Shown here: piece by piece, positions 1 through 64,000 of the stretch
Position numbering within the stretch: the first letter of the stretch is position 1
How the letters are laid out: each line of letters begins with the position of its first letter
The notes under the pieces: generated by a model
What the model was told of the DNA's origin: nothing
The model's database searches: none
What the model saw: the letters and a program-made list of their open reading frames with translations, nothing else
Position numbers and translations under genes: made by a program
From: an uncultured Acidobacteriota bacterium
Lineage (GTDB): Bacteria; Actinomycetota; Acidimicrobiia; Spongiisociales; ZC4RG35
Assembly (NCBI GenBank): GCA_963828465.1
Contig: CAWHEU010000026.1
Location: 43,589-107,588 of the forward strand
Length of the DNA stretch: 64,000 nt
Direction: 5' to 3'

Positions 1-800
1 CCTTGGAACGTGCTCCTTCATTGACCACCGGACAACTACGAGCTCATCTGCAGAGGCTGATCATTTCGGTCGACCCGGCTGCTGCCATGGAACGATTTGA
101 GCAGAAGCTGGAAGAGCGGAGAGTGTTCTCGGAACAGGGTGAGGATGGCACCGCCAATCTCTACGGTCTCAACCTGCCACCGGCAGAGACGAATCGGGCG
201 ATGAGACGGATCAACCGGCTGGCCCGTGCTCTCAAAGCGAAAGGTGACCGGCGGCGGATCGATCAGATCCGAGCCGACATCCTTCTCGACCTGCTCACCG
301 GGAAGGGTCAACCCGACGGATCCTCCGACAAAGGCTTTGTCGAGATTCGGGTCGATATGACCACCCTGGCTGGTATCGACGATGATCCGGCCGAGATTCC
401 CGGATTTGGACCGGTCCTGGCCGATGTCGCCCGAAAGATCGTCGACGAAGCATCTGATTCAGAATGGCGGATCATCCCAGTCGATGAGGACGGACAGGCG
501 GTAGGAGTTGTCACCACCAGAAGACGGCCCACCACCGCCCAGAAACGAGTCGTGGAGACCCGGAATCCGACCTGTGTCTTCCCCGGTTGTCGGATGCCCG
601 CCGACGAATGCGATCTCAACCATGAGGTTCTCTGGGCGGAAGCGCATCGGACTACGGCCCGGGAGCTCGGACCACTCTGTCGACATGATCACATCAACCG
701 TCATCGTCACCGATGGAAACTGAAACAGATCAGACCCGGCATCTATGAGTGGACCAGCCCACTCGGCCACACCTACCTCACCGGACCCGAGCGGCCCTGA
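1..800 (+). CDS. DUF222 / HNH endonuclease-domain protein (13E12-repeat family), 5'-truncated by window
   Basis: DQIRADILLDLL segment and C-terminal CVFPGC...CDLNH...LGPLCRHDH HNH-type motif typical of actinobacterial DUF222 proteins. Confidence 0.85.
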   Translation, partial: LERAPSLTTGQLRAHLQRLIISVDPAAAMERFEQKLEERRVFSEQGEDGTANLYGLNLPPAETNRAMRRINRLARALKAKGDRRRIDQIRADILLDLLTGKGQPDGSSDKGFVEIRVDMTTLAGIDDDPAEIPGFGPVLADVARKIVDEASDSEWRIIPVDEDGQAVGVVTTRRRPTTAQKRVVETRNPTCVFPGCRMPADECDLNHEVLWAEAHRTTARELGPLCRHDHINRHRHRWKLKQIRPGIYEWTSPLGHTYLTGPERP

Positions 801-811
801 CGAGGTCGGAG

Positions 812-1813
812 CTACCCGACCCTCATCAACACCTTGAGCGAGGACGGGTCATGGACCAGTTCGAAGGCTTTCTCCGCCTCCTCCAAGCCCAGCTCGTGGG
901 TCACGATCGGCTCGAGCGTGAGCGCGCCGGAGGCAGCCAGATCAACCCCGTCGGCGTAATCGCCAACCACCGCAGCGCGAGGGTTGTGGAGGGTGAGTTC
1001 CTTGTGATAGAGCTGGTAATAGGGGAGCCCGTTCTCGCCTCCGGTGAGGGTGCCATAGACCAACACTTCGCCCCCGGTCCCGGCAAGCTCGATGGCCCGG
1101 GCCAAAGTGGCCTCGGTGCCTACAGCCTCGACCACTACATCCGGGCCGCGACCGGAAGTGACCTTGGCAAGCACGTCAGGTGCCTGATCGGGCGACGCGG
1201 TGTGATGGGTGCCGGTGGTGGTCGCCAGCTCTCGTTTCCACTCTGAGCGGGTGATCCCCACCACCGTCATTCCCCGTAAACGGAGGAGTTGGGTGATTAG
1301 CTGGCCGGCGACACCGAGGCCGACGACCGCGGCCACCTGCCCGGGGAAAGGATCGAGTGTCTTGACGGCATGGACGCAGGTGCCCAGGACCTGGAGGACT
1401 CCCGACGCCTTGTCAGAAACACTGGGTGGAACGGGAATCAGGCGGTTGAACGGGACTACGGCGTACTCGGTGAACACCCCGTCGACATCCCGGCCGAGCA
1501 AACCACCGTTCACGCATATGTTGAAGCGACCCGCCCGGCACATGTGACACCATCCGCATGCAACACCGGGGTCGACCAGGACCCTGGTGCCGGCCTGATA
1601 CGGCGACTCCGGAGGCGCGCCAACTACCTCGCCGACCATCTCATGGCCCATGATCCGTGGGTAGTCCACCGGGATCTTGCCGGCCAGGATCTTGACATCC
1701 GTGCCGCAGATCCCGACCTGGCCAACCCGGACCAGGACCGAGGGCCCGGCATCGGGCTCGGGCACATCGCCCACTTCGATGACTCCGGGCGTTTGGACAC
1801 GGACCGCTCTCAA
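812..1813 (-). CDS. Zn-dependent alcohol/polyol dehydrogenase (MDR family)
   Basis: GICGTD, GHE, CGWCHMCRAGRFNIC Zn motifs; GLGVAG Rossmann motif. Confidence 0.9.
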   Translation of the reverse strand: MRAVRVQTPGVIEVGDVPEPDAGPSVLVRVGQVGICGTDVKILAGKIPVDYPRIMGHEMVGEVVGAPPESPYQAGTRVLVDPGVACGWCHMCRAGRFNICVNGGLLGRDVDGVFTEYAVVPFNRLIPVPPSVSDKASGVLQVLGTCVHAVKTLDPFPGQVAAVVGLGVAGQLITQLLRLRGMTVVGITRSEWKRELATTTGTHHTASPDQAPDVLAKVTSGRGPDVVVEAVGTEATLARAIELAGTGGEVLVYGTLTGGENGLPYYQLYHKELTLHNPRAAVVGDYADGVDLAASGALTLEPIVTHELGLEEAEKAFELVHDPSSLKVLMRVG

Positions 1814-1881
1814 GAAACTCCTCGGATGGCTCGTGAATGGTAGGAGCCGTCCCGGTGCGCCGACTTTGTAGGCTGACGCCT

Positions 1882-2568
1882 ATGGAACAGACACCCGAGC
1901 TTCGAATCTCGCCGCCCGAGGAGGGGTTCGCCGCCACCCGGCAGACGGCGCACGAATTCGTGCGAAGCGTCCTGCGCCGCGCCATTCTCAATGGCGAGCT
2001 GGCGAGCGGGAGCCGGCTGGTTCAGGCCGAGCTGGCCGCGATGCTCGACGTGAGCACGACTCCGGTACGCGAGGCGCTGCGTGATCTGGCCACGGAGGGA
2101 CTGGTCCACTTCGACCCCCATCGCGGGGCCATCGTGTCCGAGCTCAGCGATGAAGACGTACACGACATCTACGAGATACGTCGGGTGCTGGAGCCTCTTG
2201 CAATGAGACAGGCGGTGCCCAATGTGAGCGATGCCCTCCTCGGCAGGCTGCGCCGGCTCCACCAGGGGATGCTCGACGAACCTCACTCGGTCGATTGGGT
2301 CGATCGAAATCGGGTCTTTCATATGGCCGTCTATGAGACAGCTGCGTCGCCGCGGCTGGCGGCCATCATTCGCAACCTCCAGGACGCTTCCGTTATGTAC
2401 ATCGGGGCGTCGCTCAAGCACAAACCCGGTCTGCGCGAGGCGGCCAACCACGGTCACGCCGACATCCTCGATGCGTTGGAAAAGCGTGACGTCGAAGCCG
2501 CGGTGAAGGCGTTGGACGAGCATCTCCGCACTTCGATCGACGCCTTCGAGTCCAAAGACGAGGACTGA
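1882..2568 (+). CDS. GntR/FCD family transcriptional regulator
   Basis: LVQAELAAMLDVSTTPVREALRDL wHTH; FCD domain NRVFH...H; ATG at 1882. Confidence 0.9.
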   Translation: MEQTPELRISPPEEGFAATRQTAHEFVRSVLRRAILNGELASGSRLVQAELAAMLDVSTTPVREALRDLATEGLVHFDPHRGAIVSELSDEDVHDIYEIRRVLEPLAMRQAVPNVSDALLGRLRRLHQGMLDEPHSVDWVDRNRVFHMAVYETAASPRLAAIIRNLQDASVMYIGASLKHKPGLREAANHGHADILDALEKRDVEAAVKALDEHLRTSIDAFESKDED

Positions 2569-2575
2569 GGCCCGC

Positions 2576-3505
2576 TCACGGCACCTCCTGGGGGTCGAGG
2601 ATTTCTGCGGTTTCTGCGGTCTTCTGGCGATCAGACAACAGATTCAGGGCAACCCCGGCGACCACCAGTATCAGCCCGAGGAGCAGCGAGGTAGTCACGT
2701 CCTCGCCGAGGATGATGGCCGAGGACAAGACGCCCACCACGGGCACCGCCATGAGGGTGAGGTTGGTCGAGACCGCGGAGAGATTCCGCAAGATCACGAT
2801 CTGCACCCAGAAGGCGATGCCGCTGGCCAGCACGCCCTGATAAATGACTATCCAGATCAGTTGCGGCGTCCAAGCGATCACCGGAGGCCCCTCGACTGCA
2901 AAGCCGAGGACGATGAGGATCAATGTCGCTGCCAACAGCTGCCACGGCATCGAGTCGAGAGGGGCGATGCTCCAGCGATGGGCCCGAATGTGGACCGAGG
3001 TCGCGGCGTTGGTGATCGCGGCGACGATCAGCAAGGCGTGGCCGATAGCCACACCTGGCTCCGTCCAGTCGAAACCCCAGGGCTCGAACAGCGCGAGAAC
3101 TCCGGCGATGCCGAGTGACAGGCCGAGCCATCGCGCTCGAGTCATTCTTTCCCCGAGGAAGATCGCCGCGATTGGCACGGTCCACAGGCTGCTTGTCCAC
3201 ACCACCACCGAGGAGCGGCCCGCAGGCACCAGCTCGAGTGCGGTGAAGACAAGGACTGTCACCGCCGTGAGTCGAAACAGGGCCATGGAGGTGACGATGG
3301 GGAGGTCTCGGCGCGGTGGCACAACCAGCGTCCTCCTCGCCAGGGCCACCCCGACCATCAACGCCGTTGCCGTTCCGATGCGAAGAGCGCCCATCCAGAT
3401 CGGGGCGATCGACTTCACTCCGGTCGCCATCACGGGCCAGTTCAGGCCGAGAATGAGGACGACCAGAGTCAGCAGCGCATAGATCACCGGCCGGGACAAC
3501 TTCAT
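2576..3505 (-). CDS. DMT/EamA family transporter
   Basis: C-terminal ~310 aa of the 660-aa ORF; about 10 hydrophobic helices, LGER motif; start MKLSRP. Confidence 0.85.
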   Translation of the reverse strand: MKLSRPVIYALLTLVVLILGLNWPVMATGVKSIAPIWMGALRIGTATALMVGVALARRTLVVPPRRDLPIVTSMALFRLTAVTVLVFTALELVPAGRSSVVVWTSSLWTVPIAAIFLGERMTRARWLGLSLGIAGVLALFEPWGFDWTEPGVAIGHALLIVAAITNAATSVHIRAHRWSIAPLDSMPWQLLAATLILIVLGFAVEGPPVIAWTPQLIWIVIYQGVLASGIAFWVQIVILRNLSAVSTNLTLMAVPVVGVLSSAIILGEDVTTSLLLGLILVVAGVALNLLSDRQKTAETAEILDPQEVP

Positions 3506-3532
3506 GCCACGCATCTCTCTTCGACCGTTAAC

Positions 3533-4546
3533 GTGCCCCGACCTCTTGTGACGACGATCGACATCCACTGCCATCTGGCCACCCCGGCCAGCCGAAGCCC
3601 GGTCGATGCACATCGCAAACCAGAGCACGAGCCCTACGACTTCTATATGGGCCAGGACTCGCGGGATCACAACAAGGTGATGTACCCCGGGATCGTCGAA
3701 CAGCTCACCAACCCGGCGTCGCGCCTCCAGGACATGGACCGTATGGGCGTGGACATCCAGGGTTTGGCCACCTTCGTCTCGGAGTACCACTACTGGGCGC
3801 CCGCCGATCTCGCCGCGGAGTCGGCCCGCATCCAGAACGACAACGTGGCATCTATCGCGTCCGAGAACCCGGACCGGTTCGTCGCACTGGGGGCCACGGT
3901 CCCGCTTCAGGATGTGGACCTGGCCATTGGCGAGATGGACCGGGCCGTCGACGAACTGGGATTCAAAGGTCTCCAGATCGGGGGCACGATCGATGGGCTC
4001 AACCTCGACGATCCCGGCTTCCGCCCGTTTTGGGCAGCGGTCGAGGCGAAGGGGATCCCGGTCATCCTTCACCCGAGTGGCTATCCGGAAGGACAGCGTT
4101 TCGGCAGCTACTTCTTGACCAATTGCATCGGGAACCCGTTGGAGACGATGGTGGCTGCGACGAGGATGATCTTCAGCGGGCTCTTCGAGGATCACCCCGG
4201 GATCAAGCTGGTGCTCCTCCACGGCGGCGGCTATCTCCCGTTCTACAGCTCGCGGGCCGATCACACCTGGAAAGTTCGGCCCGAGACCCGTGTTGCGATC
4301 CCGGACCATCCTCCGAGCCACTACATGAAGAAGCTCTTTTACGACACCATGGTGTTCCAGCCGCTGTATCTGCGTCACCTGATCGAGATCGTCGGAGTCG
4401 ACCGGGTGATGCTGGGGACGGATTACCCATTCGACATGGGTGAGACCGATCCACTCGGCCTGATCCACGCTACCGAAGGCGTGTCCGACGCGGACCGGGA
4501 AGCGATCACGGGACTCAACGCCGCCCGTGTGTTCGACCTGGGCTGA
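3533..4546 (+). CDS. Amidohydrolase_2 family (ACMSD-like decarboxylase/hydratase)
   Basis: IDIHCH, LHP, HGGGYLP, GTDYPFDM motifs. Confidence 0.88.
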   Translation: MPRPLVTTIDIHCHLATPASRSPVDAHRKPEHEPYDFYMGQDSRDHNKVMYPGIVEQLTNPASRLQDMDRMGVDIQGLATFVSEYHYWAPADLAAESARIQNDNVASIASENPDRFVALGATVPLQDVDLAIGEMDRAVDELGFKGLQIGGTIDGLNLDDPGFRPFWAAVEAKGIPVILHPSGYPEGQRFGSYFLTNCIGNPLETMVAATRMIFSGLFEDHPGIKLVLLHGGGYLPFYSSRADHTWKVRPETRVAIPDHPPSHYMKKLFYDTMVFQPLYLRHLIEIVGVDRVMLGTDYPFDMGETDPLGLIHATEGVSDADREAITGLNAARVFDLG

Positions 4547-4554
4547 CCGGGTTC

Positions 4555-5856
4555 TCATTCCTGGGCCGGCTCGTATCGATAGTGGAAGAAGTCGGGGGCC
4601 CAGCGGGCGATGACCAGGGCTCCGATGATGCAGGCGAGTCCGCCGGAGACGACGCTGAATCGAATCGAAGTGAGCTCGGCCACGATTCCCGCCTCGAGAT
4701 CACCGAGCCTGGGCCCGCCCGCCACCACTGCTGTGTGCATCCCGGACATGCGCCCTCGCATCTCGTCAGGCGCGGTCAACTGGATGATGCTGCTCCGGAA
4801 GATCGCCGACACGACATCGGCGGCGCCGGCGAAGCCCAACATGATGAGGGCGATGGTCAGCGAGTCGGTCAATCCGAACACCGCGATCGAGACGCCCCAG
4901 CCGATGACGGCCATGACTGTCGCCCGCCCTTGGCGGCGCACCGATCCGACCCACCCCGAGGTGACGGCCCCGACCAACGCTCCGACCCCGGGCGCGGCAT
5001 AGAGGAGCCCGACCGTGAAAGCGTCTCCGCCAAACACCTCGGTGCCCATGGCTGGGAACAACGCGGTGGGCATCCCGAAGACCATCGCGTTGAGGTCGAT
5101 TAGGAGAGCGGCCTGGATGACTCGCCGGCCCTTCAGATACCTGAAACCCTCGGTCACCGAGGAGAGCTCGAGCTTTCTCCCGCCCCCTTCCGTAGCCACA
5201 TCTGGGACACGTCGCATGAGCGCGGCGCCGATCAGAAACATCACCACTTCTATCCCGTATGTGAAAGGGAGCCCCGCCGTGGAGATCAGCAGCCCGGCGA
5301 CGGCTGGGAGGGCGGCGGCGGCGGCGGTGGTCAGAGTCTGGTTCAGTGCCAGCGAGGCGGGGAGGAGGGCACGCCCGACCAGACCAGGCACGATCGCATG
5401 ACGGGCCGGCGAGTCGATGGCAGAAACGCCGGCGTTGATCGCAACCAGCACATAAATCAGCCAGATCATCGGTGTCTCGGCCATCGAGTTCCAGAGCAAC
5501 CCGGTGGCGGTCATCGCAAGGGTGAGCTGGGAGATGACCAGGAGCCTGCGGCGATTGATGGCGTCCGCCAGGGCCCCGCCAACCACCGATACCAGGAGCA
5601 AAGGCACCAACTGGGCCAGCCCCAGCAATCCGACGGCCAGGGTCGAGTCGGTGAGCTGGAAGATCTGGAAGGGCGCTGCGACGACGGTCATCATCCGGCC
5701 GGCGTGCACGAAGAACATCCCGGCAAAGAGCCAGCGATAACCCGGGACCTGGCGCAGTGGCGTCACGTCCACCACCGCCAACCGTCCCCAATTCCGCAGC
5801 CGATCCCTCAACCGATCATCCTTCCCTGGCCTCGCCCGTGTGACCGTCGGGACCAC
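4555..5856 (-). CDS. MFS transporter (EntS/DHA3-like)
   Basis: 12-TM pattern, GGALADAINRRRLL motif A, PDEMRGR. Confidence 0.88.
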   Translation of the reverse strand: MVPTVTRARPGKDDRLRDRLRNWGRLAVVDVTPLRQVPGYRWLFAGMFFVHAGRMMTVVAAPFQIFQLTDSTLAVGLLGLAQLVPLLLVSVVGGALADAINRRRLLVISQLTLAMTATGLLWNSMAETPMIWLIYVLVAINAGVSAIDSPARHAIVPGLVGRALLPASLALNQTLTTAAAAALPAVAGLLISTAGLPFTYGIEVVMFLIGAALMRRVPDVATEGGGRKLELSSVTEGFRYLKGRRVIQAALLIDLNAMVFGMPTALFPAMGTEVFGGDAFTVGLLYAAPGVGALVGAVTSGWVGSVRRQGRATVMAVIGWGVSIAVFGLTDSLTIALIMLGFAGAADVVSAIFRSSIIQLTAPDEMRGRMSGMHTAVVAGGPRLGDLEAGIVAELTSIRFSVVSGGLACIIGALVIARWAPDFFHYRYEPAQE

Positions 5857-5893
5857 CCGGGAAGCTGACCTGTTGTCTGCTCATTCTATGGGA

Positions 5894-7090
5894 TCATTCG
5901 AGGTCCACCCGAAGCGTCTCCGGCACCCTCCGCCACAGCACACCTGCGCCGATGAGCCCGACGCCGGCGACGGCGATCGAGGCCGCGCCAAGCGACAAAA
6001 GCGATGTCACCGCGGCTACCAACAAGGGTCCTCCTGCCGTCCCCAGGTCGCTGACCAGACGCCACACACCGAAGAACTGGCTTCGGCCGGCTTCGGGTGA
6101 TAGATCCGAGCCAAGTGTCAAGTTCACCCCCGACCCCAGTCCGTTGGCCAGCCCCAACAGGAGGCTCACCAGGAACAAGCTGGCGAAATCGGTGGTCAAT
6201 GGGATGAGTGCCATCCCCAGCGACAGCAGTATGAGACTCGGGACGGCCACCCATTTTCTCCCCTTGGAGTCCATGAGCATCCCAACCGGGTAGAAGATCA
6301 GCATCTCGATCCCCGAGGAGGCCCCGAAGACGAGCGAGATCTGGCTGGGGCTCAGACCGAGATGATCTCCCCACAGCGGGATGACCGCCTGGCGTGCCGT
6401 TCGTAACACTTGGAACGTCACTGCCACCAAACCCGCTGTCCCCAGTATCCGTCGATGGTCGCGTATCACCTGGCGCATCGAGACGGGGACCGTTGCCACA
6501 GTCGCGGCCCGCTCGGGCTCGGGGGCAAGCACGAGCGTGACCGCCGCCGCCACCGCAAGAGCCGCCTGCATGAAGAAGGGTGCTACGAGCCCGAAGGGGA
6601 TGATGAGGAGGCCACCGATGAGCGGGCCGATGAACTGACCGATTCGCATCGTTCCCCCCACCATCGACATGACCCGGCCCCGATGCGGCAGAGGTGTGGC
6701 CTCGGTTGCATAGGCGAGCCGTGCCAGAGCCCATATCGACCACGCTCCCCCCATGAGAAAGACGAGGGCCGCGAACACAGGGAGCGAAGGCCCCAACCCG
6801 ATCCCGAGAGCGACGAGCCCGAGTCCCGCCGTGGCGATGAGCATCGCCCACCGCTCACCGACCCGGGCGACGAGTTGGCCGGCCGGGAGGTCGAAGAAGA
6901 GGGTGCCGATGCCGCGGAGTGCGACGATCGCGCCGGCCATCGCCGGCGAGGCTCCGAGGTCCAGGGCGACCAGGGCGATGACGGGAGTGGCCGCCCCCTG
7001 GCCGATGGCGAAGAGGATGCCGGGCAGATAGACGGTCCGGGTGAGAGAGGCGACCCGAAACTGCCTGTCGCCGTGAGGGGTCTCGCTCAC
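5894..7090 (-). CDS. MFS transporter
   Basis: 12-TM pattern, GQLVARVGER and GMLMDSKGRK motifs; GTG start overlaps the upstream stop (GTGA). Confidence 0.85.
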   Translation of the reverse strand: MSETPHGDRQFRVASLTRTVYLPGILFAIGQGAATPVIALVALDLGASPAMAGAIVALRGIGTLFFDLPAGQLVARVGERWAMLIATAGLGLVALGIGLGPSLPVFAALVFLMGGAWSIWALARLAYATEATPLPHRGRVMSMVGGTMRIGQFIGPLIGGLLIIPFGLVAPFFMQAALAVAAAVTLVLAPEPERAATVATVPVSMRQVIRDHRRILGTAGLVAVTFQVLRTARQAVIPLWGDHLGLSPSQISLVFGASSGIEMLIFYPVGMLMDSKGRKWVAVPSLILLSLGMALIPLTTDFASLFLVSLLLGLANGLGSGVNLTLGSDLSPEAGRSQFFGVWRLVSDLGTAGGPLLVAAVTSLLSLGAASIAVAGVGLIGAGVLWRRVPETLRVDLE

Positions 7091-9390
7091 GCCCGAGCGG
7101 CGCCAATCGCCCCGCGCACCCACTCCGAGCTGATCGGGTGATGATTGACCACCGCGCCCGTGCCTTCGAGAGCGTGCTCGACGGCGGAGGCGACGGCAGC
7201 CGCGGCGGGGATGGCACCTCCCTCGCCTGCCCCCTTGGCACCGAGTGGGTTGGTGGGTGACGGGGACTCGGTGTGGATCTTGGTTAGTGGAGGCATGTCG
7301 ACTGCGGTCATCAGCCGGTAGTCCATGAACGAGGTCGTCAACGGTTGGCCGTCCTCGCTGTATTGGATCTGCTCCATCAAGGCGTTGCCCAACCCGTGGG
7401 CGACACCACCGTCGATCTGTCCGTTGACGATCATCGGATTGATGATCGTCCCGCAGTCGTGGACCACCACATAGTTCACGACCCTGACATGTCCGGTCTC
7501 GGGATCGACCTCCACTTCGGCGATGTGTGTCCCGTATGTGTAGGCGAGGCCGTCGAAAGGCAGAACCCGCTCCACTGACAGTCCCGGCTGCTGTTGGCCC
7601 TCGGGCAGCGAATTGCCCTGCTTTGGCTGCAGCCCGGCGGCCAGATCGCCGAGAGGGATCTCGGATCCGGGCTGGCCTACAACCATGGCAACGCCGTCGG
7701 TGAGGACGATGTCTTCGGCTGATGCCTCGAGTCGCTGTGCGGTCAATTGCCTGATGGTCGTGGCCAGGTCCCCTGCGGCCAGATGCACGACGGACGCGGC
7801 CGTCTGGCCGGTGCGGCTGGCAACCGTGGCGATCCCATGTCCATACGCAGCGGTGTCGGCGCCCCGCACTCTCACCTGGGCCGGGCTGACTCCGAGGTGG
7901 GTGGCGCAGATCTGGGCGAAGACAGTGGCGTGTCCTTGTCCCTGGGAGCCGGTTCCAGTCTCCACGAGCACATCGCCGTTGGTCAACACCTCCACCCTTG
8001 CTCCTTCGTATGGCCCCAGCCCCGTGTCCTCGACGTAGGAGGCGAGGCCATAACCACGGAGAAATCCGTTGTCGGCGGAGGCTTTCTTTCTTGCCTCGAA
8101 TCCGGCGATGTCCGCCGCCGTGATCGCGTTCTCCAAAGCCGCCTGATAGTCACCGCTGTCGTAGATGACCTTGCGGCCATCGGAGGCGAGAATGTCGACC
8201 TCGTAGGGAAGGTCGCCCGCAGGAACGAAATTGCGCTTCCGCACCTCAGCGCGGTCGATCCCCAACTCGCGGGCAATGGCGTCGACCAGGCGTTCCAGGG
8301 CGAAAGCGGCATTGGGCCTGCCCGCACCCCTGATCGCCCCTGTTGGAGTGGCGTTGGTGAAGACCACGTCCACCGTGGCGTCCAGCGCAGCCACGGCATA
8401 AGGCCCAGAGAGGAGACGCAGGGTGGTCATCGGCACAACGATCCCGTAGGGCACGTACGCCCCGCAGTCATGTGTGAGCCGCGCTCGCAGGCCCAGGATG
8501 CGCCCCGCGCCGTCGACTGCCGCCTCGACCAGCCCGCTCTGCCCGCGTTGCTGGTTGGTGGCGACGAAGTGCTCTCTCCTTCGCTCGACCCATTTCACCG
8601 GTTGTCTCAGCTCGAGAGCGAGGGCGGCGACCACGTACTCCTCGGCGTATACGGCCGCCTTGGGGCCGAACCCGCCTCCGACATCAGGCGCCACGACTCG
8701 CACCTCGTCGGGGGAGAGACCCAAGTACGCGGCGATGTGAGCACGGACCGCATGTGGGGCTTGGCTCGAGGTCCAGACCGTGAGCCGCCGGTCGACGTCG
8801 TCCCATGCGGCGAGCACCGCCCGCCCCTCGATGGAGGCGAGGGCACCGCGATGCTGGTCGACCTCGATCGACACCACCCGTTCCGCTCGGTTGAACGCGC
8901 CGTCGATGTCTCCAAAGCCGGCGGCGAGGGTGCTCACCAGGTTCGATCCGGAGCCGTGATGCGCCGGTGCCGAGTCGGCGTCGAGCGCCTGGCGGTGATC
9001 GATGACCACCGGCAGTGAGCTGTAATCGACCTCAACGGAATCGGCGCAATCGACCGCCGCGGCCATCGTCCCGGCCACGACTACCGCGAGCGGCTCCCCG
9101 ACGTAACACACCTCATCAACCGCGAGCGGAGATGCCTGGATCGATTGAGCGATGAGCGTCGACGGGTATTGGTTCGGCATCGGCCGGTCGAGGCTGAGGT
9201 CGGAAGCGGTGTACATCCGGCCCTCGAGGTCTTCCCCGTCCATCGCGATCGAGTCGATCAAGGCGTGGGCCTCAACACTTCGCACGAACACGGCATGCAC
9301 CATCCCGGCCATAGTGATGTCGTCGACGTAGCGGCCCTGACCGGTGATCAACCTCGGGTCCTCTACCCGGCGCAGTGCGGACCCGATCAC
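7087..9390 (-). CDS. Xanthine dehydrogenase-family molybdopterin-binding large subunit (CoxL-like, not form I CODH)
   Basis: Starts VIGSALRRVEDPRLITGQGRYVDD; GGGFGPK, AIRGAGRP, GQGHAT, GAKGAGE motifs; true start at GTG 9390. Confidence 0.9.
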   Translation of the reverse strand: MIGSALRRVEDPRLITGQGRYVDDITMAGMVHAVFVRSVEAHALIDSIAMDGEDLEGRMYTASDLSLDRPMPNQYPSTLIAQSIQASPLAVDEVCYVGEPLAVVVAGTMAAAVDCADSVEVDYSSLPVVIDHRQALDADSAPAHHGSGSNLVSTLAAGFGDIDGAFNRAERVVSIEVDQHRGALASIEGRAVLAAWDDVDRRLTVWTSSQAPHAVRAHIAAYLGLSPDEVRVVAPDVGGGFGPKAAVYAEEYVVAALALELRQPVKWVERRREHFVATNQQRGQSGLVEAAVDGAGRILGLRARLTHDCGAYVPYGIVVPMTTLRLLSGPYAVAALDATVDVVFTNATPTGAIRGAGRPNAAFALERLVDAIARELGIDRAEVRKRNFVPAGDLPYEVDILASDGRKVIYDSGDYQAALENAITAADIAGFEARKKASADNGFLRGYGLASYVEDTGLGPYEGARVEVLTNGDVLVETGTGSQGQGHATVFAQICATHLGVSPAQVRVRGADTAAYGHGIATVASRTGQTAASVVHLAAGDLATTIRQLTAQRLEASAEDIVLTDGVAMVVGQPGSEIPLGDLAAGLQPKQGNSLPEGQQQPGLSVERVLPFDGLAYTYGTHIAEVEVDPETGHVRVVNYVVVHDCGTIINPMIVNGQIDGGVAHGLGNALMEQIQYSEDGQPLTTSFMDYRLMTAVDMPPLTKIHTESPSPTNPLGAKGAGEGGAIPAAAAVASAVEHALEGTGAVVNHHPISSEWVRGAIGAARA

Positions 9391-10262
9391 CTTTCCAACC
9401 CGCCCAGGTCCTCCAGGTACCGGCACAAGGCGGCAGCGTCGAAGTCGCCGAGACCCGCCTCGCTCGACGCCTCGTAGATCGGGACCGCCGCATCGAGCAG
9501 AGGGGTCGGTGCGCCGACCGACCTCGCAAAGTCCCTTATCAATGTGGAGTCCTTGAGGAGGATGTCCAGGCGGGCGGCCGCCGGATAGTCGTCGGCGACC
9601 ATCATCGGCCCGCGGATCTCGAAGATCTTCGACGATCCGACCCCGTCCTCCATCACTTCCTGGACGAGGGCCGGGTCGAGCCCGGCGGCGATGCCAAGGG
9701 CGTGCGCCTCGGCCGCGGCCAGACCGTGCACAGCCACGAGGAGGTTGGCTACATATTTCATCTTCGACCCGTTGCCGAACTCTCCCAGGTAGTGCGTGGA
9801 GCGGCCGATTGCGTCGAAGACCGGCCGAGCCTTCTCGAAACCCTCGCGGCTGCCCGAGGCGAAAACGACCAGCGTGGCGTCGGCGGCCTGGAGGCCAGTG
9901 CCCGACAGAGGTGTGTCGAGGAGGTCGACCCCTGCATCCGCCAGGACATCGCGGGCAGCGACCTTGGCCGCGAGGGGGAAGGTGCCCGTCTCGAGACAAA
10001 CCAGACCGGGCCGATCTTGCTCCGCGATCTCGGCTGCTGCCGACGCCAGGGCGGCGGTGGTGGGCAGGGAGAAGATCACCAGATCAGATAGAGCGGCAAT
10101 CTCGTCGGCCGACTTCATCGGTTCGCCGCCCATGTCGGCGAAAGCGGAGACCCTGGCCGGGGCGATATCAAAGCCGAGCACCTCGTGTTCGGCCGCGATC
10201 AGGTTCCGAGCCATCGCCGAGCCCATCACTCCGAGCCCGATGACTCCTATGGGCTCAGTCAT
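9387..10262 (-). CDS. Beta-hydroxyacid dehydrogenase (3-hydroxyisobutyrate/6PGD family)
   Basis: IGVIGLGVMGSAMA, DTPLSG, GSKMKYVANL motifs. Confidence 0.88.
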   Translation of the reverse strand: MTEPIGVIGLGVMGSAMARNLIAAEHEVLGFDIAPARVSAFADMGGEPMKSADEIAALSDLVIFSLPTTAALASAAAEIAEQDRPGLVCLETGTFPLAAKVAARDVLADAGVDLLDTPLSGTGLQAADATLVVFASGSREGFEKARPVFDAIGRSTHYLGEFGNGSKMKYVANLLVAVHGLAAAEAHALGIAAGLDPALVQEVMEDGVGSSKIFEIRGPMMVADDYPAAARLDILLKDSTLIRDFARSVGAPTPLLDAAVPIYEASSEAGLGDFDAAALCRYLEDLGGLER

Positions 10263-11802
10263 CCTCGAGTCCTTGCACGAACAGGGTCGACACGATGCCG
10301 TTGTGTCCGTCCACTGCCACGATTTGCTCACCGGGCGGGAGGCTCACCCCGCACACGGCGGGGACCCTGAGGGCGCGTGCGGACTCGAAGAGGTGGGCCG
10401 CAGAGCTACCCGATTCCGTCACGAGGCCGGCGGCGTCCCAGAGCAAGGGGGCCAGATTGGGTATGGGCTGTGAGGCGACGATCACGGCGCGTGGCCGGTA
10501 GTTCGTGGCCAACCCGTCGGGAGGGTATTTCCCTGCCGAGACGCCTGCCCCGAGGCCCGGGGAGGCCCCGACACCCTGTTGCCGGGTGCCGGCGCCGAGG
10601 ACGACCGAGGCGACGAATGGCTCCCATCGGCCGATCCCGCGTCTGGGGGCGGGGTCATCTCGCTCCAATCGTTGCACCAGGGCCCAGAGCGATGCGGCGG
10701 GCTCCGGATCGGGGGGCCGCAGATTCCCGACCACCTCCAGGGCAGGCAGAGGATCAGGCCCGAGCAGCGCGGTCATGCACGCTCGGGCTGCGGCCAATGC
10801 CTGTTCAGCGGGCAGCCCCCATACCTCGGAGGTCAGACTGTCACGCATCTGGTAGGCGAGGGCCATCGCATCGTGGGGAAGGTTGCCAACATGTGGCTCG
10901 GCGGTGGGAAAGCCCCCCAGGGCCCAGGGGAGGATGAGCTCGTCGCCGAGACGGCTCCCCGCCCTGACCACCACCCGGGCTATGGGCACGAGACCAGTGT
11001 CGACGGGGTAGGACGGAGTGTCCGGAGGCTGAATCGGAGCCTCGCCTTCGGCCAGCTGCAGCAGCCAGACCCGCTCGTCCAGCCCCCATTCACAGCGGTT
11101 GGCGCCCAGTGACGCCCGTGCGCGGTGCAACGCGTCGGCGATATCGTCGAGGGTCTCCACACCGAGAAGATCGACCAGCTCGTCGCCAATCCAATTCCCG
11201 CCCTCGCCACGTGTTGCTTCCATCCCCGCGCTCCAGCCCTGGAGGAGTGCGGCGGGTGAGCCCTTCACACCGATCACCACGATCGATCCGCTCCCCTCGA
11301 TCGTGGCCGTGCCCCCAGCCACCGGATCCAAAGCAGGCTGGATGAGGACCGCCATCGGGACCGACCCTGGGTCGACTCGTGCCGCGTCCTGACGCTCTAG
11401 TGCATCGACGGAGAACGCCGAAGCCCAGCAACCGGTGACCGCCCGGGGTAAGTCCGTGGGGGACAGGTCGAGATACGAGGTGAAGGCGCCCGACCACTCC
11501 CCCGAAGATTCGATGATCGTCGAGGAACGGGCCACCAGAACGTCGCCGAGCCGTGCCCCTCGCTCGACCAGTTCGTCAGCGAACGGGACCGGTGCCGCGG
11601 TCAACGCCAGCCGGGCCCCGCCGGAGCCGCGGGTTGCCAGTATCTCGACCCCGAGCTGCATATGGGCGAGCGAGTCGACCGCGTCGACCACGAGTCCGGG
11701 CAGGACCGGGAGCCCGGCTCGCCTGGCCATGGCGAGCCAGGCGGCCTTGGCCCCGACCCTGGCGGGGTCGAGGGCGGCCTCATGGTCGAGGTCGTGGATC
11801 AA
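10255..11802 (-). CDS. PEP/pyruvate-binding (ATP-grasp) plus swivelling His-domain phosphotransferase-like protein
   Basis: GAKAAWLA, VARSS, GAFTSYL, MAVLIQP N-terminal motifs; C-terminal GLVTESGSSAAHLFESARALRVPAV. Confidence 0.75.
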   Translation of the reverse strand: MIHDLDHEAALDPARVGAKAAWLAMARRAGLPVLPGLVVDAVDSLAHMQLGVEILATRGSGGARLALTAAPVPFADELVERGARLGDVLVARSSTIIESSGEWSGAFTSYLDLSPTDLPRAVTGCWASAFSVDALERQDAARVDPGSVPMAVLIQPALDPVAGGTATIEGSGSIVVIGVKGSPAALLQGWSAGMEATRGEGGNWIGDELVDLLGVETLDDIADALHRARASLGANRCEWGLDERVWLLQLAEGEAPIQPPDTPSYPVDTGLVPIARVVVRAGSRLGDELILPWALGGFPTAEPHVGNLPHDAMALAYQMRDSLTSEVWGLPAEQALAAARACMTALLGPDPLPALEVVGNLRPPDPEPAASLWALVQRLERDDPAPRRGIGRWEPFVASVVLGAGTRQQGVGASPGLGAGVSAGKYPPDGLATNYRPRAVIVASQPIPNLAPLLWDAAGLVTESGSSAAHLFESARALRVPAVCGVSLPPGEQIVAVDGHNGIVSTLFVQGLEDD

Positions 11803-11808
11803 ACCCGG

Positions 11809-13047
11809 TCAGATGACCGAGATGATCTCGTGTGAGGCGTAGCTGGAGACCATCTCGATTCCCGTGTCAGTCACGTAGAGCATCTCCTCGAGACGCACGC
11901 CGTGGTCGTGGAGCTTTCCGTGTTGGGTCTCGAGGGCGAATGTCATGCCTGGCTGTATCTCGACCGGGTAGTCGAGCGACCAAATGCGGGATATGACCGG
12001 CGGGTCGTACTGAGCGAGACCGAGACCGTGTCCCCAGAAGTTCGCCGCCGCTTGGTCCTCCTCCTCGTAACCCCACACCTCCTTGGCCGAGGGCCATTTC
12101 GAGGCCACATCGGCGGTGGTGACCCCAGGCCCGGTCGCCTCGATGGAGTCCCAGAGCCATTTGTGGGCCAGGTCGTAGGTCTTCTGATGCTCGTCGGTCG
12201 GTTTGCCCCCGACGCAATAGGTGCGATAGACGCACGACTTGAAGCCGTTCCAGGTGAGGGCGGCCAGGTCGACGATCACCAGCTCCCCGGGGCGGATCAT
12301 CCGGTCCGAGAAGTTCCTCCAGTTGGGCCAGGCGTTGGGGCCCGAGGAGACAATGACATCCTCGACGTCCTCCATGCCGGGCAGGGAGTACAGCTTCTCG
12401 AAGCCGAAGGCCGCCACCTCGTTCTCGGTGAGCCCGGGTTTGATGAAGTTGGTGATCTCGTAGTGGACGTAGTCACAGATGGCGCCAACGATGGAGAACG
12501 CCTTGATCTCATCGGGGCTCTTGATGGCCCGGGCCTCCATCATCGGGGTCATACCGTCGGTCCAACTGATCCCGCGCTCCTCGAACTGCTTGATCAGGTT
12601 GATGTCGATGAAGTCGACGCCGAGCGGCTGATCCTTGACTCCTGCCTCCTCCAGGTCGTTGAGCAGGGAGTTGACGAACTTGGTGACCTGCTGCTCGGCG
12701 GCAGGGCCGACCGCTCCCTTGATCCAGGAGTAGGAGTAGCGGATGTTCTCTTCCGGGATCCAGGGGTTGTGCACCTTGAGGTGGAAGCCGATGTCACCCT
12801 GCTCGTAGACGATCGGGGGCTTGCCGGCGGTGAGGACGACGTAGCGGAGACCCGGCTTGAGACGGTTCCAGCCCGGGGTCAGCGTCGAGGAGACATACCT
12901 CATGTTCTCGTCATACATGAGGAGGAGGGCTCCGAGACCGTGGCGCTCCATAGCGGCGTGGGCCCGCTTCAGCCTCCAATCACGCACCTTGGCCCAGTTG
13001 ATGCCCTCTTTCCAGTCGGTGCTCAGCCCGAAGAACGCTTCTCTCAT
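11809..13047 (-). CDS. M24 family (creatinase/Xaa-Pro peptidase fold, DddP-like) protein
   Basis: ARAIKSPDE, GHGLGL, PGMTFALET, GVRLEE motifs. Confidence 0.85.
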   Translation of the reverse strand: MREAFFGLSTDWKEGINWAKVRDWRLKRAHAAMERHGLGALLLMYDENMRYVSSTLTPGWNRLKPGLRYVVLTAGKPPIVYEQGDIGFHLKVHNPWIPEENIRYSYSWIKGAVGPAAEQQVTKFVNSLLNDLEEAGVKDQPLGVDFIDINLIKQFEERGISWTDGMTPMMEARAIKSPDEIKAFSIVGAICDYVHYEITNFIKPGLTENEVAAFGFEKLYSLPGMEDVEDVIVSSGPNAWPNWRNFSDRMIRPGELVIVDLAALTWNGFKSCVYRTYCVGGKPTDEHQKTYDLAHKWLWDSIEATGPGVTTADVASKWPSAKEVWGYEEEDQAAANFWGHGLGLAQYDPPVISRIWSLDYPVEIQPGMTFALETQHGKLHDHGVRLEEMLYVTDTGIEMVSSYASHEIISVI

Positions 13048-13076
13048 CCCTAATCATGCCTCCGTGGGTTTCTTCG

Positions 13077-14309
13077 TCAGTCGACCCTATCCGGGATCAC
13101 TTCGCGGACGATCTCGAGGAACTCGTCGTCGTCGAGGAGCCCTTTCTTGGCCAGGGACCGGCCTTTGACCTCCGCCAGGATGGCCTCGATCTCCTTGGTC
13201 TCGGCATCGTGGATCCCGTGAGCACCGAGCCATATCGCCACCGAGTCGAGGCCGGAGCCTTTGCCGAGCACGATCTTGGGGTCGGCCTGTCCGACCAGCT
13301 CGGGACGGAATGGGAAGGGCTCGAGCAGTTCGTCGCCGACGTTCTTCACCCAAGTGGCGATGATCCCCGACTCGACGTTGTAGAGCATGTCGCCGGTCAC
13401 CGGCCGGTTGGCGGGCTGGGTGACTCCCGAGACGTCGGCCACCAAGCGGGCGATCTCGGTGAACTTGGTGGTGTCGATCCCGGTGTCGATGCCATACATG
13501 GTGAGGAGGGCGAGGACGGTTTCTTCGGTCGGCGCGTTTCCGGCCCGTTCCCCGATCCCGCTGACGGTGGTGTGGATCACCGAGGCGCCCTCGGCGACGG
13601 CGAGTGCGGTGTTGGCCACACCCATGCCGAAGTCCATGTGGAAATGAGTCTCGAGGGGGACAGCCATCCTCTCCCGGACCCGCTGTGTGTAGTAGCGAAT
13701 GGCGTGCGGAGAGGTCACGCCGAAGGTGTCGACCAGGGCGATGTTGTCGACGTGGCCCTCGGTGGCGACCTGCTCCAGATCGTCGAGGAGCTCGGTCATC
13801 GTGGCCCTGGTGGCGTCGATCGGGAAGAACGTCACTTTCAAACCGTTGTCGTGGGCGTACTTGGTTGCCTCCACGGACGCCTCGATCGCCTTCTCCACCG
13901 GCCAGCGGTAGGCCTTCTCGATGAGGTGATGGCTGGCCGGCACCTCCATCACGACTCCGCTGACCCCGCAGTCCAGCGCCAGCTCGACGTCGGGGACCAT
14001 GCAACGGCTGAAGGCATAGATCTCCGAAGGGAGGCCCTCGCCCACCATGCGTCTGATGGCATCGGCATCGGAGGGGGAGACGGCGGGGAGACCGGCCTCG
14101 ATCCGATGGATCCCCGCCTCGGCCAGGGCGGTGGCGATTCTCACCTTGTCGTCAGAGGTGAACTCCACACCGGCCTGCTGCTCCCCGTCGCGGAGGGTCA
14201 CATCGTGGACCTGGACATTCGATGGGATGGAGAAACCCTCGGTGACCTCGGGGAGGTAATTCCAGGGGCTGGAGAACCAGAGGTCGGTCTTCCAAGGCTC
14301 GCGGTCCAT
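13077..14309 (-). CDS. HMGL-like DRE-TIM metallolyase (isopropylmalate/homocitrate synthase-like, no regulatory domain)
   Basis: DVTLRDGEQ, HFHMDFG, GIGERAGN motifs; start MDREPWK. Confidence 0.85.
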   Translation of the reverse strand: MDREPWKTDLWFSSPWNYLPEVTEGFSIPSNVQVHDVTLRDGEQQAGVEFTSDDKVRIATALAEAGIHRIEAGLPAVSPSDADAIRRMVGEGLPSEIYAFSRCMVPDVELALDCGVSGVVMEVPASHHLIEKAYRWPVEKAIEASVEATKYAHDNGLKVTFFPIDATRATMTELLDDLEQVATEGHVDNIALVDTFGVTSPHAIRYYTQRVRERMAVPLETHFHMDFGMGVANTALAVAEGASVIHTTVSGIGERAGNAPTEETVLALLTMYGIDTGIDTTKFTEIARLVADVSGVTQPANRPVTGDMLYNVESGIIATWVKNVGDELLEPFPFRPELVGQADPKIVLGKGSGLDSVAIWLGAHGIHDAETKEIEAILAEVKGRSLAKKGLLDDDEFLEIVREVIPDRVD

Positions 14310-14413
14310 TTCTCTGCTCCTCACCCGTTCGACAGGACGATCGTGCATCATATACGATCGATAATCGACCAGAGCAAACAGGATCGGCCCCGGCACCGGC
14401 TCCGAGTATCAGG

Positions 14414-15334
14414 ATGAGCCGGAAAACATTGTGGATTGGGGGCTACGGGCCACGTCAGAGCGCCCACGGCGACGGTCTCGACGCCTTCAAGCGGGCCGTC
14501 GAGGAGGGAACCGAGGGCGACGTCGTCGTCGACGTCACCTGGAACATCATGGACGACGGGCGGCCCAATACCGATCTGTTCGATCTGGTCGAGGCGGGGG
14601 AGATGTTCATGTGCTACTTCTCCTCCAGCTATCTCGGGGACCGGGTGCCGGAGCTGAATGTCCTGGAGACCCCTTTCCTGTTCCCCGACCTGGCCACCGC
14701 CCATCGAGCGCTCGATGGCGAGCTCGGTGACGCATTTGCCGGAGCGGTGCGGGCCAACACCGGATTCGAAGTCCTGGGATTCTGGGACAACGGGTTCCGG
14801 CACATGACCAACCGCCACCGCCGCATAAGCAATCCTGCTGACTGTCGCGGGATGACGGTGCGCCTCCAGCCGAACGCTATCCACGAGGAGTTGATCCGAT
14901 CATGGGGAGCCGTTCCGGTGGCGGTGGAGCTCAGCGAAGGAATCCAGATGATCGCCCGTCTCGAGGTGGACGCCCAGGAGAACCCGCTGGCCAACACGGT
15001 GGCCTATGGGGTCGACCGGGTCCATCGTCACATCACGATGACCGGGCATCTCTACGGGGCAAGGGGTTTGTTCGCCCACCGGCCCACCTGGGATGACTTC
15101 GACATCGACCTTCGCCGGGTGGTGTCCAAAGCGGCACGCACCGCCATCGAGGTGCAACGACGAGCCGCAGCCGAGATGGAATCGGTGCTCCGGCTGAGAT
15201 TGGAGAGTGATGGAGTCGAGTTCGTGGATCTGACCGACGAGGAGCGATCCGTGTTCATCGAGGCGTCGGCCCCGGCTATCGCCCTGGCCCATGAGGGGCT
15301 GTCGGAAGACCTCTTCGAGCTGGCCCGGCCATGA
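14414..15334 (+). CDS. TRAP transporter substrate-binding protein (DctP family)
   Basis: LETPFLF, FWDNGFRHMTN, VDAQENP motifs; no signal peptide visible. Confidence 0.85.
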   Translation: MSRKTLWIGGYGPRQSAHGDGLDAFKRAVEEGTEGDVVVDVTWNIMDDGRPNTDLFDLVEAGEMFMCYFSSSYLGDRVPELNVLETPFLFPDLATAHRALDGELGDAFAGAVRANTGFEVLGFWDNGFRHMTNRHRRISNPADCRGMTVRLQPNAIHEELIRSWGAVPVAVELSEGIQMIARLEVDAQENPLANTVAYGVDRVHRHITMTGHLYGARGLFAHRPTWDDFDIDLRRVVSKAARTAIEVQRRAAAEMESVLRLRLESDGVEFVDLTDEERSVFIEASAPAIALAHEGLSEDLFELARP

Positions 15335-16078
15335 ACCACGACTTCGACGACCGGGTCGTGGTGGTAACCGGCGCCGCAGTCGGCATCGGTAAGGCCACGG
15401 CCGCCGCCTTCGGCAACGCCGGCGGCACCGTCTACCTCGTCGACATCGACGCAGATGCTGGGACGCGTCTCGGCCGGGGCGATCGCAGGCGCCACCTTCA
15501 TCCACTGCGACCTGACTTTGGAGGACGAAGTGGCAGCTGCTATCGAGGCCATCGACCAGTCCTCCGGGCGCATCGATGTCCTGGTGAACAACGCCGGTGG
15601 TTTCCCCGAGGCGCTCGGGCTGGAGGACACCACGATCGAGGAGTGGCATCGGATTCTCGACGCCAACCTGACCTCCGTGTTTCTGATGACGCGTGCTTCT
15701 CTCCCTCTGTTGCGCCGATCCGAGGCCGGTCGCATCGTCAACCTCGGGTCCCTTGCCGGTCAGACAGCGGGTTGGCAGACGGCGCCGCCCTACGTCGCCG
15801 CCAAGGCCGGGGTACATGGTCTGACCCGCGCCCTGGCGACCGAGCTCGCCGGCGAGGGCATAACCGTGAACGCCGTTGCCCCATCGGCCGTGCTCACCGA
15901 GCGCATCTCCAGGCTTCGCGACGAATCCGAGCTCGCCGCCACCGCCGCATCCATCCCCCTCGGCCGGTATCAGTCCCCTGAGGAGGTGGCCGAGTGGGTG
16001 CTGTTCCTGTCCTCGTCCGCCGCAGGCTTCATGACCGGTCAGACCGTGTCGGTCAACGGCGGTAGGTTCATGGCATGA
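15331..16078 (+). CDS. SDR family oxidoreductase, interrupted by one frameshift near 15460
   Basis: TGAAVGIG in ORF 15331 joins NNAG...YVAAK in ORF 15455 if one G of GGG 15460-15462 is removed. Confidence 0.85.
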
Positions 16079-16094
16079 CACCTGGGAGGGGCTC

Positions 16095-16478
16095 GTGGCC
16101 GAGCTGATCCGATTCGACGAGGCCGATCCGGTGGCACGCGGGGATGGGATCGAGAGTGTCCAGCTGACCCCGACGCCACTCGAGGGCCAGCGGTTCACGA
16201 TGGGTGTCACCAGCTTTCCCCCGGGGACCAGCATCCGTCTTCACAGCCACAACACCATCGAGCAGGTGACCGTGCTCGAGGGGGAAGGTATCGCCGAGTT
16301 GAACGGTGAGCAGGTCGAGGCCAGGCCCTACGACACGACCCAAATCGCTCCCGGGGAGTGGCACCGGTTCATCAACACCGGGGCCGGGACGATGAGGATC
16401 CTCTGGGTCTACGGGAGCACCGAGGTCACCCGAACCTTTGCCGACACCGGGGAGACCGTGGACCAATTCGAGCGGTGA
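16095..16478 (+). CDS. Cupin domain protein
   Basis: LHSHNTIEQVTVLEG and PGEWHRFIN cupin motifs. Confidence 0.85.
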   Translation: MAELIRFDEADPVARGDGIESVQLTPTPLEGQRFTMGVTSFPPGTSIRLHSHNTIEQVTVLEGEGIAELNGEQVEARPYDTTQIAPGEWHRFINTGAGTMRILWVYGSTEVTRTFADTGETVDQFER

Positions 16479-17512
16479 GATTCCCGTTCGAGCGTCTCGT
16501 CGCCTTCTCACGAGACGTCCTGGTCGCTGTCGATGCGCTGCCCGAGCACGCCGAGGTGACCGCCCGCCGGCTGCTCGAGGCCGATCTGAGAGGGCGGACC
16601 GGTCACGGTCTGATCCGGGTCCCCCAGTACGTGATGAGGATCGAGGCAGGTGGCATCGATCTCCGTCCCGAGATCTCCGTCCTTCGGGAGACACCGGTGA
16701 GTGCCCTGGTCGACGGTGACAATGGTCTGGGTCAGGTCGTGATGACCCTGGCTGCCGAGACTGCGATGGCCAAGGCCACCGAATCGGGCATGGCCTGGGT
16801 GGGCACGGTCCATTCCAACCATGCCGGCGCTGCCGGTGTGTACACCACGATGGCGGCTCGCCGGGACCTCATCGCCCTCTACATCGCGGTAGCCAGCGCC
16901 AATGTGATGCCCCCTTGGGGCGGGCAGGAGAGGCTGCTCGGGACCAACCCGATCTCCATTGCCATTCCGGCAGGCGAGGGACATCCATACGTCCTCGACA
17001 TCGCAACGACAGTCACATCACACGGCACGATCAAGGTGTTGGCCCAGGCCGGCGAGTTGATGCCCGAGGGCTGGGTGGTCGATCTCGAGGGCAACCCGAT
17101 CTTGGACCCGAATCGAGCCGACGAGGGCTTTCTCATGCCGATCGGTGGCTACAAGGGGTCCGGGCTCAACATCGGTCTCGGCTTGCTCGCCGGGGTGCTC
17201 AACGGTGCCGCGTTCGGGGACGACGTGATCGACCACCGCAAAGTGCCGGGACAACCGGCCAACACAGGCCAGGCGATGTTCGTGATGCGACCCGACCTGT
17301 TCAGCGACCTCGACCAATTTCGTGCAGACATGGATCACCACCTGAATGACCTTCGCGCCGCCGGCCCACCGGGGTCGGTTCGCCTCCCCGGTGATATCGC
17401 TGCCGAGCTCGAAGCGGAGCGATCAGCGGAAGGGATCCCGGTCGGCGACGTCCTTCTCGGCCAGCTTCGTGATCTAGGAGCGCGCTTGGGTTTGGAGGAC
17501 CGGCTCGACTGA
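16475..17512 (+). CDS. Ldh_2 family oxidoreductase (ComC/AllD/malate-lactate dehydrogenase type 2)
   Basis: ADLRGRTGHG, NHAG, GTNPI, DIAT, GGYKGSG, RLPG motifs; GTG start overlaps cupin stop. Confidence 0.88.
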   Translation: MRFPFERLVAFSRDVLVAVDALPEHAEVTARRLLEADLRGRTGHGLIRVPQYVMRIEAGGIDLRPEISVLRETPVSALVDGDNGLGQVVMTLAAETAMAKATESGMAWVGTVHSNHAGAAGVYTTMAARRDLIALYIAVASANVMPPWGGQERLLGTNPISIAIPAGEGHPYVLDIATTVTSHGTIKVLAQAGELMPEGWVVDLEGNPILDPNRADEGFLMPIGGYKGSGLNIGLGLLAGVLNGAAFGDDVIDHRKVPGQPANTGQAMFVMRPDLFSDLDQFRADMDHHLNDLRAAGPPGSVRLPGDIAAELEAERSAEGIPVGDVLLGQLRDLGARLGLEDRLD

Positions 17513-17517
17513 ACAGA

Positions 17518-18603
17518 TCAGGCAGGTGGCGAGGCGATTGACCACCGGACGTGGCCCGGCGTGATATCGGCCACCGACCCACAGCCGATGTTGGCCATGG
17601 TGCTGCTGATCTCGTCTTCCAGGATCTCCAATGCACGCGAGAGTGCGTCGGCGCCCCCGACTGCCAGTCCCCAGCACTGAAGACGCCCGATGCCTACCGC
17701 CCGCGCACCCAGTGCCAAGGCCTTGCAAACCTCCGCCCCGCGGGTGAAGCCGCTGTCCACTGCCACCTCTGCGTCCGGACCGACAGCTTCGACTACCTCG
17801 GCCAGAGCTTCGATCGTGCTGAGACCCTGGTCGATCATCCGCCCGCCGTGATTGGAGACGTAGACGGCGGCCACACCGCAATCGACAGCCTCCAAGGCGT
17901 CCTCGGCGGCCATGACTCCTTTCACGACGACTGGCAGAGCGGTGTGGGCACAGAGCCAGGCGAGATCGGGCCAGGTGAAGGTCGCCCGATAGGCGTAGTC
18001 GAATCCATGTCGGTTCAGACTGTCTGTCCCTTCCGCCGGCACTGCCCAGCCGAAGCCGCTCTCGATGCTCCGGTCACGCCGTCCGATCACGGGCGAATCC
18101 ACGGTCACGCATATCCCGGCGAACCCGGCCTGTTCCGCCCTGTCGGCGATTTCGCTCATCCAGGGTCGATCACCCATCGGATATATCTGGAAGAAATGAC
18201 GGCCGGGCGCAGTGGACGCCACGTCCTCCCACGGGGACGCGGTGAGCATCGCGCAGAATGCCGACGTCCCGCGCGTGGTTGCTGCCTCCGCCGCAGCCAA
18301 AGCATCCCCAGGGTCGTACAACCCCAGGGCGGCCACAGGGGCGAGCATCACCGGGACAGCGAGCGGCACTCCGACGAACGACGAAGTGGTGTCGACACGG
18401 CTCACGTCCCGCAGCACCCGCGGGACCAGGGCGAGGCGGTTCAGGGCGAGCGAGTTGCGTGTCGTGGTCACGCCCTGACCGGCACCGGCGGCCCCCCATT
18501 CGTATGGCCCGGGCTCGACCGACTCACGAGCACGAGCGATGATCTGGTCGATGGTCACCAGGTCGTCGAAATTGGCGGAGCCGGTCACCGGGGCATCCCC
18601 CAT
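17518..18603 (-). CDS. FMN-dependent alpha-hydroxy acid oxidase/dehydrogenase
   Basis: LVPRVL, TVDSP, VKG, SNHGGR, DSGFTRG motifs. Confidence 0.88.
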   Translation of the reverse strand: MGDAPVTGSANFDDLVTIDQIIARARESVEPGPYEWGAAGAGQGVTTTRNSLALNRLALVPRVLRDVSRVDTTSSFVGVPLAVPVMLAPVAALGLYDPGDALAAAEAATTRGTSAFCAMLTASPWEDVASTAPGRHFFQIYPMGDRPWMSEIADRAEQAGFAGICVTVDSPVIGRRDRSIESGFGWAVPAEGTDSLNRHGFDYAYRATFTWPDLAWLCAHTALPVVVKGVMAAEDALEAVDCGVAAVYVSNHGGRMIDQGLSTIEALAEVVEAVGPDAEVAVDSGFTRGAEVCKALALGARAVGIGRLQCWGLAVGGADALSRALEILEDEISSTMANIGCGSVADITPGHVRWSIASPPA

Positions 18604-18607
18604 GTCC

Positions 18608-19669
18608 TCAATAGACCACTTCCACCAGCCGCCGCTCCCGGGCCGATCGCTCGATGGCCTCGCAGACCTGGGCACTGCGAAGACCGTCCAGACCGGATGC
18701 GTTCGGCTCCTCCCCGCTCAGCACCGAATTGGTGAAGGCGGCGAGAGACAGCCGGTGGGCCTCGGGCGCCGGGTAACGGGTGGTGGTTTCGCCCGCATCG
18801 GTGAGGATCGCCAGCTCACCGTCACTGCGTGATCGGGTGAAGGACTTGCCCACCACACGGCCTTGGGTCCCGTAGATAACGATGTCGTTGAGAGGATCGC
18901 GCAACTTCTCGTTGGCGTCGTACTGGACCATGACGCCATTCTCGAACCGCAGCTGTATCAGCGCCAGCATCTCGACCTCACCCGAGCCGGGCACCTGATC
19001 GAACATGGCCATCACCTCCACGGGCTCCGAATGCAGCAGGACCCTGAGGAAGTCGAGCCCGTGCACACCCACGTTGTGGACCGAGCCCAGGCCGGCCATG
19101 ACCGGGTCGGCTCGCCAGTTGTCGTAATGGCGCGGCCCCGAAGCGACCTGGAGCTGGACCACCCGGACGTCGCCAATCGTCCCCTCGGCGATGAGGCGGC
19201 TCACATCTCGAACCCAGGGGAGATGGCGGTTGTGGAAGTTGACCCCGAGCGAGACGCCCGCCGACTCACAGGCGTCGAGGGCGCGCCTCGCATCGGCGAC
19301 GTTGTTGCCCAGGGGCTTGTCACACAAGACGTGCTTTCCGGCACCGGCGGCAGCCACCACCTGATCGGCGTGGAACAGGTTTGGAGTGGCGATGAAGACC
19401 GCATCGACTTCGGGGTTGGCCAGCATCTCGTCATAGTCGGTGTATGCGAAGCGAGCCCCGAACTCCCGTGCGAAGTCATCGGCCCGACCCTGGTCCCGGC
19501 TCACAGCAGCCACGAGATCACACGCCGGCTCGACCACCATCGCCGGCGCCATCGTGGACCGGACGATGTTGCCGATACCGATGATGCCCCAGCCGAGCGT
19601 TTCTCCCCCCAGCGAAGCGTTGGGGGGAGTACCGCCGGAGGCGGGGAGGGGGGCTTCTCGCTCGGTCAC
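18608..19669 (-). CDS. Gfo/Idh/MocA family oxidoreductase
   Basis: WGIIGIG, ATPNLFH, GKHVLCDKP motifs. Confidence 0.88.
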   Translation of the reverse strand: MTEREAPLPASGGTPPNASLGGETLGWGIIGIGNIVRSTMAPAMVVEPACDLVAAVSRDQGRADDFAREFGARFAYTDYDEMLANPEVDAVFIATPNLFHADQVVAAAGAGKHVLCDKPLGNNVADARRALDACESAGVSLGVNFHNRHLPWVRDVSRLIAEGTIGDVRVVQLQVASGPRHYDNWRADPVMAGLGSVHNVGVHGLDFLRVLLHSEPVEVMAMFDQVPGSGEVEMLALIQLRFENGVMVQYDANEKLRDPLNDIVIYGTQGRVVGKSFTRSRSDGELAILTDAGETTTRYPAPEAHRLSLAAFTNSVLSGEEPNASGLDGLRSAQVCEAIERSARERRLVEVVY

Positions 19670-20664
19670 GCCAAGCCCAGGATCCTGGCCGGGTTCCCGC
19701 TGAGGATTGCCTCCTTCTCTCCGGCACTCAGCTCGGGGAGGCCGTTTACCCAGTTGACCGCGTCGTGCTGGACCATGGGGGCTGGATAGTCGGTGCCCAG
19801 AACGACGCGGTCGATGCCGACCGCGTCGATGAGGAAGCGCAGGGCGGGCCCGCTGTATGTGCAGGAGTCGTAGAGGAACCGCGAGAGGTAGTCGCTGGGT
19901 GGCATCGCCTGGGCGAATCCGTCGGACTGACCAAACGGGGGGATGAACCCTTCGCCCGAATCGGGCTCCAACGCCCCGGCCACCTTGTCCATCCGGGCCA
20001 CCCCAAAGGAGGTGAATCCGCCCCCGTGTGCCAGGTACGGCTTGAGCTCAGGACAGCGGTCGAGGACCCCGCCGAACACAAGCGTGGCGAAGACGAGCGC
20101 CCGCTCGGTGAGGTTGCCTACCGCATTGCCCAGCTTGTACCGACTGATGCGGTGGCTGACCACCGTGTCCCCGCCCTGATGAAAGAAGACGATCGCTCCC
20201 AGCTCCTCGGCTGCGGTGAAGAAGGGGAGGAAGTCCGGCTCGTCATAGGTCCGGCCAGCTACGTGATCGCTGATGATCACGCCTTGCAGGCCGAGGTGCG
20301 TCATGGCCCGCTCCATCTCGGCGATGGCGCTCGGCGGGTCCTGCATGGGCAACGTGGCCAAGCCGGAGAACCGGGCTGGGTTCGCTGCCACCATCTCGGC
20401 GATCTCGTCGTTGCACTCGAGGGCGATCCGCCTGGTCACATCCAGCTCGTTCCCGTATTGGTAGAAGCCGACAGTGGGGGTGACGAGTTGCATGTCGACA
20501 CCGAGGGAATCCATCTCGGCGAGACGCTGGTCGAGCATCTTGTCGAAGCCGCCCAGACCCAGCTCGCCGGCCACCGCGTCGAGGCCGTGCCACTCGCCAC
20601 GCTCCCTGATCGCCTTCTTGTACCTCTCCGGGGTGACGTGGGCGTGCATGTCGATCACGGGCAT
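19666..20664 (-). CDS. Amidohydrolase_2 family (ACMSD-like)
   Basis: IDMHAH, AHGGG, GTDYP motifs. Confidence 0.87.
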   Translation of the reverse strand: MPVIDMHAHVTPERYKKAIRERGEWHGLDAVAGELGLGGFDKMLDQRLAEMDSLGVDMQLVTPTVGFYQYGNELDVTRRIALECNDEIAEMVAANPARFSGLATLPMQDPPSAIAEMERAMTHLGLQGVIISDHVAGRTYDEPDFLPFFTAAEELGAIVFFHQGGDTVVSHRISRYKLGNAVGNLTERALVFATLVFGGVLDRCPELKPYLAHGGGFTSFGVARMDKVAGALEPDSGEGFIPPFGQSDGFAQAMPPSDYLSRFLYDSCTYSGPALRFLIDAVGIDRVVLGTDYPAPMVQHDAVNWVNGLPELSAGEKEAILSGNPARILGLA

Positions 20665-20714
20665 TCCGGATCGATATTACATTATGCATTCTACCGAACT
20701 GACTGGGAGATCCC

Positions 20715-21488
20715 ATGCCCGAGCTGATGAAACACCGTCTCCAAAGAGGGGAACGGCTGGTGGTCTTCGCCGTCGGGCGGATGTTCCATCACAACCTCGT
20801 CCATTACCTGGGGATGGCCGGCGGTTTCGACGGCTTCTGGATCGATGTCGAGCACGGCGGCCTCACCACCCAGGACATCGAGGTCGCGGCTACCGCCGGG
20901 ATGGCGCACGACCTCGATTGCTTCGTCCGGGTTCCCCCGACCGATTACGCCACGGTCACCCGCTGTTTCGAGAGTGGCGCCACCGGGGTCATGGCCGCCC
21001 AGATCAAGAGTGCCGAAGAAGCCGAGGAGTTCGTCCGCTGGGCCAAGTTCGCCCCGCGGGGCCGGCGGGGCCTGAACCCGCTCGGCTTCGACGGGAGATA
21101 CGGCACGATTCCGCTGGCCGAGTTCGCCGAGCAGGCCAACCGGGACACATTCGTCGCCATTCAGATCGAGACCGCCCAGGCGGTGGAGGAGGTCGATGGC
21201 ATTGCCGCAGTCGACGGGGTGGACCTCCTCTTCGTGGGACCGTCGGATCTGAGTCAGGCGGTGGGCGTGATCGGCGACTTCATGGGTGAGGCATCGATCG
21301 CCGCAGTGGACCGTGTTGCCACGGCTTGCCGGGCCCACGGCAAACAATGGGGGGCGGTGACACCGAACCCTGAGTACGCCACGATGCTCATCGACAAAGG
21401 TTGCACCCTGATCTCGCCGGTCAACGACGTAAAACTGGTGACCACAGGCCTGGCTGCGATGAAGGAGAGCTACTCAATGCTGTGGTGA
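20715..21488 (+). CDS. HpcH/HpaI class II aldolase
   Basis: IDVEHG, PRGRRG, QIET, FVGPSDLS motifs. Confidence 0.88.
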   Translation: MPELMKHRLQRGERLVVFAVGRMFHHNLVHYLGMAGGFDGFWIDVEHGGLTTQDIEVAATAGMAHDLDCFVRVPPTDYATVTRCFESGATGVMAAQIKSAEEAEEFVRWAKFAPRGRRGLNPLGFDGRYGTIPLAEFAEQANRDTFVAIQIETAQAVEEVDGIAAVDGVDLLFVGPSDLSQAVGVIGDFMGEASIAAVDRVATACRAHGKQWGAVTPNPEYATMLIDKGCTLISPVNDVKLVTTGLAAMKESYSMLW

Positions 21489-21512
21489 CCGTCTAGCCGG
21501 GGCGGCCCCAAA

Positions 21513-22181
21513 TCAGGACTTGGCGTCGAGCTCGAACGCCTCCAGCGGCAGGCTGATGTGACTGTGCTGGATCTCGATGGCGCGATCGGCATCGCCGGTC
21601 TGAAACGCGTCGAGGAGTGCGAAATGATCCGCGATGGCTTTTCGCCGGATCTCGGGATGGAGTTGCTGTGCCTGGGCCACGAACACTCCACCCGCCTCTT
21701 CGAGCGAGAGCAGGACACCGCTCAAACGCCGGCTCCTGGTCGCCTTGTGGAAAATCGAGTGGAACTGGATGTTGGTCTGCACCCAGGAACCGAGGTCTTC
21801 CTCCTCGGCGAGCTCGGTCGCCACCTGCCGAGCCTCCTTCAGCTCTTCCGGGGTGATTTTCGCCAGTGCCCGGCGGACGGCCAGCCCTTCCAACGACCGA
21901 CGCATCTCGACGATCTCGACCATCTCGTCCCAATCGGGCATGCGGACCGTGCCGATCCGATGACTGTCGAGTGTGATCAGGCCCTCGCTGGCCAGATCCC
22001 GCATCGCTTCCCGGACCGGGGTGGTGCTGACGTCTAGCTGGGCGGCGATGTCGGTCTGTACCAGCCGTGACCCCCCGGGCAGGTCTCCACGAAGGATCGC
22101 AGTTCGCAGGGCATCCCGGACCAGGTCGACAGCGGTGACGCGTCGGGAGCGCGAGATATCAAGGCGGAGCCGGTCCTCCAC
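21513..22181 (-). CDS. GntR/FCD family transcriptional regulator (paralog of 1882..2568)
   Basis: GSRLVQTDIAAQLDVSTTPVREAMRDLASEG nearly identical to the first GntR HTH; likely GTG start 22181. Confidence 0.88.
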   Translation of the reverse strand: MEDRLRLDISRSRRVTAVDLVRDALRTAILRGDLPGGSRLVQTDIAAQLDVSTTPVREAMRDLASEGLITLDSHRIGTVRMPDWDEMVEIVEMRRSLEGLAVRRALAKITPEELKEARQVATELAEEEDLGSWVQTNIQFHSIFHKATRSRRLSGVLLSLEEAGGVFVAQAQQLHPEIRRKAIADHFALLDAFQTGDADRAIEIQHSHISLPLEAFELDAKS

Positions 22182-22243
22182 GTCCTGTACTATACCGAAT
22201 ATAGAGCGTATGATCCTGACGCTTCCGGAGAGCAGGAGGAACC

Positions 22244-23464
22244 ATCTCCAGATACGCCAAAGGACCATTCGCCGTCGACTGGGAAGACCGGTACGACTTC
22301 GCCGAGCTTCGCGGGCAGCGTGTCGCCAAGGCCCATGAAGCTCTGGCCGGCTCGGATGCCGACGCTGTCCTGGTCTGGAAGGACGAGAACGTCCGCTATC
22401 TCACTTCGCTGCGGGCCCAACTGATAGCCGGCAAGACCACATCCTTGAATGGCGCCCTACTCACTGCCGATGAGGATCCAGTCCTGTTGGGATCGGGTGG
22501 CGAGATCGACAAGGCCAGATTCGGGATGAGCTGGATTGGCGAAGCGCACGCCGTTCCGATCATGGAGCAGAGGGAGCTGGTCGATGGGTTCGTCAGGGAC
22601 ATCCTGATCCCCCTCCTCCAGGCCCGGGGTCTGACCACAGGTCGACTTGCCGTCGATCAGGCCAACATCTCGTTCATCGACTCGATGCGAGCGCATCTGC
22701 CTGACCTGGAGCTGGTCGATGGCGACACCGTCATGCAGCAGGCACGCTGGATCAAGACCGACCTAGAGGTGGCCGTCATCGAAGAGGCATGCGCCATCGG
22801 TGACTCGGTGACCCAACGCGCCCTGGACGAGACGCGTGCCGGACGTCGCGAGCTCGATGTCGCGGCCGATGCCATGCAGACGCTGTTCCAGCTCGGCGGG
22901 GAGATGGCTCACGTGATCACCCCGTTCGTCGCCAGCGGCGAGCACATGTCGCCTCCCCACCGTCTCGCCACCGACAAGATCATCCGCAACCAGGACCTCT
23001 GCTTCATCGACATCGGCGCCATGTGGAACGGGTACTTCGCCGACATCGGGAGGACCACGATCGTGGGAAAGCCGTCACGGGAGCAGCAGGACATCTACAC
23101 CGCGGTCTACGAAGGGCTGATGGCCGGGCTCGCCGTGATGCGGCCGGGTAACACCAACCAGGACTGTGCCGACGCCATCATCGGCAAGATCGCCGAGCAC
23201 GGCCTCGCCGATCATCTGTTCAGTCTTTTCATCGGGCATGGGATCGGGATGGGTGCCAACGAGCCGCCATATATAGGAGAGACACTGCCCGGCGCCACCA
23301 CCTACGCGTTCGAGCCCAACATGGTCTTTGCGGTCGAACCGCTGGTGTGGGTGCCCAATGTGCGCGGGGGCGGGGGAGTCCGTCTCGAGGACATGGTTCT
23401 CATCACCGAGGGTGACCCTCACCTCCTCTCCCGCGTCGAGTACGAGGATCGCCTTCTCGTCTAA
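22244..23464 (+). CDS. M24 family (DddP-like) peptidase; reading frame extends upstream to an ATC codon at 22244
   Basis: In-frame N-terminus SRYAKGPFAVDWEDRYDFAELR...DENVRYLT; DIGAMWNGYFADIGRT, GHGIG, VRLED; AGGAGG at 22234-22239. Confidence 0.83.
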   Translation: MSRYAKGPFAVDWEDRYDFAELRGQRVAKAHEALAGSDADAVLVWKDENVRYLTSLRAQLIAGKTTSLNGALLTADEDPVLLGSGGEIDKARFGMSWIGEAHAVPIMEQRELVDGFVRDILIPLLQARGLTTGRLAVDQANISFIDSMRAHLPDLELVDGDTVMQQARWIKTDLEVAVIEEACAIGDSVTQRALDETRAGRRELDVAADAMQTLFQLGGEMAHVITPFVASGEHMSPPHRLATDKIIRNQDLCFIDIGAMWNGYFADIGRTTIVGKPSREQQDIYTAVYEGLMAGLAVMRPGNTNQDCADAIIGKIAEHGLADHLFSLFIGHGIGMGANEPPYIGETLPGATTYAFEPNMVFAVEPLVWVPNVRGGGGVRLEDMVLITEGDPHLLSRVEYEDRLLV

Positions 23465-24390
23465 CCGGCCAGCGTCGTCATCACCTTCTCGACGATCGTC
23501 CTGGCCACCCGATCGACCGATTCGCGGGTGTTGCCGGCGACGTGCGGCGTGAGGAGCAGGTTGGGGACGGTGGCGAACACCGCGGCCGGCTCTTGTCCCA
23601 GCGGTTCCGACGCGAAAACGTCGAGAGCTGCGCCCCCGAGCTTTCCGGCGAGCAGAGCCTCCGCCAGAGCGGTCTCGTCGACGATGCCGCCCCGGGATGT
23701 GTTGATGAGGACAGCGGTCGGCTTCATGCGACCCAAGACGGATGCGTCGATGAGGTTGCGGGTTTCGTCGCTCAACGGGACATGGAGGCTGATCACATCG
23801 GAGGTGGCGAGGAGAGCCTCGAGGTCGACACGACGAACCAACGCCCAGGCCGCGTCGTCGGCGGGCACGAAGGGATCGTGGGCGATGATCTCCATGCCCA
23901 AGCCGGCGGCACGGGTCGCCACCTGTCGTGCGATGGAGCCGTAGCCCACGAGCCCCAGGGTCTTTCCCATGAGCTCGTGTCCGAATGCATGCCCTTGCCG
24001 TGGCCACTCCCCGGCCACCATCGAAGGTGTCATCCCGTAGACGCCCCTGACAACGACGAACATCGCCCCGATGACATACTCGGCGACAGAGACCGCGTTC
24101 TCGCCGGCCGCGTGTATTACCCGCACCCCGGCCTGCTCACAGCCTTTCATATCGATGTTGTCGAGACCCACGCCGAGTCTCCCGATCACGCGAAGATCGG
24201 GCGCTGCCGCGATCAACTCCTCGTCGACACGGGTGCGATTGCGGGTGAACAAGGCTTCGACCCCGGACATCCGATCGAGCAGCCGGCTCCGATCGGTGCA
24301 GAGGTCCGGGTCGTACACCACGTCGTGACGTGTCCGAAGGAGATCGAGCTGCTCATCGGGCAGGTACTCCGAGACCAGGATGTTGCTCAT
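23461..24390 (-). CDS. D-2-hydroxyacid dehydrogenase, (S)-sulfolactate dehydrogenase SlcC-like
   Basis: RNRTRVD, GRLGVGLDNID, SVAEYV, GEWPR, HDPFVPADDAAW, TPHVAG; resemblance to SlcC recalled from memory, not searched. Confidence 0.8.
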   Translation of the reverse strand: MSNILVSEYLPDEQLDLLRTRHDVVYDPDLCTDRSRLLDRMSGVEALFTRNRTRVDEELIAAAPDLRVIGRLGVGLDNIDMKGCEQAGVRVIHAAGENAVSVAEYVIGAMFVVVRGVYGMTPSMVAGEWPRQGHAFGHELMGKTLGLVGYGSIARQVATRAAGLGMEIIAHDPFVPADDAAWALVRRVDLEALLATSDVISLHVPLSDETRNLIDASVLGRMKPTAVLINTSRGGIVDETALAEALLAGKLGGAALDVFASEPLGQEPAAVFATVPNLLLTPHVAGNTRESVDRVARTIVEKVMTTLAG

Positions 24391-24393
24391 CCG

Positions 24394-25302
24394 TTACTTG
24401 CCGGATCCGGACACCAGCCCGGCCACCACATATCTCTCCACCCGGGTGTAGACCAGGACGAAGGGGAGCACGGTCAGCAACGTGAAAGCTGCCTCCGCGG
24501 GGAAGTTGGCCAGACCCTCGATGCCCTGCATCAGGTAGAGCTCGAAGGGCAGGGTGCGTTTCCCGGGCGTGCTGGTGAGCACGAGCACCAGGGTGAACTC
24601 GTTCCAGGCCTCCCGGAAGGCGAGCACCCCGATGGTGATCATGGCCGGCGCGGCGAGGGGGACCACGATGTAGCGGAGACGAGTCCACAGTGTGGCCCCA
24701 TCGACGTTGGCCGCCTCCTCGATGTCGCGCGGGATCTGTTGGAAGAAGCCAACCATGAGCCAAACGGCGAGCGGGAGCAGCATGCCCGTATAGACGATGA
24801 TCAGCGTCGTCCTCTTGTCGAGTTGACCAGTGGCGACCGCCAACCGGTAGATCGGCACCATGATCCCGAGACTGGGCACAAGACGGGGGAGGAGCGTGAA
24901 CAGCAGGAGGAGATGGCGGCCCCGGAACCGGAAGCGGGCGAAGGCGTAGGCCGCCGGCACCCCGATCGCCAGGGTGAGGATTGTCGTGCCGACCCCGACG
25001 ACAACGCTGTTGACGAAGGAAGAGGTGAAGCTCTCGCTGGAGAGCACCTCCCTGTAAGCGTCGAGCGTGGGATCTCTCGGTATCAGGCTCGGTTCGGAGA
25101 AGACATCCCCTTTCTCCTTGAACGACACCGAGGTGGTGACAACGAATGGAGCCACGGTCCAGATGACGAGTGCGATGAGGGGGATGGCGAGGAGGAACTG
25201 CCGGATTCCCCGGCGGAACCCGCCGCCGGCCGGCCGCTTCTGCTCCCGTGTCGGACCGGTCACCGCCCCTGCGGCTGCTGCCGTCTCCGCGGCCAAGGGC
25301 AC
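24394..25302 (-). CDS. Carbohydrate ABC transporter permease (MalG-like)
   Basis: EAA motif IEEAANVDGA, AWNEF; true start may be ATG 25330 with a frameshift. Confidence 0.88.
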   Translation of the reverse strand: MPLAAETAAAAGAVTGPTREQKRPAGGGFRRGIRQFLLAIPLIALVIWTVAPFVVTTSVSFKEKGDVFSEPSLIPRDPTLDAYREVLSSESFTSSFVNSVVVGVGTTILTLAIGVPAAYAFARFRFRGRHLLLLFTLLPRLVPSLGIMVPIYRLAVATGQLDKRTTLIIVYTGMLLPLAVWLMVGFFQQIPRDIEEAANVDGATLWTRLRYIVVPLAAPAMITIGVLAFREAWNEFTLVLVLTSTPGKRTLPFELYLMQGIEGLANFPAEAAFTLLTVLPFVLVYTRVERYVVAGLVSGSGK

Positions 25303-25326
25303 GCCGCCGGGTCTTGGCAGCGTCGG

Positions 25327-26284
25327 TCATTGCTCGTACTCGTAGCGTCGGGCCACGCCCACGTAAGCCAGGGTGAGCACGGCGTTGAGAATGAGGATGA
25401 AGGTGGCGTTGGCCAGGGCCTGGTTGAACTCGAGGGCGCGGAACGCGACCGTGTACATCTCCATGGCAAGGGTCTGCGTGGCAAGGAGCGGCCCCCCACC
25501 GGTCATCGCCAGGACGACCCCGAGCCCGGTCAACGTGGAGTAGCTCAGCCAGACGGTGCTGATCACGAGCTGTGGTGTCAGTAGCGGGATGGTCAGAGAT
25601 CGGGCCCGGGTCCATCCGGTTGCCCCGTCGACGAGGGCGGCGTCGAGATAGGACTTGTCGATGGTCATGAGACCGCCGAGCAGGACAAGGATGGTCAGGG
25701 GGAGATCGGTCCAGACCTGAGTCACGATGACGACGAACATCGCAAGCCCCGGGTCGCTCAGCCATCCCAGGCCATCGAGACCAAAGAACTCGATCACCTG
25801 GTTCACCGCCCCGAACTGGCTGTTGAAGAGGAGTCGGAACATGACCGCGGCGGCCACATTGGAGATGATGTAGGGGGCGACGGTCACCGCCCGGAGGAAG
25901 CGGAGCTTCCCGACGACCCGGAACAGGGCGAAGGAGAAGAACAAGCCGAGCACCGTCCCGAGGATGAGGGAGCCGAACACGAATACCGCAGTTCGGTTCG
26001 AGCGCGTGCCAGAACTCGGGCCCGGAGAACATGTCGACGTAGTTCTCGAAGCCGACGAATTCGACCGGCGCCCCGAGGCTTGGGGCCCTGAAGAAACTCT
26101 GCCAGGTCCCGTAGATGACGGGGAAGCCGAGGATGGCCGCCACCAGCAGGATGGCCGGCAGGCTGAAGATGTAGGGCGTGGCCTTGCTGTGCCCGATCAG
26201 GGCGTTGCCGTCACGGCCTCCGTTGCCGCCCGTGTCGGGGCGTCGGATCAAGCGTCGCGCTCTGGTGATCGTGGTCGCGGTCAT
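25327..26284 (-). CDS. Carbohydrate ABC transporter permease (MalF-like), one frameshift near 25998
   Basis: N-terminus ...FVGFENYVDMFSGPEFWHAL (ORF 26284) continues as RTAVFVFGSL...LDAALVDGA (ORF 25980). Confidence 0.85.
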
Positions 26285-26378
26285 TCAGACGCCTCTTCGA
26301 GACACCACTCCGAGCATGGCACACCCACGTTCACGGGGTCGTGAACGTGGGTGTGCCTGTCACGACACGGTGGCCGGG

Positions 26379-27734
26379 TCAGGGTGCCGTTTCGTCCAGC
26401 TGTGGCTGGTATTCCCCTGCCAGCTCCTCGGCGGTCTTCTCTGTCCCGACGACGATCTCGCCGAACATCTGCTCGAGGATGGCCTCGACCTCCCCGGCGT
26501 TCTCGCCGACCGGGGTCGGCGTGCTGTTCAGATAGGCCTCTTTGACCTCTTCGGTGAAGAAAGGCCAGAACTCCTGGAGCCGTGGATCCTCGATCGCCTC
26601 GGTCTGGCGCATCGGTACGGACCCATTGCCGGCCGCCGCGACCAGATTCTCGGTTTCGGCGATGTAGCGGAGGATCAAGGCAGCCGCATCCGGGTTCTCC
26701 GACCCTGCCAAAACGGCCCAGGTACGCGCCGCGTTCAGGGCAACGCCGCCTTCCGACACCGGGACAGGAGTCAGGTTCCAGACGTCCGGGTAGGTGAAGT
26801 CGCCCACGTCGTTGAAGTCGCCGGCAGTTGTGAACCCGTCGAGGATCAACCCGGCATCACCGGAGATGAACGCGCCACGGGCCTCGTCCTCACCCCAGGC
26901 AATGGCCTCGGGCGGCAACAACTCTTCGGCCGCCGCCTGCAGGAACCAGTTGATGGTGTACAGGCCGCCTTCGGATGTGAGATCGGGGATCGGTCCTTCG
27001 AACGGTGTGCCCGAGGCGGCAAGCACCGTCTTGAGTGTCGTTACCCCGTCCCCGGCGCGGGCTTGGACGGTGAGCGGGATGCCGTCGGGCCGGGATGCCT
27101 TCATCGCCCGCATCCCTTCGAGAACGGCGTCGAGTGAGTCGAAAGGCACGGTTACCCCGGCCTCCTCGAACCAGGCGGAGTTGTAGTAGAGGATGTCGAA
27201 GTTGGCCGTGACCGACATGCCTGTCTTGGTGCCGTCCTCGAGCGCCGTCTCCTCCCAGACCAGGGGAAGGAGCAGTCCATAGGTGTCGGGCTCTTCCTCT
27301 TCCCACTGGGCTGCGATGTCGTCGTGAGACTCGACCAGACCGGCGTTATAGAAGGTCTCGAGGAGGAACGAGTCCTCGGCGCCGAGAATGTCCGGCAATG
27401 GTTGGCCGGCGTCTTGCATCCGAAGCATCTGTTGAAGCATGTCGTCGTTGGACTGGATGTCGAACGTGACGTTGACGCCCGTCTCCTCGGTGAAGCTGGC
27501 GAATTGGTCGGGCGGGATGTAATAGTCACGCGAGGCCCAGACCAGGAGGTCGCCGTCTCCGGCCGGCTCCTCACCTCCGGCAGCAGTGGTGTCGGTACCG
27601 CCACCGGCCGTCGTCTCGGTGCCACCTGCCGCCGTCGTGCTCGTGTCCTCGCCTTCGCTGGCGCATGCGGCCATCACGAGCCCGAGGACCAATAGAAGCG
27701 CAAGCATTCGTTGACGTCTCGGTTTGAAGATCAT
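26379..27734 (-). CDS. ABC transporter sugar-binding lipoprotein
   Basis: Lipobox LVMAAC, Thr/Gly-rich linker, SBP_bac_1-like body. Confidence 0.85.
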   Translation of the reverse strand: MIFKPRRQRMLALLLVLGLVMAACASEGEDTSTTAAGGTETTAGGGTDTTAAGGEEPAGDGDLLVWASRDYYIPPDQFASFTEETGVNVTFDIQSNDDMLQQMLRMQDAGQPLPDILGAEDSFLLETFYNAGLVESHDDIAAQWEEEEPDTYGLLLPLVWEETALEDGTKTGMSVTANFDILYYNSAWFEEAGVTVPFDSLDAVLEGMRAMKASRPDGIPLTVQARAGDGVTTLKTVLAASGTPFEGPIPDLTSEGGLYTINWFLQAAAEELLPPEAIAWGEDEARGAFISGDAGLILDGFTTAGDFNDVGDFTYPDVWNLTPVPVSEGGVALNAARTWAVLAGSENPDAAALILRYIAETENLVAAAGNGSVPMRQTEAIEDPRLQEFWPFFTEEVKEAYLNSTPTPVGENAGEVEAILEQMFGEIVVGTEKTAEELAGEYQPQLDETAP

Positions 27735-27924
27735 TGCCTCACTCTCCGTGTCAAAGGCTTGGTCCCCGAACCAAGCAGCAGGCACAGGGGACCTGTCCTG
27801 CACAATGCAAAATACTTACTATTGAGTGACCGGTCAACAGAGCCACAACGGTTGCCTCGGTTCCCGTCGGAGCGGTCATGGCATGGTCTCACTGTCCTGC
27901 GATACTCACCACTCACAACCCCGA

Positions 27925-27996
27925 TGGGGGGTGGTGTAACCGGTAGCACAGCAGGTTTTGGTCCTGTAAGAGCGGGTTCGAGTCCTGCCCCCCCAG
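27925..27996 (+). tRNA. tRNA-Gln(TTG)
   Basis: TGGGGGG/CCCCCCA acceptor stem, anticodon arm GCAGG-TTTTGGT-CCTGT, GGTTCGAGTCC T-loop; conserved position before glmU. Confidence 0.95.
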
Positions 27997-28015
27997 CGTC
28001 AATTCGTACAGAGAG

Positions 28016-29410
28016 GTGCCGTTGCCGATCCATGTCGTCATCCTCGCCGCCGGGCAAGGGAAGCGGATGATGTCCGACCTCCCCAAGGTGGCTCATATGG
28101 CAGCGGGGCGAAGGCTCATAGGTTGGGTACTCGAAGCCGTCCGCCCACTCCAGCCGGCGAGCACGGTTGTCGTCGTTGGCCATGGCGCCGAACAGGTGGT
28201 CTCCCATCTTCCTCCTGACGTGGTCCCTGCGTTGCAGGAAGAGCAACTGGGCACGGGCCATGCGACGCGGGTAGGACTCGATGCCCTGGATGATGTCTCG
28301 CCTGAGGACACGATCATCGTGCTCTACGGGGACATGCCCCTGCTCACCAACGATTTGCTCGTTCGTCTCGCCGAGCGCTCCGACGACGTCGCCGCCCGGA
28401 TGGTCACCTCCATCTTCGACGATCCGACCGGCTATGGGCGGGTGATACGCGACGTCGGCGGACTGGTGGTCGAAGTCGTGGAGGAGCGTGACTGCGACGA
28501 CGACCAGCGCGCCGTCGGCGAGATCAATGCCGGGGCCTACGCCTTCAGAGCCAAGGACCTGATCGATGCGCTCGGCGGCCTCTCCAACGAGAATTCCCAG
28601 GGCGAGTACTACCTGACCGACGTCATCGGAATCCTCGTAGGAAGAGGCGAGCGACTAGAACCCGTCGAGACGACACCCGAGGAGGTGATCGGCATCAACT
28701 CTCAGGACCAACTCACGGAGGCCAGACACCTGTTGCAGGCCCGAATCAACCAACGGCTCATGGAGTCAGGGGTATGGATGCTCGACCCGGATCGCACCTA
28801 CGTCGACGACACCGTGACGGTCGAGCCGGGAGCCCGGATCTACCCGGGGGTCCACCTCGAAGGCAAGACGACGGTCGCGGCCGGAGCCCAGGTCGGGCCT
28901 GATGTCTTCGCCGTCGACTCATCGATCGGGGCCGGAGCCACGGTTTGGTATGCGGTGCTTCGAAGCTCGGTGGTGGGGGAAGGCTGCGAGGTCGGCCCGT
29001 ACGCATCGTTGCGACCGGGGACGGTCCTAGAGAAGGGCGCGAAGGTGGGAACCTTCGTCGAGACCAAGAACACGACCCTCGGTGAAGGAGCCAAGGCACC
29101 CCATCTCGCCTATCTCGGCGACGCCACGGTTGGGGCGAGGTCCAACATCGGGGCCGGATCGATCACTTGCAACTACGACGGCTACGAAAAGTATCAAACG
29201 GTCATCGGCGAGGACGTGTTCATCGGATCCGACACGATGTTGGTCGCCCCGTTGACCATCGGTAACAACGCTGTCACCGGCGCCGGATCCGTTATCACCG
29301 AAGACGTCGAAGAAGGTGCCCTCGCCCTGGAGCGCACTGAGCAGCGTGATTTCCCCGGCTACTCTCAGCGCCGCGCAGAGAGACAGGCCGCCAAGAAAAC
29401 CGAGGACTGA
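28016..29410 (+). CDS. glmU: Bifunctional UDP-N-acetylglucosamine pyrophosphorylase / glucosamine-1-phosphate acetyltransferase
   Basis: LAAGQGKRM, QLGTGHA, GEYYLTD, hexapeptide repeats, CNYDG. Confidence 0.96.
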   Translation: MPLPIHVVILAAGQGKRMMSDLPKVAHMAAGRRLIGWVLEAVRPLQPASTVVVVGHGAEQVVSHLPPDVVPALQEEQLGTGHATRVGLDALDDVSPEDTIIVLYGDMPLLTNDLLVRLAERSDDVAARMVTSIFDDPTGYGRVIRDVGGLVVEVVEERDCDDDQRAVGEINAGAYAFRAKDLIDALGGLSNENSQGEYYLTDVIGILVGRGERLEPVETTPEEVIGINSQDQLTEARHLLQARINQRLMESGVWMLDPDRTYVDDTVTVEPGARIYPGVHLEGKTTVAAGAQVGPDVFAVDSSIGAGATVWYAVLRSSVVGEGCEVGPYASLRPGTVLEKGAKVGTFVETKNTTLGEGAKAPHLAYLGDATVGARSNIGAGSITCNYDGYEKYQTVIGEDVFIGSDTMLVAPLTIGNNAVTGAGSVITEDVEEGALALERTEQRDFPGYSQRRAERQAAKKTED

Positions 29411-29411
29411 G

Positions 29412-30383
29412 TTGGACATTGTCTCCCGCAACCGAATGATGCTCTTCACCGGGGGGGCCAACATCCCTTTGGCCGAGGAGGTCGCCGAGGTCCTGGGTGT
29501 CTCCCTGGGCGAGCTCGAGCGTTCCCATTTCGCCAACGGCGAGATCTACGTGAGGCCGGCGGAGAGCGTCCGCGGGGCGGACTGCTACGTGATGCAGAGT
29601 CACTCTGAGCCGATCAACGACAACATCATGGAGCAGCTGATAACGATCGACGCCCTCAACCGGGCGTCGGCGCGCCGGATCACCGCGGTCATGCCGTTCT
29701 TCGGCTATTCGAGACAGGACAAGAAGGTGAGGCCGCGGGAGCCCATCACCGCCCGACTCGTCGGCGACCTCTTCATGACCGCCGGGGCCGACCGTCTCGT
29801 TTCCGTCGATCTGCACACGGGACAGCTTCAGGGCTTCATCCACAAGCCGTTCGACTCTCTGACTGCCCTCCCCATCATCACCGACTACCTGTCACAAAAA
29901 CTCAACGGGCAGACGACGGTGGTCTCGCCTGATGCGGGCGGCGTGAAACGCGCCGAGCGCTACGCCCGTTTCCTCGACGCGTCGGTGGCCTTCGTCTACA
30001 AACGCCGCGACCCCGTCCTCCACAACGTCTCTGAGGCTCTCGAGCTGGCGGGGTCGGTCGATGGCCGGCACGTCGTCATCGTCGACGACATCATCGACAC
30101 GGCGGGCACTGTCACCAACGCTGCGGAGATGGTGCGCGACCAGGGAGCGCTCAGTGTTCGAATCGCCGCTACCCACGGCGTCTTCTCGGAGCCGGCGCTC
30201 GACCTCCTCAAAAACGCTCCGGTCGAAGAGGTCATAGTCACGAACACGCTCCCGGTGGCCCCGGAGGTGCTCGAGCTGGACAAGCTCCAGGTGCTCTCGA
30301 TAGCGCCGATCCTGGCCGAGACACTCCAGGCGATCTTCATGGACTCATCGGTATCGGAGATCTTCCTCGGCGAGAACGCCTGA
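29412..30383 (+). CDS. prs: Ribose-phosphate pyrophosphokinase
   Basis: FANGE, YSRQDKK, VDLH, SPDAGG, VDDIIDTAGT; TTG start 29412. Confidence 0.96.
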   Translation: MDIVSRNRMMLFTGGANIPLAEEVAEVLGVSLGELERSHFANGEIYVRPAESVRGADCYVMQSHSEPINDNIMEQLITIDALNRASARRITAVMPFFGYSRQDKKVRPREPITARLVGDLFMTAGADRLVSVDLHTGQLQGFIHKPFDSLTALPIITDYLSQKLNGQTTVVSPDAGGVKRAERYARFLDASVAFVYKRRDPVLHNVSEALELAGSVDGRHVVIVDDIIDTAGTVTNAAEMVRDQGALSVRIAATHGVFSEPALDLLKNAPVEEVIVTNTLPVAPEVLELDKLQVLSIAPILAETLQAIFMDSSVSEIFLGENA

Positions 30384-30423
30384 CAGGAACGAGTCGGGCC
30401 CTGCTTCCTAGACTCCCGCCGTC

Positions 30424-31758
30424 GTGACCGCTCGCCATAGCCAACCCGCATCGACAGCCCAGGCCAGGCTCCGCGCTCTCGTCATCGCCTTGGTCGCCAT
30501 CTTCGTCATCGCTTTCTTTTTTCTCCGGGGGGAGGGCGAAGGCGCCGGTCCCGCGGGCACCGAAGCACCGGTCGCCGGCGCCACGACCACCACGACACCA
30601 CCCGGCACCGGGTCGACGACGCCGGGGGGATCGGTAACCACGGTCCCCGGCGGACCGACCACCACCGGGAGCAACCTGCCCGCTCTGCAAGGTGTGAGCC
30701 TGGAGACGCTCACCGGTGACGTCAGGCAACCAACCGCCATCACCACTCCCCCGGGAGACGATCGCCTCTTCATCGTGGAGCGATTCGGCGTGATCCTCAT
30801 GATGGATGCCAACCGCGAGCTGCAGGAGACTGCGTTCCTCGATCTCACCGACCGGGTCCTCGCCGGCGGCATCGAGCAGGGTCTGCTCGGTCTCGCCTTC
30901 CACCCCGACTACGCCAACAACGGAAGGTTCTACGTCTATTACACCGACCAGGGGGGCCGGCGTCAGCTCTCCGAGTTCCAGGTCTCGGTGTCCGATCCGA
31001 ACATTGCCTCACCCGATACCGAGAGGGTGCTGATCGAACTGGAGCAGCCACCGGACGCGACGGACATCCGTCACTACGCCGGCAACCTCGCATTCGGCCC
31101 AGACGGCTATCTGTACGTGTCGATGGGCGACGGCGCCGACTCCAGGGACCAGGGACAGGACCCGAACACCATGTTCGGCGCTGTCTCCCGCATCGACGTC
31201 GACGGCGGCGACCCGTATGGGATCCCGCCAGAGAATCCCTTCGTCGAAGAGGGCGGGGCGGGCGAGGTGTGGGCCTACGGCCTCAGGAACCCGTGGCGGT
31301 TCTCCATAGATCCCGTGGACGGTCTCATCTATATCGCCGATGTGGGACACGCCGACCAGGAGGAGATCAACGTCCTCCCCATCGCCGAGGGCGGGTTCAA
31401 CTTGGGTTGGTCGGACGTCGAGGGGACCCGATGCTTCCATGTCCAGGACTGCGACCTGGCCAACTACACCTCCCCGGTGCTCACCTATAGCCATGAAGAG
31501 GGGTGCTCGATCACCGGCGGGTACGTCTATCGAGGGGCGGCGATCCCCGAGCTCACCGGGACGTATTTCTACAGCGACTGGTGCTCGGAATGGATCCGCT
31601 CGTTCAAGTATGTCGGTGGCCAGCTCACCGAAGAGCGGGACTGGACGGAGGACCTGGGCACGCTCGGACAGGTCAACACCTTCGGTGTCGACTCCGCAGG
31701 CGAGCTCTACCTCGGGACCCACGAGGGACTTATCGCCCGGTTCGTGGCCGACCGCTAG
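30424..31758 (+). CDS. PQQ-dependent sugar dehydrogenase (GSDH family), membrane-anchored
   Basis: GLLGLAFHP, FGPDGYLY, YGLRNPWR, SITGGYVYRG. Confidence 0.88.
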   Translation: MTARHSQPASTAQARLRALVIALVAIFVIAFFFLRGEGEGAGPAGTEAPVAGATTTTTPPGTGSTTPGGSVTTVPGGPTTTGSNLPALQGVSLETLTGDVRQPTAITTPPGDDRLFIVERFGVILMMDANRELQETAFLDLTDRVLAGGIEQGLLGLAFHPDYANNGRFYVYYTDQGGRRQLSEFQVSVSDPNIASPDTERVLIELEQPPDATDIRHYAGNLAFGPDGYLYVSMGDGADSRDQGQDPNTMFGAVSRIDVDGGDPYGIPPENPFVEEGGAGEVWAYGLRNPWRFSIDPVDGLIYIADVGHADQEEINVLPIAEGGFNLGWSDVEGTRCFHVQDCDLANYTSPVLTYSHEEGCSITGGYVYRGAAIPELTGTYFYSDWCSEWIRSFKYVGGQLTEERDWTEDLGTLGQVNTFGVDSAGELYLGTHEGLIARFVADR

Positions 31759-32090
31759 CCGACCTGGGGGAGCTCTATCACCTCACCAGGAAAGATGAGG
31801 TCCGGATCGCCGGAAGTGAGCGAGGCCCGGTTCGTCTCGATCACGACTCGCCAATAGGGATCGATCTCCTCAGGTTCGGCGGGACGGTCGAGGATCCCTT
31901 CGAGGTGTGTGGCGCTGATCTTCCACAGATGGTCCCCGGGCTGAACGACGACGGACCCGATACGAGCCGGGCCTTCGCCGAGGGACACCGGCACGAACGT
32001 GGGGGTCCCTGCCGGCTCGGCGACCGCAGCCGAGCCAATCATGATCAGCACGGTGGCGAAAGTGAGTCGCTTCCCCCATGCCATACCCAC
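31755..32090 (-). CDS. Small secreted LysM-domain protein
   Basis: Signal peptide; VVQPGDHLWKIS...DPDLIFPGEVIELP. Confidence 0.8.
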   Translation of the reverse strand: MGMAWGKRLTFATVLIMIGSAAVAEPAGTPTFVPVSLGEGPARIGSVVVQPGDHLWKISATHLEGILDRPAEPEEIDPYWRVVIETNRASLTSGDPDLIFPGEVIELPQVG

Positions 32091-32138
32091 TGATTACGAC
32101 ATGGGGAGAGCGTCGAGAAGAGGGTTACAGTGCCGAAC

Positions 32139-32366
32139 ATGAAAGTTCGCATCGGGATCGCCGACACGGGCAAGGTCGTGGAGATCGAAGTCGAAGACGT
32201 GGAGGCGTTTCAGTCGGAGGTGGAGCGAGCGGTAGCCGACGGGGGCCTGGCCTGGTTCATCGACACCAAAGGCCGGACCGTGGGGGTTCCCGCCCAGTCG
32301 ATTTCATTCGTCGAGATCGAGGCCGTCGAGGGCGGACCTTCCGTCGGTTTCGCCCCGGCTGTCTAG
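32139..32366 (+). CDS. DUF3107 domain protein
   Basis: MKVRIGI...WFIDTKGRTVGVP...ISFVEI...VGF pattern of actinobacterial DUF3107. Confidence 0.8.
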   Translation: MKVRIGIADTGKVVEIEVEDVEAFQSEVERAVADGGLAWFIDTKGRTVGVPAQSISFVEIEAVEGGPSVGFAPAV

Positions 32367-32644
32367 ACGGCGCGTCTGCGTCGTTCGGCGAGCCAGCGCT
32401 TGCGTAGGCGTCTGCGGTCGTCTTCGGCGTAACCGCCCCAGACGCCGGACTCCTGATTGGTCTCGAGGGCGTACTGGAGGCAACTCTCCTGGACGGGGCA
32501 AGTCATGCAGATGGCGATGGCGGCCTCGATCTGGTCAATTGCCGGTCCGGTGGTGCCGACCGGGAAGAACAGAGTCGGCTCCGAATCCCGGCAATCTGCG
32601 AGATCCCGCCAGTCTGTAGTGATGGTGGTTGTGGTGGTGAGCAA
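32363..32644 (-). CDS. whiB1: WhiB family Fe-S transcriptional regulator (WhiB1-like)
   Basis: DWR..A.C, LFFPVGTTGPA, CxxCPV..C, GVWGG. Confidence 0.9.
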   Translation of the reverse strand: MLTTTTTITTDWRDLADCRDSEPTLFFPVGTTGPAIDQIEAAIAICMTCPVQESCLQYALETNQESGVWGGYAEDDRRRLRKRWLAERRRRAV

Positions 32645-32658
32645 GATGTTCCTCAGTT

Positions 32659-32674
32659 TGTGATCTTTTTCACA
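32659..32674. promoter_or_regulatory. CRP/GlxR-type binding site upstream of whiB1
   Basis: Perfect TGTGA-TCTTTT-TCACA. Confidence 0.75.
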
Positions 32675-32776
32675 AGCGTTCCGTGAGAAGTGAAGTCCTT
32701 GGGAACGGTGGTTTTCCGAGGGCGAACGATACTGTCACTTTCTCCGCCTGTAAATGGTTTTCTTCGAAGGAGCCAG

Positions 32777-33472
32777 TTGAGCGACCAACCGGTGGTGATC
32801 GGCCACAGGGGCTGGCCGAGCCGATTCCCCGACAACACACTCGCCGGCTTTCTCGCCGCCGCCTCCGTTGCGAATGCGGTGGAGACCGATGTCCGGCGCA
32901 GCAGCGACGGAAAGCTCGTCCTCTCCCATGACCCAGAATTGGGTGGCCTCGGCGTCTCCGACCACCCCTGGTCGGTCCTTGGCGAGCTCGATCTGGGTGA
33001 CGGCCACCGGCCGGCACTTCTCGACGAGGCGATCGCAGCGATCCCGGGTACGTTCTTCCAGTTCGAGATCAAGAACATGCCCCACGAACCCGGTTTCGAG
33101 CCTGATCACCGTCTCGCATTGGAGGCGGCGGAACGTGCTCGGCCGGGGGACATCGTGACCTCGTTCAACTGGGAGACCCTCGCCGCCGTCCGCCGGGTAT
33201 TCCCCGATGTGGCGACCGGTGTCCTCATCGGCGGCCGAGGCGATATCGACATCGCCATCGACGAATGTTTCGACGTCGGGCACCCGGCACTGGTGCCCTC
33301 GGCCTTCCTCCCCACGCTCGGACTGGCCCGGGCTCTCGAGTCGGGTCTCGCCGTCTATCCATGGGTCGTCGACGATCCGGACCGCGTGATCGAGTTGGCC
33401 GGTCTCGGGGTGTCGGGCATCATTACGGACGATCCGGCCGTCGTCGCCTCGGCCCTGCGGAGAGACCCATGA
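32777..33472 (+). CDS. Glycerophosphodiester phosphodiesterase
   Basis: IGHRG, DNT, ETDV, HD, EIK, IITD motifs. Confidence 0.87.
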   Translation: MSDQPVVIGHRGWPSRFPDNTLAGFLAAASVANAVETDVRRSSDGKLVLSHDPELGGLGVSDHPWSVLGELDLGDGHRPALLDEAIAAIPGTFFQFEIKNMPHEPGFEPDHRLALEAAERARPGDIVTSFNWETLAAVRRVFPDVATGVLIGGRGDIDIAIDECFDVGHPALVPSAFLPTLGLARALESGLAVYPWVVDDPDRVIELAGLGVSGIITDDPAVVASALRRDP

Positions 33473-33933
33473 GCATCAGAGAAGAGCTTGCCAGCGAGCT
33501 TCGCGACGCGATGAAGGCCCAGGATGCCCCGCGTCGGGACGTCATTCGCCAGATCGAAACCGAGATCTCGGTGGCGCGGAGCGAGCCAGGCTTCTCCGGG
33601 GAGCTGGACGACGACTTGTACCGGCGGGTGATCGGCGCGTATGTGAAGAAGATGGACAAGACACGCCAGGAGTATCTGGATCTCGGTGAACGGGGGGCAG
33701 CCATGGCTGCCAAGCTGGGTTACGAGGTCGAATATCTGTCGCGCTGGCTTCCCCAGAAGCTGGACGAGGCACAGACGCGGGATCTGGTCAGGAAGACGAT
33801 CCAGGATCTCGGGGTGGCCGGCGACGAGAAGGCGGCGGGGCGGGTGACCGGTCAACTGATGAAAGAGCAAGGCAAGGACCTGGACGGAGGGCTCGTCAAC
33901 CGCCTGGTCCGCGAGGAGATCTCCGCGGGTTGA
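33469..33933 (+). CDS. GatB/YqeY domain protein
   Basis: LRDAMKAQD, EYLSRWLPQKL, DGGLVNRLVRE. Confidence 0.85.
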   Translation: MSIREELASELRDAMKAQDAPRRDVIRQIETEISVARSEPGFSGELDDDLYRRVIGAYVKKMDKTRQEYLDLGERGAAMAAKLGYEVEYLSRWLPQKLDEAQTRDLVRKTIQDLGVAGDEKAAGRVTGQLMKEQGKDLDGGLVNRLVREEISAG

Positions 33934-34874
33934 GGGTCCCCGACATCGAGCCAATGCTGGCGACGAGGGTCGAGGTTCCATTTGACGATCCCGGCTGGTG
34001 GTTCGAGTTGAAATGGGACGGCTATCGGGGCGTATTGGCAGCCGACAATGGGCGGATCCGGGCCCGATCTCGACGGGGGCTCGATCTGACCGGGCCGTTT
34101 CCCGAGCTGTCCACGCTGCCCCTCCCCGATGGGGTGGCAGTCGATGGCGAGGTGGTTGCGTTCGATGAGGACGGAAAGCCCTCCTTCTCCTATCTCCAGC
34201 AGCGCACAGGTTTTGGTGGCCGGGGAACCAAGGCGGACGTCGGGGTCAATTTCGTGGTGTTCGACCTGCTGTATTCGGATGAGAGCCTGCTCGCCCGCCC
34301 CTATGAGGAGAGAGTCGGACGACTGATGGAACTCGCCCTACCTTCACCGATCGTGGTCCCGACGCCGACCCCGGAACACGGGCACGCATTGTTCGAGTTC
34401 GCCAGGACCTCGGACCTCGAGGGCATCGTCGGGAAGCGGCTCGGGTCGCCATATCTGCCAGGTCGACGATCGCCCGACTGGCGGAAAGTATCGGTGCGAC
34501 GCCGGCTGCGGGCGGTGGTGGGCGGGTATCTCCCCGGCGAAGGCGGTCGGGCGTCCACCTTCGGCTCGATCCTGGTCGGTCTCTACGACGATGACGGGCT
34601 TCGCTGGATTGCCGCCGTGGGCTCGGGCTTCGACGACGCCACCCTCGGCGTCTTCGCCACCCATCTCCGCCAGATCGAGCGGCCGACATCCCCATTCCAC
34701 AACAACGTCATCCTTCCCAAGCCGACCAAGCCGGTCTGGGTGGAGCCTGGGATCGTGGTCGATGTGGAATACAAGCAATGGACCCACGACTACCACCTGA
34801 GGGCGCCTGTCTACAAGGGCGTGGAGATGGCGGATCCGTCGTCTGTGACCTGGGCAGAGGAAGGCCCAAGCTGA
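33930..34874 (+). CDS. ligD: ATP-dependent DNA ligase (NHEJ LigD ligase domain, stand-alone)
   Basis: PMLA, ELKWDGYR, DGEVV, FDLL, EGIVGK, WRKV, LRAPVY; convergent with ku. Confidence 0.88.
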   Translation: MRVPDIEPMLATRVEVPFDDPGWWFELKWDGYRGVLAADNGRIRARSRRGLDLTGPFPELSTLPLPDGVAVDGEVVAFDEDGKPSFSYLQQRTGFGGRGTKADVGVNFVVFDLLYSDESLLARPYEERVGRLMELALPSPIVVPTPTPEHGHALFEFARTSDLEGIVGKRLGSPYLPGRRSPDWRKVSVRRRLRAVVGGYLPGEGGRASTFGSILVGLYDDDGLRWIAAVGSGFDDATLGVFATHLRQIERPTSPFHNNVILPKPTKPVWVEPGIVVDVEYKQWTHDYHLRAPVYKGVEMADPSSVTWAEEGPS

Positions 34875-34883
34875 TATCGCCGG

Positions 34884-35681
34884 CTAGCCCGCCTTGGCGG
34901 TCTTCGTCTCTTTGGTCTTGGTGGCCTCGACCGAAGCCTTCAGCGCTTCGAGGAGGTCGACCACCTTGGTCGGCTCGGGAGACACAGTGGCCACGATCTC
35001 CTCGCCGGCCACCTTCTTCGCCGCCAGGCCCTCTATTGCCTCGCGGGTGCTGTCGACATAGTCCTCTGCCTCGAAAGGGCGGGTCAGGTTGTCGATGAGG
35101 GATGCAGCCATCTTGACCTCCTCCGGTCGAATCTCGACTTCGGCGTCGAGCTCTTCGAACTCGGCCTCCCGCAGCTCGTCCGGCCAATACATGGTCTCCA
35201 TGACGATGACACCGTCCTTGGCGCGGAGGGTGGCGAGCTGCTGCTTCTCCCGGATCGAAACCTTGGCGATGGCGACCCGCCCTTTGTCGTCGAGGGCCTG
35301 CTCCAGGATCTTGTAGGCCTTGATCCCGGTCTTCTCCGGCGCCAGGTAGTAGGCGGATTTGTAGAACATCGGGTCGATCTCGGACTCGTCGACGAACTGG
35401 ACCACGTCGACCAGCTTGTTGCCGTCTTGATGTGTCGAGTCGAGCTCGTCGTCGGTGAACACGACGAACCGGTCCTTCTCGAACTCGTAACCCTTCACGA
35501 TGTCATCCCACTCCACTTCCTTGCCGTCGGCTTCGGCGACACGCTTGTAACGGATCGGGGAGTGGTCGGTCTTGCGTAATTGCTTGAACTTCGGTGTCTT
35601 GTTGTCGGTCGCCGTGTAGAGGCCCACGGGAATCGTGACCAGCCCGAAGTTGATGGCGCCCTTCCAAATGGCTCGTGGCAT
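34884..35681 (-). CDS. ku: NHEJ Ku protein
   Basis: MPRAIWKGAINFGLVTIPV, IVKGYE, YYLAP, VVDLLEALKASV. Confidence 0.95.
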   Translation of the reverse strand: MPRAIWKGAINFGLVTIPVGLYTATDNKTPKFKQLRKTDHSPIRYKRVAEADGKEVEWDDIVKGYEFEKDRFVVFTDDELDSTHQDGNKLVDVVQFVDESEIDPMFYKSAYYLAPEKTGIKAYKILEQALDDKGRVAIAKVSIREKQQLATLRAKDGVIVMETMYWPDELREAEFEELDAEVEIRPEEVKMAASLIDNLTRPFEAEDYVDSTREAIEGLAAKKVAGEEIVATVSPEPTKVVDLLEALKASVEATKTKETKTAKAG

Positions 35682-36155
35682 GAACTGAGTTTACGCCGCG
35701 GACCCGGATCGTATGGCGGCGCGCACACGTGTCTAGCGGAGGTGGCAAGTGAGCCTTTCAAATCGAAGCGACACGGTCATCGAGGAGACACTCGACTGGC
35801 GGCCTTCTATCCGCGCTTCGCAGCGCCAGATACCTAACGGGAGCGGGAGGTCGCTCTGATGGTCGTCTGGCACCACGAGGGCGATGAAAGGGGCGTAGCC
35901 CTCGCTTGTGGCCCAGCTCGATGAGGTTTGACGGGGCGTCTCCCAACGTCGGTGAATCCCCAGTGTTCGGTGGTGACTCCTGACTGCGGTGACTGAATGA
36001 TCCCGAGGCGGATTCGACGTTTCATGGCAGGTCACTTCGGGTACCTGGTGTGTCCGATGACCTGACAAGTTCACTCGCTGGCCATCCCGGTGCAGGCAAC
36101 CCGACAACTCGGGATGTGATGGTGGGTAACCACACGAGTAAGGAGGGCGAAACCA

Positions 36156-37712
36156 GTGAGAACGAAGAGATACCGGCGTCTGGTGACTTCGATGGTCGCC
36201 ACCGCGATGGTCGTCTCCGTCGCGGTTCCGGCGATGGCGGCGCCAGAGCCGGAGGGGTTCCTCACCGACAAGGGCGCCTACATCACCCTTGACCCCGGTG
36301 CTCCCAATGGGGCCAAGGTGACTCCGATCGTCTCCGTCGGTGAGACGGTGGACGGCGTCCTTTTCGAGGGCATCCCTGACGGAATCGGGCTTAAGCCGGG
36401 GCCCGACAAGAAGAGCGTTGAGGTGTTCGTCAACCACGAGCAGTCGACCGTCCCCTTCTTCGGCGAGCGCGATTTCCAGGACTCCTCGGTGACGTCCTGG
36501 GTCCTGAGCACCAAGAGCGGGTCAGGTCGTCAGGCCTCGGTGCTGTCCGCCGACGAGCCGATCCCCGACTCCGCCGGCTTCATCCGCTTCTGCTCCGCCT
36601 TCATGGCCGGACCCGCTGAGGGCTTCTCGACGTACACCTTCTTCACAGGTGAGGAGAGCAACGACGCCGGTCTCGCCGTCCCCGCAGGGGCTCCATACGG
36701 GGCGGACGTCTTCCCCGGCGATGGGACCAGGCAGGCCGGCTACACGGTGAGCTTGAACACGGAGACGGGTGAGTTCAGCCAGATCGCCCGGATGGGCCGT
36801 CTCAACCACGAGAACACGGTGGTGGTCCCGGGCGGCTGGAGCGGATTCACCGTGCTGACCACCGACGACACATTCACCGCGCCTTCGTCCCAGCTCTATA
36901 TGTTCCGGGGCGATACCGAAGAGGACGTTCGCGACGGGGACGGCACCTTCTACGCGTTCCGGGTGACCCACGTGAACGGGGTCGCTCTGACCGACCCGGC
37001 CGATGCGTTAAACGGGGCAAACGACTATCTAGACCTGGGGATCGACGACGTTTTCAGTGGCGAATTCATCCCAGTTCCCGACGAGATCGCCGATGGGACG
37101 ACACAGGCCCTCCCCCAGACGGCGTTGGAGGACTGGTCGAACGAGAACAACGTCATGCAGTTCATTCGGCTGGAGGATCTCGCGTACGACAAGAACGACG
37201 CCCGCGTCGTCTACATCGCCGACACCGGCGCCAGCGGGGTCGCCCCCAACCCGGCGACAGGGAGGCTGCACCGGCCCGGGGGCGCGGGTCAGGCCCCAAA
37301 CGGGCGAATCTTCGAATTCGTCTTCAACGCCGACAACCCGCTGGTAGTCGACAGCCTGACGGTGCTCGCAGACGGCGACGCTCCCGGCACCGATGTGTTC
37401 GTCCCTTTCACCAGCCCGGACAACATCGATACCAGCAAGAGGAGCCTGATGGTCCAGGAGGACACCGGGAACGCGCTGATCTGGCAGCACCGGCTGCAGC
37501 AGAGCGACTGGAGGGTGGTGGCCTCGGTCAACGACCCTGGCGGAGAGTCCAGCGGCATCGTGGACTCTTCCGAGTTCTTCGGGCCAGGCAGCTGGCTGCT
37601 CGACGTCCAAGCGCACACGACGGACGTCGACTTCGACACCACGTCGGAGCCCGGCATCCGGATCAAACGGGAGGACGGGCAGCTCATGCTGCTCGAGCTC
37701 CCGGGCTCGTAA
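36156..37712 (+). CDS. Secreted PhoX-like alkaline phosphatase (DUF839)
   Basis: Signal peptide; PDGIG, VNHE, RFCS, GRLNHEN, RLED, PDNI, QED, ESSG motifs. Confidence 0.78.
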   Translation: MRTKRYRRLVTSMVATAMVVSVAVPAMAAPEPEGFLTDKGAYITLDPGAPNGAKVTPIVSVGETVDGVLFEGIPDGIGLKPGPDKKSVEVFVNHEQSTVPFFGERDFQDSSVTSWVLSTKSGSGRQASVLSADEPIPDSAGFIRFCSAFMAGPAEGFSTYTFFTGEESNDAGLAVPAGAPYGADVFPGDGTRQAGYTVSLNTETGEFSQIARMGRLNHENTVVVPGGWSGFTVLTTDDTFTAPSSQLYMFRGDTEEDVRDGDGTFYAFRVTHVNGVALTDPADALNGANDYLDLGIDDVFSGEFIPVPDEIADGTTQALPQTALEDWSNENNVMQFIRLEDLAYDKNDARVVYIADTGASGVAPNPATGRLHRPGGAGQAPNGRIFEFVFNADNPLVVDSLTVLADGDAPGTDVFVPFTSPDNIDTSKRSLMVQEDTGNALIWQHRLQQSDWRVVASVNDPGGESSGIVDSSEFFGPGSWLLDVQAHTTDVDFDTTSEPGIRIKREDGQLMLLELPGS

Positions 37713-37722
37713 CGACCAACCC

Positions 37723-37760
37723 GAGGTTTGAGACGCTCCCTGGCGGGCGTCTCAAACCTC
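37723..37760. terminator. Strong intergenic hairpin (14-bp perfect stem)
   Basis: GAGGTTTGAGACGC / GCGTCTCAAACCTC; no U-tract, so it may instead be an mRNA stability element. Confidence 0.55.
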
Positions 37761-37782
37761 TTCAAACCTCGTGGAGACCGAC

Positions 37783-39057
37783 ATGAGCAATCGACATCGG
37801 CGACACATCCTGGCCCTCGCTGTACTCCTAGCGGTCATGGCGGCCACACTCCCGGCCATGGCCGGCAACTCAGAGCGGGAGGTCCGCTTCGCCACCTTCA
37901 ACGCCTCGCTCAACCGGGCCACCGATGGTGAGCTGATCAGCGACCTCACGACGACCGCCGACATCCAGGCCCAGGCCGTGGCAGAGATCATCCAGCGCAC
38001 CCGGCCCGACGTGTTGTTGATCAACGAGTTCGATTTCGACGATGGCGATGTCGCCGTCGACCTGTTCCAGGAGAACTATCTGTCGATGGGACAGAACGGG
38101 GCCGACCCGATCGACTATCCCCACCGCATGGGGTTCTCCTCGAACACCGGGATTTTGTCCGGTTTCGATCTCAACAACGACGGAATCACGGCGGCGCCGG
38201 GCGACATCGGCACACCGAGCTATGCCAACGACTCCTGGGGCTTTGGCCTTTTCCCCGGCCAGTTCGCCTTCGCCGTCTACTCGATGTACCCGATCGCCGA
38301 AGAGGACATCCGGACCTTCCAGCACTTCCTGTGGCAGGACATGCCCGGCGCACTGCTCCCCGTCGACCCGGGTACCGGGGAGTCTTTCTACTCCGAGGAG
38401 ATCCTCGCCCAGCTCCGGCTGTCATCGAAGAACCACGTTGACGTGCCGATAGAGGTCGGCGCCAAGACGGTCCACTTCCTGGTCAGTCATCCCACGCCTC
38501 CGGTCTTCGATGGCCCGGAGGATCGAAACGGGACCCGGAACCATGACGAGATCCGGTTTTGGGCCGACTACGTGGGACCGGGCGGGGACCGAGGCAGCTA
38601 CATCTACGACGACGAGGGAAACACCGGCGGCCTCGAGCCGGGCAGTCTGTTCGTGATCGCCGGAGACCAGAACTCCGATCCATTCGACGGCGACAGCGTT
38701 TCCGGTTCCGCCCAGCTTCTGCTCGAGCATCCTCGGGTCAATGCCAAGACGACACCCACAAGCCAAGGTGGGGTCGACCGGTCAGCGGCACAGCCCGGCA
38801 ATGAGACCCACGTCGGTGACCCGGCGCACGACACGGCGGACTTCTCCGAGCCTCCGTTCGGACCGGGGAACCTCCGTGCCGACTACGTGCTGCCCAGCAA
38901 GAGCCTCCAGATCCAGGACACCGCGATCTTCTGGCCCGCCGACGACGACCCGCTGAATCGGCTCACTGGCACTGGAATCTTCGGCGACCCGGTGCCTAGT
39001 TCCGACCACCGGCTGGTGTGGGTCGATGTCAGTCACGGGGGGTTCCCCAAGGGCTAG
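37783..39057 (+). CDS. Secreted endonuclease/exonuclease/phosphatase family protein
   Basis: RFATFNASL, INEFD, RLSSK, HPTPPVFDG, GDQNSD, LRADYVLP, SDHRLVW. Confidence 0.87.
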   Translation: MSNRHRRHILALAVLLAVMAATLPAMAGNSEREVRFATFNASLNRATDGELISDLTTTADIQAQAVAEIIQRTRPDVLLINEFDFDDGDVAVDLFQENYLSMGQNGADPIDYPHRMGFSSNTGILSGFDLNNDGITAAPGDIGTPSYANDSWGFGLFPGQFAFAVYSMYPIAEEDIRTFQHFLWQDMPGALLPVDPGTGESFYSEEILAQLRLSSKNHVDVPIEVGAKTVHFLVSHPTPPVFDGPEDRNGTRNHDEIRFWADYVGPGGDRGSYIYDDEGNTGGLEPGSLFVIAGDQNSDPFDGDSVSGSAQLLLEHPRVNAKTTPTSQGGVDRSAAQPGNETHVGDPAHDTADFSEPPFGPGNLRADYVLPSKSLQIQDTAIFWPADDDPLNRLTGTGIFGDPVPSSDHRLVWVDVSHGGFPKG

Positions 39058-39238
39058 GTGGGCAGGCTGGAAGCTGTAGCGGCGGAGACGTGTCGATGAC
39101 CCGGCTGGCAAGGGAGCCGCTGCCACGATCTGCTGGTGCGGGTGTGGCCGACATACCAGTAGGACGTCTCAACCAACCAAGATGTGACCAGCGAGGAGTG
39201 GGTGCGTTCACTCTCGTGACTCCCCTGCGTGTTAGGTG

Positions 39239-40111
39239 TTATCGACCCCGACCTGTGCGAAGGGCGGGGACGATCTGCTCGCCGAACAGCCTGGCCTGTC
39301 CCAGCGGGTCGTTGTTACCCGGCCAGAAGATGAAGGCATCGACACCGAACTCTGCGATGCGGGACAGCTCCTCGATCCAGTAGGAGACCGGCCCCGAGAA
39401 GTCGCCGGAATGGCTGGATTCGACGGCTCCGCTCACGTTGTAGACACAGCGGAGCGTCTTCGGGTCACGGCCGGCGTCCAGGGCGGACTGTTGGATCCGG
39501 TCCAGATATCCGGGCAGGTCGGCCGGCGACGCCCATGGCGCCGACGGGACCCAGCCGTCTGCTTTGCGGCCGATCAGGTCGAGCATCTTGGGCCTACTGG
39601 CCCCGACCCAGATACCGATCTCGTGGGCCGGCGCAGGCCCGGTGTGGACACCAGCGAGTTGATAATGAGCCCCCTCATATCGGACTCCCCTCTCCCCGCT
39701 CCAGATGAGCCGGATGATGTCGATGGCCTCCTCGGTCGCCTCGACCGCCTCCGACGGCGTGCGCCGGGGCCCGCCCATGGCAGCGACTGCATCCCAGAAG
39801 CCGCCCGCACCCAGGCCGAGCTCGACCCGACCTCCGGTGAGGAGGTCGAGTGACGCTGCCGACTTGGCCAGGATGGCGGGGGGGCGAAGGGGAAGCACGG
39901 CCACGTCGGGGAAGAACCTGATCCGGGATGTCCGACCGGCGAGGTATGCGATCAGGGTCCACGTGTCGTAGAAGCGCCACTGATAGGGATGATCCTGGAT
40001 CCCGATGAGATCGAGGCCCACCTCCTCGGCGACCTCGGCGAGGCCGATCGTCACCGGCTGGTCGGGCCACATCGGTGTGATGGATATGCCGTATTCCACC
40101 TGTTGGCTCAT
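39239..40111 (-). CDS. LLM-class flavin (F420)-dependent oxidoreductase
   Basis: QDHPY, LAKSAASLDLLTGGRVELGLGAG, ADGW. Confidence 0.88.
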   Translation of the reverse strand: MSQQVEYGISITPMWPDQPVTIGLAEVAEEVGLDLIGIQDHPYQWRFYDTWTLIAYLAGRTSRIRFFPDVAVLPLRPPAILAKSAASLDLLTGGRVELGLGAGGFWDAVAAMGGPRRTPSEAVEATEEAIDIIRLIWSGERGVRYEGAHYQLAGVHTGPAPAHEIGIWVGASRPKMLDLIGRKADGWVPSAPWASPADLPGYLDRIQQSALDAGRDPKTLRCVYNVSGAVESSHSGDFSGPVSYWIEELSRIAEFGVDAFIFWPGNNDPLGQARLFGEQIVPALRTGRGR

Positions 40112-40148
40112 GGGTGGTTCCCAACAGGCACGGAGCGGATCACCAGGT

Positions 40149-40697
40149 TCAACGGCCGGCCGGCCGGTCGAATCGGAGGATCTCGTGACGAAGCTCGTCG
40201 ACCGGGTTGTCAGGCTCCAGATCTCCCTGCGCCGCCAGCCGAAACCCGGCTTTCAGCAACGCCCGCCACGACGCTTCGTTCGCCGATGAAACCGGAACCA
40301 CAATGCAGGTCGCTTCCTCGTTCGTCTGCCAGATGTGGTCGGCGAACGCCGCGATAAGGCGCGAGCCCAAGCCGCGCCCGATCTGTCCAGGGTCCCCGAT
40401 TAGATAGTCGATGCTCACAGCATTGGCCGGCATATCGAGGTGCGGAGCCAGCTCCGCCAGGTATTCCGGGTAGTCCTCATATCTCGAGTACTGAACGAGG
40501 CCGATCGGGTATCCGTCGAGGAGCACCAGGTGATCCTCGCTCGGTTCCGCGCCGTCCACGGAAGGGCCGAAATCGCGCTCTACGGCTTCGGGGGTGAATT
40601 CATGATTCCACCACCGCGCCACATGCGGCTCTGCAAGCCATCTCCCGATGAGGGGGAAATCGTCACGTGTCACCCGACGGAAGGCGATCTCCTCCAT
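40149..40697 (-). CDS. GNAT acetyltransferase (AAC(6')-Ib/IucB-like fold)
   Basis: WLAEPHVARWW, IDYLIG...GRGLG, NEASWRALLKAGF. Confidence 0.8.
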   Translation of the reverse strand: MEEIAFRRVTRDDFPLIGRWLAEPHVARWWNHEFTPEAVERDFGPSVDGAEPSEDHLVLLDGYPIGLVQYSRYEDYPEYLAELAPHLDMPANAVSIDYLIGDPGQIGRGLGSRLIAAFADHIWQTNEEATCIVVPVSSANEASWRALLKAGFRLAAQGDLEPDNPVDELRHEILRFDRPAGR

Positions 40698-40939
40698 CGA
40701 TCGAGCATTCGACACCGCGAACGTCTCCAGGACTCGGCGTGTGGCCTAATCCGACCCTACCCCTGCGCTTCGAACCACCAGGCCTCGAACGGAGCCCCAC
40801 CGTTCGGCGGGGCGCTGTGCTAGCGGCTTTCCCGGGATTTCGATTTCCATGTCGCAGCCGGTATCGCCACTCACACCCCGGCAGCGAAAGCGTTGAATGC
40901 ACGCCAGCCCCGTGTTGACGCAAACGAGAGGAGAACCGA

Positions 40940-41512
40940 ATGGGGAGAATCGTCGTGAGCGACAATGTCTCTATTGATGGAGTTGTCCAGGACCCGGCTG
41001 GCGACGAGGGCTTCAGGGTGGGTGGCTGGGTGGGCAAGATCATGGACCGCCCAGAGCTTGCCAAGCTGACCCTCGACGAGGCGCTAGGGACCAACGCTCT
41101 GCTGCTGGGTCGGCGGAGTTATCAGTGGTTCGCTGCCCGATGGCCCTCCCGGAGCGGCGAGCTGGCGGACAGGATCAACACACTGCCTAAATACGTTGTG
41201 TCCTCGACCCTCGAAGATCCCGACTGGAACAACTCCACGGTGCTGAGGGGCGACGTTGTGAAGGAGGTCTCCAAACTGAAGCAGGAGCTCGACGGGGAAA
41301 TCGTCGTCTGGGCCAGCTTCCAGCTGGTGCGTACCCTGATGGAGCACGATCTGGTCGACGAACTGCGGATGAAGATCTACCCGGTGGTGCTCGGAGCCGG
41401 CGAGCGACTGTTCGGCGAGACGAGCGACAAGAAACCCATGCATCTCATAGACACCAAGTCTGTCGATGGCGAAGTCGTTTTTCTCGTCTACGAACGGGCA
41501 CGAACCGTCTAG
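40940..41512 (+). CDS. Dihydrofolate reductase / RibD C-terminal family protein
   Basis: VSIDG, LLGRRSY, PKYVVSSTL, DLVDE, PVVLGAG. Confidence 0.88.
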   Translation: MGRIVVSDNVSIDGVVQDPAGDEGFRVGGWVGKIMDRPELAKLTLDEALGTNALLLGRRSYQWFAARWPSRSGELADRINTLPKYVVSSTLEDPDWNNSTVLRGDVVKEVSKLKQELDGEIVVWASFQLVRTLMEHDLVDELRMKIYPVVLGAGERLFGETSDKKPMHLIDTKSVDGEVVFLVYERARTV

Positions 41513-41724
41513 CGGAGATCCGACGGCTCCACGGTTCTCTGGGGCTTGGGGGAGTACCAGGCAGGGAGCGGCTGACACGCCTTTCAGATCTCACGCTGTC
41601 TCACGCCGCTAGTGCCACAGCCGCGCCACGGACCCGTGAATGCGTGCTGTTTCTCCTGGTCAGAGTGGTTTGACCGCATCGGGCAACGACAAAGGCTCGC
41701 AGTTGGGCTTCAGTCATCCCGTAG

Positions 41725-42346
41725 ATGCTTGATTGGTCATCGACACGACATCATTCGGGCCGTAGCGTCATCCACATATCGTCGTTCCTGATCCTCCATG
41801 GCCTGGCCAACCATCGGCCTCCGGCGCACTGGCAGTTCTGGCTCGCCGCTCGCCTCGCCGCCGAAGGCCATTTCGTGCTTTATCCAGCCCTGCCCGATCC
41901 TGATGCTCCATCGCTCGTGGCGTGGCAGGACGACCTCCATCGCTACCTTCGGACGATGGGAGGGGGCGACCACACGGTCATCTGCCACTCGCTTGCCTGT
42001 CTGTTGTGGTTCCGCAGCGCAGATTCCGTCACGGAGGAGTTGCGTCCCGACCGGCTGTTGCTGGTAGCGCCACCCGGCTCGGATCAGGTGCCGGACTCTG
42101 GTGCCGAGTTCCGCTTTACGAGACCTTGATTCGGCAGCCGTGCGATCGAGCGTCGGCGGCGAGCTTCGGATCGTGGCCTCCGACGACGACCCGTACAACG
42201 TTCGCGGAGCTCAGGCCAGCTACGGCGACCTGCTGGGTGTCGACGTCGAGATCGTCTCGGGCGCCGGTCACATAACCCCCGACGACGGATACGGGCCTTG
42301 GCCGGAGGTGGAATCGTGGTGTCGTTCCGGCAGGGCGAATCGATGA
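41725..42346 (+). CDS. RBBP9/YdeN-like alpha/beta hydrolase, frameshift near 42115
   Basis: LILHG, HWQ.WL, CHSLAC, LLVAPP (ORF 41725) continues as SDDDPY...GAGHI...GYGPWP (ORF 42101); start uncertain. Confidence 0.78.
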
Positions 42347-42733
42347 TCTCGGTCGCGGCTGCGATGGGTTCTCTTCGATCGCATCGGAACCCTTCTCGAC
42401 CTGCGCCCGGCAGGTCGGGCCTGGTGACGAACACGATTGACCTCGACGAGGAGGCCCGGGTATGGATCTCGGGCTTTGATGCGGTGAATCGCAAGCTGGG
42501 TATCAAGACCGTCTCCGACCACTCGGCGACTCCGTTCTTCCTGCGTGGCACCGGGTATTCGGAGGGAACGCTGTTCCCATCGGTGGTGTCCGAATTCTGG
42601 TTGATCGATGCCATCGAGTCAGGAGTGGCCAAGGTGCCCGCGTCTCGGTGGCCGGGAGGAAGCGAGGGAGAAGGGTGCCATTTCGGCGTTCGCCGTTCGT
42701 CTTTAGGGTGAACATTCCACGAAGGAGGAGCTG

Positions 42734-43081
42734 ATGCAGTACGTGTTGCTGATCTACCAGGGCGACGCGCTCGCGCGACAGGCGGCGTTGCCGGATGAGG
42801 AGCAGAAGCAGGTCTACGCCGACTACGGGGCGCTCAACGAGGATCCACGGGTGACGGGAGGGGTGCCGATGGGGCTTCCGGAGAACGCGACCACGGTGCG
42901 GGTCGAAGACGGCCAGACGTTGACGACGGACGGGCCGTTCGTGGCGGTCAAGGAGGCACTCGGCGGTTACTTCGTCGTGGAGGCGGAGGACCTGGACGCG
43001 GCGATCGAGCTGGCCGCGAAGGTCCCGGCGGCCCGTTTCGGCGGCGCGATCGAGATCCGGCCGAGCGAAACTTATTGGTAG
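42734..43081 (+). CDS. YciI/DGPF family protein
   Basis: TDGPF...KEALGGY...IEIRP; AAGGAGG RBS. Confidence 0.88.
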   Translation: MQYVLLIYQGDALARQAALPDEEQKQVYADYGALNEDPRVTGGVPMGLPENATTVRVEDGQTLTTDGPFVAVKEALGGYFVVEAEDLDAAIELAAKVPAARFGGAIEIRPSETYW

Positions 43082-44244
43082 GCGCGCTCGAGCAAATCTT
43101 CCGCGACGAATGGGGGCGTGTCCTCGCCAACCTGATCGGCTTCCTCGCCGACTTTGACCTCGCCGAGGAAGCCGCCCAAGAGGCGTTCGCGATCGCAGCC
43201 GAGCGCTGGCCGCGCGACGGGCCGCCAGCCAACCCCCGCGCCTGGCTAGTGGTGACGGCGCGCAACCCGCGATCGACCGCATCCGCCGCGAACGCACGCT
43301 CGCAGCCAAGACGCCGCTGCTGGACTTGCCCAGAAGTGTGGAGGACGACGTGGACGGACGACGATCCCGGACGAGCGGCTCGAGCTGCTCTTCACCTGCT
43401 GTCACCCCGCGCTCGCCCTCGACGCCCAGGTCGCGCTCACGCTGCGAACGCTCGGCGGTCTCTCCACGGGGGAGATCGCCCGAGCCTTCCTCGTATCCGA
43501 ACAAACGATGGCAAAGCGCCTCCTCCGCGCCAAGCGCAAGATCAAGGCATCCCGGATCCCGTTTCGCGTGCCGCCCGGCGAACTGCTCCCCGATCGGCTG
43601 GCCGCCGTGCTGGCCGTCGTCTACCTGATCTTCAACGAAGGCTACGGCGGCAAGGGTGAACTGGCGGCCGACGCGATATGGCTCGGCCGAGCCCTGGCCG
43701 AGTTGATGCCCAACGAGCCCGAGGCACATGGCCTGCTCGCCCTGATGCTCCTCAACGACGCCCGCCGCGAGGCCCGCTTCGCCGAGGGCACCATCGTCCT
43801 CCTCCGCGAGCAGGACGGTCCCAGTGGGACGACACTCAGATCGCACAAGGACGGGCAGCGCTCGAGAAAGCGCTCGCACTCGGCAGCCCCGACGTCTACG
43901 TCCTCCAGGCAGAAATCGCCTCGCTTCACCTCGACGAGGAGCAGGACTGGCCGCGGCTCGCCGTCCTCTACGGCGCGCTCGCTCGCCGTACCGGCTCTCC
44001 CGTCATCGAGCTCAACTACGCCGCCGCCCTCGCGGAATCAGGCAATGTCGAAACCGCGCTCGCACTCGTCGAGCGCCTCCACCTCGACCAATACCACTAC
44101 CTACACTCCACCCGGGCCGAGCTCCTCAGCAGACTCGACCGCCCTGAGGAGGCACGCGCCGCCTACCAGCGAGCGCTCGAACTAGTCCACGCCGACGCAG
44201 AACGGCGCTTCCTTCACCAACGGCTCGCCGCCCTCGACGCATAG
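43075..44244 (+). CDS. ECF42-type RNA polymerase sigma factor with C-terminal TPR, three frameshifts (~43267, ~43355, ~43817)
   Basis: DLAEEAAQEAF; LELLFTCCHPAL; YLIFNEGY; HSTRAELL...ERRFL spread over successive frames; DGPF partner upstream. Confidence 0.82.
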
Positions 44245-44393
44245 ATCGATCATCCACAAAGCGCGGGCCGCGCTCTCTAAGGAGAGCACGAGTGTCGCCG
44301 GTTTTCCCGGCGACCAGGCTGCCCTTGCCCTGCAGCCAATTGTGTAGCCGTACGTAGCGGAGGGTTGGGTCAAGGCGACCTACGATGCGGTAG

Positions 44394-45587
44394 GTGACGC
44401 AGGAGCCGTCTGACCTAGAACGTCTTCTCGGACCAGACCGCAGACCGATCCGTCGGCCTCATGGGATGGCGTTGATCGTCGCCGTGATCGCGGTTGCGAT
44501 TGCCATCGGTCTTCTCGTGCTGTGGCCGCGTGACCCGCCGTCGATCGACCGTCTTGCCTTCGGGTTTGCCAGCGCCGTGATACCGGCAACGGTCGAGTCT
44601 GTCACGGGTGCCCCGTGCAGCTACGCCGCCGAGGAAATCTGCAACACGGTCGTGTTCACGGATGGGAGCGGAACTTTCTCTCAGGAGTTTCCGGATGATC
44701 CGGGTCAGCCGCAGTTCGAGGCCGGTGATCCGGTCTACCTGTCAGTCGCGGTGGCAGAGGACGGAAGCATTTCGACCAACTATTACGACAGAAACCGAGG
44801 GCCGCTTCTCCTCGTCGTTGGCCTCCTGTTTGGCATTGCGGTTGTCGCCTTGGGCCGGTTGCGCGGGGTGGCGGCGTTGGTCGGACTTGCAATCAGTGTG
44901 GCAGTCCTGATCTGGTTCATCGTTCCAGCGATCATTGCTGGTCGGGACGCAGTATTGGTGGCGTTGGTCGGAGGCGGTGCCATCGTCCTCGTCTCGTTGT
45001 ATCTCGCCCACGGCTACACCCCACTGACCCACGTAGCAGCTGTCGGCGCATTTGCAGCCCTCGCGCTGACCACGGCTTTGTCCTGGGTGGTGGTCGAGTT
45101 CGCCCACTTCACCGGGCTGGCAAGTGAGGAGGCGTTCTACTTGCTGAATCTCCCCGACATCGACCTAAACGGACTCCTCCTCGCGGGCATCGTCTTGGGA
45201 GCGCTCGGTGCCCTAGACGATGTGACTGTCACACAGGCTTCAGCGGTGTGGGAGGTGGCGGGTGCGAACCAAGCCATTGAGCAGCGAGCCCTCTTCGACT
45301 CCGGCCTCCGAATCGGACGGGATCACATCGCCTCCACCGTAAATACTCTGCTCCTTGCCTACGCCGGCGCGGCGATGCCGCTTCTGATCCTCTACAGCCT
45401 TTCAGGACTATCGCTTGCATCGGTGGGTAGCTCCGAAGTAATCGCAGTGGAGATCATCAGAACGTTCGTCGGCTCAATTGGGCTCGTCGCCGCAGTGCCG
45501 ATTACGACCTGGCTGGCAGCGACTCAAATGCACCGTTGGATGTTGGAGCGTCAGGCAGGGAGAGCGAAAGACGTTCCCTCCTCCTAG
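44394..45587 (+). CDS. YibE/F family membrane protein
   Basis: LGALDDVTVTQ, GRDHIASTVNTLLLAYAG motifs. Confidence 0.88.
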   Translation: MTQEPSDLERLLGPDRRPIRRPHGMALIVAVIAVAIAIGLLVLWPRDPPSIDRLAFGFASAVIPATVESVTGAPCSYAAEEICNTVVFTDGSGTFSQEFPDDPGQPQFEAGDPVYLSVAVAEDGSISTNYYDRNRGPLLLVVGLLFGIAVVALGRLRGVAALVGLAISVAVLIWFIVPAIIAGRDAVLVALVGGGAIVLVSLYLAHGYTPLTHVAAVGAFAALALTTALSWVVVEFAHFTGLASEEAFYLLNLPDIDLNGLLLAGIVLGALGALDDVTVTQASAVWEVAGANQAIEQRALFDSGLRIGRDHIASTVNTLLLAYAGAAMPLLILYSLSGLSLASVGSSEVIAVEIIRTFVGSIGLVAAVPITTWLAATQMHRWMLERQAGRAKDVPSS

Positions 45588-46399
45588 CTCACCTTGGCCG
45601 TGGCGTGATCCAGGGCCCAGTTCAGGGCGTAGTCGGCGACCTCCTCCCACCCGGGGATCGCGGGTAACAGATGTGGTCCGTCGAACTCCACGACTTCGGT
45701 GACGGACTTTGACTTGTAGTGCTTCGCGTTCGAATGCCCGACCTTGGGCGGAAAGAGGTGATCCTGCTTTCCAATGACGAATAGCAACGGGGGCCACGAG
45801 TCGTCGTGATAGTCGACGTAGTTATCGTCTTTGCCAGGGTGGATATTGGCGAGTGCGCTTCCCCAGAAGACTCTGCCGGAGGCCGGAATGTGGTATCGCT
45901 CGTAGAGCGCCAGGGACTCCTGTTCATCGAAAGTGTTTGTGAATACGTAGTGCCACTGCTCGGGAGTGAAGCCGACCGCCCGATGGCGGTTCGCAGGGTT
46001 CTTCAGGATCGGCCACCCGGATCGGATCTCCGAGAGTGGCACCACTTTGACGCCTTCCGTCGGCGCTGAGTTGATCGCCACCCCGACCGCGCCGAAGCCA
46101 TGGTCGAGCAAGATCTGGGTGAACACCCCGCCAGCTGAATGGCCCATGATGATCGGAGGACGGTCGAGCTTGCCGATGATGTTTTCGAGCATGTCGATGA
46201 TCTCCGGCACCTTGAGTTGCTCGATCGGTGTCGGATCTGCGCGCAGCGACTCGACCTCGACCTCGAACCCGGGATAGGCGGGGGTGAGCACAGTGAAACC
46301 TGCTGACTCGTAGCGGGCCTTCCAGTCCTCCCAACTCCTCGGGGTGACCCAGAAACCGTGGACGAGGACAATCGTGTCGGGCTTTGTGGATTCGGACAT
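45584..46399 (-). CDS. Alpha/beta hydrolase
   Basis: VHGFW, GHSAGG nucleophile elbow, QDH, H; start MSESTKP. Confidence 0.87.
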   Translation of the reverse strand: MSESTKPDTIVLVHGFWVTPRSWEDWKARYESAGFTVLTPAYPGFEVEVESLRADPTPIEQLKVPEIIDMLENIIGKLDRPPIIMGHSAGGVFTQILLDHGFGAVGVAINSAPTEGVKVVPLSEIRSGWPILKNPANRHRAVGFTPEQWHYVFTNTFDEQESLALYERYHIPASGRVFWGSALANIHPGKDDNYVDYHDDSWPPLLFVIGKQDHLFPPKVGHSNAKHYKSKSVTEVVEFDGPHLLPAIPGWEEVADYALNWALDHATAKVS

Positions 46400-46856
46400 A
46401 GCAGTTCCTTTTCCTAGGGGTGCCTTCGGATGTGATGACCGCCTCGGAAGGTGCGAACGAGCGAACCTACGTCCAAGGATGGCGGAGTCGACAGTTCGCG
46501 AAAAGATTCTCAAACCCAGTTATGCACAAAGCCGGATACCAACGGAGCGATTGCGATAAAAAGCCCAGGTCAGATGGACTTTCCCCCTCCATCGCGATTT
46601 GCAAGGCGGGTCAAATCACAGTGGCGCTGGTGGGGGGAGAGGCGGACCTGTCCGCGTCGAGGCCCATGTCGGGCGTCAGGGCGAGGCCCTCCCTCTGATG
46701 GGTTGACCCTGCGTTTGTCGCTCGCATTGGCAACGTTACTTGCGACGACTTCAACGTGTCAGGCCCGCCCATACCACGGGACTAACCAGACCCCGAAGTG
46801 ACTTTGCAAGTTCATTTGACAACGAATGACCTAAAACGCCTGGTCAGAGAGTTTCG

Positions 46857-46897
46857 CGCTCCCGGCAGGATTCGAACCTGCGCACCCGGCTCCGGAG
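46857..46897 (-). repeat. att site: duplicated 3' half of tRNA-Arg(CCG)
   Basis: cgctcccggcaggattcgaacctgcgcacccggctccggag identical to 63533-63573; flanking tggtcagagagtt is also shared. Confidence 0.92.
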
Positions 46898-47041
46898 AGA
46901 GGTCACGGTCAGCCGCTATCAGAATCGGTAAAAGCCCTGGTCAGAGGGATTTCTGGTCGCTCTATGGTTTGATTCGACCGGGTGCGTTTGGTTTGGGGAT
47001 GGCTGGCCTCTCAAAGTGCGAGCTCTGAATCGAGAAGACTC

Positions 47042-47064
47042 ACACCTGGTTTAGGAAACCTGCT
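47042..47064 (-). repeat. Short remnant of the tRNA-Arg(CCT)-derived repeat
   Basis: acacctggtttaggaaacctgct matches acacccggtttaggaaacctgct in the long copies (22/23). Confidence 0.7.
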
Positions 47065-47076
47065 TGGTCGGATGGT

Positions 47077-47562
47077 CTAGTGGAGGTCGATTCGGATCTG
47101 GACGTTGTCTTGGGCTGCCTTGGCGATGTCGCCGGGGTTTGGGTGGCGGTTCTCGTCGAGCTTCACACGGAAGAAGCGGGCGTCTCCTGGGTTGTGCCGT
47201 AGGTAGACGTCCAAGCCTGCGGCGATCTCCTCGGTGTCGGTGCACACATCGGCGACCCCGGTCAAAGTCTGACCTTTCACCACGACGGTCACCGGAGCAC
47301 CACCGTGAAGATTCCGCCACCAGGAGAAGGGTGAGTAGCAGAACACTGTTTGTCCTTGCTGCATGTAGCCGACGGGGAAGTTGTAGGTCTGTCCTGTTTG
47401 TTTGCCCTTGAACTGGAGCATCATGAGCGTCTTGCTGCCGATCCCCCTGTTCAAGAACAGTCGCATGACGGGATTGATCGCCCAACGTGTGAGGAAATTG
47501 AATACTGGCCCGGCGAGCGTGCGCATCGAGGAGGTTGGTGTCGACTGGTTAGGTGAGGTCAT
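47077..47562 (-). CDS. Nitroreductase-like deazaflavin-dependent oxidoreductase (DUF385-like split barrel)
   Basis: INPVM, LQFKGKQTGQTYNFPVGY, WWRNL..GAPV pattern. Confidence 0.7.
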   Translation of the reverse strand: MTSPNQSTPTSSMRTLAGPVFNFLTRWAINPVMRLFLNRGIGSKTLMMLQFKGKQTGQTYNFPVGYMQQGQTVFCYSPFSWWRNLHGGAPVTVVVKGQTLTGVADVCTDTEEIAAGLDVYLRHNPGDARFFRVKLDENRHPNPGDIAKAAQDNVQIRIDLH

Positions 47563-47612
47563 TCGGCCTCCGGAGTGCAGTGCGTGGTACTCAGATTATA
47601 ACTAGATATACT

Positions 47613-48260
47613 ATGAGTATGTCAAGCTCAGCAGGTCGCCAGACACCGAAGCGGTCCTCACTCGGGTTGATGGTGCTCTGGCAGCTGATCGGTGAACCGA
47701 TGCACACCTATCGCATGCAGAAACTGATCGAGGCCCAGGGAAAGCACCGTGTGGTGAATGTGCGCTCACCGGCGAGCCTGTATCAGACGATCAAGCGCCT
47801 GGAACATCATGGGCTGATTGAGGTCAAGGAGACGATCCGCGGCAGCAGCCAACCCGACCGGACGGTGTACACCATCACCGAATCCGGTCGAGACACAGCA
47901 CGTGAATGGTTGCGAGAGATGCTGGTTGAAACCCGAGGCGACTATCCGGAGTTCATCGCTGCCGTATCGATCCTTTTCGTTATGTCGCCGGCAGAGGCAC
48001 GAGAACTGCTCGAGGAGCGGGCGGAGCGAGTGGCGGCCGATCTCGCCGAGGCTGAAGTCGAGCTCGCTGCCAATCCGGGGCTTCCCGGGCTGTTCCTCTT
48101 AGACGAGGAGTATCGGCGCGCCGTGCTACAAGCCGAGTTGTCGTGGCTGCGAGGCGTCTCCGCCCAGATACGAGGTGGCCGGCTCACTTGGGACGAGGAC
48201 TGGATCCGGGAAGTGGGCGCCAACTTCAATCCGACCAACGAAGATGAGGCCCGTCGGTAA
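47613..48260 (+). CDS. PadR family transcriptional regulator
   Basis: PMHTYRM, SLYQTIKRL, PDRTVYTITESGR; divergent from the DUF385 gene. Confidence 0.87.
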   Translation: MSMSSSAGRQTPKRSSLGLMVLWQLIGEPMHTYRMQKLIEAQGKHRVVNVRSPASLYQTIKRLEHHGLIEVKETIRGSSQPDRTVYTITESGRDTAREWLREMLVETRGDYPEFIAAVSILFVMSPAEARELLEERAERVAADLAEAEVELAANPGLPGLFLLDEEYRRAVLQAELSWLRGVSAQIRGGRLTWDEDWIREVGANFNPTNEDEARR

Positions 48261-48277
48261 AACGAAAACGAGAGAAT

Positions 48278-48414
48278 GCGCCCCCGGCTGGATTCGAACC
48301 TGCGACACCCGGTTTAAGAAACCTGCTCTGTATTAGGACCTCTGAACACCCGAAAACGCCAATAAACATAGGGTTTGCGCGCTCTCTAGGTTTGGCTCGT
48401 TCCGGTGCTCAGTT
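48278..48414 (-). repeat. tRNA-Arg-derived att-like repeat, long copy 1 (tRNA 3' half + ~90-bp conserved arm)
   Basis: ggattcgaacctgcgacacccggttta...aaacctgctctgtatt...cccgaaaacgccaat...ctctaggtttgg...ttccggtgctcagtt; about 15 differences from copy 2 by manual alignment. Confidence 0.9.
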
Positions 48415-49299
48415 CCTTTTGATCCTGAGTGGCCGTGGCGGTCCAGCCAAGGCGGCCCTTGGTGAAGTGCCGCGATGAGGATGGCGGGGATGATCGGGAC
48501 TGCCAGGAGGATGAGGAACTCGATGTCTTCTCCAACGGGCAGGAAGGCCTCATGGAACTGGCTCTGGGTGGTGGCGTTGTAGGAAGCATGAAAGAGCCCG
48601 ACGATGAGCAGGCTGCGATGGGTGTTGTTATAGAACCAGGCCACGATGACTCGGCTGGCCAGTTGAGGGATGAAGAGGACACCGAGGAGAACAAGGCCAT
48701 CGACCACAGATTCCGTTTCGACGATGAATCCGGGAATGTGGAACAGGGCGAACGGGACCGCGACGATGGCGGCGGCTCGGAGCGGCGTGAAGCGGCCTTG
48801 GAGTCTGTCGAAGAGGAACCCGGTCCACCCCACCTCTTCGGCAAAATTGGAGAGCAGGAAGGCAAAGGCCAGGCTCGGGAGGATGGAAGTGAAGAATCTC
48901 GGCCAGTTCTCCGCCACCGCGGATCGCCGGAGCTGTGCCGCCCGAGGCGATGGCGAGCACCAGGGTAAGGACTGTCGGTCCCAACGAGGCAAGCAGGTAC
49001 CAGCCGATCCCAACCCTCCAGCGCAGGCACCGTTGGACAAGGTCCCGTACCCCGCCTTTGCCGTGTACGGCCGAGGTGACGATGAAGGCCGGGACTGCGC
49101 TACCAAGGATGTGCGCGAGCAGGTCGTAGGGAGCGTGCCCATAGGGCAGCAGGTCTCGTCGGGTCAAGGCTGAGGACAGTGCGGCTGTCACGTTGACCGT
49201 GTAGACCATGATCAGGAACGCGGCGACAGGGTGGCGTCCAATCCACCGCCAAAGCGGCGAGTACCAGGCGGCGCTCGGTTGAAGGGCGTCTTGGGACAT
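48386..49299 (-). CDS. CPBP (CAAX/Abi) intramembrane metalloprotease, two frameshifts (~48935, ~48468)
   Basis: HPVAAFL...WRVGIGWY, EEVGWTG, FALFH, FHASYN; 3' end runs into the repeat arm. Confidence 0.8.
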
Positions 49300-49416
49300 C
49301 TCAGTCCTCACGCTTCAAGCGACCAGAGGTCGGACGCTACTCGCGCATAGGAGGAGCGGGTCCTTGCGAGCTGGCGGCCCTATCAACTTTTTCGCAAGAT
49401 CGGCCGATGGTCTTGC

Positions 49417-50766
49417 ATGTCTACCTGGCGCGCTAGCCGGTCGGCCCATCTCAATGGGGTATCGGCCACGGCCGATGCGCTGTCGCACGCGGCCTTATCG
49501 CCTCCGAAGGTCGAGGTCGGCGGTTGGCTGGAGAACTGGACGAACAGGGTCTCCGATCTGGCACGTCTCAGAGAGGCTCATCCCATGGTCGATGCGGTCA
49601 TTGACGAGGTCGATGTCAGGCGGATCCGGGTGGGAGACCAATGGCTTGCCGATTTTGCCTCATGCAACTACCTCGGGTTGGACTGGAACCCGGAGGTGAT
49701 CGAAGCAATACCTGGCTATTTACGTCGTTGGGGTACACACCCCAGTTGGTCTCGGCTGCTGGGGAGCCCGATCATCTACGAGGAGATCGAAGAGCGGCTG
49801 ACGAAGCTGTTGGCATGTGATGACGTCCTCCTCTTGCCGACGATCACCCACATCCACATGTCAGTGATCCCTCTATTGGCCGCCTCGGGAGTGGTCTTTC
49901 TCGATCAGCGGGCGCACAAGACCATCTTCGATGGATGCAGTGTCGCCCGGGGCAATGGAGCCACCATCCATCGCTTTCGACACAACGATTATGAGCACCT
50001 GGAACAGCTTTTGAAGTCAGACAAGCGTTCTCCGCGTGTCATAGCTACCGATGGTGTCAACTCGATGACCGGGAATGCGCCAGACACCCATGAACTGGCC
50101 CGCTTGGCCAGAGAGTACGACGCTTTGCTCTACATCGACGACGCCCACGGCTTTGGCATCGTCGGTCATCGGCATCCCAATGAGCTGAGCCATTACGGAA
50201 TGTCGGGTGACGGTCTGATCCGACATCAGGGTGAGAGCTACGACAACGTCGTGTTCGTTGCGGGGATGTCCAAGGCGTATTCATCGCTCCTTGCTTTCCT
50301 CGCTCTCCCCACCCCGCTCAAGAACCTGCTCAAAGTGGCGGCGCCGCCCTACCTTTTCTCAGGACCGTCGCCGATCGCAACCCTCGCCACGGCGGCGGTC
50401 GGGCTCGAGGTCAACGAACGGCAGGGCGACCAATTTCGCTATGAAATCTGGCGGAAGACCAGATCGATCCTCGATTGCCTCGATGACCTGGGCATCTATA
50501 CACCCAACACATCGGGGTTCCCCATCATCGAGATTCCACTGGCCCGTCATGAGGATATCGACGAGGTGGGCCGCTTTCTGTTTCACCAAGGTATCTATGT
50601 GACCCTCGCCGCATACCCGCTCGTTCCCAAACATGAGGTCGGGTTCAGGATCCAGGTCACCAGCGCCAACGATGACGACCAGATCGATCGGTTGTGCGAG
50701 GTCATCGTGGAGCTGGCCAGACGTTTTGCCTTTCAGGAACCAGACACGACCAGGCAAGTGAGCTGA
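49417..50766 (+). CDS. PLP-dependent alpha-oxoamine synthase (AONS/BioF/CqsA/SPT fold)
   Basis: FASCNYLGL, AHKTIFDG, FRHND, DGVNSMTG, DDAHGFG, GMSKAYS (PLP Lys), YLFSGP. Confidence 0.9.
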   Translation: MSTWRASRSAHLNGVSATADALSHAALSPPKVEVGGWLENWTNRVSDLARLREAHPMVDAVIDEVDVRRIRVGDQWLADFASCNYLGLDWNPEVIEAIPGYLRRWGTHPSWSRLLGSPIIYEEIEERLTKLLACDDVLLLPTITHIHMSVIPLLAASGVVFLDQRAHKTIFDGCSVARGNGATIHRFRHNDYEHLEQLLKSDKRSPRVIATDGVNSMTGNAPDTHELARLAREYDALLYIDDAHGFGIVGHRHPNELSHYGMSGDGLIRHQGESYDNVVFVAGMSKAYSSLLAFLALPTPLKNLLKVAAPPYLFSGPSPIATLATAAVGLEVNERQGDQFRYEIWRKTRSILDCLDDLGIYTPNTSGFPIIEIPLARHEDIDEVGRFLFHQGIYVTLAAYPLVPKHEVGFRIQVTSANDDDQIDRLCEVIVELARRFAFQEPDTTRQVS

Positions 50767-50769
50767 ATC

Positions 50770-52992
50770 ATGGCCACCGGCGAGCTAAGGAGACTTCTCG
50801 GCACACCGGAGCCCGTGTCGCTGAGCTTTGTCCGCTCCAGGGAGTCAGGGTGGAAGATCTACTTCCTGGTCGGCTCCGTGGTGCTGGCCGGATTCCTCGT
50901 GATTCCATCATTGCGGGTTGGGCCCTTGTTCAACGTGATCGCCCTATCCGGTGCGCTCGCCATCATCTTCACGCTCAGGCGGCACCGTCCTGAGCAACGC
51001 ATCCCCTGGCTTTTGGTTGCGGTAGGCCAAATCGTCTTCGTGGGTGGGGACATCATCACCTACAACTACGAGCGGTTCTTCGGTGGGGAGCCACCTTTCC
51101 CCTCGTTAGGAGACCTCTTCTATCTGACTGTGTATCCGTTCCTGGTGGCAGGGATTCTCCTGATGATTCGCCGCCGCAGCCCGGGTCGAGATCGGGCGAG
51201 CCTGATCGACTCACTGATCATCGGGTTCGGCGTAGGCACACTGTCGTGGGTCTTCCTCATCGCCCCATACCTCTATGACCCGACTCTGACTGTGTATCAG
51301 AAAGTGGTGGCCATGGCCTATCCAGTCATGGACCTGGTCCTCCTCACCGTCGCCGTCCGTCTCGGCATGGGGGCAGGCAAACGATCGGCTGGCTTCTACT
51401 TGATGATGGGCTCGATCGGAGTCCTATTCATCACCGATGTCATATACGGCTGGATCGTTCTGCACGGGGGCTACGACAACTCCACAGGATACCTGGAAGC
51501 GGGTTGGGGTTTGTTCTACCTCCTGCTGGGAGCGTCGGCTCTGCACCTGACAACACCGTTGATCGAGACCCCCGAGCCCGAGTACGAGCCAACTCAGCCG
51601 CGCCTCAGGGTCCTGCTTCTGGCGTGCGCCGCCTTGATGGCTCCAGCGGTGAACATTGTTCAGTCCTTGCGCGGGGAGGCCGTTGACGTCCCGATTGTCT
51701 CGGCAGCCGGGGCTCTGATGTTCATCTTTGTGCTGGTGCGCCTCAACGGTCTTATGGTGGACATAACCCAATATCGAAGGACCGCCCGGGCGCTCACCGA
51801 GGCCGAGGCGAAGTATCGATCACTGGTGGAAGGGCTGCCCGCCGTCGTGTATGTCGCCGACTTCGGCGAGCAGGGTGATTTCACCTACGTCAGCCCGCAG
51901 ATCGAGTCCGTGCTGGGTTTCAGGCCAGACGAGTTTCAGACAGCAGCGTTTTGGAAGGATCGCATCGTCCCAGAGGACAGGGCGCGTGCCGTAGACGCCG
52001 AACTGCGCCTGGCAGCTGGCAATAGCCGGCTCGAGGTCGAGTACCGGATCCTCGGAAAGGATGGCCGGGAGGTCTGGATACGAGAGGACGCTGATGCAGT
52101 CCGTGACGAAAATGGCATTCCCCTTTATCTGCAAGGGGTGATGTACGACGTCACCGAGCAGAAGACCATCGAACAGAAATTGGTCAAAGCCCTCGAGACC
52201 GAGAAAGAGACCAACCGAATTCGCTCCGAGTTCGTTCTGATGATCAACCACGAGCTTCGCACCCCACTCACGAGCGTCGTGTCCGGCGCCGAGGTGATTG
52301 CCGACCTCGATCTGCCCGAGGACGACCGACAGATGATCATCGCGGACATGCTGCGGGACGGTAGACGACTGGATGGGCTGATCTCCCAGATGTTGACGGT
52401 CGCCCGCATAGAGAACAGCGGACTCAACTTCAGCCTCACCAGGACGGAAGTGAGCAGTGTCCTCGGGCGTATCAGACAGACGGCCGACAGCCGGCTCTAC
52501 GCTCTGGACGACGCCTGGGCCGGCGACGCAGTGGTCAACACGGACCGCGACGCCCTTGTGCAGTTGCTCACTTCGCTCGCCGACAACGCCTTCACTCATG
52601 GGGCATCCAAGGTGGCGATCCAGGTCACCCCAACCCTCCGATTCAACCCTATGCACACTGTTGGGGTCCAACCACCCCAGACCTTGTTCTTCCTGGTCTT
52701 AGACAACGGACCTGGCATCGACCGGGAGTTCCTGCCTCGTGCCTTCGGGAAGTTCGAGAAGCACAGCAGGAGCTCAGGTACGGGACTCGGCCTCTATCTA
52801 GCGCGCCTCATGGTGGAGGCCATGCAAGGCGCCATCTCAGTCCACACCGGGCCCACCGGCACGATCATGGCGGTAGGGATCCCACTCGTGTCGGTCGACG
52901 GGCCTACCACGGATTCGGTTCCGGTCCTTGCGAGCAACGAGCACGATGCGACGGGTGCGTCTCCGCGACTGCCGCCGACATTGGCTGAATGA
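50770..52992 (+). CDS. Multi-TM (about 10 helices) PAS-domain sensor histidine kinase
   Basis: Membrane domain with PFPSLGDLFYL; PAS/PAC (YVSPQIE...EYRI...VWIRE...DVTEQK); H-box NHELRTPLT; DNA, DNGPGI, GTGLGL. Confidence 0.92.
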   Translation: MATGELRRLLGTPEPVSLSFVRSRESGWKIYFLVGSVVLAGFLVIPSLRVGPLFNVIALSGALAIIFTLRRHRPEQRIPWLLVAVGQIVFVGGDIITYNYERFFGGEPPFPSLGDLFYLTVYPFLVAGILLMIRRRSPGRDRASLIDSLIIGFGVGTLSWVFLIAPYLYDPTLTVYQKVVAMAYPVMDLVLLTVAVRLGMGAGKRSAGFYLMMGSIGVLFITDVIYGWIVLHGGYDNSTGYLEAGWGLFYLLLGASALHLTTPLIETPEPEYEPTQPRLRVLLLACAALMAPAVNIVQSLRGEAVDVPIVSAAGALMFIFVLVRLNGLMVDITQYRRTARALTEAEAKYRSLVEGLPAVVYVADFGEQGDFTYVSPQIESVLGFRPDEFQTAAFWKDRIVPEDRARAVDAELRLAAGNSRLEVEYRILGKDGREVWIREDADAVRDENGIPLYLQGVMYDVTEQKTIEQKLVKALETEKETNRIRSEFVLMINHELRTPLTSVVSGAEVIADLDLPEDDRQMIIADMLRDGRRLDGLISQMLTVARIENSGLNFSLTRTEVSSVLGRIRQTADSRLYALDDAWAGDAVVNTDRDALVQLLTSLADNAFTHGASKVAIQVTPTLRFNPMHTVGVQPPQTLFFLVLDNGPGIDREFLPRAFGKFEKHSRSSGTGLGLYLARLMVEAMQGAISVHTGPTGTIMAVGIPLVSVDGPTTDSVPVLASNEHDATGASPRLPPTLAE

Positions 52993-54278
52993 TGGAGCCG
53001 GTGGTGGGCAAACGATCCGGCGCCTTCAGGCTCTTTCGACCTCTACGAATTCGGGACTTCAAGTTGCTTTGGACCGGACTGGTCGTCTCGCTCATCGGGG
53101 ACGGCATGTTCTTGATCGCCCTGGCCTGGCAGGTCTACGAGCTTTCCAATTCCCCCAGCGCATTGGCAATCGTCGGGGTGTCGATGTCGGTATCCCACGT
53201 TCTGTTCCTGTTGGTCGGTGGTGTGATCACTGATCGACTGGATCGGAGGATCGTGATGATGGGCGCCGACGTGGTCCGCGGGACGGCGGTAGCAGCTCTG
53301 GGCATCCTTACATTGAGCGGGAACATCGAGCTCTGGCATATCGTCGCTCTGGCGGCTGTCTACGGGGCCGGCAATGCCTTTTTCGGCCCGGCATTCGATG
53401 CGATCGTCCCAGACGTGGTCCCCCCTGATCAGCTGACACAGGCGAACGCCATGGACCAGCTCGTCCGGCCCGCCGCGTGGCATATGGCCGGGCCGGCCAT
53501 TGGGGGAGTCGTTGTAGGGGTGCTGGGTGCGGGGGCTGCCTTCCTCATCGATGCCGGCACGTTCGCCGTCTCCATCTGGGCACTGTCTTTGATCAAGTCG
53601 AGACCCAGCCAACAATCTGAAGTGAGGGACGGATCGCTGTTCGGGGAGGTCGCTGAGGGTTTCAGATACGTGCGACAGCGGGTTTGGCTATGGGGCACAT
53701 TCCTCGCGGCGACCGTTGCCTACCTCGTCTTCCTCGGCCCGATCGAAGTGCTCTTGCCTTTTGTCGTCAGAAACGAAATGGGTGGTTCGGCCACGGACCT
53801 CGGATTCGTCCTTGCGGTGGGAGGCGTGGGCGCCATCGGAGTTGCGATGCTCATCGGTGCACGAGGGATTCCGCGCAAGAACATGACGTTCATCTACATC
53901 ACGTGGACGATCTCGACGTTGGCTGTAGCCGGTTACGGTCTGGCCAATGTTCCGTGGCAGGCCATGATCGCCGCGTTCATCTTCGGCTCGTTCGAAGCGG
54001 CTGGTCTGATTGCATGGATCACGACGAAGCACCGGTTAGTTCCCCGTCACCTACTTGGGCGAGTGTCCAGCTTGGACTGGTTCATCTCAGTCGGTCTCCT
54101 GCCTGTCTCATATGCAATGACGGTCCCAGTCGTGGAATTCCTAGGTCCCAGATCGACCTTGATTGGTGCCGGGGTCCTGGGGGCAGCCGCCACCCTCGCA
54201 TTCCTCTTCCTTCCTGGCATGCGTGATCCTGAGGAGCTCCAAGAAGTTGGCACTGAGGTCGAATTGACCATTGCTTGA
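52989..54278 (+). CDS. MFS exporter (DHA3, Tet(V)-like)
   Basis: GGVITDRLDRR, LGPIEVLLPF, LLGRVSSLD; ATGA overlap with the kinase stop. Confidence 0.88.
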   Translation: MMEPVVGKRSGAFRLFRPLRIRDFKLLWTGLVVSLIGDGMFLIALAWQVYELSNSPSALAIVGVSMSVSHVLFLLVGGVITDRLDRRIVMMGADVVRGTAVAALGILTLSGNIELWHIVALAAVYGAGNAFFGPAFDAIVPDVVPPDQLTQANAMDQLVRPAAWHMAGPAIGGVVVGVLGAGAAFLIDAGTFAVSIWALSLIKSRPSQQSEVRDGSLFGEVAEGFRYVRQRVWLWGTFLAATVAYLVFLGPIEVLLPFVVRNEMGGSATDLGFVLAVGGVGAIGVAMLIGARGIPRKNMTFIYITWTISTLAVAGYGLANVPWQAMIAAFIFGSFEAAGLIAWITTKHRLVPRHLLGRVSSLDWFISVGLLPVSYAMTVPVVEFLGPRSTLIGAGVLGAAATLAFLFLPGMRDPEELQEVGTEVELTIA

Positions 54279-54342
54279 CCAAGGAAACTACCGCGATCAG
54301 CGGCCTGCTGAGAAGTCAATGAAACAAGGGGAAGTGACGATC

Positions 54343-54480
54343 GGCGCCCTCGGCAGGATTCGAACCTGCGACACCCGGTTTAGGAAACCTGCTCTGTATT
54401 CGGGTCTCAGACACCCGAAAACGCCAATGAACATGGGGTTTTCGCGTTCTCTAGGTTTGGCGCGTTCCGGTGCTCAGTTT
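54343..54480 (-). repeat. tRNA-Arg(CCT)-derived att-like repeat, long copy 2
   Basis: Reverse complement ends GGTTTCCTAAACCGGGTGTCGCAGGTTCGAATCCTGCCGAGGGCGCC (anticodon loop TT-CCT-AA, T-arm, acceptor 3' strand). Confidence 0.92.
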
Positions 54481-55149
54481 TGGACGGGAACGTAGTTCTG
54501 CCGCCCACGCGGCGGGGCTCGCTTTGTCGTTCGACCGTGCTCAGCTGTCCGGTTGCACCGCGATGGCGGGGCGAAATGCAGGGGTGTCGCCGAGAGCTAC
54601 GAGGAGGGTTAGGAGAAGATGGCCAGGTCGAACTTGTTCCTCGGCAGGCACCGGAGTGGTTCCAAGGCGGCCGCTTGACGTGTCGAGAAGCGTGGCCAGG
54701 GCGTCTTCGGCGAGTTCCTTTCCGATCGCGGAGAGATGCTACTCAGGAGGAGCAGTTGCCGGGATCGGGGCATGTCGAGCCGTTTGATGAGACCGGCCTT
54801 TCGGCAGGAATCGGTCATGCCACCCAGGTTAAGCAGGATGCGTCTCGGCCGCTCTGACGTCCCGCTGATGAGGCGGTCTCGATACCGGTCACGTGGATCT
54901 GAATCAGAGACGCCAATGACGCAGGGGATGGCGATCGACCAGCACTGAGCCATCGAGGTTCCGGTCCGGCACACGTAGCTTCGCCGGAGCGATGGCTTGC
55001 TTCGAGATTGGTGAATCGGCCACCGGGCACGATGGTTCGTGACACAGTGGCCGATCGTAGTGCTCAGTCCTCGAGTGAAGCGACGAACTCGGGAACGAAT
55101 TGTTCCCAGAGCGCCATGGGCTCCGCTCTCCAGAGGGGGGGCCGATCGA

Positions 55150-55847
55150 ACGTGGCTGCATAGTCGGCTCAGGGTGATTCTCGAGCACCCAGTTTCCGAA
55201 TGGCGTAATGACCTCTCTCAACCCCTAGGTGAATGCCCTGTCTCTCGATAATGACCACGTCTCGATCCCGTCGGACCCGAATGTAATACGAACCGGTTGA
55301 CGGGGGCGGAAGGTGCGACCCCGAGGGCGCGGCTCAGGTCATTCTGCCCGAGTACGGGCAATGAACCACACACGGCTCCACCTCGACGCAGGTATCGGAC
55401 TCGTAGGTCGGACCGAGGATCCGCTCGAACTCGATCCGAGCCGGTAGTTCACCCAGGTTGGTCTCGTCCCAGTCGCTCTCCGACCACCACATCATCGGCG
55501 AGCAATGACAGCACGGTGTCGACGTCGTGTTAATTCGTGGCGACCATGTACGCCTCGGCGATGCCGACCGGGCCGGCCACCGGGGCTGGATTCCGGTTCG
55601 CTAGGGCGAATGCGGCGACCGCGACCACCACCATTACTCCGGCCAGCGCGAGGCCAGGTGCGAATCGTCGTCGGTTTGAGCCCTCCCGCTTGGGCTCGAT
55701 CGTCTTCACTTCACTCATAGCACTGCTCCTCTCGGATTCGTCTCTGAGGGCACCGATGTCCACCGGGTCGATCGGGTCGAGCAAGTCCAATGACGGCACC
55801 GGGTTGGCCCGAGCGAACAGGACTGCGACTTGGTCTTCGATGGTCAT
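55150..55847 (-). pseudogene. Decayed anti-sigma-like membrane protein with SnoaL/NTF2-like domain
   Basis: FARANPVP...TM...AEAYMVATN*HDVDTVLSLLADDVVV (in-frame TAA at 55530); later fragment FGNWVLENHPE; 3' end approximate. Confidence 0.6.
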
Positions 55848-55860
55848 GATCCACCTCCTT

Positions 55861-56388
55861 TCAGAGCAGCGGGGGGAAGTTGTCCTTGGTCAGTTTCAGG
55901 TACTCATTTGCGAGGTTGCGACGGGCGCGAAAGGCCCGTTGTTTCACCGTGCCCGGCTCTAGCCCGAGCACGATGGCGGCATCGGCGTGCGACAACTCCT
56001 CCCACAAGGTGAGCCGTAGGATCTCCTGGTCGATCGGTCTGAGTCGGGCAGCGGCTTTGATCACTGTCTGACTTTCGCTGCGACGGACCAATACGAGGTC
56101 GGGTGTCGGGGGTTCCACCTCTGCCAGACCTTGAAGCTTTTCGAGTAGACGCCGGCTGCGGGCGCTACGCCTCCATTGGTGGGACAGGACCCGAAAGGCC
56201 ACCCCATATAGCCAGGGCAGCGCTGCTTCTCCATCTGGCACCTGGTCGATTTTGCGCCAGGCCACGAGGAATGTCTCGGCGACCGCGTCGGCAGCCTGAG
56301 ATCCCGGACTTCGTCGAGCGCAGTAGGCGTGGACTTTCCTGCCGTATCGACCGTAGAGCTCGGTGAATTTCAGTTCCTCGTCCGACAT
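55861..56388 (-). CDS. ECF RNA polymerase sigma factor
   Basis: DAVAETFLVAWRK, PWLYGVA, EELSHADAA, GTVKQRAFRARRNL. Confidence 0.9.
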   Translation of the reverse strand: MSDEELKFTELYGRYGRKVHAYCARRSPGSQAADAVAETFLVAWRKIDQVPDGEAALPWLYGVAFRVLSHQWRRSARSRRLLEKLQGLAEVEPPTPDLVLVRRSESQTVIKAAARLRPIDQEILRLTLWEELSHADAAIVLGLEPGTVKQRAFRARRNLANEYLKLTKDNFPPLL

Positions 56389-56793
56389 GGAATGCTCGGC
56401 TCGGTTTCCGACCTTCATCACAAACCTCTACGCCCGCCTGATCCGCCCAGGTCACCCTTTTTCTTGGGTGACAATTGGCATCTGCCGGGCATGTAACGCT
56501 GAGAGCAATCGGGGGGTTGCGCCGAGGGTCCCACGTCCCGGGCGTGGGACCAACGGTCAGCCGTTTCGGAGGCTACGTACCTTCGACACCACGTACACAG
56601 CCACCACGTCGGTTGAATAGGTGGGCGGAAACGGCCAACGCGGAGAACCCCCGACCGGCCTGATCTTGCGGTGATTCGAAGCTCCGGGTTGGAGCCCTCG
56701 AATACATCCATGTCGACATCTATTAGCTCAGCAAGCTCGACGATGCATCGCCTCTCGGACCGGATCGGTGACAGTTATGGGGAACCCGTAGTC

Positions 56794-56932
56794 GGCGCTC
56801 TCGGCAGGATTCGAACCTGCGACACCCGGTTTAGGAAACCTGCTCTGTATTTGGGTCTTAGGATGCCCGAAAACGCCAATGAAGATCGGGTTTTCGCGTT
56901 CTCTAGGGTCGGCGCGTTCCGGTGCTCAGTTT
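56794..56932 (-). repeat. tRNA-Arg(CCT)-derived att-like repeat, long copy 3
   Basis: About 10 differences from copy 2 over ~138 bp by manual alignment; same orientation. Confidence 0.92.
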
Positions 56933-57050
56933 GACCCAGCTGAGGATCAGGTCGCAGTCTCAGCTAAGTGGGTGTGGGTTACTGACAGGAACGTCGCTTG
57001 ATGCTGGAGGAGCCGCGGAAGAGTCCCACCACCGTGACGTTGCGGGAATA

Positions 57051-57194
57051 TCAGGTGAAGACGCTAACGCCGCCCGGTCCGACTAACAGACCCACCACGA
57101 TCAACACGATTCCCCATAACATTTGACCGCGGAAGATGGCTGCGATCCCTGCGATCACCAGGATGACCACGATAATCCAAAGGATTGTTGCCAT
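57051..57194 (-). CDS. GPGG-motif small membrane protein (47 aa, absent from the ORF track)
   Basis: Manual translation MATILWIIVVILVIAGIAAIFRGQMLWGIVLIVVGLLVGPGGVSVFT*; GGAGG RBS upstream. Confidence 0.88.
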   Translation of the reverse strand: MATILWIIVVILVIAGIAAIFRGQMLWGIVLIVVGLLVGPGGVSVFT

Positions 57195-57476
57195 TGGTTC
57201 GTCCTCCCAGACTTGAAGTGACAATCACGTACCCGGCACGTTGGGTCAACAAACAGCGATCTCACCACTCGCGACACGCCAGCAAATCCGTACGACTGAG
57301 AGACAAACGGACGGAGCCCCTTGGGATGCCCACCCCCACCCCAAGGAACTCCGTCGTGTGGAACCGAGCCAATAGCGGACATGGACTCCTGTTCAGGTAC
57401 TCATTTTCCCGAATACCAGGCCACGCGAACAAGAGCGCGAAATTTTCTCCGACCGTGGGCTCTGAAATTTGGGCCG

Positions 57477-58331
57477 TCAGGTTCCGGGGTGTTCCTCGCG
57501 ATCAGCCGCCGGTCGGTACGACAGACGGCCCCGGGTGATGACCGCGATGAGTATGGCGGCGATGATGATGACGCCGTTGAGTATCAGGAATCGATCCTCG
57601 GCGGTGGCCGGGATGAACTCTTGCGTGAAGGGTCCGTTGGTGGTGTTGAACGCCGCATGGAACAGACCGACCAGGAACAGGCTGCGGTTTGTGTTGTTGT
57701 AGAGCCATGCCACCAACACTCGGCTGCCTAGTTGGGGGATGGCGAGGAGGCCGAACACCAAAAGGGTTTCCTGGGTCGAACCGGTCTCCTCATAGAAACC
57801 CGGCAAATGAAACAGGGCGAATGGGATCCAGACCAACAGGCAGGCTTTGAGCGGGCCGTAGCGATCTTGCTGCCTGTCGAAGAGAAACCCGGTCCATCCG
57901 ATCTCCTCGGCCAGGTTGGAAAACAGGGCAAAGAGCAGGTACGGCAAGACCAATGTGAACAGGGACGGCCAATTGTCCTCCAACGCCTCCAGTGGAGCGG
58001 TGCCCAATAGGGCGGTGGCGGCCAGAACTGCTGCGACCGGTACGAAAAAGATTGCAAAGAAATACCAGCGGACCCCCACCCGCCACCGGAGGGTTCGGCG
58101 GGCTAGGTCCCGCACGCCGTCCCGACCATGGACGGCTGCCACCACCAGGAAAGCAGGGAGAGCCGACCCAAGGTAATGGCCCAACAAGTCGTAGGGGGCG
58201 AAATCGAACGGCAGTAGGTCTCGTCGGGTCAGAATCGACGGCAACGTCACTGCAATATTGACCCCGTAGACCATGACCAGGAACGCCGCCACGGGATGGC
58301 GGACCACCAAACGGCGGATAGAACCGCTCAT
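57477..58331 (-). CDS. CPBP (CAAX/Abi) intramembrane metalloprotease, intact paralog
   Basis: EEIGWTG, FALFH, FHAAFN motifs. Confidence 0.88.
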   Translation of the reverse strand: MSGSIRRLVVRHPVAAFLVMVYGVNIAVTLPSILTRRDLLPFDFAPYDLLGHYLGSALPAFLVVAAVHGRDGVRDLARRTLRWRVGVRWYFFAIFFVPVAAVLAATALLGTAPLEALEDNWPSLFTLVLPYLLFALFSNLAEEIGWTGFLFDRQQDRYGPLKACLLVWIPFALFHLPGFYEETGSTQETLLVFGLLAIPQLGSRVLVAWLYNNTNRSLFLVGLFHAAFNTTNGPFTQEFIPATAEDRFLILNGVIIIAAILIAVITRGRLSYRPAADREEHPGT

Positions 58332-58494
58332 GGCTGGCTCCGGAGCCAAAGCTCCGTTGAGACGGGCTGGATGGTTCGACCAAGGACCAGAATGGGACCG
58401 GAGACCACCGCCCTCTGGTCCACCTGTTTTCGAAGCACCGCGGCCAGTGCCATCGAGATCGACAGCACGGCGACGCAGCTCACCGAGGCGAGTG

Positions 58495-59709
58495 TCATGA
58501 CGGCGTCTCCCGCAGCCACAGCGACAGCGATTCGGGCTGCATGGCGGCGCTGGCCGTGTGAATCAGATCACGGCCTAGGTCTTCGATCTCCGGGTCGGAC
58601 CGGAGCCTGACGGCGAATGCGTCTACCACTTGGACGGCGTCGTAGTGCCTTCGGTTGAATCGGCGATCCACCGAGGTCTGAATTCGACGACGGAGGGGGT
58701 TGAAAAGCGCCGCTACCGCCAAGGTCGAGCCGGCCACGGCCAACCCACCTTGGCCCGGGACGAGTCTCCTCAACACGAAGACAGCCCCGACGTAAGCGAC
58801 GACAAGCACGGCCGTGACTAATCCATACCCGATGGTGCGAGAGATGATGCGGTCGATGGCGTAGAGCCGGTAACGGAGGATGGCGACCGCGATCGTGATT
58901 GGGATGAAGGTCAACAGCAGCCCGAAGGGGAGGACCGAACCACCGAGGAGGTCATCGTGTCCCAAGACGGACACCCACATGACCTCCCCCACCAGAGTCC
59001 AGGCCAACATCAAACCGACCGCGAAGCTGAACCATTTGAGCTGGAGTCGCTCCACTCCTTGCGATCTCCGGAACCGCACCGTCATGGAGGCAACGGCGCC
59101 GACAAACGCAGCCAGGATGATCCAACTTGGCATCTCATAGAGGACGCTCCCGTTTTCATCTATTAATCCTTCGACTCCCAGTGGGTTCTCGGTTGAGGGG
59201 ATCTCACCGAGGATCGTGGCCTCGTAGCGCTCCTGAAAGGCTGATGCCAAGACCAAACCGAGGACCGCTACCACACCCAACATCGCCACCCACCGCCAGC
59301 GTCTGGTCGGCGGACGTCCATCGGGGAAGAGGAGCGGCAGGAAGACAAAGACCCCACCGACCACCGGCCACCAAAACCAGTTGGAAAACCACACGAGCCA
59401 GGCCAGGAGGTCACTGGCCACAGCTTCGGACTGGGTGACGGCCAAGACATACTCGTTTGCCGTTCCTCCGAGGAGGGCTAACACCCCTATTCCGGCCAGC
59501 AACCAAGCGAGGCGGTGGCCGGGACGCCTGTAGAGAAGCAGGGCCCCCACCAGCCCGAAGGCGGCGATGCCGAGCCCGATTGCCCGCTGGCCAAGGAGAT
59601 CAGACTCGCCTCGGGAGAGCTGCATCCAATCGGTATAGATCGATGCGGCCACCACCAGGATTAGGACACCAACCGCTGCCAGAGTCGAGATCCAGCTTCT
59701 TCGTGCCGT
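58495..59709 (-). CDS. Polytopic membrane protein resembling the sensor part of actinobacterial histidine kinases, no kinase domain
   Basis: LLFPDGR...RWR, ERLQLKWF, AILRYRLYAID, FNPLRRRIQ..VDRRF, LWLR; frame extends to ACG 59709, 8 nt after AGGAG. Confidence 0.8.
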   Translation of the reverse strand, partial: TARRSWISTLAAVGVLILVVAASIYTDWMQLSRGESDLLGQRAIGLGIAAFGLVGALLLYRRPGHRLAWLLAGIGVLALLGGTANEYVLAVTQSEAVASDLLAWLVWFSNWFWWPVVGGVFVFLPLLFPDGRPPTRRWRWVAMLGVVAVLGLVLASAFQERYEATILGEIPSTENPLGVEGLIDENGSVLYEMPSWIILAAFVGAVASMTVRFRRSQGVERLQLKWFSFAVGLMLAWTLVGEVMWVSVLGHDDLLGGSVLPFGLLLTFIPITIAVAILRYRLYAIDRIISRTIGYGLVTAVLVVAYVGAVFVLRRLVPGQGGLAVAGSTLAVAALFNPLRRRIQTSVDRRFNRRHYDAVQVVDAFAVRLRSDPEIEDLGRDLIHTASAAMQPESLSLWLRETPS

Positions 59710-59768
59710 TGTTGTTTCTCCTGTCGAGCGTTATCTAACCGATGGTCGCTCCGAAATCGTTACGAGAT
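59683..59768 (-). repeat. ~85-bp duplicated leader (candidate ECF promoter + RBS), copy A
   Basis: Matches 61579-61660; minus strand CGTAAC-N17-CGGTT...GGAGAAAC. Confidence 0.8.
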
Positions 59769-60335
59769 GCTCACTTGCCCTCGCCCGAGCCGCGACGCCT
59801 AGTCGCATCAGGGACAGGGCGAAGAGGCCCAGCCCGAGGTAGAACCCGAATCCAGCGAAGAAGAACAGCTCGCCAAAGGGGAAAAGGTTCGTAGCGGCAT
59901 CCAGTCCTAAGCCCAGGGGCAGACTCACCGCGAACACGACCGCGGCCCACCGAGGCCCCGTTCGGGCCCGCCACACGGCCGCGCCCACAGCGCCGCGCCG
60001 GCGAGGAAGACGTATCCCGCCACCACCAAAGGGAAATAGAGCCAGGCTGGCTCCAGGCCCAGGGTGGCTGTAACGGCGATGCCGATGACCATAAGGGACA
60101 GCAGGGCCCCGGCACCCGTTGCGAGGACGAGCGCACCGACCGTGCCCAGGCGCCCATCGCGAGGCCGCCAGGCGGCGTGGAGCTCTCGGGTGGCCAGGAT
60201 CAGCAGCGCCGCAGCCGGTGCCAGGGCCAGCCATAGGCCGGCCCAGGCCATCGGGCCGATCAGGGCCACGACCACCAGTCCTCCGGCCGCGAGGGCGGCG
60301 ATCCCGCCTCTTTGAGCGTTCTGGTTCATCGCCAT
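59731..60335 (-). CDS. Hypothetical membrane protein, frameshift near 59987
   Basis: MAMNQNAQRGG...FLAGAAL continues in another frame as GAAVWRARTGPRWAA...; hydrophobic throughout. Confidence 0.62.
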
Positions 60336-60340
60336 CCTTC

Positions 60341-61591
60341 TCATGCCCCCGGGACTGGCACTTCCAGAGGGTCGCTCCACCGGCTCGTCGGTTCGTCGAA
60401 GACCGCGCCCAGGACCCGATTCGCCAGTTGGACCCCCGACTCCAGGGTGAGCAGCCGCGTGTTGACGAGCATCGCCACCGTCAGGTCGTCCTCCGGGAAG
60501 TCGGCCAGCACGCTGACGAATCCGTTGACCACTCCGCCATGGGACAGGGCGGGGTGTGCCCCGAACTCGCGGATCTGGAGCCCCAGCCCATACGGCACCC
60601 TGGTGCCGTCGGCCAGCACCGTGGGCTCGGACATCTCGCGATATGAGACCGGGTCCAGGAACAACCGGAGCAGCCCGGGCCACCGGGCCAGGTCCGCCGC
60701 CGTCGAACAAAGCCCTCCTGCCGACGACACCATCTCCATGTTGATGGGGGCAGGGTCGACTAACGCCGGGGGCCGACCGAGGCGGAGGGCCCGAGGCCAG
60801 TTGCCATACTGCAGGTCGTATCCATGAGCCCATCGATCGTCGCGTAGCTGCACATCGGGGCAGAACGAGGTCTGGTCGAGTCCGAGCGGCCGGAGGATCT
60901 CGTCCGTCACGTAGTCGGAGTAGGTGGACCCGGTGACCTGCTCGATCACCACCCCGGCGAGCATGTACCCGACGTTGCTATAGGAATGCCCCGTCCCCGG
61001 CTCGAAGTCGAGCGGCTGCAAAGCGACCAGGTCTATGACCTGGTCCCGGGTGTATCCCACGCCACCGACCTCCTCGAGGATGGGGAAAACCGCCACATCA
61101 GACAGACCCGAGGTGTGCGACAGGAGGTTGCGGATCGTGATCCGCCGGCCAGAGGCCGGGTAGTCGGGCAGGTAATCGCTGATCCGATCTTCGAGCGAGA
61201 GTTTCCCCTCCTCGGCAAGGTGGAGGATCGCGGCCGCCGTGAACTGCTTGGTGATTGAGGCCAGCCGGTAGATGGTGTTCGCGGAGGCCGGGACCTCGTC
61301 GGCCAGGTCCGCATACCCGTAGCCCTTGGCCAGCACCGGTTGGCCGCGGTCGACGACAGCGACGGAGAATCCGGCGGCGAGGATCTCGCGCTGGACGGCG
61401 GCGGCTGCTGCGTCCATCCGGGCCCCGAGTGCGGCGTTGGCGTCGACTGCAGTGGTGGAGATCTCGTCTCGGCCTGTCGCGACGCAGCCCGAGAGGACCA
61501 GAACGAGGATCAGGGAGAACCGCCACCTGCAGGGTCGCAAGGGTTCAGCCGCGGTCGCTGATCGCCTCGTCGTGTTCAAGTCGAGGTCCAA
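60341..61591 (-). CDS. Serine hydrolase, beta-lactamase class C/peptidase S12 family, probable lipoprotein
   Basis: SITK, YSN, HGG motifs; LLSHTSG; lipobox LSGC. Confidence 0.88.
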   Translation of the reverse strand: MDLDLNTTRRSATAAEPLRPCRWRFSLILVLVLSGCVATGRDEISTTAVDANAALGARMDAAAAAVQREILAAGFSVAVVDRGQPVLAKGYGYADLADEVPASANTIYRLASITKQFTAAAILHLAEEGKLSLEDRISDYLPDYPASGRRITIRNLLSHTSGLSDVAVFPILEEVGGVGYTRDQVIDLVALQPLDFEPGTGHSYSNVGYMLAGVVIEQVTGSTYSDYVTDEILRPLGLDQTSFCPDVQLRDDRWAHGYDLQYGNWPRALRLGRPPALVDPAPINMEMVSSAGGLCSTAADLARWPGLLRLFLDPVSYREMSEPTVLADGTRVPYGLGLQIREFGAHPALSHGGVVNGFVSVLADFPEDDLTVAMLVNTRLLTLESGVQLANRVLGAVFDEPTSRWSDPLEVPVPGA

Positions 61592-61660
61592 GTTGTGCCG
61601 TTACAGTTTCTCCCGTCGAGTGTTATCTAACCGACGGCCGCTCCGAGATCGTTACGAGAT
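61579..61660 (-). repeat. ~85-bp duplicated leader, copy B
   Basis: gtttctcccgtcgagtgttatctaaccgacggccgctccgagatcgttacgagat vs gtttctcctgtcgagcgttatctaaccgatggtcgctccgaaatcgttacgagat. Confidence 0.8.
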
Positions 61661-61848
61661 TGCACCGTTGAGGCAGTCTCACAACATCTGCCTAGTAGAC
61701 CTCCTCGGCCGGAGGCACGGTCTGCTCCGCCGACTCCGGGCGATTCGAGCTCCTTGCCTGAGGCCCCACACCCGCCAGTATCTCTGACGCCGTGAGCGTT
61801 CCGGGCATGGGCTGAACGGCTCAAACACCGCGGGCGTGGCCGCTCGCT

Positions 61849-62199
61849 ATGGTCGACAGGACGACGACCCGGACCGGAGGACGAGCGGTGCAGCTGGCGG
61901 TCTTCGGCAATCAAAGGGCAACCCTGCCACCGGACTGGACCAGGGAAACCGCCGTTTCGATCCTGGGCGACGTCCGCCTCGACGCGTCTGCCGGCGCCGG
62001 ACCGGACGCAAAGCTCACCTTCATCGGGATCTTCGGGGATCTGATGGTTACGGTCCCCGCCGCCAGCAAGGTGCGGACGAGCGGGTTCAACATCTTCGGT
62101 GACCCTCGCGTCGAGGTTTCCCAAGGAGGGGGACCGGAAGTCAGCGTCCAGAGCTACAGCCTATTCGGCGACGTGACGATCACCGACCGATCGGTTTGA
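61849..62199 (+). CDS. LiaF/DUF2154-like beta-solenoid domain protein
   Basis: Repeated [IL]FGD/ILGD motifs: SILGDVRLD, GIFGDLMVTVP, SLFGDVTI. Confidence 0.6.
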   Translation: MVDRTTTRTGGRAVQLAVFGNQRATLPPDWTRETAVSILGDVRLDASAGAGPDAKLTFIGIFGDLMVTVPAASKVRTSGFNIFGDPRVEVSQGGGPEVSVQSYSLFGDVTITDRSV

Positions 62200-62283
62200 C
62201 CGCGTTACAACGGTTACCAGCCACATCGTCGGCTCCTACCGACGGCGGCACACGTTCAGAACCAGCTGGGATGAAGAGGTGAC

Positions 62284-62532
62284 ATGCAAGCCCGACCTCA
62301 CGGACCCAACCTGATAGCCGCCATCGTCTGCTTCACATTGTCGGCGGCTCTCGCCGTTGCCTCCGTCCTCTTCGTGGTCGTCACCATGCGGGAGTATGGG
62401 CCCGGAGAGGGCTTCGCCGACGTGGCCGGCCAAAGCTTGCCATTCGCTATCGCGGGGTTGGTCGTGGCGGTGCTCTTGGTCTGGGTGGGAAGGCGCCTTC
62501 TCCGAGCTGCCCGGCAACCGGAGGGGAGGTGA
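62284..62532 (+). CDS. Small hypothetical two-TM membrane protein
   Basis: GAGGTG RBS, two hydrophobic segments. Confidence 0.55.
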   Translation: MQARPHGPNLIAAIVCFTLSAALAVASVLFVVVTMREYGPGEGFADVAGQSLPFAIAGLVVAVLLVWVGRRLLRAARQPEGR

Positions 62533-62588
62533 TTGAGCATGGGCGCCAATCACCCCGAACGCTTTCCGATCTGCATCGGTAGACCGGG

Positions 62589-62879
62589 TCAAAACGGTGC
62601 CGGGCCTGACCCAGTTACTGCCGCGGTGCGGAGGGTTCCTTCGTGGACCGGCTGCAGATCGATCGTCCAGGACGCCTCCTCTTCCAGGTCGACCTCTCCT
62701 TCAGATCCGTTCTCAAGCCGTATCCGAGTCACCTCGGTCCAATCGGGCCCGTCGAACAAGGGTGCCTGCACGTGCCCTCCCCACGAGCGGTCCGCGCCGT
62801 TGAGACTTGCCGTAACGAGGTCCACCACATTTCCTGCATGATCGATCAGCTCGGCCGGTCCTTGGTATTCGAATGTCAT
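62589..62879 (-). CDS. Hypothetical protein (DUF4873-like)
   Basis: YQGPAEL...WGGHV...VTGSGPAPF pattern; coding-like composition. Confidence 0.55.
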   Translation of the reverse strand: MTFEYQGPAELIDHAGNVVDLVTASLNGADRSWGGHVQAPLFDGPDWTEVTRIRLENGSEGEVDLEEEASWTIDLQPVHEGTLRTAAVTGSGPAPF

Positions 62880-63532
62880 GGCGTCCCACTTTCCCGACCG
62901 TGACCCCTACAAACCGTGTATCAAACGGGTGACGGAGCCAGGAACGTGCCTCCTTCTACCAGCAAGTGGCTCGAGTCACGTGACCGGCGGCGGCCTAGTC
63001 AACTGCCACCTGGGTAGGTTCGGTCTCAGCGGAGATGGGTTGTGGCATAGATTTCGGCCCGATTGTTTTTCGCGATGTGCTGCGAATAGACGGAAACCCC
63101 CCGGGTGTCCGAGCCGGGAGGTTTCCCTTTTGGGGTCCGGGGAACCGCCGAAAGGAGGGGGGCGGCATGGGTTCCCATCAACCCATTGGTCACTTTCCCG
63201 AATGCGTCCCGTTGGAATCAGCATTTCTGATAGTCCAAAGAAACCCCTCGGGTCTCCGTCAGCGGAGGGGTGTTCTGTGGCCCGGCAACTTCGAGTATTG
63301 GGTGGGGACCGCCCAGATTGTAACGGGCTTTGGAGTACTGTCATCACCCCGACTGGGGTGGCGGGCGCTTCACTTGGAATGCTCGCCGAGCGGGCTGGAC
63401 CTCGTCTCATTTGGGCGATCACGCGGTTTCCGCACGCACGTTGCCAACTCCGGCCCGTTGTCCATAGGCCATCGCGATTCTCCCTTCAGATAGACGCCCA
63501 CTCTCTTCTCTTCATGTTGGTCAGAGAGTTGC

Positions 63533-63604
<72 letters not shown>

Positions 63605-63651
63605 CCGAGGGCGACGATTCTATCGACGGCTCTGCCTCTACCCTCCGCCTC

Positions 63652-64000
63652 GTGAAGTACGTCTCGACCAAGGGTGAGGCCCCGATGTTGGACTTCCGGG
63701 GCGTGCTCGTTGCCGGCCTGGCTTCCGATGGGGGGCTCTATGTGCCCGAGGAGGTCCCTCGCTGCCAGAAATCTGGATGGACTGGTCATATCAACAGGCG
63801 GTCACGGCCACTCTGACCCTGTTTGGTGCAGAACAGGTCGGACCGTTGGTCATCGAGGCAGCCTCCAGATTCGTTCCCGAAGTGGTGGCCCCGGTGGTCG
63901 GTCTCGGCGACCGATACGTCTTCGAGCTGTTCTCGGGCCCGACTCTCTCCTTCAAGGACCACGCCTTGCAGGTGCTCGCAGGCTTGTTGGACCGTGAGGT
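63652..64000 (+). CDS. thrC: Threonine synthase, 5' part; apparent single-base deletion in a C-run at 63756-63758
   Basis: MKYVSTKG...GLASDGGLYVP, then in the shifted frame ELFSGPTLSFKD. Confidence 0.9.

What the first reader, a model, noticed from the sequence alone, without database searches (positions are those of the whole stretch)
47042..56932. Integron-like cassette array delimited by tRNA-Arg(CCT)-derived ~138-bp repeats
Seen: three co-oriented copies (48278, 54343, 56794; roughly 89-93% identical by manual count) and a 23-bp remnant (47042). Each is a tRNA 3' half with a CCT anticodon loop (CTT in copy 1) fused to a conserved ~90-bp non-tRNA arm containing inverted repeats (TTCGGGT/ACCCGAA; GAAAAC/GTTTTC). 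They separate self-contained modules: [DUF385+PadR], [CPBP+AONS-HK-MFS], [ECF+anti-sigma], [GPGG, CPBP, membrane proteins, serine hydrolase]. They derive from a different tRNA-Arg than the resident CCG gene, yet copies 2 and 3 share its 20-nt cggcaggattcgaacctgcg T-arm. Inference: serial capture of integrase-free gene cassettes through tRNA-derived att sites, possibly exchanged between tRNA-Arg loci. Alternatively this is a tRNA-derived small dispersed element. I know tRNA-fragment island arrays (e.g. tycheposons) but not this conserved-arm cassette form in Actinomycetota.
Basis: partly seen in the sequence, partly recalled or inferred. Interest (0 to 1): 0.85.

Follow-up and report, generated by a model that had tools for sequence, protein, structure and literature searches.

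The report
Integrase-free gene-islet arrays at tRNA-Arg
Downstream of two arginine tRNA genes, this soil actinobacterium carries rows of small gene packets, each ending in the same 138-base tRNA-derived recombination scar; the packets are shuffled between related species, yet no packet carries the enzyme that would move it.

Summary
The three window copies are 85-93% identical. Each is an 88-nt conserved arm plus the 3' 55 nt of tRNA-Arg(CCT). They lie downstream of tRNA-Arg(CCG) and are co-oriented with it. The whole 16.7-kb stretch is bracketed by a 57-nt CCG-type repeat.

The same genome has a second array of 5 copies plus a remnant at the real tRNA-Arg(CCT). There are no copies elsewhere. 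Full copies occur in at least 13 of the 30 other genus genomes, always in co-oriented arrays. I counted 47 intervals, median 2.3 kb.

Cargo order and content differ between genomes, and cargo differs between the CCT and CCG loci. One relative lacks about 15 kb of the window's array.

No tyrosine or serine recombinase lies in any array I could place, across 31 genus genomes; one has a decayed remnant. Integrases at other tRNAs in these genomes are readily found.

Best reading: these are attR-type junctions (P arm plus tRNA core) of serial site-specific integrations. That makes the array an accretion of integrase-less, CIME-like islets, moved by a helper integrase in trans and/or by homologous recombination. 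It resembles an integron in layout but is not one. tRNA-Asn in this genome shows the same arm-plus-fragment design, so the design is generic here. I class it as a new variant of a known kind.

The parts
46832..46900 (-). Outer boundary: 3' half of tRNA-Arg(CCG) (46856-46900) plus about 24 nt of its downstream flank. This is the CCG-type direct repeat of the intact tRNA at 63533-63604.
   Evidence: 57 nt at 96.5% to the real tRNA-CCG plus flank; alignments
46929..46990 (-). Second, degenerate CCG-type T-arm/flank remnant, probably an older att scar.
   Evidence: Family D12; alignment row Brem (read by eye)
47042..47064 (-). 23-nt remnant of the CCT-type anticodon arm. In relative G026 the full 88-nt arm is still attached at this position.
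   Evidence: Family D5; G026:C9:71301-71410
47065..48277 (.). Islet 1: 149-161-aa protein (47077-47562, minus; weak F420H2_quin_red/DUF385-type match below cut-off) and a PadR regulator (47553-48260, plus).
   Evidence: 94.5% identical to G026:C9:70045-71257
48278..48414 (-). att copy B1. The tRNA-Arg(CCT)-like 3' part (anticodon loop CTT) is at 48278-48327 and the 88-nt arm at 48328-48414.
48415..54342 (.). Islet 2: CPBP/Rce1-like protease (48333-49142, minus; its 3' end runs into the arm of B1), class I/II aminotransferase (49417-50766), PAS histidine kinase (50770-52992) and MFS transporter (52989-54278).
   Evidence: the CPBP segment is 86-88% identical to CCT-anchored arrays of G029 and G012
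54343..54479 (-). att copy B2. A downstream (P'-side) motif lies at about 54303-54342.
   Evidence: weak tRNA covariance-model hit at 54352-54414, 24.3 bits, below the 29-bit cut-off
54480..56793 (.). Islet 3: ECF sigma factor (55861-56421, minus), a 105-aa ORF just downstream (55530-55847, minus; no family match, possible anti-sigma) and small ORFs.
56794..56931 (-). att copy B3.
56932..63525 (.). Islet 4, next to the tRNA: second CPBP (57477-58349, minus), 386-aa membrane protein (58495-59655, minus), 139-aa ORF (59925-60344), beta-lactamase-family serine hydrolase (60341-61591, minus) and small ORFs.
   Evidence: window 59780-61578 is 90.4% identical to CCT-anchored arrays of G019 and G003
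63533..63604 (-). Intact tRNA-Arg(CCG), the anchor of the array. All copies lie on its 3' side in its orientation.
   Evidence: ARAGORN; Rfam tRNA 67.9 bits

Best explanation
**What each repeat is.** Each 138-bp repeat is an attR-type junction left by site-specific integration into the 3' half of a tRNA-Arg gene. It has two parts:
- a core of about 55 nt, equal to tRNA-Arg(CCT) positions about 21-76. This is the stretch shared by attP and attB, where a tyrosine integrase would cut and rejoin;
- an 88-nt P arm that belongs to the islet lying on that side.

**What the array is.** It is a tandem accretion of small cargo islets with no integrase of their own (CIME-like). New islets enter beside the tRNA and push older ones outward, and scars decay at the far end.

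**How it works.** The integrase is not encoded in the islets. I infer that it is supplied in trans by a transient helper element that targets the same tRNA core. Islets are also excised, swapped and moved between the CCT, CCG and ACG tRNA-Arg loci by recombination inside the nearly invariant core. That recombination could be site-specific or RecA-mediated.

**Shown:** the anatomy, anchoring, co-orientation, conservation, shuffling, insertion polymorphism and absence of local integrases.

**Inferred:** the enzyme, action in trans, and present-day activity.
For: **Anatomy.**
- The copies match tRNA-Arg(CCT) from the D-stem 3' side to the 3' end at 96%.
- That extent equals the annotated 54-bp attP core of actinophage RP3, which matches at 86%.
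- In 41 unique full copies the mean pairwise identity is 96% for the core, 83% for the arm and about 29% for 40-nt flanks on either side. The arm has a sharp common 5' edge.
- 39 of 41 copies carry 1-3 direct GAGnnCnnGAA motifs in the arm, as expected of arm-type binding sites (inference).

**Anchoring.**
- Copies occur only in two arrays of the genome, on the 3' side of tRNA-Arg(CCG) and tRNA-Arg(CCT).
- All 58 att-like hits in 11 array regions of 8 genomes are co-oriented within their region. Wherever the tRNA is on the stretch, they share its orientation.

**Cassette behaviour.**
- There are 47 intervals, from 131 bp to 18 kb, median 2.3 kb and 2 genes.
- The GAF-cyclase islet is next to the tRNA in G012_C15 and G019_C15 but distal in G000_C25.
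- The beta-lactamase-family and CPBP segments sit in the CCG array here and in CCT arrays of G019, G003, G029 and G012.
- G005 and G025 hold the same islets in permuted order, one of them 98.8% identical over 1610 bp.
- G026 has 835 bp where the window has 15.3 kb (three islets) between tRNA-CCG and the PadR islet.

**Breakpoints.** There are 4 informative pairs of copies from different genomes. Where only the upstream islet is shared, arm identity is 0.82-1.0 (3 pairs). Where only the downstream islet is shared, arm identity is 0.75 (1 pair). The background is 0.825 and the core is identical in all 4. So exchange points fall inside the core.

**No local enzyme, with controls.**
- PF00589 finds no hit on any array contig that I could place, in 31 of 31 genus genomes. 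The two exceptions are Xer-class or unrelated hits 16 and 47 kb away.
- PF00239 is absent from 28 of 31 genomes and from all arrays.
- My own integrase HMM found nothing in the 11 array regions.
- The same searches find integrases inside classical islands at tRNA-Thr, Met, Phe, Asn and Ser in these genomes. All 12 fetched loci had stop-free catalytic domains, and 4 had 40-65-nt tRNA direct repeats.

**Integrases for this tRNA exist nearby.** G210 has an intact integrase 460 nt downstream of tRNA-Arg(CCT). G025 has a decayed remnant in the first islet.

**Generic design.** Two tRNA-Asn islets in G000 end in their own arm of at least 125 nt (92% identical) plus a 46-nt fragment.

**Two arm types.** G005 and G025 arrays use a second arm type with the same opening bases.
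Against: - No integrase has been linked to this arm anywhere. The pattern scans gave 0 viral contigs and 7 metagenome contigs. None of the 7 shows the arm next to an integrase as an attP.
- The own genome (92% complete) has only XerC- and XerD-like recombinases.
- There is no evidence of circles or empty sites.
- The one integrase remnant (G025) shows that at least some islets once carried their own enzyme. This favours the decay rival.
- The CCG array does not fit simple insertion into tRNA-CCG. B2 and B3 keep CCT-type acceptor ends, while the intact tRNA keeps its own.
- 9 of 49 tRNAs in this genome have fragments nearby although there is no integrase. General loss of integrases is therefore plausible.
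- A 50-nt invariant core would also serve RecA.
- All data come from metagenome-assembled genomes, and arrays often end contigs.
Confidence: 0.5

Rival explanations
1. **Fossil scars plus homologous recombination.** Every islet arrived as a classical integrative element with its own integrase. The selfish module was then deleted, while useful cargo and the att scar stayed. Later shuffling and exchange between strains and loci is RecA-mediated, using the 50-140-bp repeats as portable homology. No trans-acting enzyme is needed today.
For: - There is a decayed integrase remnant, antisense, next to the tRNA 3' end in the first islet of G025.
- G210 has an integrase-bearing element at the same tRNA.
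- G000 has fragments at 9 of 49 tRNAs but no non-Xer integrase.
- Remnants pile up at the distal ends: window 46856-47064 and C25:127101-127144.
- Some cargo rearrangements do not end at repeats. The CPBP gene abuts an arm in G000, starts an islet in G029, and replaces the arm in G012.
- The core is long and nearly invariant, so it could serve as a RecA substrate.
Against: - Only 1 remnant and 0 intact integrases were seen across 47 intervals in 8 genomes. No PF00589 hit lies in any array across the 31 genus genomes. Integrases at other tRNAs of the same genomes are intact.
- All 41 arms share one sharp outer edge, which independent deletions would not give.
- The tRNA-proximal islet, which should be the youngest, lacks an integrase in 9 of the 10 loci where it is visible.
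- A 98.8%-identical islet sits in different positions in G005 and G025. That move is recent, yet neither array has an intact integrase.
Confidence: 0.33
2. **Resident platform.** A host-encoded recombinase that is not recognisably linked to the arrays (XerC/XerD or an unrecognised enzyme) treats the tRNA as a primary site and the 138-bp units as cassette sites. This would be a true functional analogue of an integron or of Xer-dependent dif modules.
For: - The only site-specific recombinases found in all 31 genus genomes are the two Xer-class proteins.
- The arrays exist genus-wide without dedicated integrases.
- The layout of units (cargo plus one site) is integron-like.
Against: - No dif-like pair of inverted Xer half-sites was identified. 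I did not run a formal dif search.
- All units are direct repeats, unlike the alternating orientation of dif modules (recalled).
- The conserved neighbours of tRNA-CCT are a NYN-LOTUS protein, an FAD oxidoreductase and a membrane hydrolase-like protein. None is a recombinase.
- Consensus folding gives only short helices and no compensatory changes.
Confidence: 0.07
3. **Selected for another job, or a dispersed element.** The 138-bp unit is kept as a terminator, insulator, tRNA-like processing signal or small RNA, or it is a mobile miniature repeat in its own right. On this reading its position at islet borders is secondary.
For: - Sequence conservation is far above the flanks.
- There is a weak tRNA-model hit at B2, 24.3 bits.
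- Short conserved helices are present.
Against: - Copies occur nowhere except in the two tRNA-Arg arrays and always in tRNA orientation.
- No Rfam family reaches its threshold other than the real tRNA.
- No pair shows a double compensatory change.
- Cargo genes face both ways relative to the unit.
Confidence: 0.03
4. **Assembly or binning artefact.** Repeats or arrays were created by mis-joining strains in a metagenome-assembled genome.
For: - Arrays often sit at contig ends. The window ends about 400 nt past the tRNA, G003:C10 is bounded by copies, and G029:C17 and C8 end in arrays.
- G012 and G029 show signs of strain mixture: two CCT loci in one, duplicated blocks in the other.
Against: - The same architecture appears in at least 14 separate assemblies and 7 independent metagenome contigs, including arrays internal to contigs of 140-212 kb.
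- The copies differ from one another by 7-15%.
Confidence: 0.01

Closest known systems
Dehalococcoides ssrA genomic islands (McMurdie et al. 2011, PMC3146451; passages read)
   Same: - Tandem islands lie downstream of one small-RNA gene. Each ends in a direct repeat of its 3' end plus a conserved adjacent motif.
- The number of islands differs between strains.
- 15 of 31 islands lack an integration module. The authors suggest these are cis-mobilizable elements moved by accretion.
   Different: - In Dehalococcoides 16 of 31 islands keep a serine-recombinase module. Here none of 47 intervals has an intact recombinase.
- The conserved extra motif is 15 bp there and 88 nt here.
- The anchor is a tRNA-Arg gene rather than tmRNA, and the same site type occupies more than one tRNA-Arg locus.
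- The islets here are much smaller (median 2.3 kb).
CIMEs and site-specific accretion with ICEs/IMEs in streptococci (recalled; only search listings seen)
   Same: - Cargo segments are flanked by att sites and lack integrase and transfer genes.
- They lie in tandem at a tRNA or other att locus.
- They are thought to move with, or by means of, a helper element that uses the same site.
   Different: - No helper with this att site has been found here.
- Arrays hold up to 6 units and occur genus-wide.
- Nothing has been shown experimentally.
Tycheposons and tRNA-seeded islands of Prochlorococcus (bioRxiv 10.1101/2020.12.28.424599; passages read)
   Same: - Islands lie next to tRNA genes, with partial tRNAs between and within them.
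- New arrivals push older ones inward.
- Most island content has no integrase, and the active elements are rare.
   Different: Tycheposons are defined by their own tyrosine recombinase and replication module, which are absent here. From the passages I read, I saw no report of a long conserved arm beside each fragment.
Integrons (recalled textbook knowledge; NCBIfam models)
   Same: The array is made of units of 'cargo plus one recombination site', with variable order and one preferred entry point.
   Different: - There is no intI.
- The sites are sequence-conserved tRNA copies, not structure-conserved attC hairpins.
- Cassettes hold 1-14 genes, point both ways and carry their own regulators.
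- The anchor is a functional tRNA.
Actinophage RP3 attP (record X80661.1)
   Same: The annotated 54-bp attP core is the 3' part of a tRNA-Arg(CCT)-type gene. It has the same extent as the core here and is 86% identical. This shows that actinobacterial integrases use exactly this segment.
   Different: In RP3 the integrase gene ends about 50 nt from the core on the arm side. Here that place is taken by an 88-nt non-coding arm followed by unrelated cargo. There is no similarity beyond the core.
Additive flexible genomic islands next to tRNA genes in marine bacteria (recalled; no call)
   Same: Strain-variable stacks of small gene cassettes lie beside a tRNA gene.

Membership tests
Integron | IntI-type tyrosine recombinase gene beside the array | tested here: not met
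   There is no PF00589 hit in or beside the arrays. The two recombinases of the genome score 62-105 bits against the integron-integrase models, whose cut-offs are 265 and 435 bits. They fit XerC/XerD best.
Integron | attC sites: imperfect palindromes conserved in fold rather than sequence | tested here: not met
   The units are 83-96% conserved in sequence. The consensus fold gives only short helices (-20.1 and -10.0 kcal/mol), and no pair has a compensatory double change.
Integron | Mostly single, promoterless, co-oriented ORFs per cassette | tested here: not met
   There are 0-14 genes per interval, median 2. Genes lie on both strands, and islets carry their own PadR, MarR, ECF sigma and histidine kinase regulators.
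Integron | Cassette order and content vary between strains | tested here: met
tRNA-targeting integrative element / genomic island (tyrosine integrase) | Intact tRNA at one end and a co-oriented direct repeat of its 3' part at the other | tested here: met
   Window: tRNA-CCG at 63533-63604 and the CCG repeat at 46856-46900. CCT locus: the tRNA plus 5 copies and a remnant. All 58 hits are co-oriented.
tRNA-targeting integrative element / genomic island (tyrosine integrase) | Identity segment of about 40-60 nt running from the anticodon region to the 3' end | tested here: met
   55 nt at 96% to tRNA-Arg(CCT), the same extent as the RP3 attP core.
tRNA-targeting integrative element / genomic island (tyrosine integrase) | Integrase gene inside the element | tested here: not met
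   None is intact in the window, in C25, or in the arrays of the genus genomes. One decayed remnant lies in G025:C5.
CIME (cis-mobilizable element) / accretion array | att sites on both sides, with no recombination or transfer genes inside | tested here: met
   Whether the sites still function cannot be read from sequence.
CIME (cis-mobilizable element) / accretion array | A helper element with an integrase for the same att site in the same population | tested here: inconclusive
   Integrases sit beside tRNA-Arg(CCT) on its 3' side in G210 (intact) and G025 (remnant). Neither could be tied to this arm. The arm-pattern scans found no integrase-linked attP.
CIME (cis-mobilizable element) / accretion array | Excision or co-transfer shown | not testable with these tools
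   Only short, low-depth assembled contigs of public runs were available.
Tycheposon | Own tyrosine recombinase plus replication/packaging hallmark genes | tested here: not met
   No recombinase was found. Pfam on 39 cargo ORFs of the two G000 arrays shows no primase, helicase or capsid families.
Xer-dependent dif/pdif modules | Modules bounded by 28-bp XerC/XerD sites in alternating orientation | tested here: not met
   All units are direct repeats of 138 bp in one orientation. I did not run a formal search for a dif consensus.

The most novel reading that the evidence does not exclude
A true gene-capture system in an uncultured soil Acidimicrobiia genus. Integrase-less cassettes of 1-14 genes each carry a 138-bp tRNA-Arg(CCT)-derived recombination site with an 88-nt protein-binding arm. 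A trans-acting integrase inserts them at tRNA-Arg genes, excises them and exchanges them among those genes. This would be functionally parallel to integrons but would have evolved from tRNA-targeting attP sites. The lineage-specific arm types would have co-evolved with their enzymes.
Probability: 0.27. Interest if true: 0.8.

Novelty: new variant of a known kind. Interest (0 to 1): 0.55.

Why it matters
These are abundant but uncultured soil Actinomycetota with small genomes of about 3 Mb. The arrays appear to be a main place where strain-specific genes are stored and swapped: regulators, hydrolases, transporters and membrane proteases.

If the islets are moved in trans, the system would be a second, independently evolved route to integron-like modular gene capture. 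It would also offer a portable 138-bp site for tracking gene flow in metagenomes.

If they are only scars, they still give a clean natural record of serial integration, decay and homologous reshuffling at a tRNA hotspot. In that case the 'tRNA fragment plus arm' signature is a useful marker for finding such islands where integrases are missing.

Tried and rejected
- **Public reads.** The look-up of sequencing runs returned 8 soil runs holding at most 25% of the sampled words. Laying 4 of the 8 gave short, low-depth assembled contigs. The three listed joints were one cross-match between a copy and the tRNA (25-nt side), one 44-nt skip inside a copy, and one 'goes back' joint resting on a single contig with a 40-nt side that also carries a foreign tRNA-like end. 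None is usable as evidence for or against circles or deletions.
- **Arm-pattern scans.** Genome contigs gave 16 stretches, all from relatives' arrays. Viral contigs gave 0. Metagenome contigs gave 7. In phage and plasmid collections only the tRNA part matched.
- **The integrase on metagenome contig L069** first looked like an IntI-like platform enzyme, since xis-int abuts tRNA-Arg(CCT). Its orthologues abut the tRNA in 9 of 10 loci. But in 5 of 5 long contigs a 42-nt 5' fragment lies 6-18 kb upstream. These are elements that integrate into the 5' half of the tRNA. I rejected this as the enzyme for the 3' arrays.
- **L068 and L071** carry a 74-aa integrase-like fragment about 1.2 kb from a copy. 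I did not follow it further.
- **Arm versus integrase 3' end.** Similarity of the arm to the integrase 3' end and spacer is not significant for type 1 (z about 0) and weak for type 2 (z 2.2).
- **G210.** The tRNA-integrase spacer shows no similarity to the array flanks. The contigs of G210 and G009 end before the far att site.
- **Neighbours of tRNA-CCT.** These are a NYN-LOTUS protein, an FAD oxidoreductase and a 500-860-aa membrane protein with a GXSXG hydrolase-like C-terminus and no family match. None is a recombinase.
- **Acceptor-stem variants of B1 and B3.** They look like CCT/CCG hybrids, but their flanks do not fit a simple crossover. I treat them as point changes.
- **Rfam.** Only the real tRNA passes.
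- **Closed or unseen sources.** Supplements of the papers were not seen and may hold att-site details for tycheposons and ssrA islands.
- **Not in print, as far as I searched.** Searches found no description of these arrays.
- **Unpublished genomes.** G018, G027 and G028 are counted in the genus tallies. G027, G039 and G279 are counted, and G039 and G050. One G027 copy (L016) is among the 41 aligned copies. One G027 integrase (L087) was among my four query proteins.

Full report
**1.

The window is G000:C26:43589-107588, and the contig ends at window position 64000. Three co-oriented copies lie at 48278-48414, 54343-54479 and 56794-56931. They are 85.4-92.8% identical, with E-values from 1e-40 to 1e-53. 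A 23-nt remnant lies at 47042-47064. All lie on the 3' side of the intact tRNA-Arg(CCG) at 63533-63604 (minus strand) and share its orientation.

The tRNA part matches the genome's tRNA-Arg(CCT), not the CCG gene, at 96% over 55 nt. The whole 16.7 kb from 46856 to 63533 is therefore bracketed by CCG-type direct repeats. A second, degenerate CCG remnant lies just inside at about 46929-46990.

**2. Anatomy of the unit**

I aligned 41 unique full copies from G000, relatives and metagenome contigs. The conserved block starts abruptly (AAACTGAGCACC...) and ends at the tRNA 3' end. Mean pairwise identities are as follows:

| Segment | Mean pairwise identity |
|---|---|
| tRNA-derived core | 96% |
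| 88-nt arm | 83% |
| 40-nt flanks on either side | about 29% |

Homology to the tRNA runs from the 3' side of the D stem to the 3' end. All type-1 copies carry CAGG where the tRNA has CCGG in the anticodon stem. So the copies descend from a common att site rather than from repeated copying of the resident gene.

The arm holds 1-3 direct GAGnnCnnGAA motifs in 39 of 41 copies. Consensus folding of either strand gives only short helices and no compensatory double changes. Nine of 41 copies also share a motif about 25 nt past the tRNA 3' end, and a smaller set shares a second motif.

**3. A second array, and nothing elsewhere**

blastn of the whole 3.07-Mb genome finds further copies only on C25, on the 3' side of the real tRNA-Arg(CCT) (106033-106107) and in its orientation. 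Four are full copies, one is 100 nt, and a 44-nt remnant lies 21 kb out.

Cargo there is again ordinary and has no integrase: SRPBCC, alpha/beta hydrolase, LapA-domain, MarR, cupin, GAF-cyclase, an ABC transporter with GntR, and others. An inverted 40-nt fragment of tRNA-Arg(ACG) lies inside the first interval.

**4. Relatives**

Full arm-bearing copies occur in at least 13 of the 30 other genomes of the genus, and in none of the 30 genomes sampled from other genera of the family and order (that listing was cut by 65 rows). Record titles call these MAGs 'Acidimicrobiia' or 'uncultured Acidobacteriota'. Six WhiB genes in G000 support Actinomycetota.

In 11 array regions from 8 genomes, all 58 att-like hits are co-oriented within their region. 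The 47 intervals run from 131 bp to 18 kb, with a median of 2.3 kb and 2 genes.

Cargo is shuffled:
- The GAF-cyclase islet is next to the tRNA in G012_C15 and G019_C15 but is the sixth interval in G000_C25.
- A single-gene hydrolase islet is flanked by copies in both G000 and G012.
- The window's beta-lactamase-family segment (59780-61578) is 90.4% identical to CCT-anchored arrays of G019 and G003.
- The window's CPBP segment is 86-88% identical to CCT-anchored arrays of G029 and G012.
- G005 and G025 hold the same islets in a different order, one of them 98.8% identical over 1610 bp.

G026 has, at its tRNA-CCG, only one extra gene plus the PadR and DUF385-type genes, followed by the arm remnant and the CCG remnant. 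It has 835 bp where the window has 15.3 kb and three islets.

Four informative pairs of copies show that the arm travels with the islet on its own side, and that exchange points fall in the core.

G005 and G025 use a second arm type that opens with the same bases.

**5. The enzyme is missing, with controls**

- G000 is 92% complete. It has two PF00589 hits, both Xer-class by NCBIfam, and no PF00239 hit.
- Across the 31 genus genomes, no PF00589 hit lies in an array that I could place. The nearest on the same contig are 16 kb away (Xer class, G001) and 47 kb away (a tRNA-Thr islet, G003).
- PF00239 is absent from 28 of 31 genomes and from every array.
- I built an HMM from 14 local integrase domains. 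It recovered all 14 controls and found nothing in the 11 array regions.
- By contrast, the extra integrases of these genomes sit in classical islets at tRNA-Thr, Met, Phe, Asn and Ser, with 40-65-nt repeats.

A protein search then found a decayed, antisense integrase remnant 45-80 nt from the tRNA 3' end in the first islet of G025. It also found an intact integrase 460 nt downstream of tRNA-Arg(CCT) in G210, a genome of another genus of the family. That contig ends before the far att site.

**6. A false lead worth recording**

Metagenome contig L069 carries xis and a frameshifted integrase that abut a complete tRNA-Arg(CCT), with an arm-bearing copy 2.4 kb downstream. Orthologues at 65-87% identity show the same abutment in 9 of 10 loci, in two families. 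In 5 of 5 long contigs a perfect 42-nt 5' fragment of the tRNA lies 6.3-18.3 kb upstream.

These are elements that integrate into the 5' half of the tRNA and rebuild the gene at their integrase end. G005 keeps a relic of such an integrase end upstream of its tRNA (z = 33). They explain the upstream side of the locus but not the 3' arrays.

**7. The design is generic**

In G000, 9 of 49 tRNAs have 3' fragments nearby. The two islets at tRNA-Asn each end in an arm of at least 125 nt (92% identical, with internal direct repeats) plus a perfect 46-nt fragment. Again there is no integrase. In G009, G022 and G383 an integrase sits 419 nt downstream of tRNA-Asn.

So 'arm plus tRNA fragment' is what the far end of integrative elements of this group looks like. 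The tRNA-Arg arrays are the extreme case in number of units and spread.

**8. Mechanism**

- **Shown:** each unit is an att junction, new material enters between the tRNA and older islets, islets differ between close relatives, and no local recombinase exists.
- **Inferred (0.5):** a tyrosine integrase specific for the tRNA-Arg(CCT) 3' core, carried by a transient helper, inserts and excises integrase-less islets. Recombination in the invariant core, whether site-specific or RecA-mediated, reshuffles them and moves them between tRNA-Arg loci.
- **Main rival (0.33):** every islet once had its own integrase and lost it, and RecA does the rest. The G025 remnant and the general lack of integrases in G000 speak for this rival. 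The single sharp arm edge speaks against it. So do the 0 intact integrases in 47 intervals, set against intact integrases at other tRNAs, and the recent repositioning of a 98.8%-identical islet.
- **Not explained by simple insertion:** at the CCG locus, B2 and B3 keep CCT-type ends while the tRNA keeps its own. An arm remnant at the CCG locus is shared by G026, and probably by G029 and G006. So the CCT-type site has been at this locus for a long time.

**9. Comparison and novelty**

The closest described case is the tandem ssrA islands of Dehalococcoides. About half of those lack the integration module and were proposed to be cis-mobilizable (PMC3146451, passages read). Tycheposon islands share the tRNA-fragment stacking but are defined by their own recombinase (preprint passages). 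The RP3 attP core shows that this very tRNA segment is used by actinobacterial integrases.

The layout is like an integron's, but three of the four defining features I tested are not met.

Five full-text searches found no description of these arrays. I class the finding as a new variant of a known kind.

**10. Limits**

- All genomes are MAGs.
- Arrays break assemblies.
- Some tallies include unpublished genomes (G018, G027, G028, G039, G050, G279).
- The read data were uninformative.

Noticed in passing
G000:C22:421226-429981 (outside the window): tRNA-Asn(GTT) is followed by two integrase-less islets of 2.0 and 6.4 kb. Each ends in a conserved arm of at least 125 nt (92% identical, with internal direct repeats) plus a perfect 46-nt tRNA-Asn 3' fragment. 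Relatives G009, G022 and G383 have an integrase 419 nt downstream of this tRNA.
   Followed up: partly
G000:C25:108593-108632 (L001 10594-10633): A perfect 40-nt 3' fragment of tRNA-Arg(ACG), inverted, lies inside the first interval of the tRNA-Arg(CCT) array. This is a third tRNA-Arg type represented in these arrays.
   Followed up: no
L069 7637-9110; L092-L100, L104; L121-L130: A family of xis-int elements integrates into the 5' half of tRNA-Arg(CCT). The integrase abuts the rebuilt tRNA in 9 of 10 loci. A perfect 42-nt 5' fragment lies 6.3-18.3 kb upstream in 5 of 5 long contigs. The closest paralogues sit in the same way at tRNA-Arg(TCT).
   Followed up: yes
L038 2570-4684; L048 2776-5349; L042 11053-12540: In 5 of 8 CCT loci a 500-860-aa multi-pass membrane protein lies just upstream of the tRNA. 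It has a conserved C-terminal GXSXG (AHSQG) hydrolase-like domain and no Pfam or NCBIfam match. It is absent at this locus in G000.
   Followed up: partly
L001 6821-7828 (G000:C25:104820-105827): A NYN-domain plus OST-HTH/LOTUS protein is the conserved divergent neighbour of tRNA-Arg(CCT) across the genus.
   Followed up: no
window 48333-49142 and 57477-58349: Two paralogous CPBP/Rce1-like membrane proteases sit in different islets (133-nt stretch at 71% identity). The 3' end of the first runs into the arm of copy B1. In G012 the same gene abuts a copy that has lost its arm.
   Followed up: partly
window 62878-64000: The threonine synthase N-terminal domain begins just beyond tRNA-Arg(CCG). 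The long ORF 62878-63816 that overlaps the tRNA is probably not real upstream of about 63650. The contig ends 400 nt past the tRNA, as arrays often do.
   Followed up: no
L035-L037 (G029:C17:126000-177280): This array holds two copies of a block that includes an approximately 2820-aa protein and flank-like genes. Its anchoring tRNA is off the contig, while G029 has its tRNA-CCG on another contig. This may be a strain mixture (5% contamination).
   Followed up: no
Genome contigs record titles: Most record titles of this genus read 'uncultured Acidobacteriota bacterium' and two read 'Acidimicrobiia bacterium'. Six WhiB genes in G000 indicate Actinomycetota, so the former label looks wrong.
   Followed up: partly
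L068 957-1178 and L071 74-295: A 74-aa fragment resembling the C-terminal part of a tyrosine recombinase (35 bits to my local HMM) lies about 1.2 kb from an arm-bearing copy on two overlapping metagenome contigs.
   Followed up: no

What the first reader, a model, noticed from the sequence alone, without database searches (positions are those of the whole stretch)
49417..54278. Candidate actinobacterial Cqs/Lqs-like signalling system: alpha-oxoamine synthase + membrane PAS kinase + exporter
Seen: a tight operon (3-bp gap, then ATGA overlap) of an AONS-fold PLP enzyme, a ~10-TM PAS histidine kinase and an MFS exporter, bounded by two att-like repeats. No bioA/D/B, ACP, sphingolipid or response-regulator gene is nearby. 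The enzyme deviates from BioF (SCNYLG, HKTI, DGVNSMTG, GMSKAYSS). Established: Vibrio CqsA and Legionella LqsA are AONS-fold synthases of aminoketone/alpha-hydroxyketone autoinducers, encoded near their membrane sensor kinases. Inference: a make-export-sense module for an acyl-amino-ketone signal. It would also suggest a ligand class for the orphan PFPSxxDxxYL membrane sensor domain common in actinobacterial kinases and diguanylate cyclases.
Basis: partly seen in the sequence, partly recalled or inferred. Interest (0 to 1): 0.82.

Follow-up and report, generated by a model that had tools for sequence, protein, structure and literature searches.

The report
Actinobacterial oxoamine synthase–membrane sensor module
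A PLP enzyme of the kind that makes aminoketones sits next to a new type of ten-helix membrane sensor and an exporter, a pairing kept across Actinomycetota and fused into one protein in Streptomyces, which makes it a strong but untested candidate for a new chemical signalling system.

Summary
Three co-directional genes (3-bp gap, then ATGA overlap) encode an alpha-oxoamine synthase (AOS), a 10-TM–PAS–histidine kinase and an MFS_3 transporter.

The enzyme keeps all catalytic residues but falls below every NCBIfam cut-off. In a tree it sits apart from BioF, KBL, SPT and CqsA/LqsA. Its nearest relatives are carrier-protein-linked AOS domains of PKS and FAAL megasynthases.

The decisive result is comparative. 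In 77 of 80 related loci the enzyme lies beside a protein carrying the same 10-TM domain; the other 3 cannot be judged. That domain has no Pfam family. Its output is usually PAS-GGDEF-EAL and sometimes a histidine kinase. In 17 Streptomyces loci sensor and enzyme form one stop-free ORF. An MFS_3 homologue is present in 46 of 80 loci.

An independent sample of 301 genomes repeats the linkage. It also shows receptor-only genomes and two enzyme-only loci.

Best reading (about 0.5): the enzyme makes an exported aminoketone-type signal that the membrane domain reads. It works like Cqs/Lqs but is not a member of that family. No chemistry was tested. In this genome the module lies in a repeat-bounded, low-GC region and was not found in 21 same-class genomes.

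The parts
49417..50766 (+). Alpha-oxoamine synthase (AOS/AONS-fold PLP enzyme) of a distinct actinobacterial clade, 449 aa. The catalytic set is H167, D212, S216, D241, H244, K286, R411.
   Evidence: Pfam PF00155 at 95 bits. The best NCBIfam hit is bioF at 186 bits against a cut-off of 426. The best solved structure is Thermus BioF/KBL 7poa/8s1y at 152 bits. The catalytic columns are conserved in 21 of 21 clade rows.
50770..51774 (+). Ten-helix membrane sensor domain (residues 1-335 of the kinase). It is a new family with no Pfam model and carries the PFPSxGDxxYLxVYP motif plus invariant D94, D147, D188, D223, R136, R280 and R324.
   Evidence: No Pfam hit at E<=10. The AF2 model has pLDDT 90.7 and pTM 0.88. 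Invariant columns come from 56 sequences. The domain is found next to the AOS in 77 of 80 loci.
51808..52164 (+). PAS domain of the kinase (residues 347-465).
   Evidence: Pfam PAS_3 at 71 bits, plus PAS and PAS_4.
52222..52887 (+). HisKA (residues 485-549) and HATPase_c (residues 592-706) transmitter module. The H-box HELRTPL is present.
   Evidence: Pfam HisKA at 47.6 bits and HATPase_c at 60.4 bits.
52989..54278 (+). MFS_3 (EntS/Tet(V)-like) 12-TM transporter, presumed exporter. Its start overlaps the kinase stop codon (ATGA).
   Evidence: Pfam MFS_3 at 148 bits. NCBIfam 2A0121 scores 240.6 (cut-off 319.6) and Tet(V) 260.6 (cut-off 640), both below cut-off. Homologues at 48-74% identity occur in 46 of 80 related loci.
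48278..48414 (.). Left copy of the ~137-nt repeat. Its first ~53 nt resemble the 3' half of tRNA-Arg(CCT), read on the minus strand.
54343..54479 (.). Right copy of the ~137-nt repeat, 65 bp after the transporter stop codon.
   Evidence: There is a weak tRNA match at 54352-54414 on the minus strand (24.3 bits, below the gathering score).
56795..56931 (.). Third copy of the ~137-nt repeat.
48333..49311 (-). CPBP/Rce1-like membrane protease gene, apparently frameshifted (two overlapping frames). It lies inside the repeat-bounded unit. An intact paralogue is at 57477-58349 on the minus strand.
   Evidence: The ORFs and translations are. Pfam Rce1-like hits appear in one frame of the broken copy and in the intact copy. 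The DNA similarity is family D2.
46856..46895 (.). A ~40-nt copy of the 3' half of tRNA-Arg(CCG). Together with the gene at 63533-63604 it brackets a 16.7-kb stretch that is mostly of lower GC.
63533..63604 (-). Intact tRNA-Arg(CCG) gene.
   Evidence: ARAGORN and Rfam tRNA at 67.9 bits.

Best explanation
The three genes form a synthase-sensor-exporter module.

Gene 1 is a catalytically intact alpha-oxoamine synthase. By the chemistry of its superfamily it condenses an acyl-thioester with an amino acid, losing CO2, to give an alpha-aminoketone. This step is inferred and the substrates are unknown.

Gene 3, an MFS_3 transporter, is inferred to carry the product or a derivative out of the cell.

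Gene 2 is inferred to read that compound inside the membrane. Its ten-helix domain has almost no extracytoplasmic loops and holds a set of invariant buried Asp, Arg and Tyr residues. Here the domain drives a PAS-histidine kinase whose response regulator is encoded elsewhere. In most other lineages the same domain drives PAS-GGDEF-EAL, that is, c-di-GMP turnover.

Shown: the identity and intact catalytic set of the enzyme; the operon structure; and the phylum-wide adjacency or fusion of this enzyme clade with this membrane domain, whatever the output domain.

Inferred: that the enzyme's product is the sensor's ligand, that it is exported, and that it acts between cells.
For: 1. Linkage. In 80 loci fetched with the enzyme alone, a homologue of the membrane domain covering at least half of the model lies beside it in 74. 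Three more (L004, L006, L021) show partial hits at a contig end or across a frameshift. The remaining 3 (L029, L057, L073) have too little flank to judge.

2. Fusion. In 17 Streptomyces loci both parts lie in one stop-free ORF of about 1,500-1,850 aa. Pfam on L062 reads PAS-GGDEF-EAL-Aminotran_1_2 after the membrane part. NCBI and JGI annotate such proteins as single genes of 1,491-1,501 aa.

3. The link follows the input domain, not the output. Outputs are a histidine kinase (the window, L003, L005, L012, L015, L016, L021, L034, L038) or PAS-GGDEF-EAL (7 of 7 scanned). L015 and L016 carry both.

4. Independent sample. The enzyme clade occurs in 32 of 301 Actinomycetota genomes, and 31 of those 32 also carry the domain. 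Of 34 enzyme places outside this genome, 29 have a listed sensor-domain match on the same contig within about 4 kb.

5. Receptor-only relatives. Five genomes hold a close sensor (42-47% identity) but no enzyme at E<=1e-70. In one genus, two genomes keep the sensor gene in the same syntenic place, while two others also hold there an insert with the enzyme (about 5 kb in L181, about 3.8 kb in L182), which in L181 also carries an SDR. This is the pattern expected for a diffusible signal.

6. Transport and supply genes. MFS_3 is present in 46 of 80 loci. Where it is missing, some loci hold an EamA transporter plus an ADP-forming acyl-CoA synthetase directly upstream (Pfam on L031; the same ORF families occur in L027 and L028). 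Others hold a divergent MFS_1 gene.

7. The enzyme is made to work. H167, D212, S216, D241, H244, K286 and R411 are conserved in 21 of 21 clade rows, fused forms included. Mean column identity over 54 sequences is 68%.

8. Precedent. CqsA, LqsA and JqsA synthases are always encoded next to their membrane sensor kinase (PMC3566124, passages read).
Against: No product, export or binding was measured, so everything about the ligand is inference from gene order.

The exporter is missing from 34 of 80 loci, including 13 of the 17 Streptomyces fusions.

Two loci with at least 5 kb of flank on both sides have the enzyme but no sensor (L170, L171). One of those genomes has no sensor match at all at E<=1e-10. 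In L171 the enzyme carries an in-frame TGA.

A synthase fused to its own receptor is unusual for a diffusible signal. It would also fit an enzyme that is regulated by, or is an output of, the sensor.

The membrane domain is wider spread (105 of 301 genomes) than the enzyme (32 of 301). Most members of the domain family must therefore sense something else, or a signal made by other cells.

The 80 loci are the best 80 of 418 confirmed hits, so more distant members were not examined.

Adjacent genes share descent, so the many loci are not independent observations.
Confidence: 0.5

Rival explanations
1. The enzyme is an output or regulated partner rather than the source of the ligand. The ten-helix domain senses an unrelated membrane or envelope cue. 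Through contact, fusion or c-di-GMP, the sensor then controls an enzyme that makes a membrane aminolipid or long-chain base for adaptation, and the MFS acts as a flippase.
For: In the Streptomyces fusions the enzyme sits at the C-terminal end, after EAL, where output modules usually lie. The exporter is absent from 34 of 80 loci. The enzyme's nearest relatives act on carrier-bound, often long, acyl chains. The MFS has weak hits to lysophospholipid-transporter models (23.5-35.5 bits).
Against: The linkage holds equally with a kinase or a GGDEF-EAL output, so it follows the input domain. Close relatives keep the sensor but lose the enzyme at the same locus. No lipid-synthesis gene is conserved in the neighbourhood.
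Confidence: 0.2
2. This is a small secondary-metabolite cassette. The enzyme makes a bioactive aminoketone or a pyrazine-type dimer aimed at other organisms, the MFS is the export or self-protection pump, and the sensor is its pathway regulator.
For: The enzyme belongs to the superclade of PKS- and FAAL-linked off-loading domains. MFS_3 relatives include the EntS and Tet(V) exporters. Distribution is patchy and the module sits in a repeat-bounded, low-GC setting here.
Against: The enzyme is very highly conserved across classes (68% mean column identity), which is unusual for a diversifying antibiotic pathway. No further tailoring genes are conserved. Receptor-only genomes fit listening better than production.
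Confidence: 0.15
3. The PLP protein is itself a sensory or regulatory module, in the way the aminotransferase-fold domain of GabR/MocR regulators is (comparison recalled). It would bind an amino acid or thioester and tune the partner sensor, making no released product.
For: It is fused to a signalling protein in 17 Streptomyces loci.
Against: It is a separate gene in 60 of the 77 loci that show a sensor-domain hit. The complete catalytic set is invariant, including the carboxylate-binding Arg and the His that stacks on PLP. Transporters, and in some loci an acyl-CoA synthetase or an SDR, are co-located.
Confidence: 0.1
4. It is an ordinary BioF/KBL paralogue of primary metabolism that happens to lie next to a kinase and a pump.
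For: Automatic annotations call many homologues 8-amino-7-oxononanoate synthase. bioF is the best-scoring NCBIfam model.
Against: It falls below the cut-off of every NCBIfam model. A fully supported branch separates it from BioF, KBL and SPT. Signature residues differ from BioF: C83 for N47, I143 for G108, T144 for F109, G283 for T233 and G316 for T266. The genome has a second paralogue that groups with KBL. Adjacency to the sensor holds in 77 of 80 loci.
Confidence: 0.03

Closest known systems
CqsA/CqsS, LqsA/LqsS and JqsA/JqsS alpha-hydroxyketone quorum-sensing pairs
   Same: An alpha-oxoamine-synthase-fold PLP enzyme is encoded next to a polytopic membrane sensor with no large external domain. 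In those systems the synthase gene is always adjacent to the sensor kinase (PMC3566124, passages read). The logic of make, release and sense within the membrane is the same.
   Different: Neither part is homologous at family level. The enzyme scores 89.6 bits against a cut-off of 428 on the CqsA/LqsA model. It lies on the other side of a fully supported split, and a joint clade is rejected (p-AU 0.0017). The sensor has ten helices rather than six; the six is recalled, though PMC4821796's abstract in a search listing mentions a 6TM design. The sensor HMM finds nothing beside 8 CqsA/LqsA-type or -like genes. The usual output here is c-di-GMP turnover. A dedicated transporter is often present, and the two parts can be fused.
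Carrier-protein-linked AOS off-loading domains (FAAL-ACP-AOS, KS-AT-DH-ACP-AOS, ACP-AOS)
   Same: These are the nearest sequence relatives outside the clade: 35-44% identity and 240-335 bits, compared with about 150 bits for the best solved BioF/KBL. They form the sister group in the tree. They share the signature residues C83, P109, R113, I/V143, T144, G283 and G316.
   Different: The window enzyme stands alone. No AMP-binding, PP-binding or ketosynthase domain is found in it or in the scanned neighbours. It is paired with a sensor instead of a megasynthase.
BioF, KBL and serine palmitoyltransferase
   Same: The fold and the PLP catalytic residues are the same. The best solved match is the Thermus BioF/KBL enzyme (152 bits).
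   Different: The enzyme is below all curated cut-offs, forms a separate clade, lacks any bio or sphingolipid gene context and differs in active-site-region signature residues.
Streptomyces venezuelae CdgF (10TM-PAS-PAC-GGDEF-EAL)
   Same: It has the same stated architecture as the commonest partner of this enzyme. The paper says the signals perceived by such proteins remain unknown (PMC6205966, passages read). All 8 sampled genomes of genus g41, taken to be Streptomyces from its 7-10 Mb genomes and fused ORFs, have a match to the membrane domain.
   Different: Whether CdgF's ten helices belong to this family was not tested, because no CdgF sequence was available. CdgF carries no AOS domain according to the paper's table.

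Membership tests
CqsA/LqsA-type autoinducer synthase (NCBIfam NF005526) | Score over the curated model cut-off (428 bits) | tested here: not met
   89.6 bits and 89.1 bits in the genome search.
CqsA/LqsA-type autoinducer synthase (NCBIfam NF005526) | Forms one clade with bona fide members | tested here: not met
   Seven sequences over the cut-off form their own clade on the BioF/KBL/SPT side of a 100% SH-aLRT split. The AU test rejects a joint clade (delta lnL 84.8, p 0.0017). The grouping was tested after the tree had been seen.
CqsA/LqsA-type autoinducer synthase (NCBIfam NF005526) | Synthase gene adjacent to its membrane sensor | tested here: met
   77 of 80 loci. This is a shared arrangement, not shared descent.
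CqsA/LqsA-type autoinducer synthase (NCBIfam NF005526) | Makes an alpha-hydroxyketone or aminoketone autoinducer | not testable with these tools
   This needs enzyme assays and metabolomics.
Alpha-oxoamine synthase superfamily (PLP fold type I, Pfam PF00155) | The fold, plus the Schiff-base Lys, the PLP-stacking His, the Asp/His pair and the carboxylate-binding Arg | tested here: met
   PF00155 at 95 bits. K286, H167, D241, H244 and R411 align with E. coli BioF K236, H133, D204, H207 and R361. The BioF residue numbers are recalled; the letters at those positions were checked.
BioF (TIGR00858) | Score over the cut-off (426.45 bits) and a biotin-operon context | tested here: not met
   186 bits. 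No bio gene was found among the scanned neighbours between 44 and 61 kb. The enzyme is separate from BioF in the tree.
Serine palmitoyltransferase (NF047599, NF047600, NF047603) | Score over the cut-offs (500-670 bits) and clustering with SPT | tested here: not met
   125-159 bits. Four SPT sequences over the cut-off form a separate 100%-supported clade.
Carrier-protein-dependent AOS off-loading domains | Fused or adjacent ACP with a FAAL or PKS | tested here: not met
   No PP-binding, AMP-binding or KS domain is found in the protein or in the scanned neighbours. Sequence kinship itself is met.
Two-component sensor histidine kinase | HisKA with the phospho-acceptor His, plus HATPase_c | tested here: met
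   Pfam. The H-box HELRTPL is visible in the sequence.
Two-component sensor histidine kinase | Cognate response regulator encoded nearby | tested here: not met
   No PF00072 match on contig C26; the 22 matches in the genome lie on other contigs. A REC HMM finds one near only 1 (L038) of 8 other kinase-type loci.
Known membrane sensor domains (MASE, 7TMR-DISM, 5TMR-LYT and others in Pfam) | Match to a described family or fold | tested here: inconclusive
   No Pfam hit at E<=10. The ESM Atlas gives only unnamed actinobacterial clusters, with a weak MASE4/MASE3 lead at 0.83. Foldseek finds nothing at E<=0.001. VIA-align matches residues 44-264 to 7TM bundles at Z 9-11.8, below the tool's caution level for helical bundles.
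MFS_3 / EntS-type transporters (PF05977) | Score over the gathering cut-off | tested here: met
   148 bits against 27. It is below the cut-offs for Tet(V), EntS and 2A0121. The direction of transport and the substrate are inferred.

The most novel reading that the evidence does not exclude
Actinomycetota possess a phylum-wide cell-to-cell signalling system of their own. A dedicated alpha-oxoamine synthase makes a membrane-active aminoketone-type autoinducer. A new ten-helix intramembrane receptor family reads it and feeds mainly into c-di-GMP, the messenger that governs Streptomyces development, or into a histidine kinase. Receptor-only strains would act as eavesdroppers. In Streptomyces, synthesis and reception are welded into one polypeptide, allowing direct feedback.
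Probability: 0.4. Interest if true: 0.9.

Novelty: new variant of a known kind. Interest (0 to 1): 0.8.

Why it matters
The primary signals that control c-di-GMP enzymes and orphan membrane kinases in Actinomycetota are largely unknown. A 2018 survey of Streptomyces GGDEF/EAL proteins says so explicitly (PMC6205966, passages read).

This finding ties one large, unnamed family of ten-helix sensor domains to one specific, highly conserved biosynthetic enzyme. The domain is present in 105 of 301 sampled genomes.

That turns an open question into a direct experiment: make the enzyme's product and ask whether the sensor responds.

If the reading holds, it adds a new signal class and a new receptor class to bacterial communication. 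It would also link them to development and antibiotic production in Streptomyces. It further gives a natural set of producer, fused and receptor-only strains to test it with.

Tried and rejected
- Direct docking. Complex prediction with the enzyme alignment (A3) and the membrane-domain alignment (A2) gave 'no answer' (score 0.00 in two runs; controls not run). This is no evidence either way.
- Known fold for the sensor. Foldseek against PDB found no match at E<=0.001. VIA-align wide search found only generic 7TM-bundle likeness (Z up to 11.8), below the level the tool advises trusting for helical bundles.
- Known family for the sensor. Pfam at E<=10 gave nothing. The ESM Atlas gave unnamed clusters only.
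- Homology of the sensor to CqsS/LqsS. The A2 HMM against six-frame ORFs of 8 CqsA/LqsA-type or -like loci gave a best E of 0.46. Only 1.5-kb flanks were held, so the sensor genes there were incomplete.
- Integrase or recombinase that would make the repeats true att sites. None was found among the ORFs scanned in the window or in the second repeat array on contig C25. The mobile-element reading of the repeats is therefore unproven.
- Promoter and terminator scans of 49.1-54.6 kb were uninformative: 1 promoter-like site against 1.3 expected, on the wrong strand.
- Rfam on 44-64 kb found only the tRNA-Arg gene and a sub-threshold tRNA-like match in the right repeat.
- Taxonomic placement of related genomes through handles gave no kinship.
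- Literature. No paper held the following term sets: GGDEF + EAL + 8-amino-7-oxononanoate synthase; alpha-oxoamine synthase + diguanylate cyclase; oxoamine synthase + Streptomyces + c-di-GMP; pyridoxal + GGDEF + EAL + fused + Actinobacteria. Searches on LqsA/CqsA + Actinobacteria, alpha-hydroxyketone + autoinducer + Streptomyces, CdgF and AOS + ACP + aminoketone listed nothing describing this pairing. For those I saw only listings and abstract starts. Subscription journals are not covered and supplements were not consulted.

Selections made before counts:
- The 80 loci are the best 80 of 418 confirmed hits.
- The tree used 21 of the 80 clade loci, 28 of 150 representatives, 7+1 CqsA/LqsA-type, 4+4 SPT-type and 7 BioF-type rows, plus E. 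coli Kbl and 2 further rows (L150, L151) that grouped with it.
- A2 used 55 of 72 sensor segments. A3 used 53 loci.
- One search listed only part of its matches (63 were not shown), so co-location was checked for the 5 unlisted cases by fetching DNA.

Unpublished genomes:
- The tallies include G018, G120, G148 and G239. Those include G120.
- One of the 29 co-located pairs is in G120. One of the 5 receptor-only genomes is G148.
- No sequence from these genomes was fetched.

Full report
OBSERVATION

The three ORFs exist as described: 49417-50766, 50770-52992 and 52989-54278, all on the + strand. They are joined by a 3-bp gap and then an ATGA overlap.

Pfam assigns Aminotran_1_2 to the first gene. 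It assigns PAS, HisKA and HATPase_c to residues 347-706 of the second, and MFS_3 to the third.

The first 335 residues of the second protein match no Pfam model even at E<=10. An AlphaFold2 model built on 56 homologues is confident (pLDDT 90.7, pTM 0.88). It shows ten membrane helices joined by short loops, so there is no sizeable extracytoplasmic domain.

THE ENZYME

It is a member of the alpha-oxoamine synthase superfamily but falls below the curated cut-off of every NCBIfam model:

| Model | Score (bits) | Cut-off (bits) |
|---|---|---|
| bioF | 186 | 426 |
| SPT models | 125-159 | 500-670 |
| KBL models | 136-152 | 460-493 |
| ALAS | 117 | 339 |
| CqsA/LqsA | 89.6 | 428 |

The best solved relative is the Thermus BioF/KBL enzyme (152 bits). 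CqsA structures come far down the list at 62 bits.

A search of 1.84 billion representatives found the following, after the enzyme's own clade. The closest proteins (35-44% identity, about 240-335 bits) are mostly C-terminal domains of long proteins. Pfam shows these to be AMP-binding-ACP-AOS, KS-AT-DH-ACP-AOS and ACP-AOS architectures.

I built a 75-row maximum-likelihood tree (quick search, LG+G4, SH-aLRT only, midpoint root). It includes:
- 7 CqsA/LqsA-type sequences over their model cut-off;
- 4 SPTs over cut-off;
- E. coli BioF and Kbl.

A 100%-supported branch separates {BioF, KBL, SPT, CqsA/LqsA} from {the window's clade, other stand-alone relatives, the carrier-linked domains}. The window's clade itself has 98-99% support. 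Forcing it together with CqsA/LqsA costs 84.8 log-likelihood units (p-AU 0.0017).

The catalytic set is intact in 21 of 21 clade rows, including two Streptomyces fusion proteins: H167, D212, S216, D241, H244, K286 and R411. These align with E. coli BioF H133, E175, S179, D204, H207, K236 and R361. The BioF numbering is recalled; the letters at those positions were verified.

The clade is unusually conserved, with 68% mean column identity over 54 sequences from several classes.

THE CONSERVED PAIRING

This is the main result. The search for related loci with the enzyme alone returned 80 loci, the best of 418 confirmed. They come from Acidimicrobiia, Thermoleophilia, Streptomyces, Actinoplanes, Frankia, Mycobacteriales and one Chloroflexota-labelled MAG.

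A profile search over all stop-to-stop ORFs found a homologue of the ten-helix domain beside the enzyme in 74 of 80 loci. Three more show partial hits cut by a contig end or a frameshift. The last three have too little flanking DNA to judge. No assessable locus in this set lacks the domain.

The partner protein is usually about 1,050-1,090 aa. In 7 of 7 proteins scanned it reads (GAF)-PAS-GGDEF-EAL after the membrane part. In nine cases, counting the window, the output is a PAS-histidine kinase instead. L015 and L016 encode both types in one operon.

In 17 Streptomyces loci the membrane domain, PAS, GGDEF, EAL and the AOS domain lie in one stop-free reading frame. Independent annotation pipelines call these single proteins of 1,491-1,501 aa.

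A homologue of the MFS_3 transporter (48-74% identity) is present in 46 of 80 loci. Some loci without it hold other genes instead:
- an EamA transporter and an ADP-forming acyl-CoA synthetase directly upstream of the enzyme;
- a divergently transcribed MFS_1 gene;
- a short-chain dehydrogenase next to the enzyme.

INDEPENDENT SAMPLE

In 301 evenly drawn Actinomycetota genomes, the membrane domain is found in 105 at E<=1e-10. The enzyme clade is found in 32 at E<=1e-70. 31 of those 32 also have the domain.

Of 34 enzyme places outside this genome:
- 29 have a listed domain match on the same contig within about 4 kb, four of them as fused ORFs of 1,473-1,637 aa;
- 1 has a weak match 2 kb away;
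- 2 sit at contig ends;
- 2 (L170, L171) have at least 5 kb of flank on both sides and no sensor.

Conversely, five genomes carry a close sensor (42-47% identity) without the enzyme. In one genus the comparison is clean. Two genomes have the sensor gene in a syntenic position. Two others hold at that spot an additional segment with the enzyme (about 5 kb in L181, about 3.8 kb in L182); in L181 it also holds an SDR and two other genes.

Receptor-only relatives of producers are what one expects for a shared, diffusible signal.

These tallies include four unpublished genomes (G018, G120, G148, G239). One co-located pair (G120) and one receptor-only case (G148) rest on them.

SETTING IN THIS GENOME

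The genome holds one copy of the sensor domain. It also holds a second, KBL-like AOS paralogue elsewhere. No receiver domain lies anywhere on the contig, so the kinase is an orphan, as in 7 of 8 other kinase-type loci.

The module was not found in 21 of 21 sampled genomes of the same class: 3 of the same family, 3 more of the same order and 15 more of the class.

It lies in a stretch of lower GC, 58-63% against 62-68% in most of the rest of the window. It sits between two copies of a ~137-nt repeat. The first ~53 nt of that repeat derive from the 3' half of tRNA-Arg(CCT). Further full or partial copies form an array downstream of the intact tRNA-Arg(CCT) gene on contig C25.

A 40-nt copy of the 3' half of tRNA-Arg(CCG) at 46856 pairs with the intact gene at 63533-63604.

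No recombinase was found. Horizontal acquisition as a cassette is therefore likely but not shown.

MECHANISM

What is shown:
- an intact AOS enzyme;
- a membrane-embedded sensor domain with invariant buried Asp, Arg, Tyr and Trp residues;
- a linkage that follows the input domain whatever the output;
- frequent co-located transporters.

The most economical reading is that the enzyme's product, or a reduced or dimerised derivative, is released with the help of the transporter. It then partitions into membranes and binds the ten-helix domain. That binding would set kinase activity here and c-di-GMP synthesis or breakdown elsewhere. The cluster of invariant acidic residues would suit an amine-bearing ligand; this is inference only.

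The Streptomyces fusion could give direct feedback between reception and synthesis. This would be comparable in logic to RpfC holding RpfF in DSF signalling (recalled, not checked here).

I put this reading at about 0.5. The rivals are:
- the enzyme as a regulated output that makes a membrane lipid (0.2);
- a small antibiotic-type cassette (0.15);
- the PLP domain as a sensor (0.1);
- ordinary BioF/KBL metabolism (0.03).

COMPARISON WITH WHAT IS KNOWN

The system works like Cqs/Lqs/Jqs, where the synthase is always encoded next to its membrane sensor kinase (PMC3566124, passages). It fails the membership tests for that family on both the enzyme and, as far as tested, the sensor.

By descent the enzyme is closest to thiotemplate off-loading AOS domains.

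The commonest partner architecture equals that stated for S. venezuelae CdgF, whose signal is unknown (PMC6205966, passages). Whether CdgF carries this domain was not tested.

Nine literature searches found no description of the pairing or the fusion. The library lacks most subscription journals.

LIMITS

- No chemistry or physiology was tested.
- The tree is a quick one.
- Only the best 80 of 418 loci were examined.
- Neighbouring genes share history, so the counts are not independent.
- Several gene calls in high-GC loci are rough.
- The complex prediction gave no answer.

Noticed in passing
window 48278-48414, 54343-54479, 56795-56931; L175/L176 (own genome contig C25:106-127 kb): A ~137-nt repeat whose first ~53 nt copy the 3' half of tRNA-Arg(CCT). 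It has three copies in the window. Seven further full or partial copies form an array spaced 0.6-12 kb apart, starting at the intact tRNA-Arg(CCT) gene on contig C25. It looks like serial accretion of small gene cassettes at a tRNA-derived site. No recombinase was found.
   Followed up: partly
window 46856-46895 and 63533-63604: A 40-nt copy of the 3' half of tRNA-Arg(CCG) lies 16.7 kb from the intact gene. The two bracket a stretch mostly of lower GC (58-63%) that holds the finding.
   Followed up: partly
window 48333-49311 (-) and 57477-58349 (-): Two CPBP/Rce1-like membrane protease paralogues. The one next to the finding is split over two overlapping frames (apparent frameshift), while the other is intact. 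Each lies just after a copy of the 137-nt repeat.
   Followed up: partly
window 43075-44244 (+): Three overlapping ORFs that, by eye, together look like one ECF-type sigma factor (the SigJ family name is recalled) broken by frameshifts (translations). No family search was run on them.
   Followed up: no
own genome C24:79013-80089 (L002/L083): The only other AOS paralogue scores 316 bits on bioF, below the 426 cut-off, and groups with E. coli Kbl in the tree. No BioF over the cut-off was found in this 92%-complete genome.
   Followed up: partly
G092:C9:968897-969818 and L171 (G176:C244): Signs of decay in some carriers. In one, the sensor gene next to the enzyme is interrupted (a TGA, two pieces). 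In another, the enzyme has an in-frame TGA and no sensor nearby.
   Followed up: no
genomes of family f15 (e.g. G150, G136, G215): Some lineages carry seven or more paralogues of the ten-helix domain in ORFs of about 540-800 aa. This is far more copies than of the enzyme (1-2), which points to a large receptor family with other outputs or ligands.
   Followed up: no
L009-L011, L013 (downstream of the GGDEF-EAL sensor): A conserved 366-488 aa ORF family (f20) with a weak receiver-like match follows the sensor gene in several loci. It could be a downstream partner.
   Followed up: no
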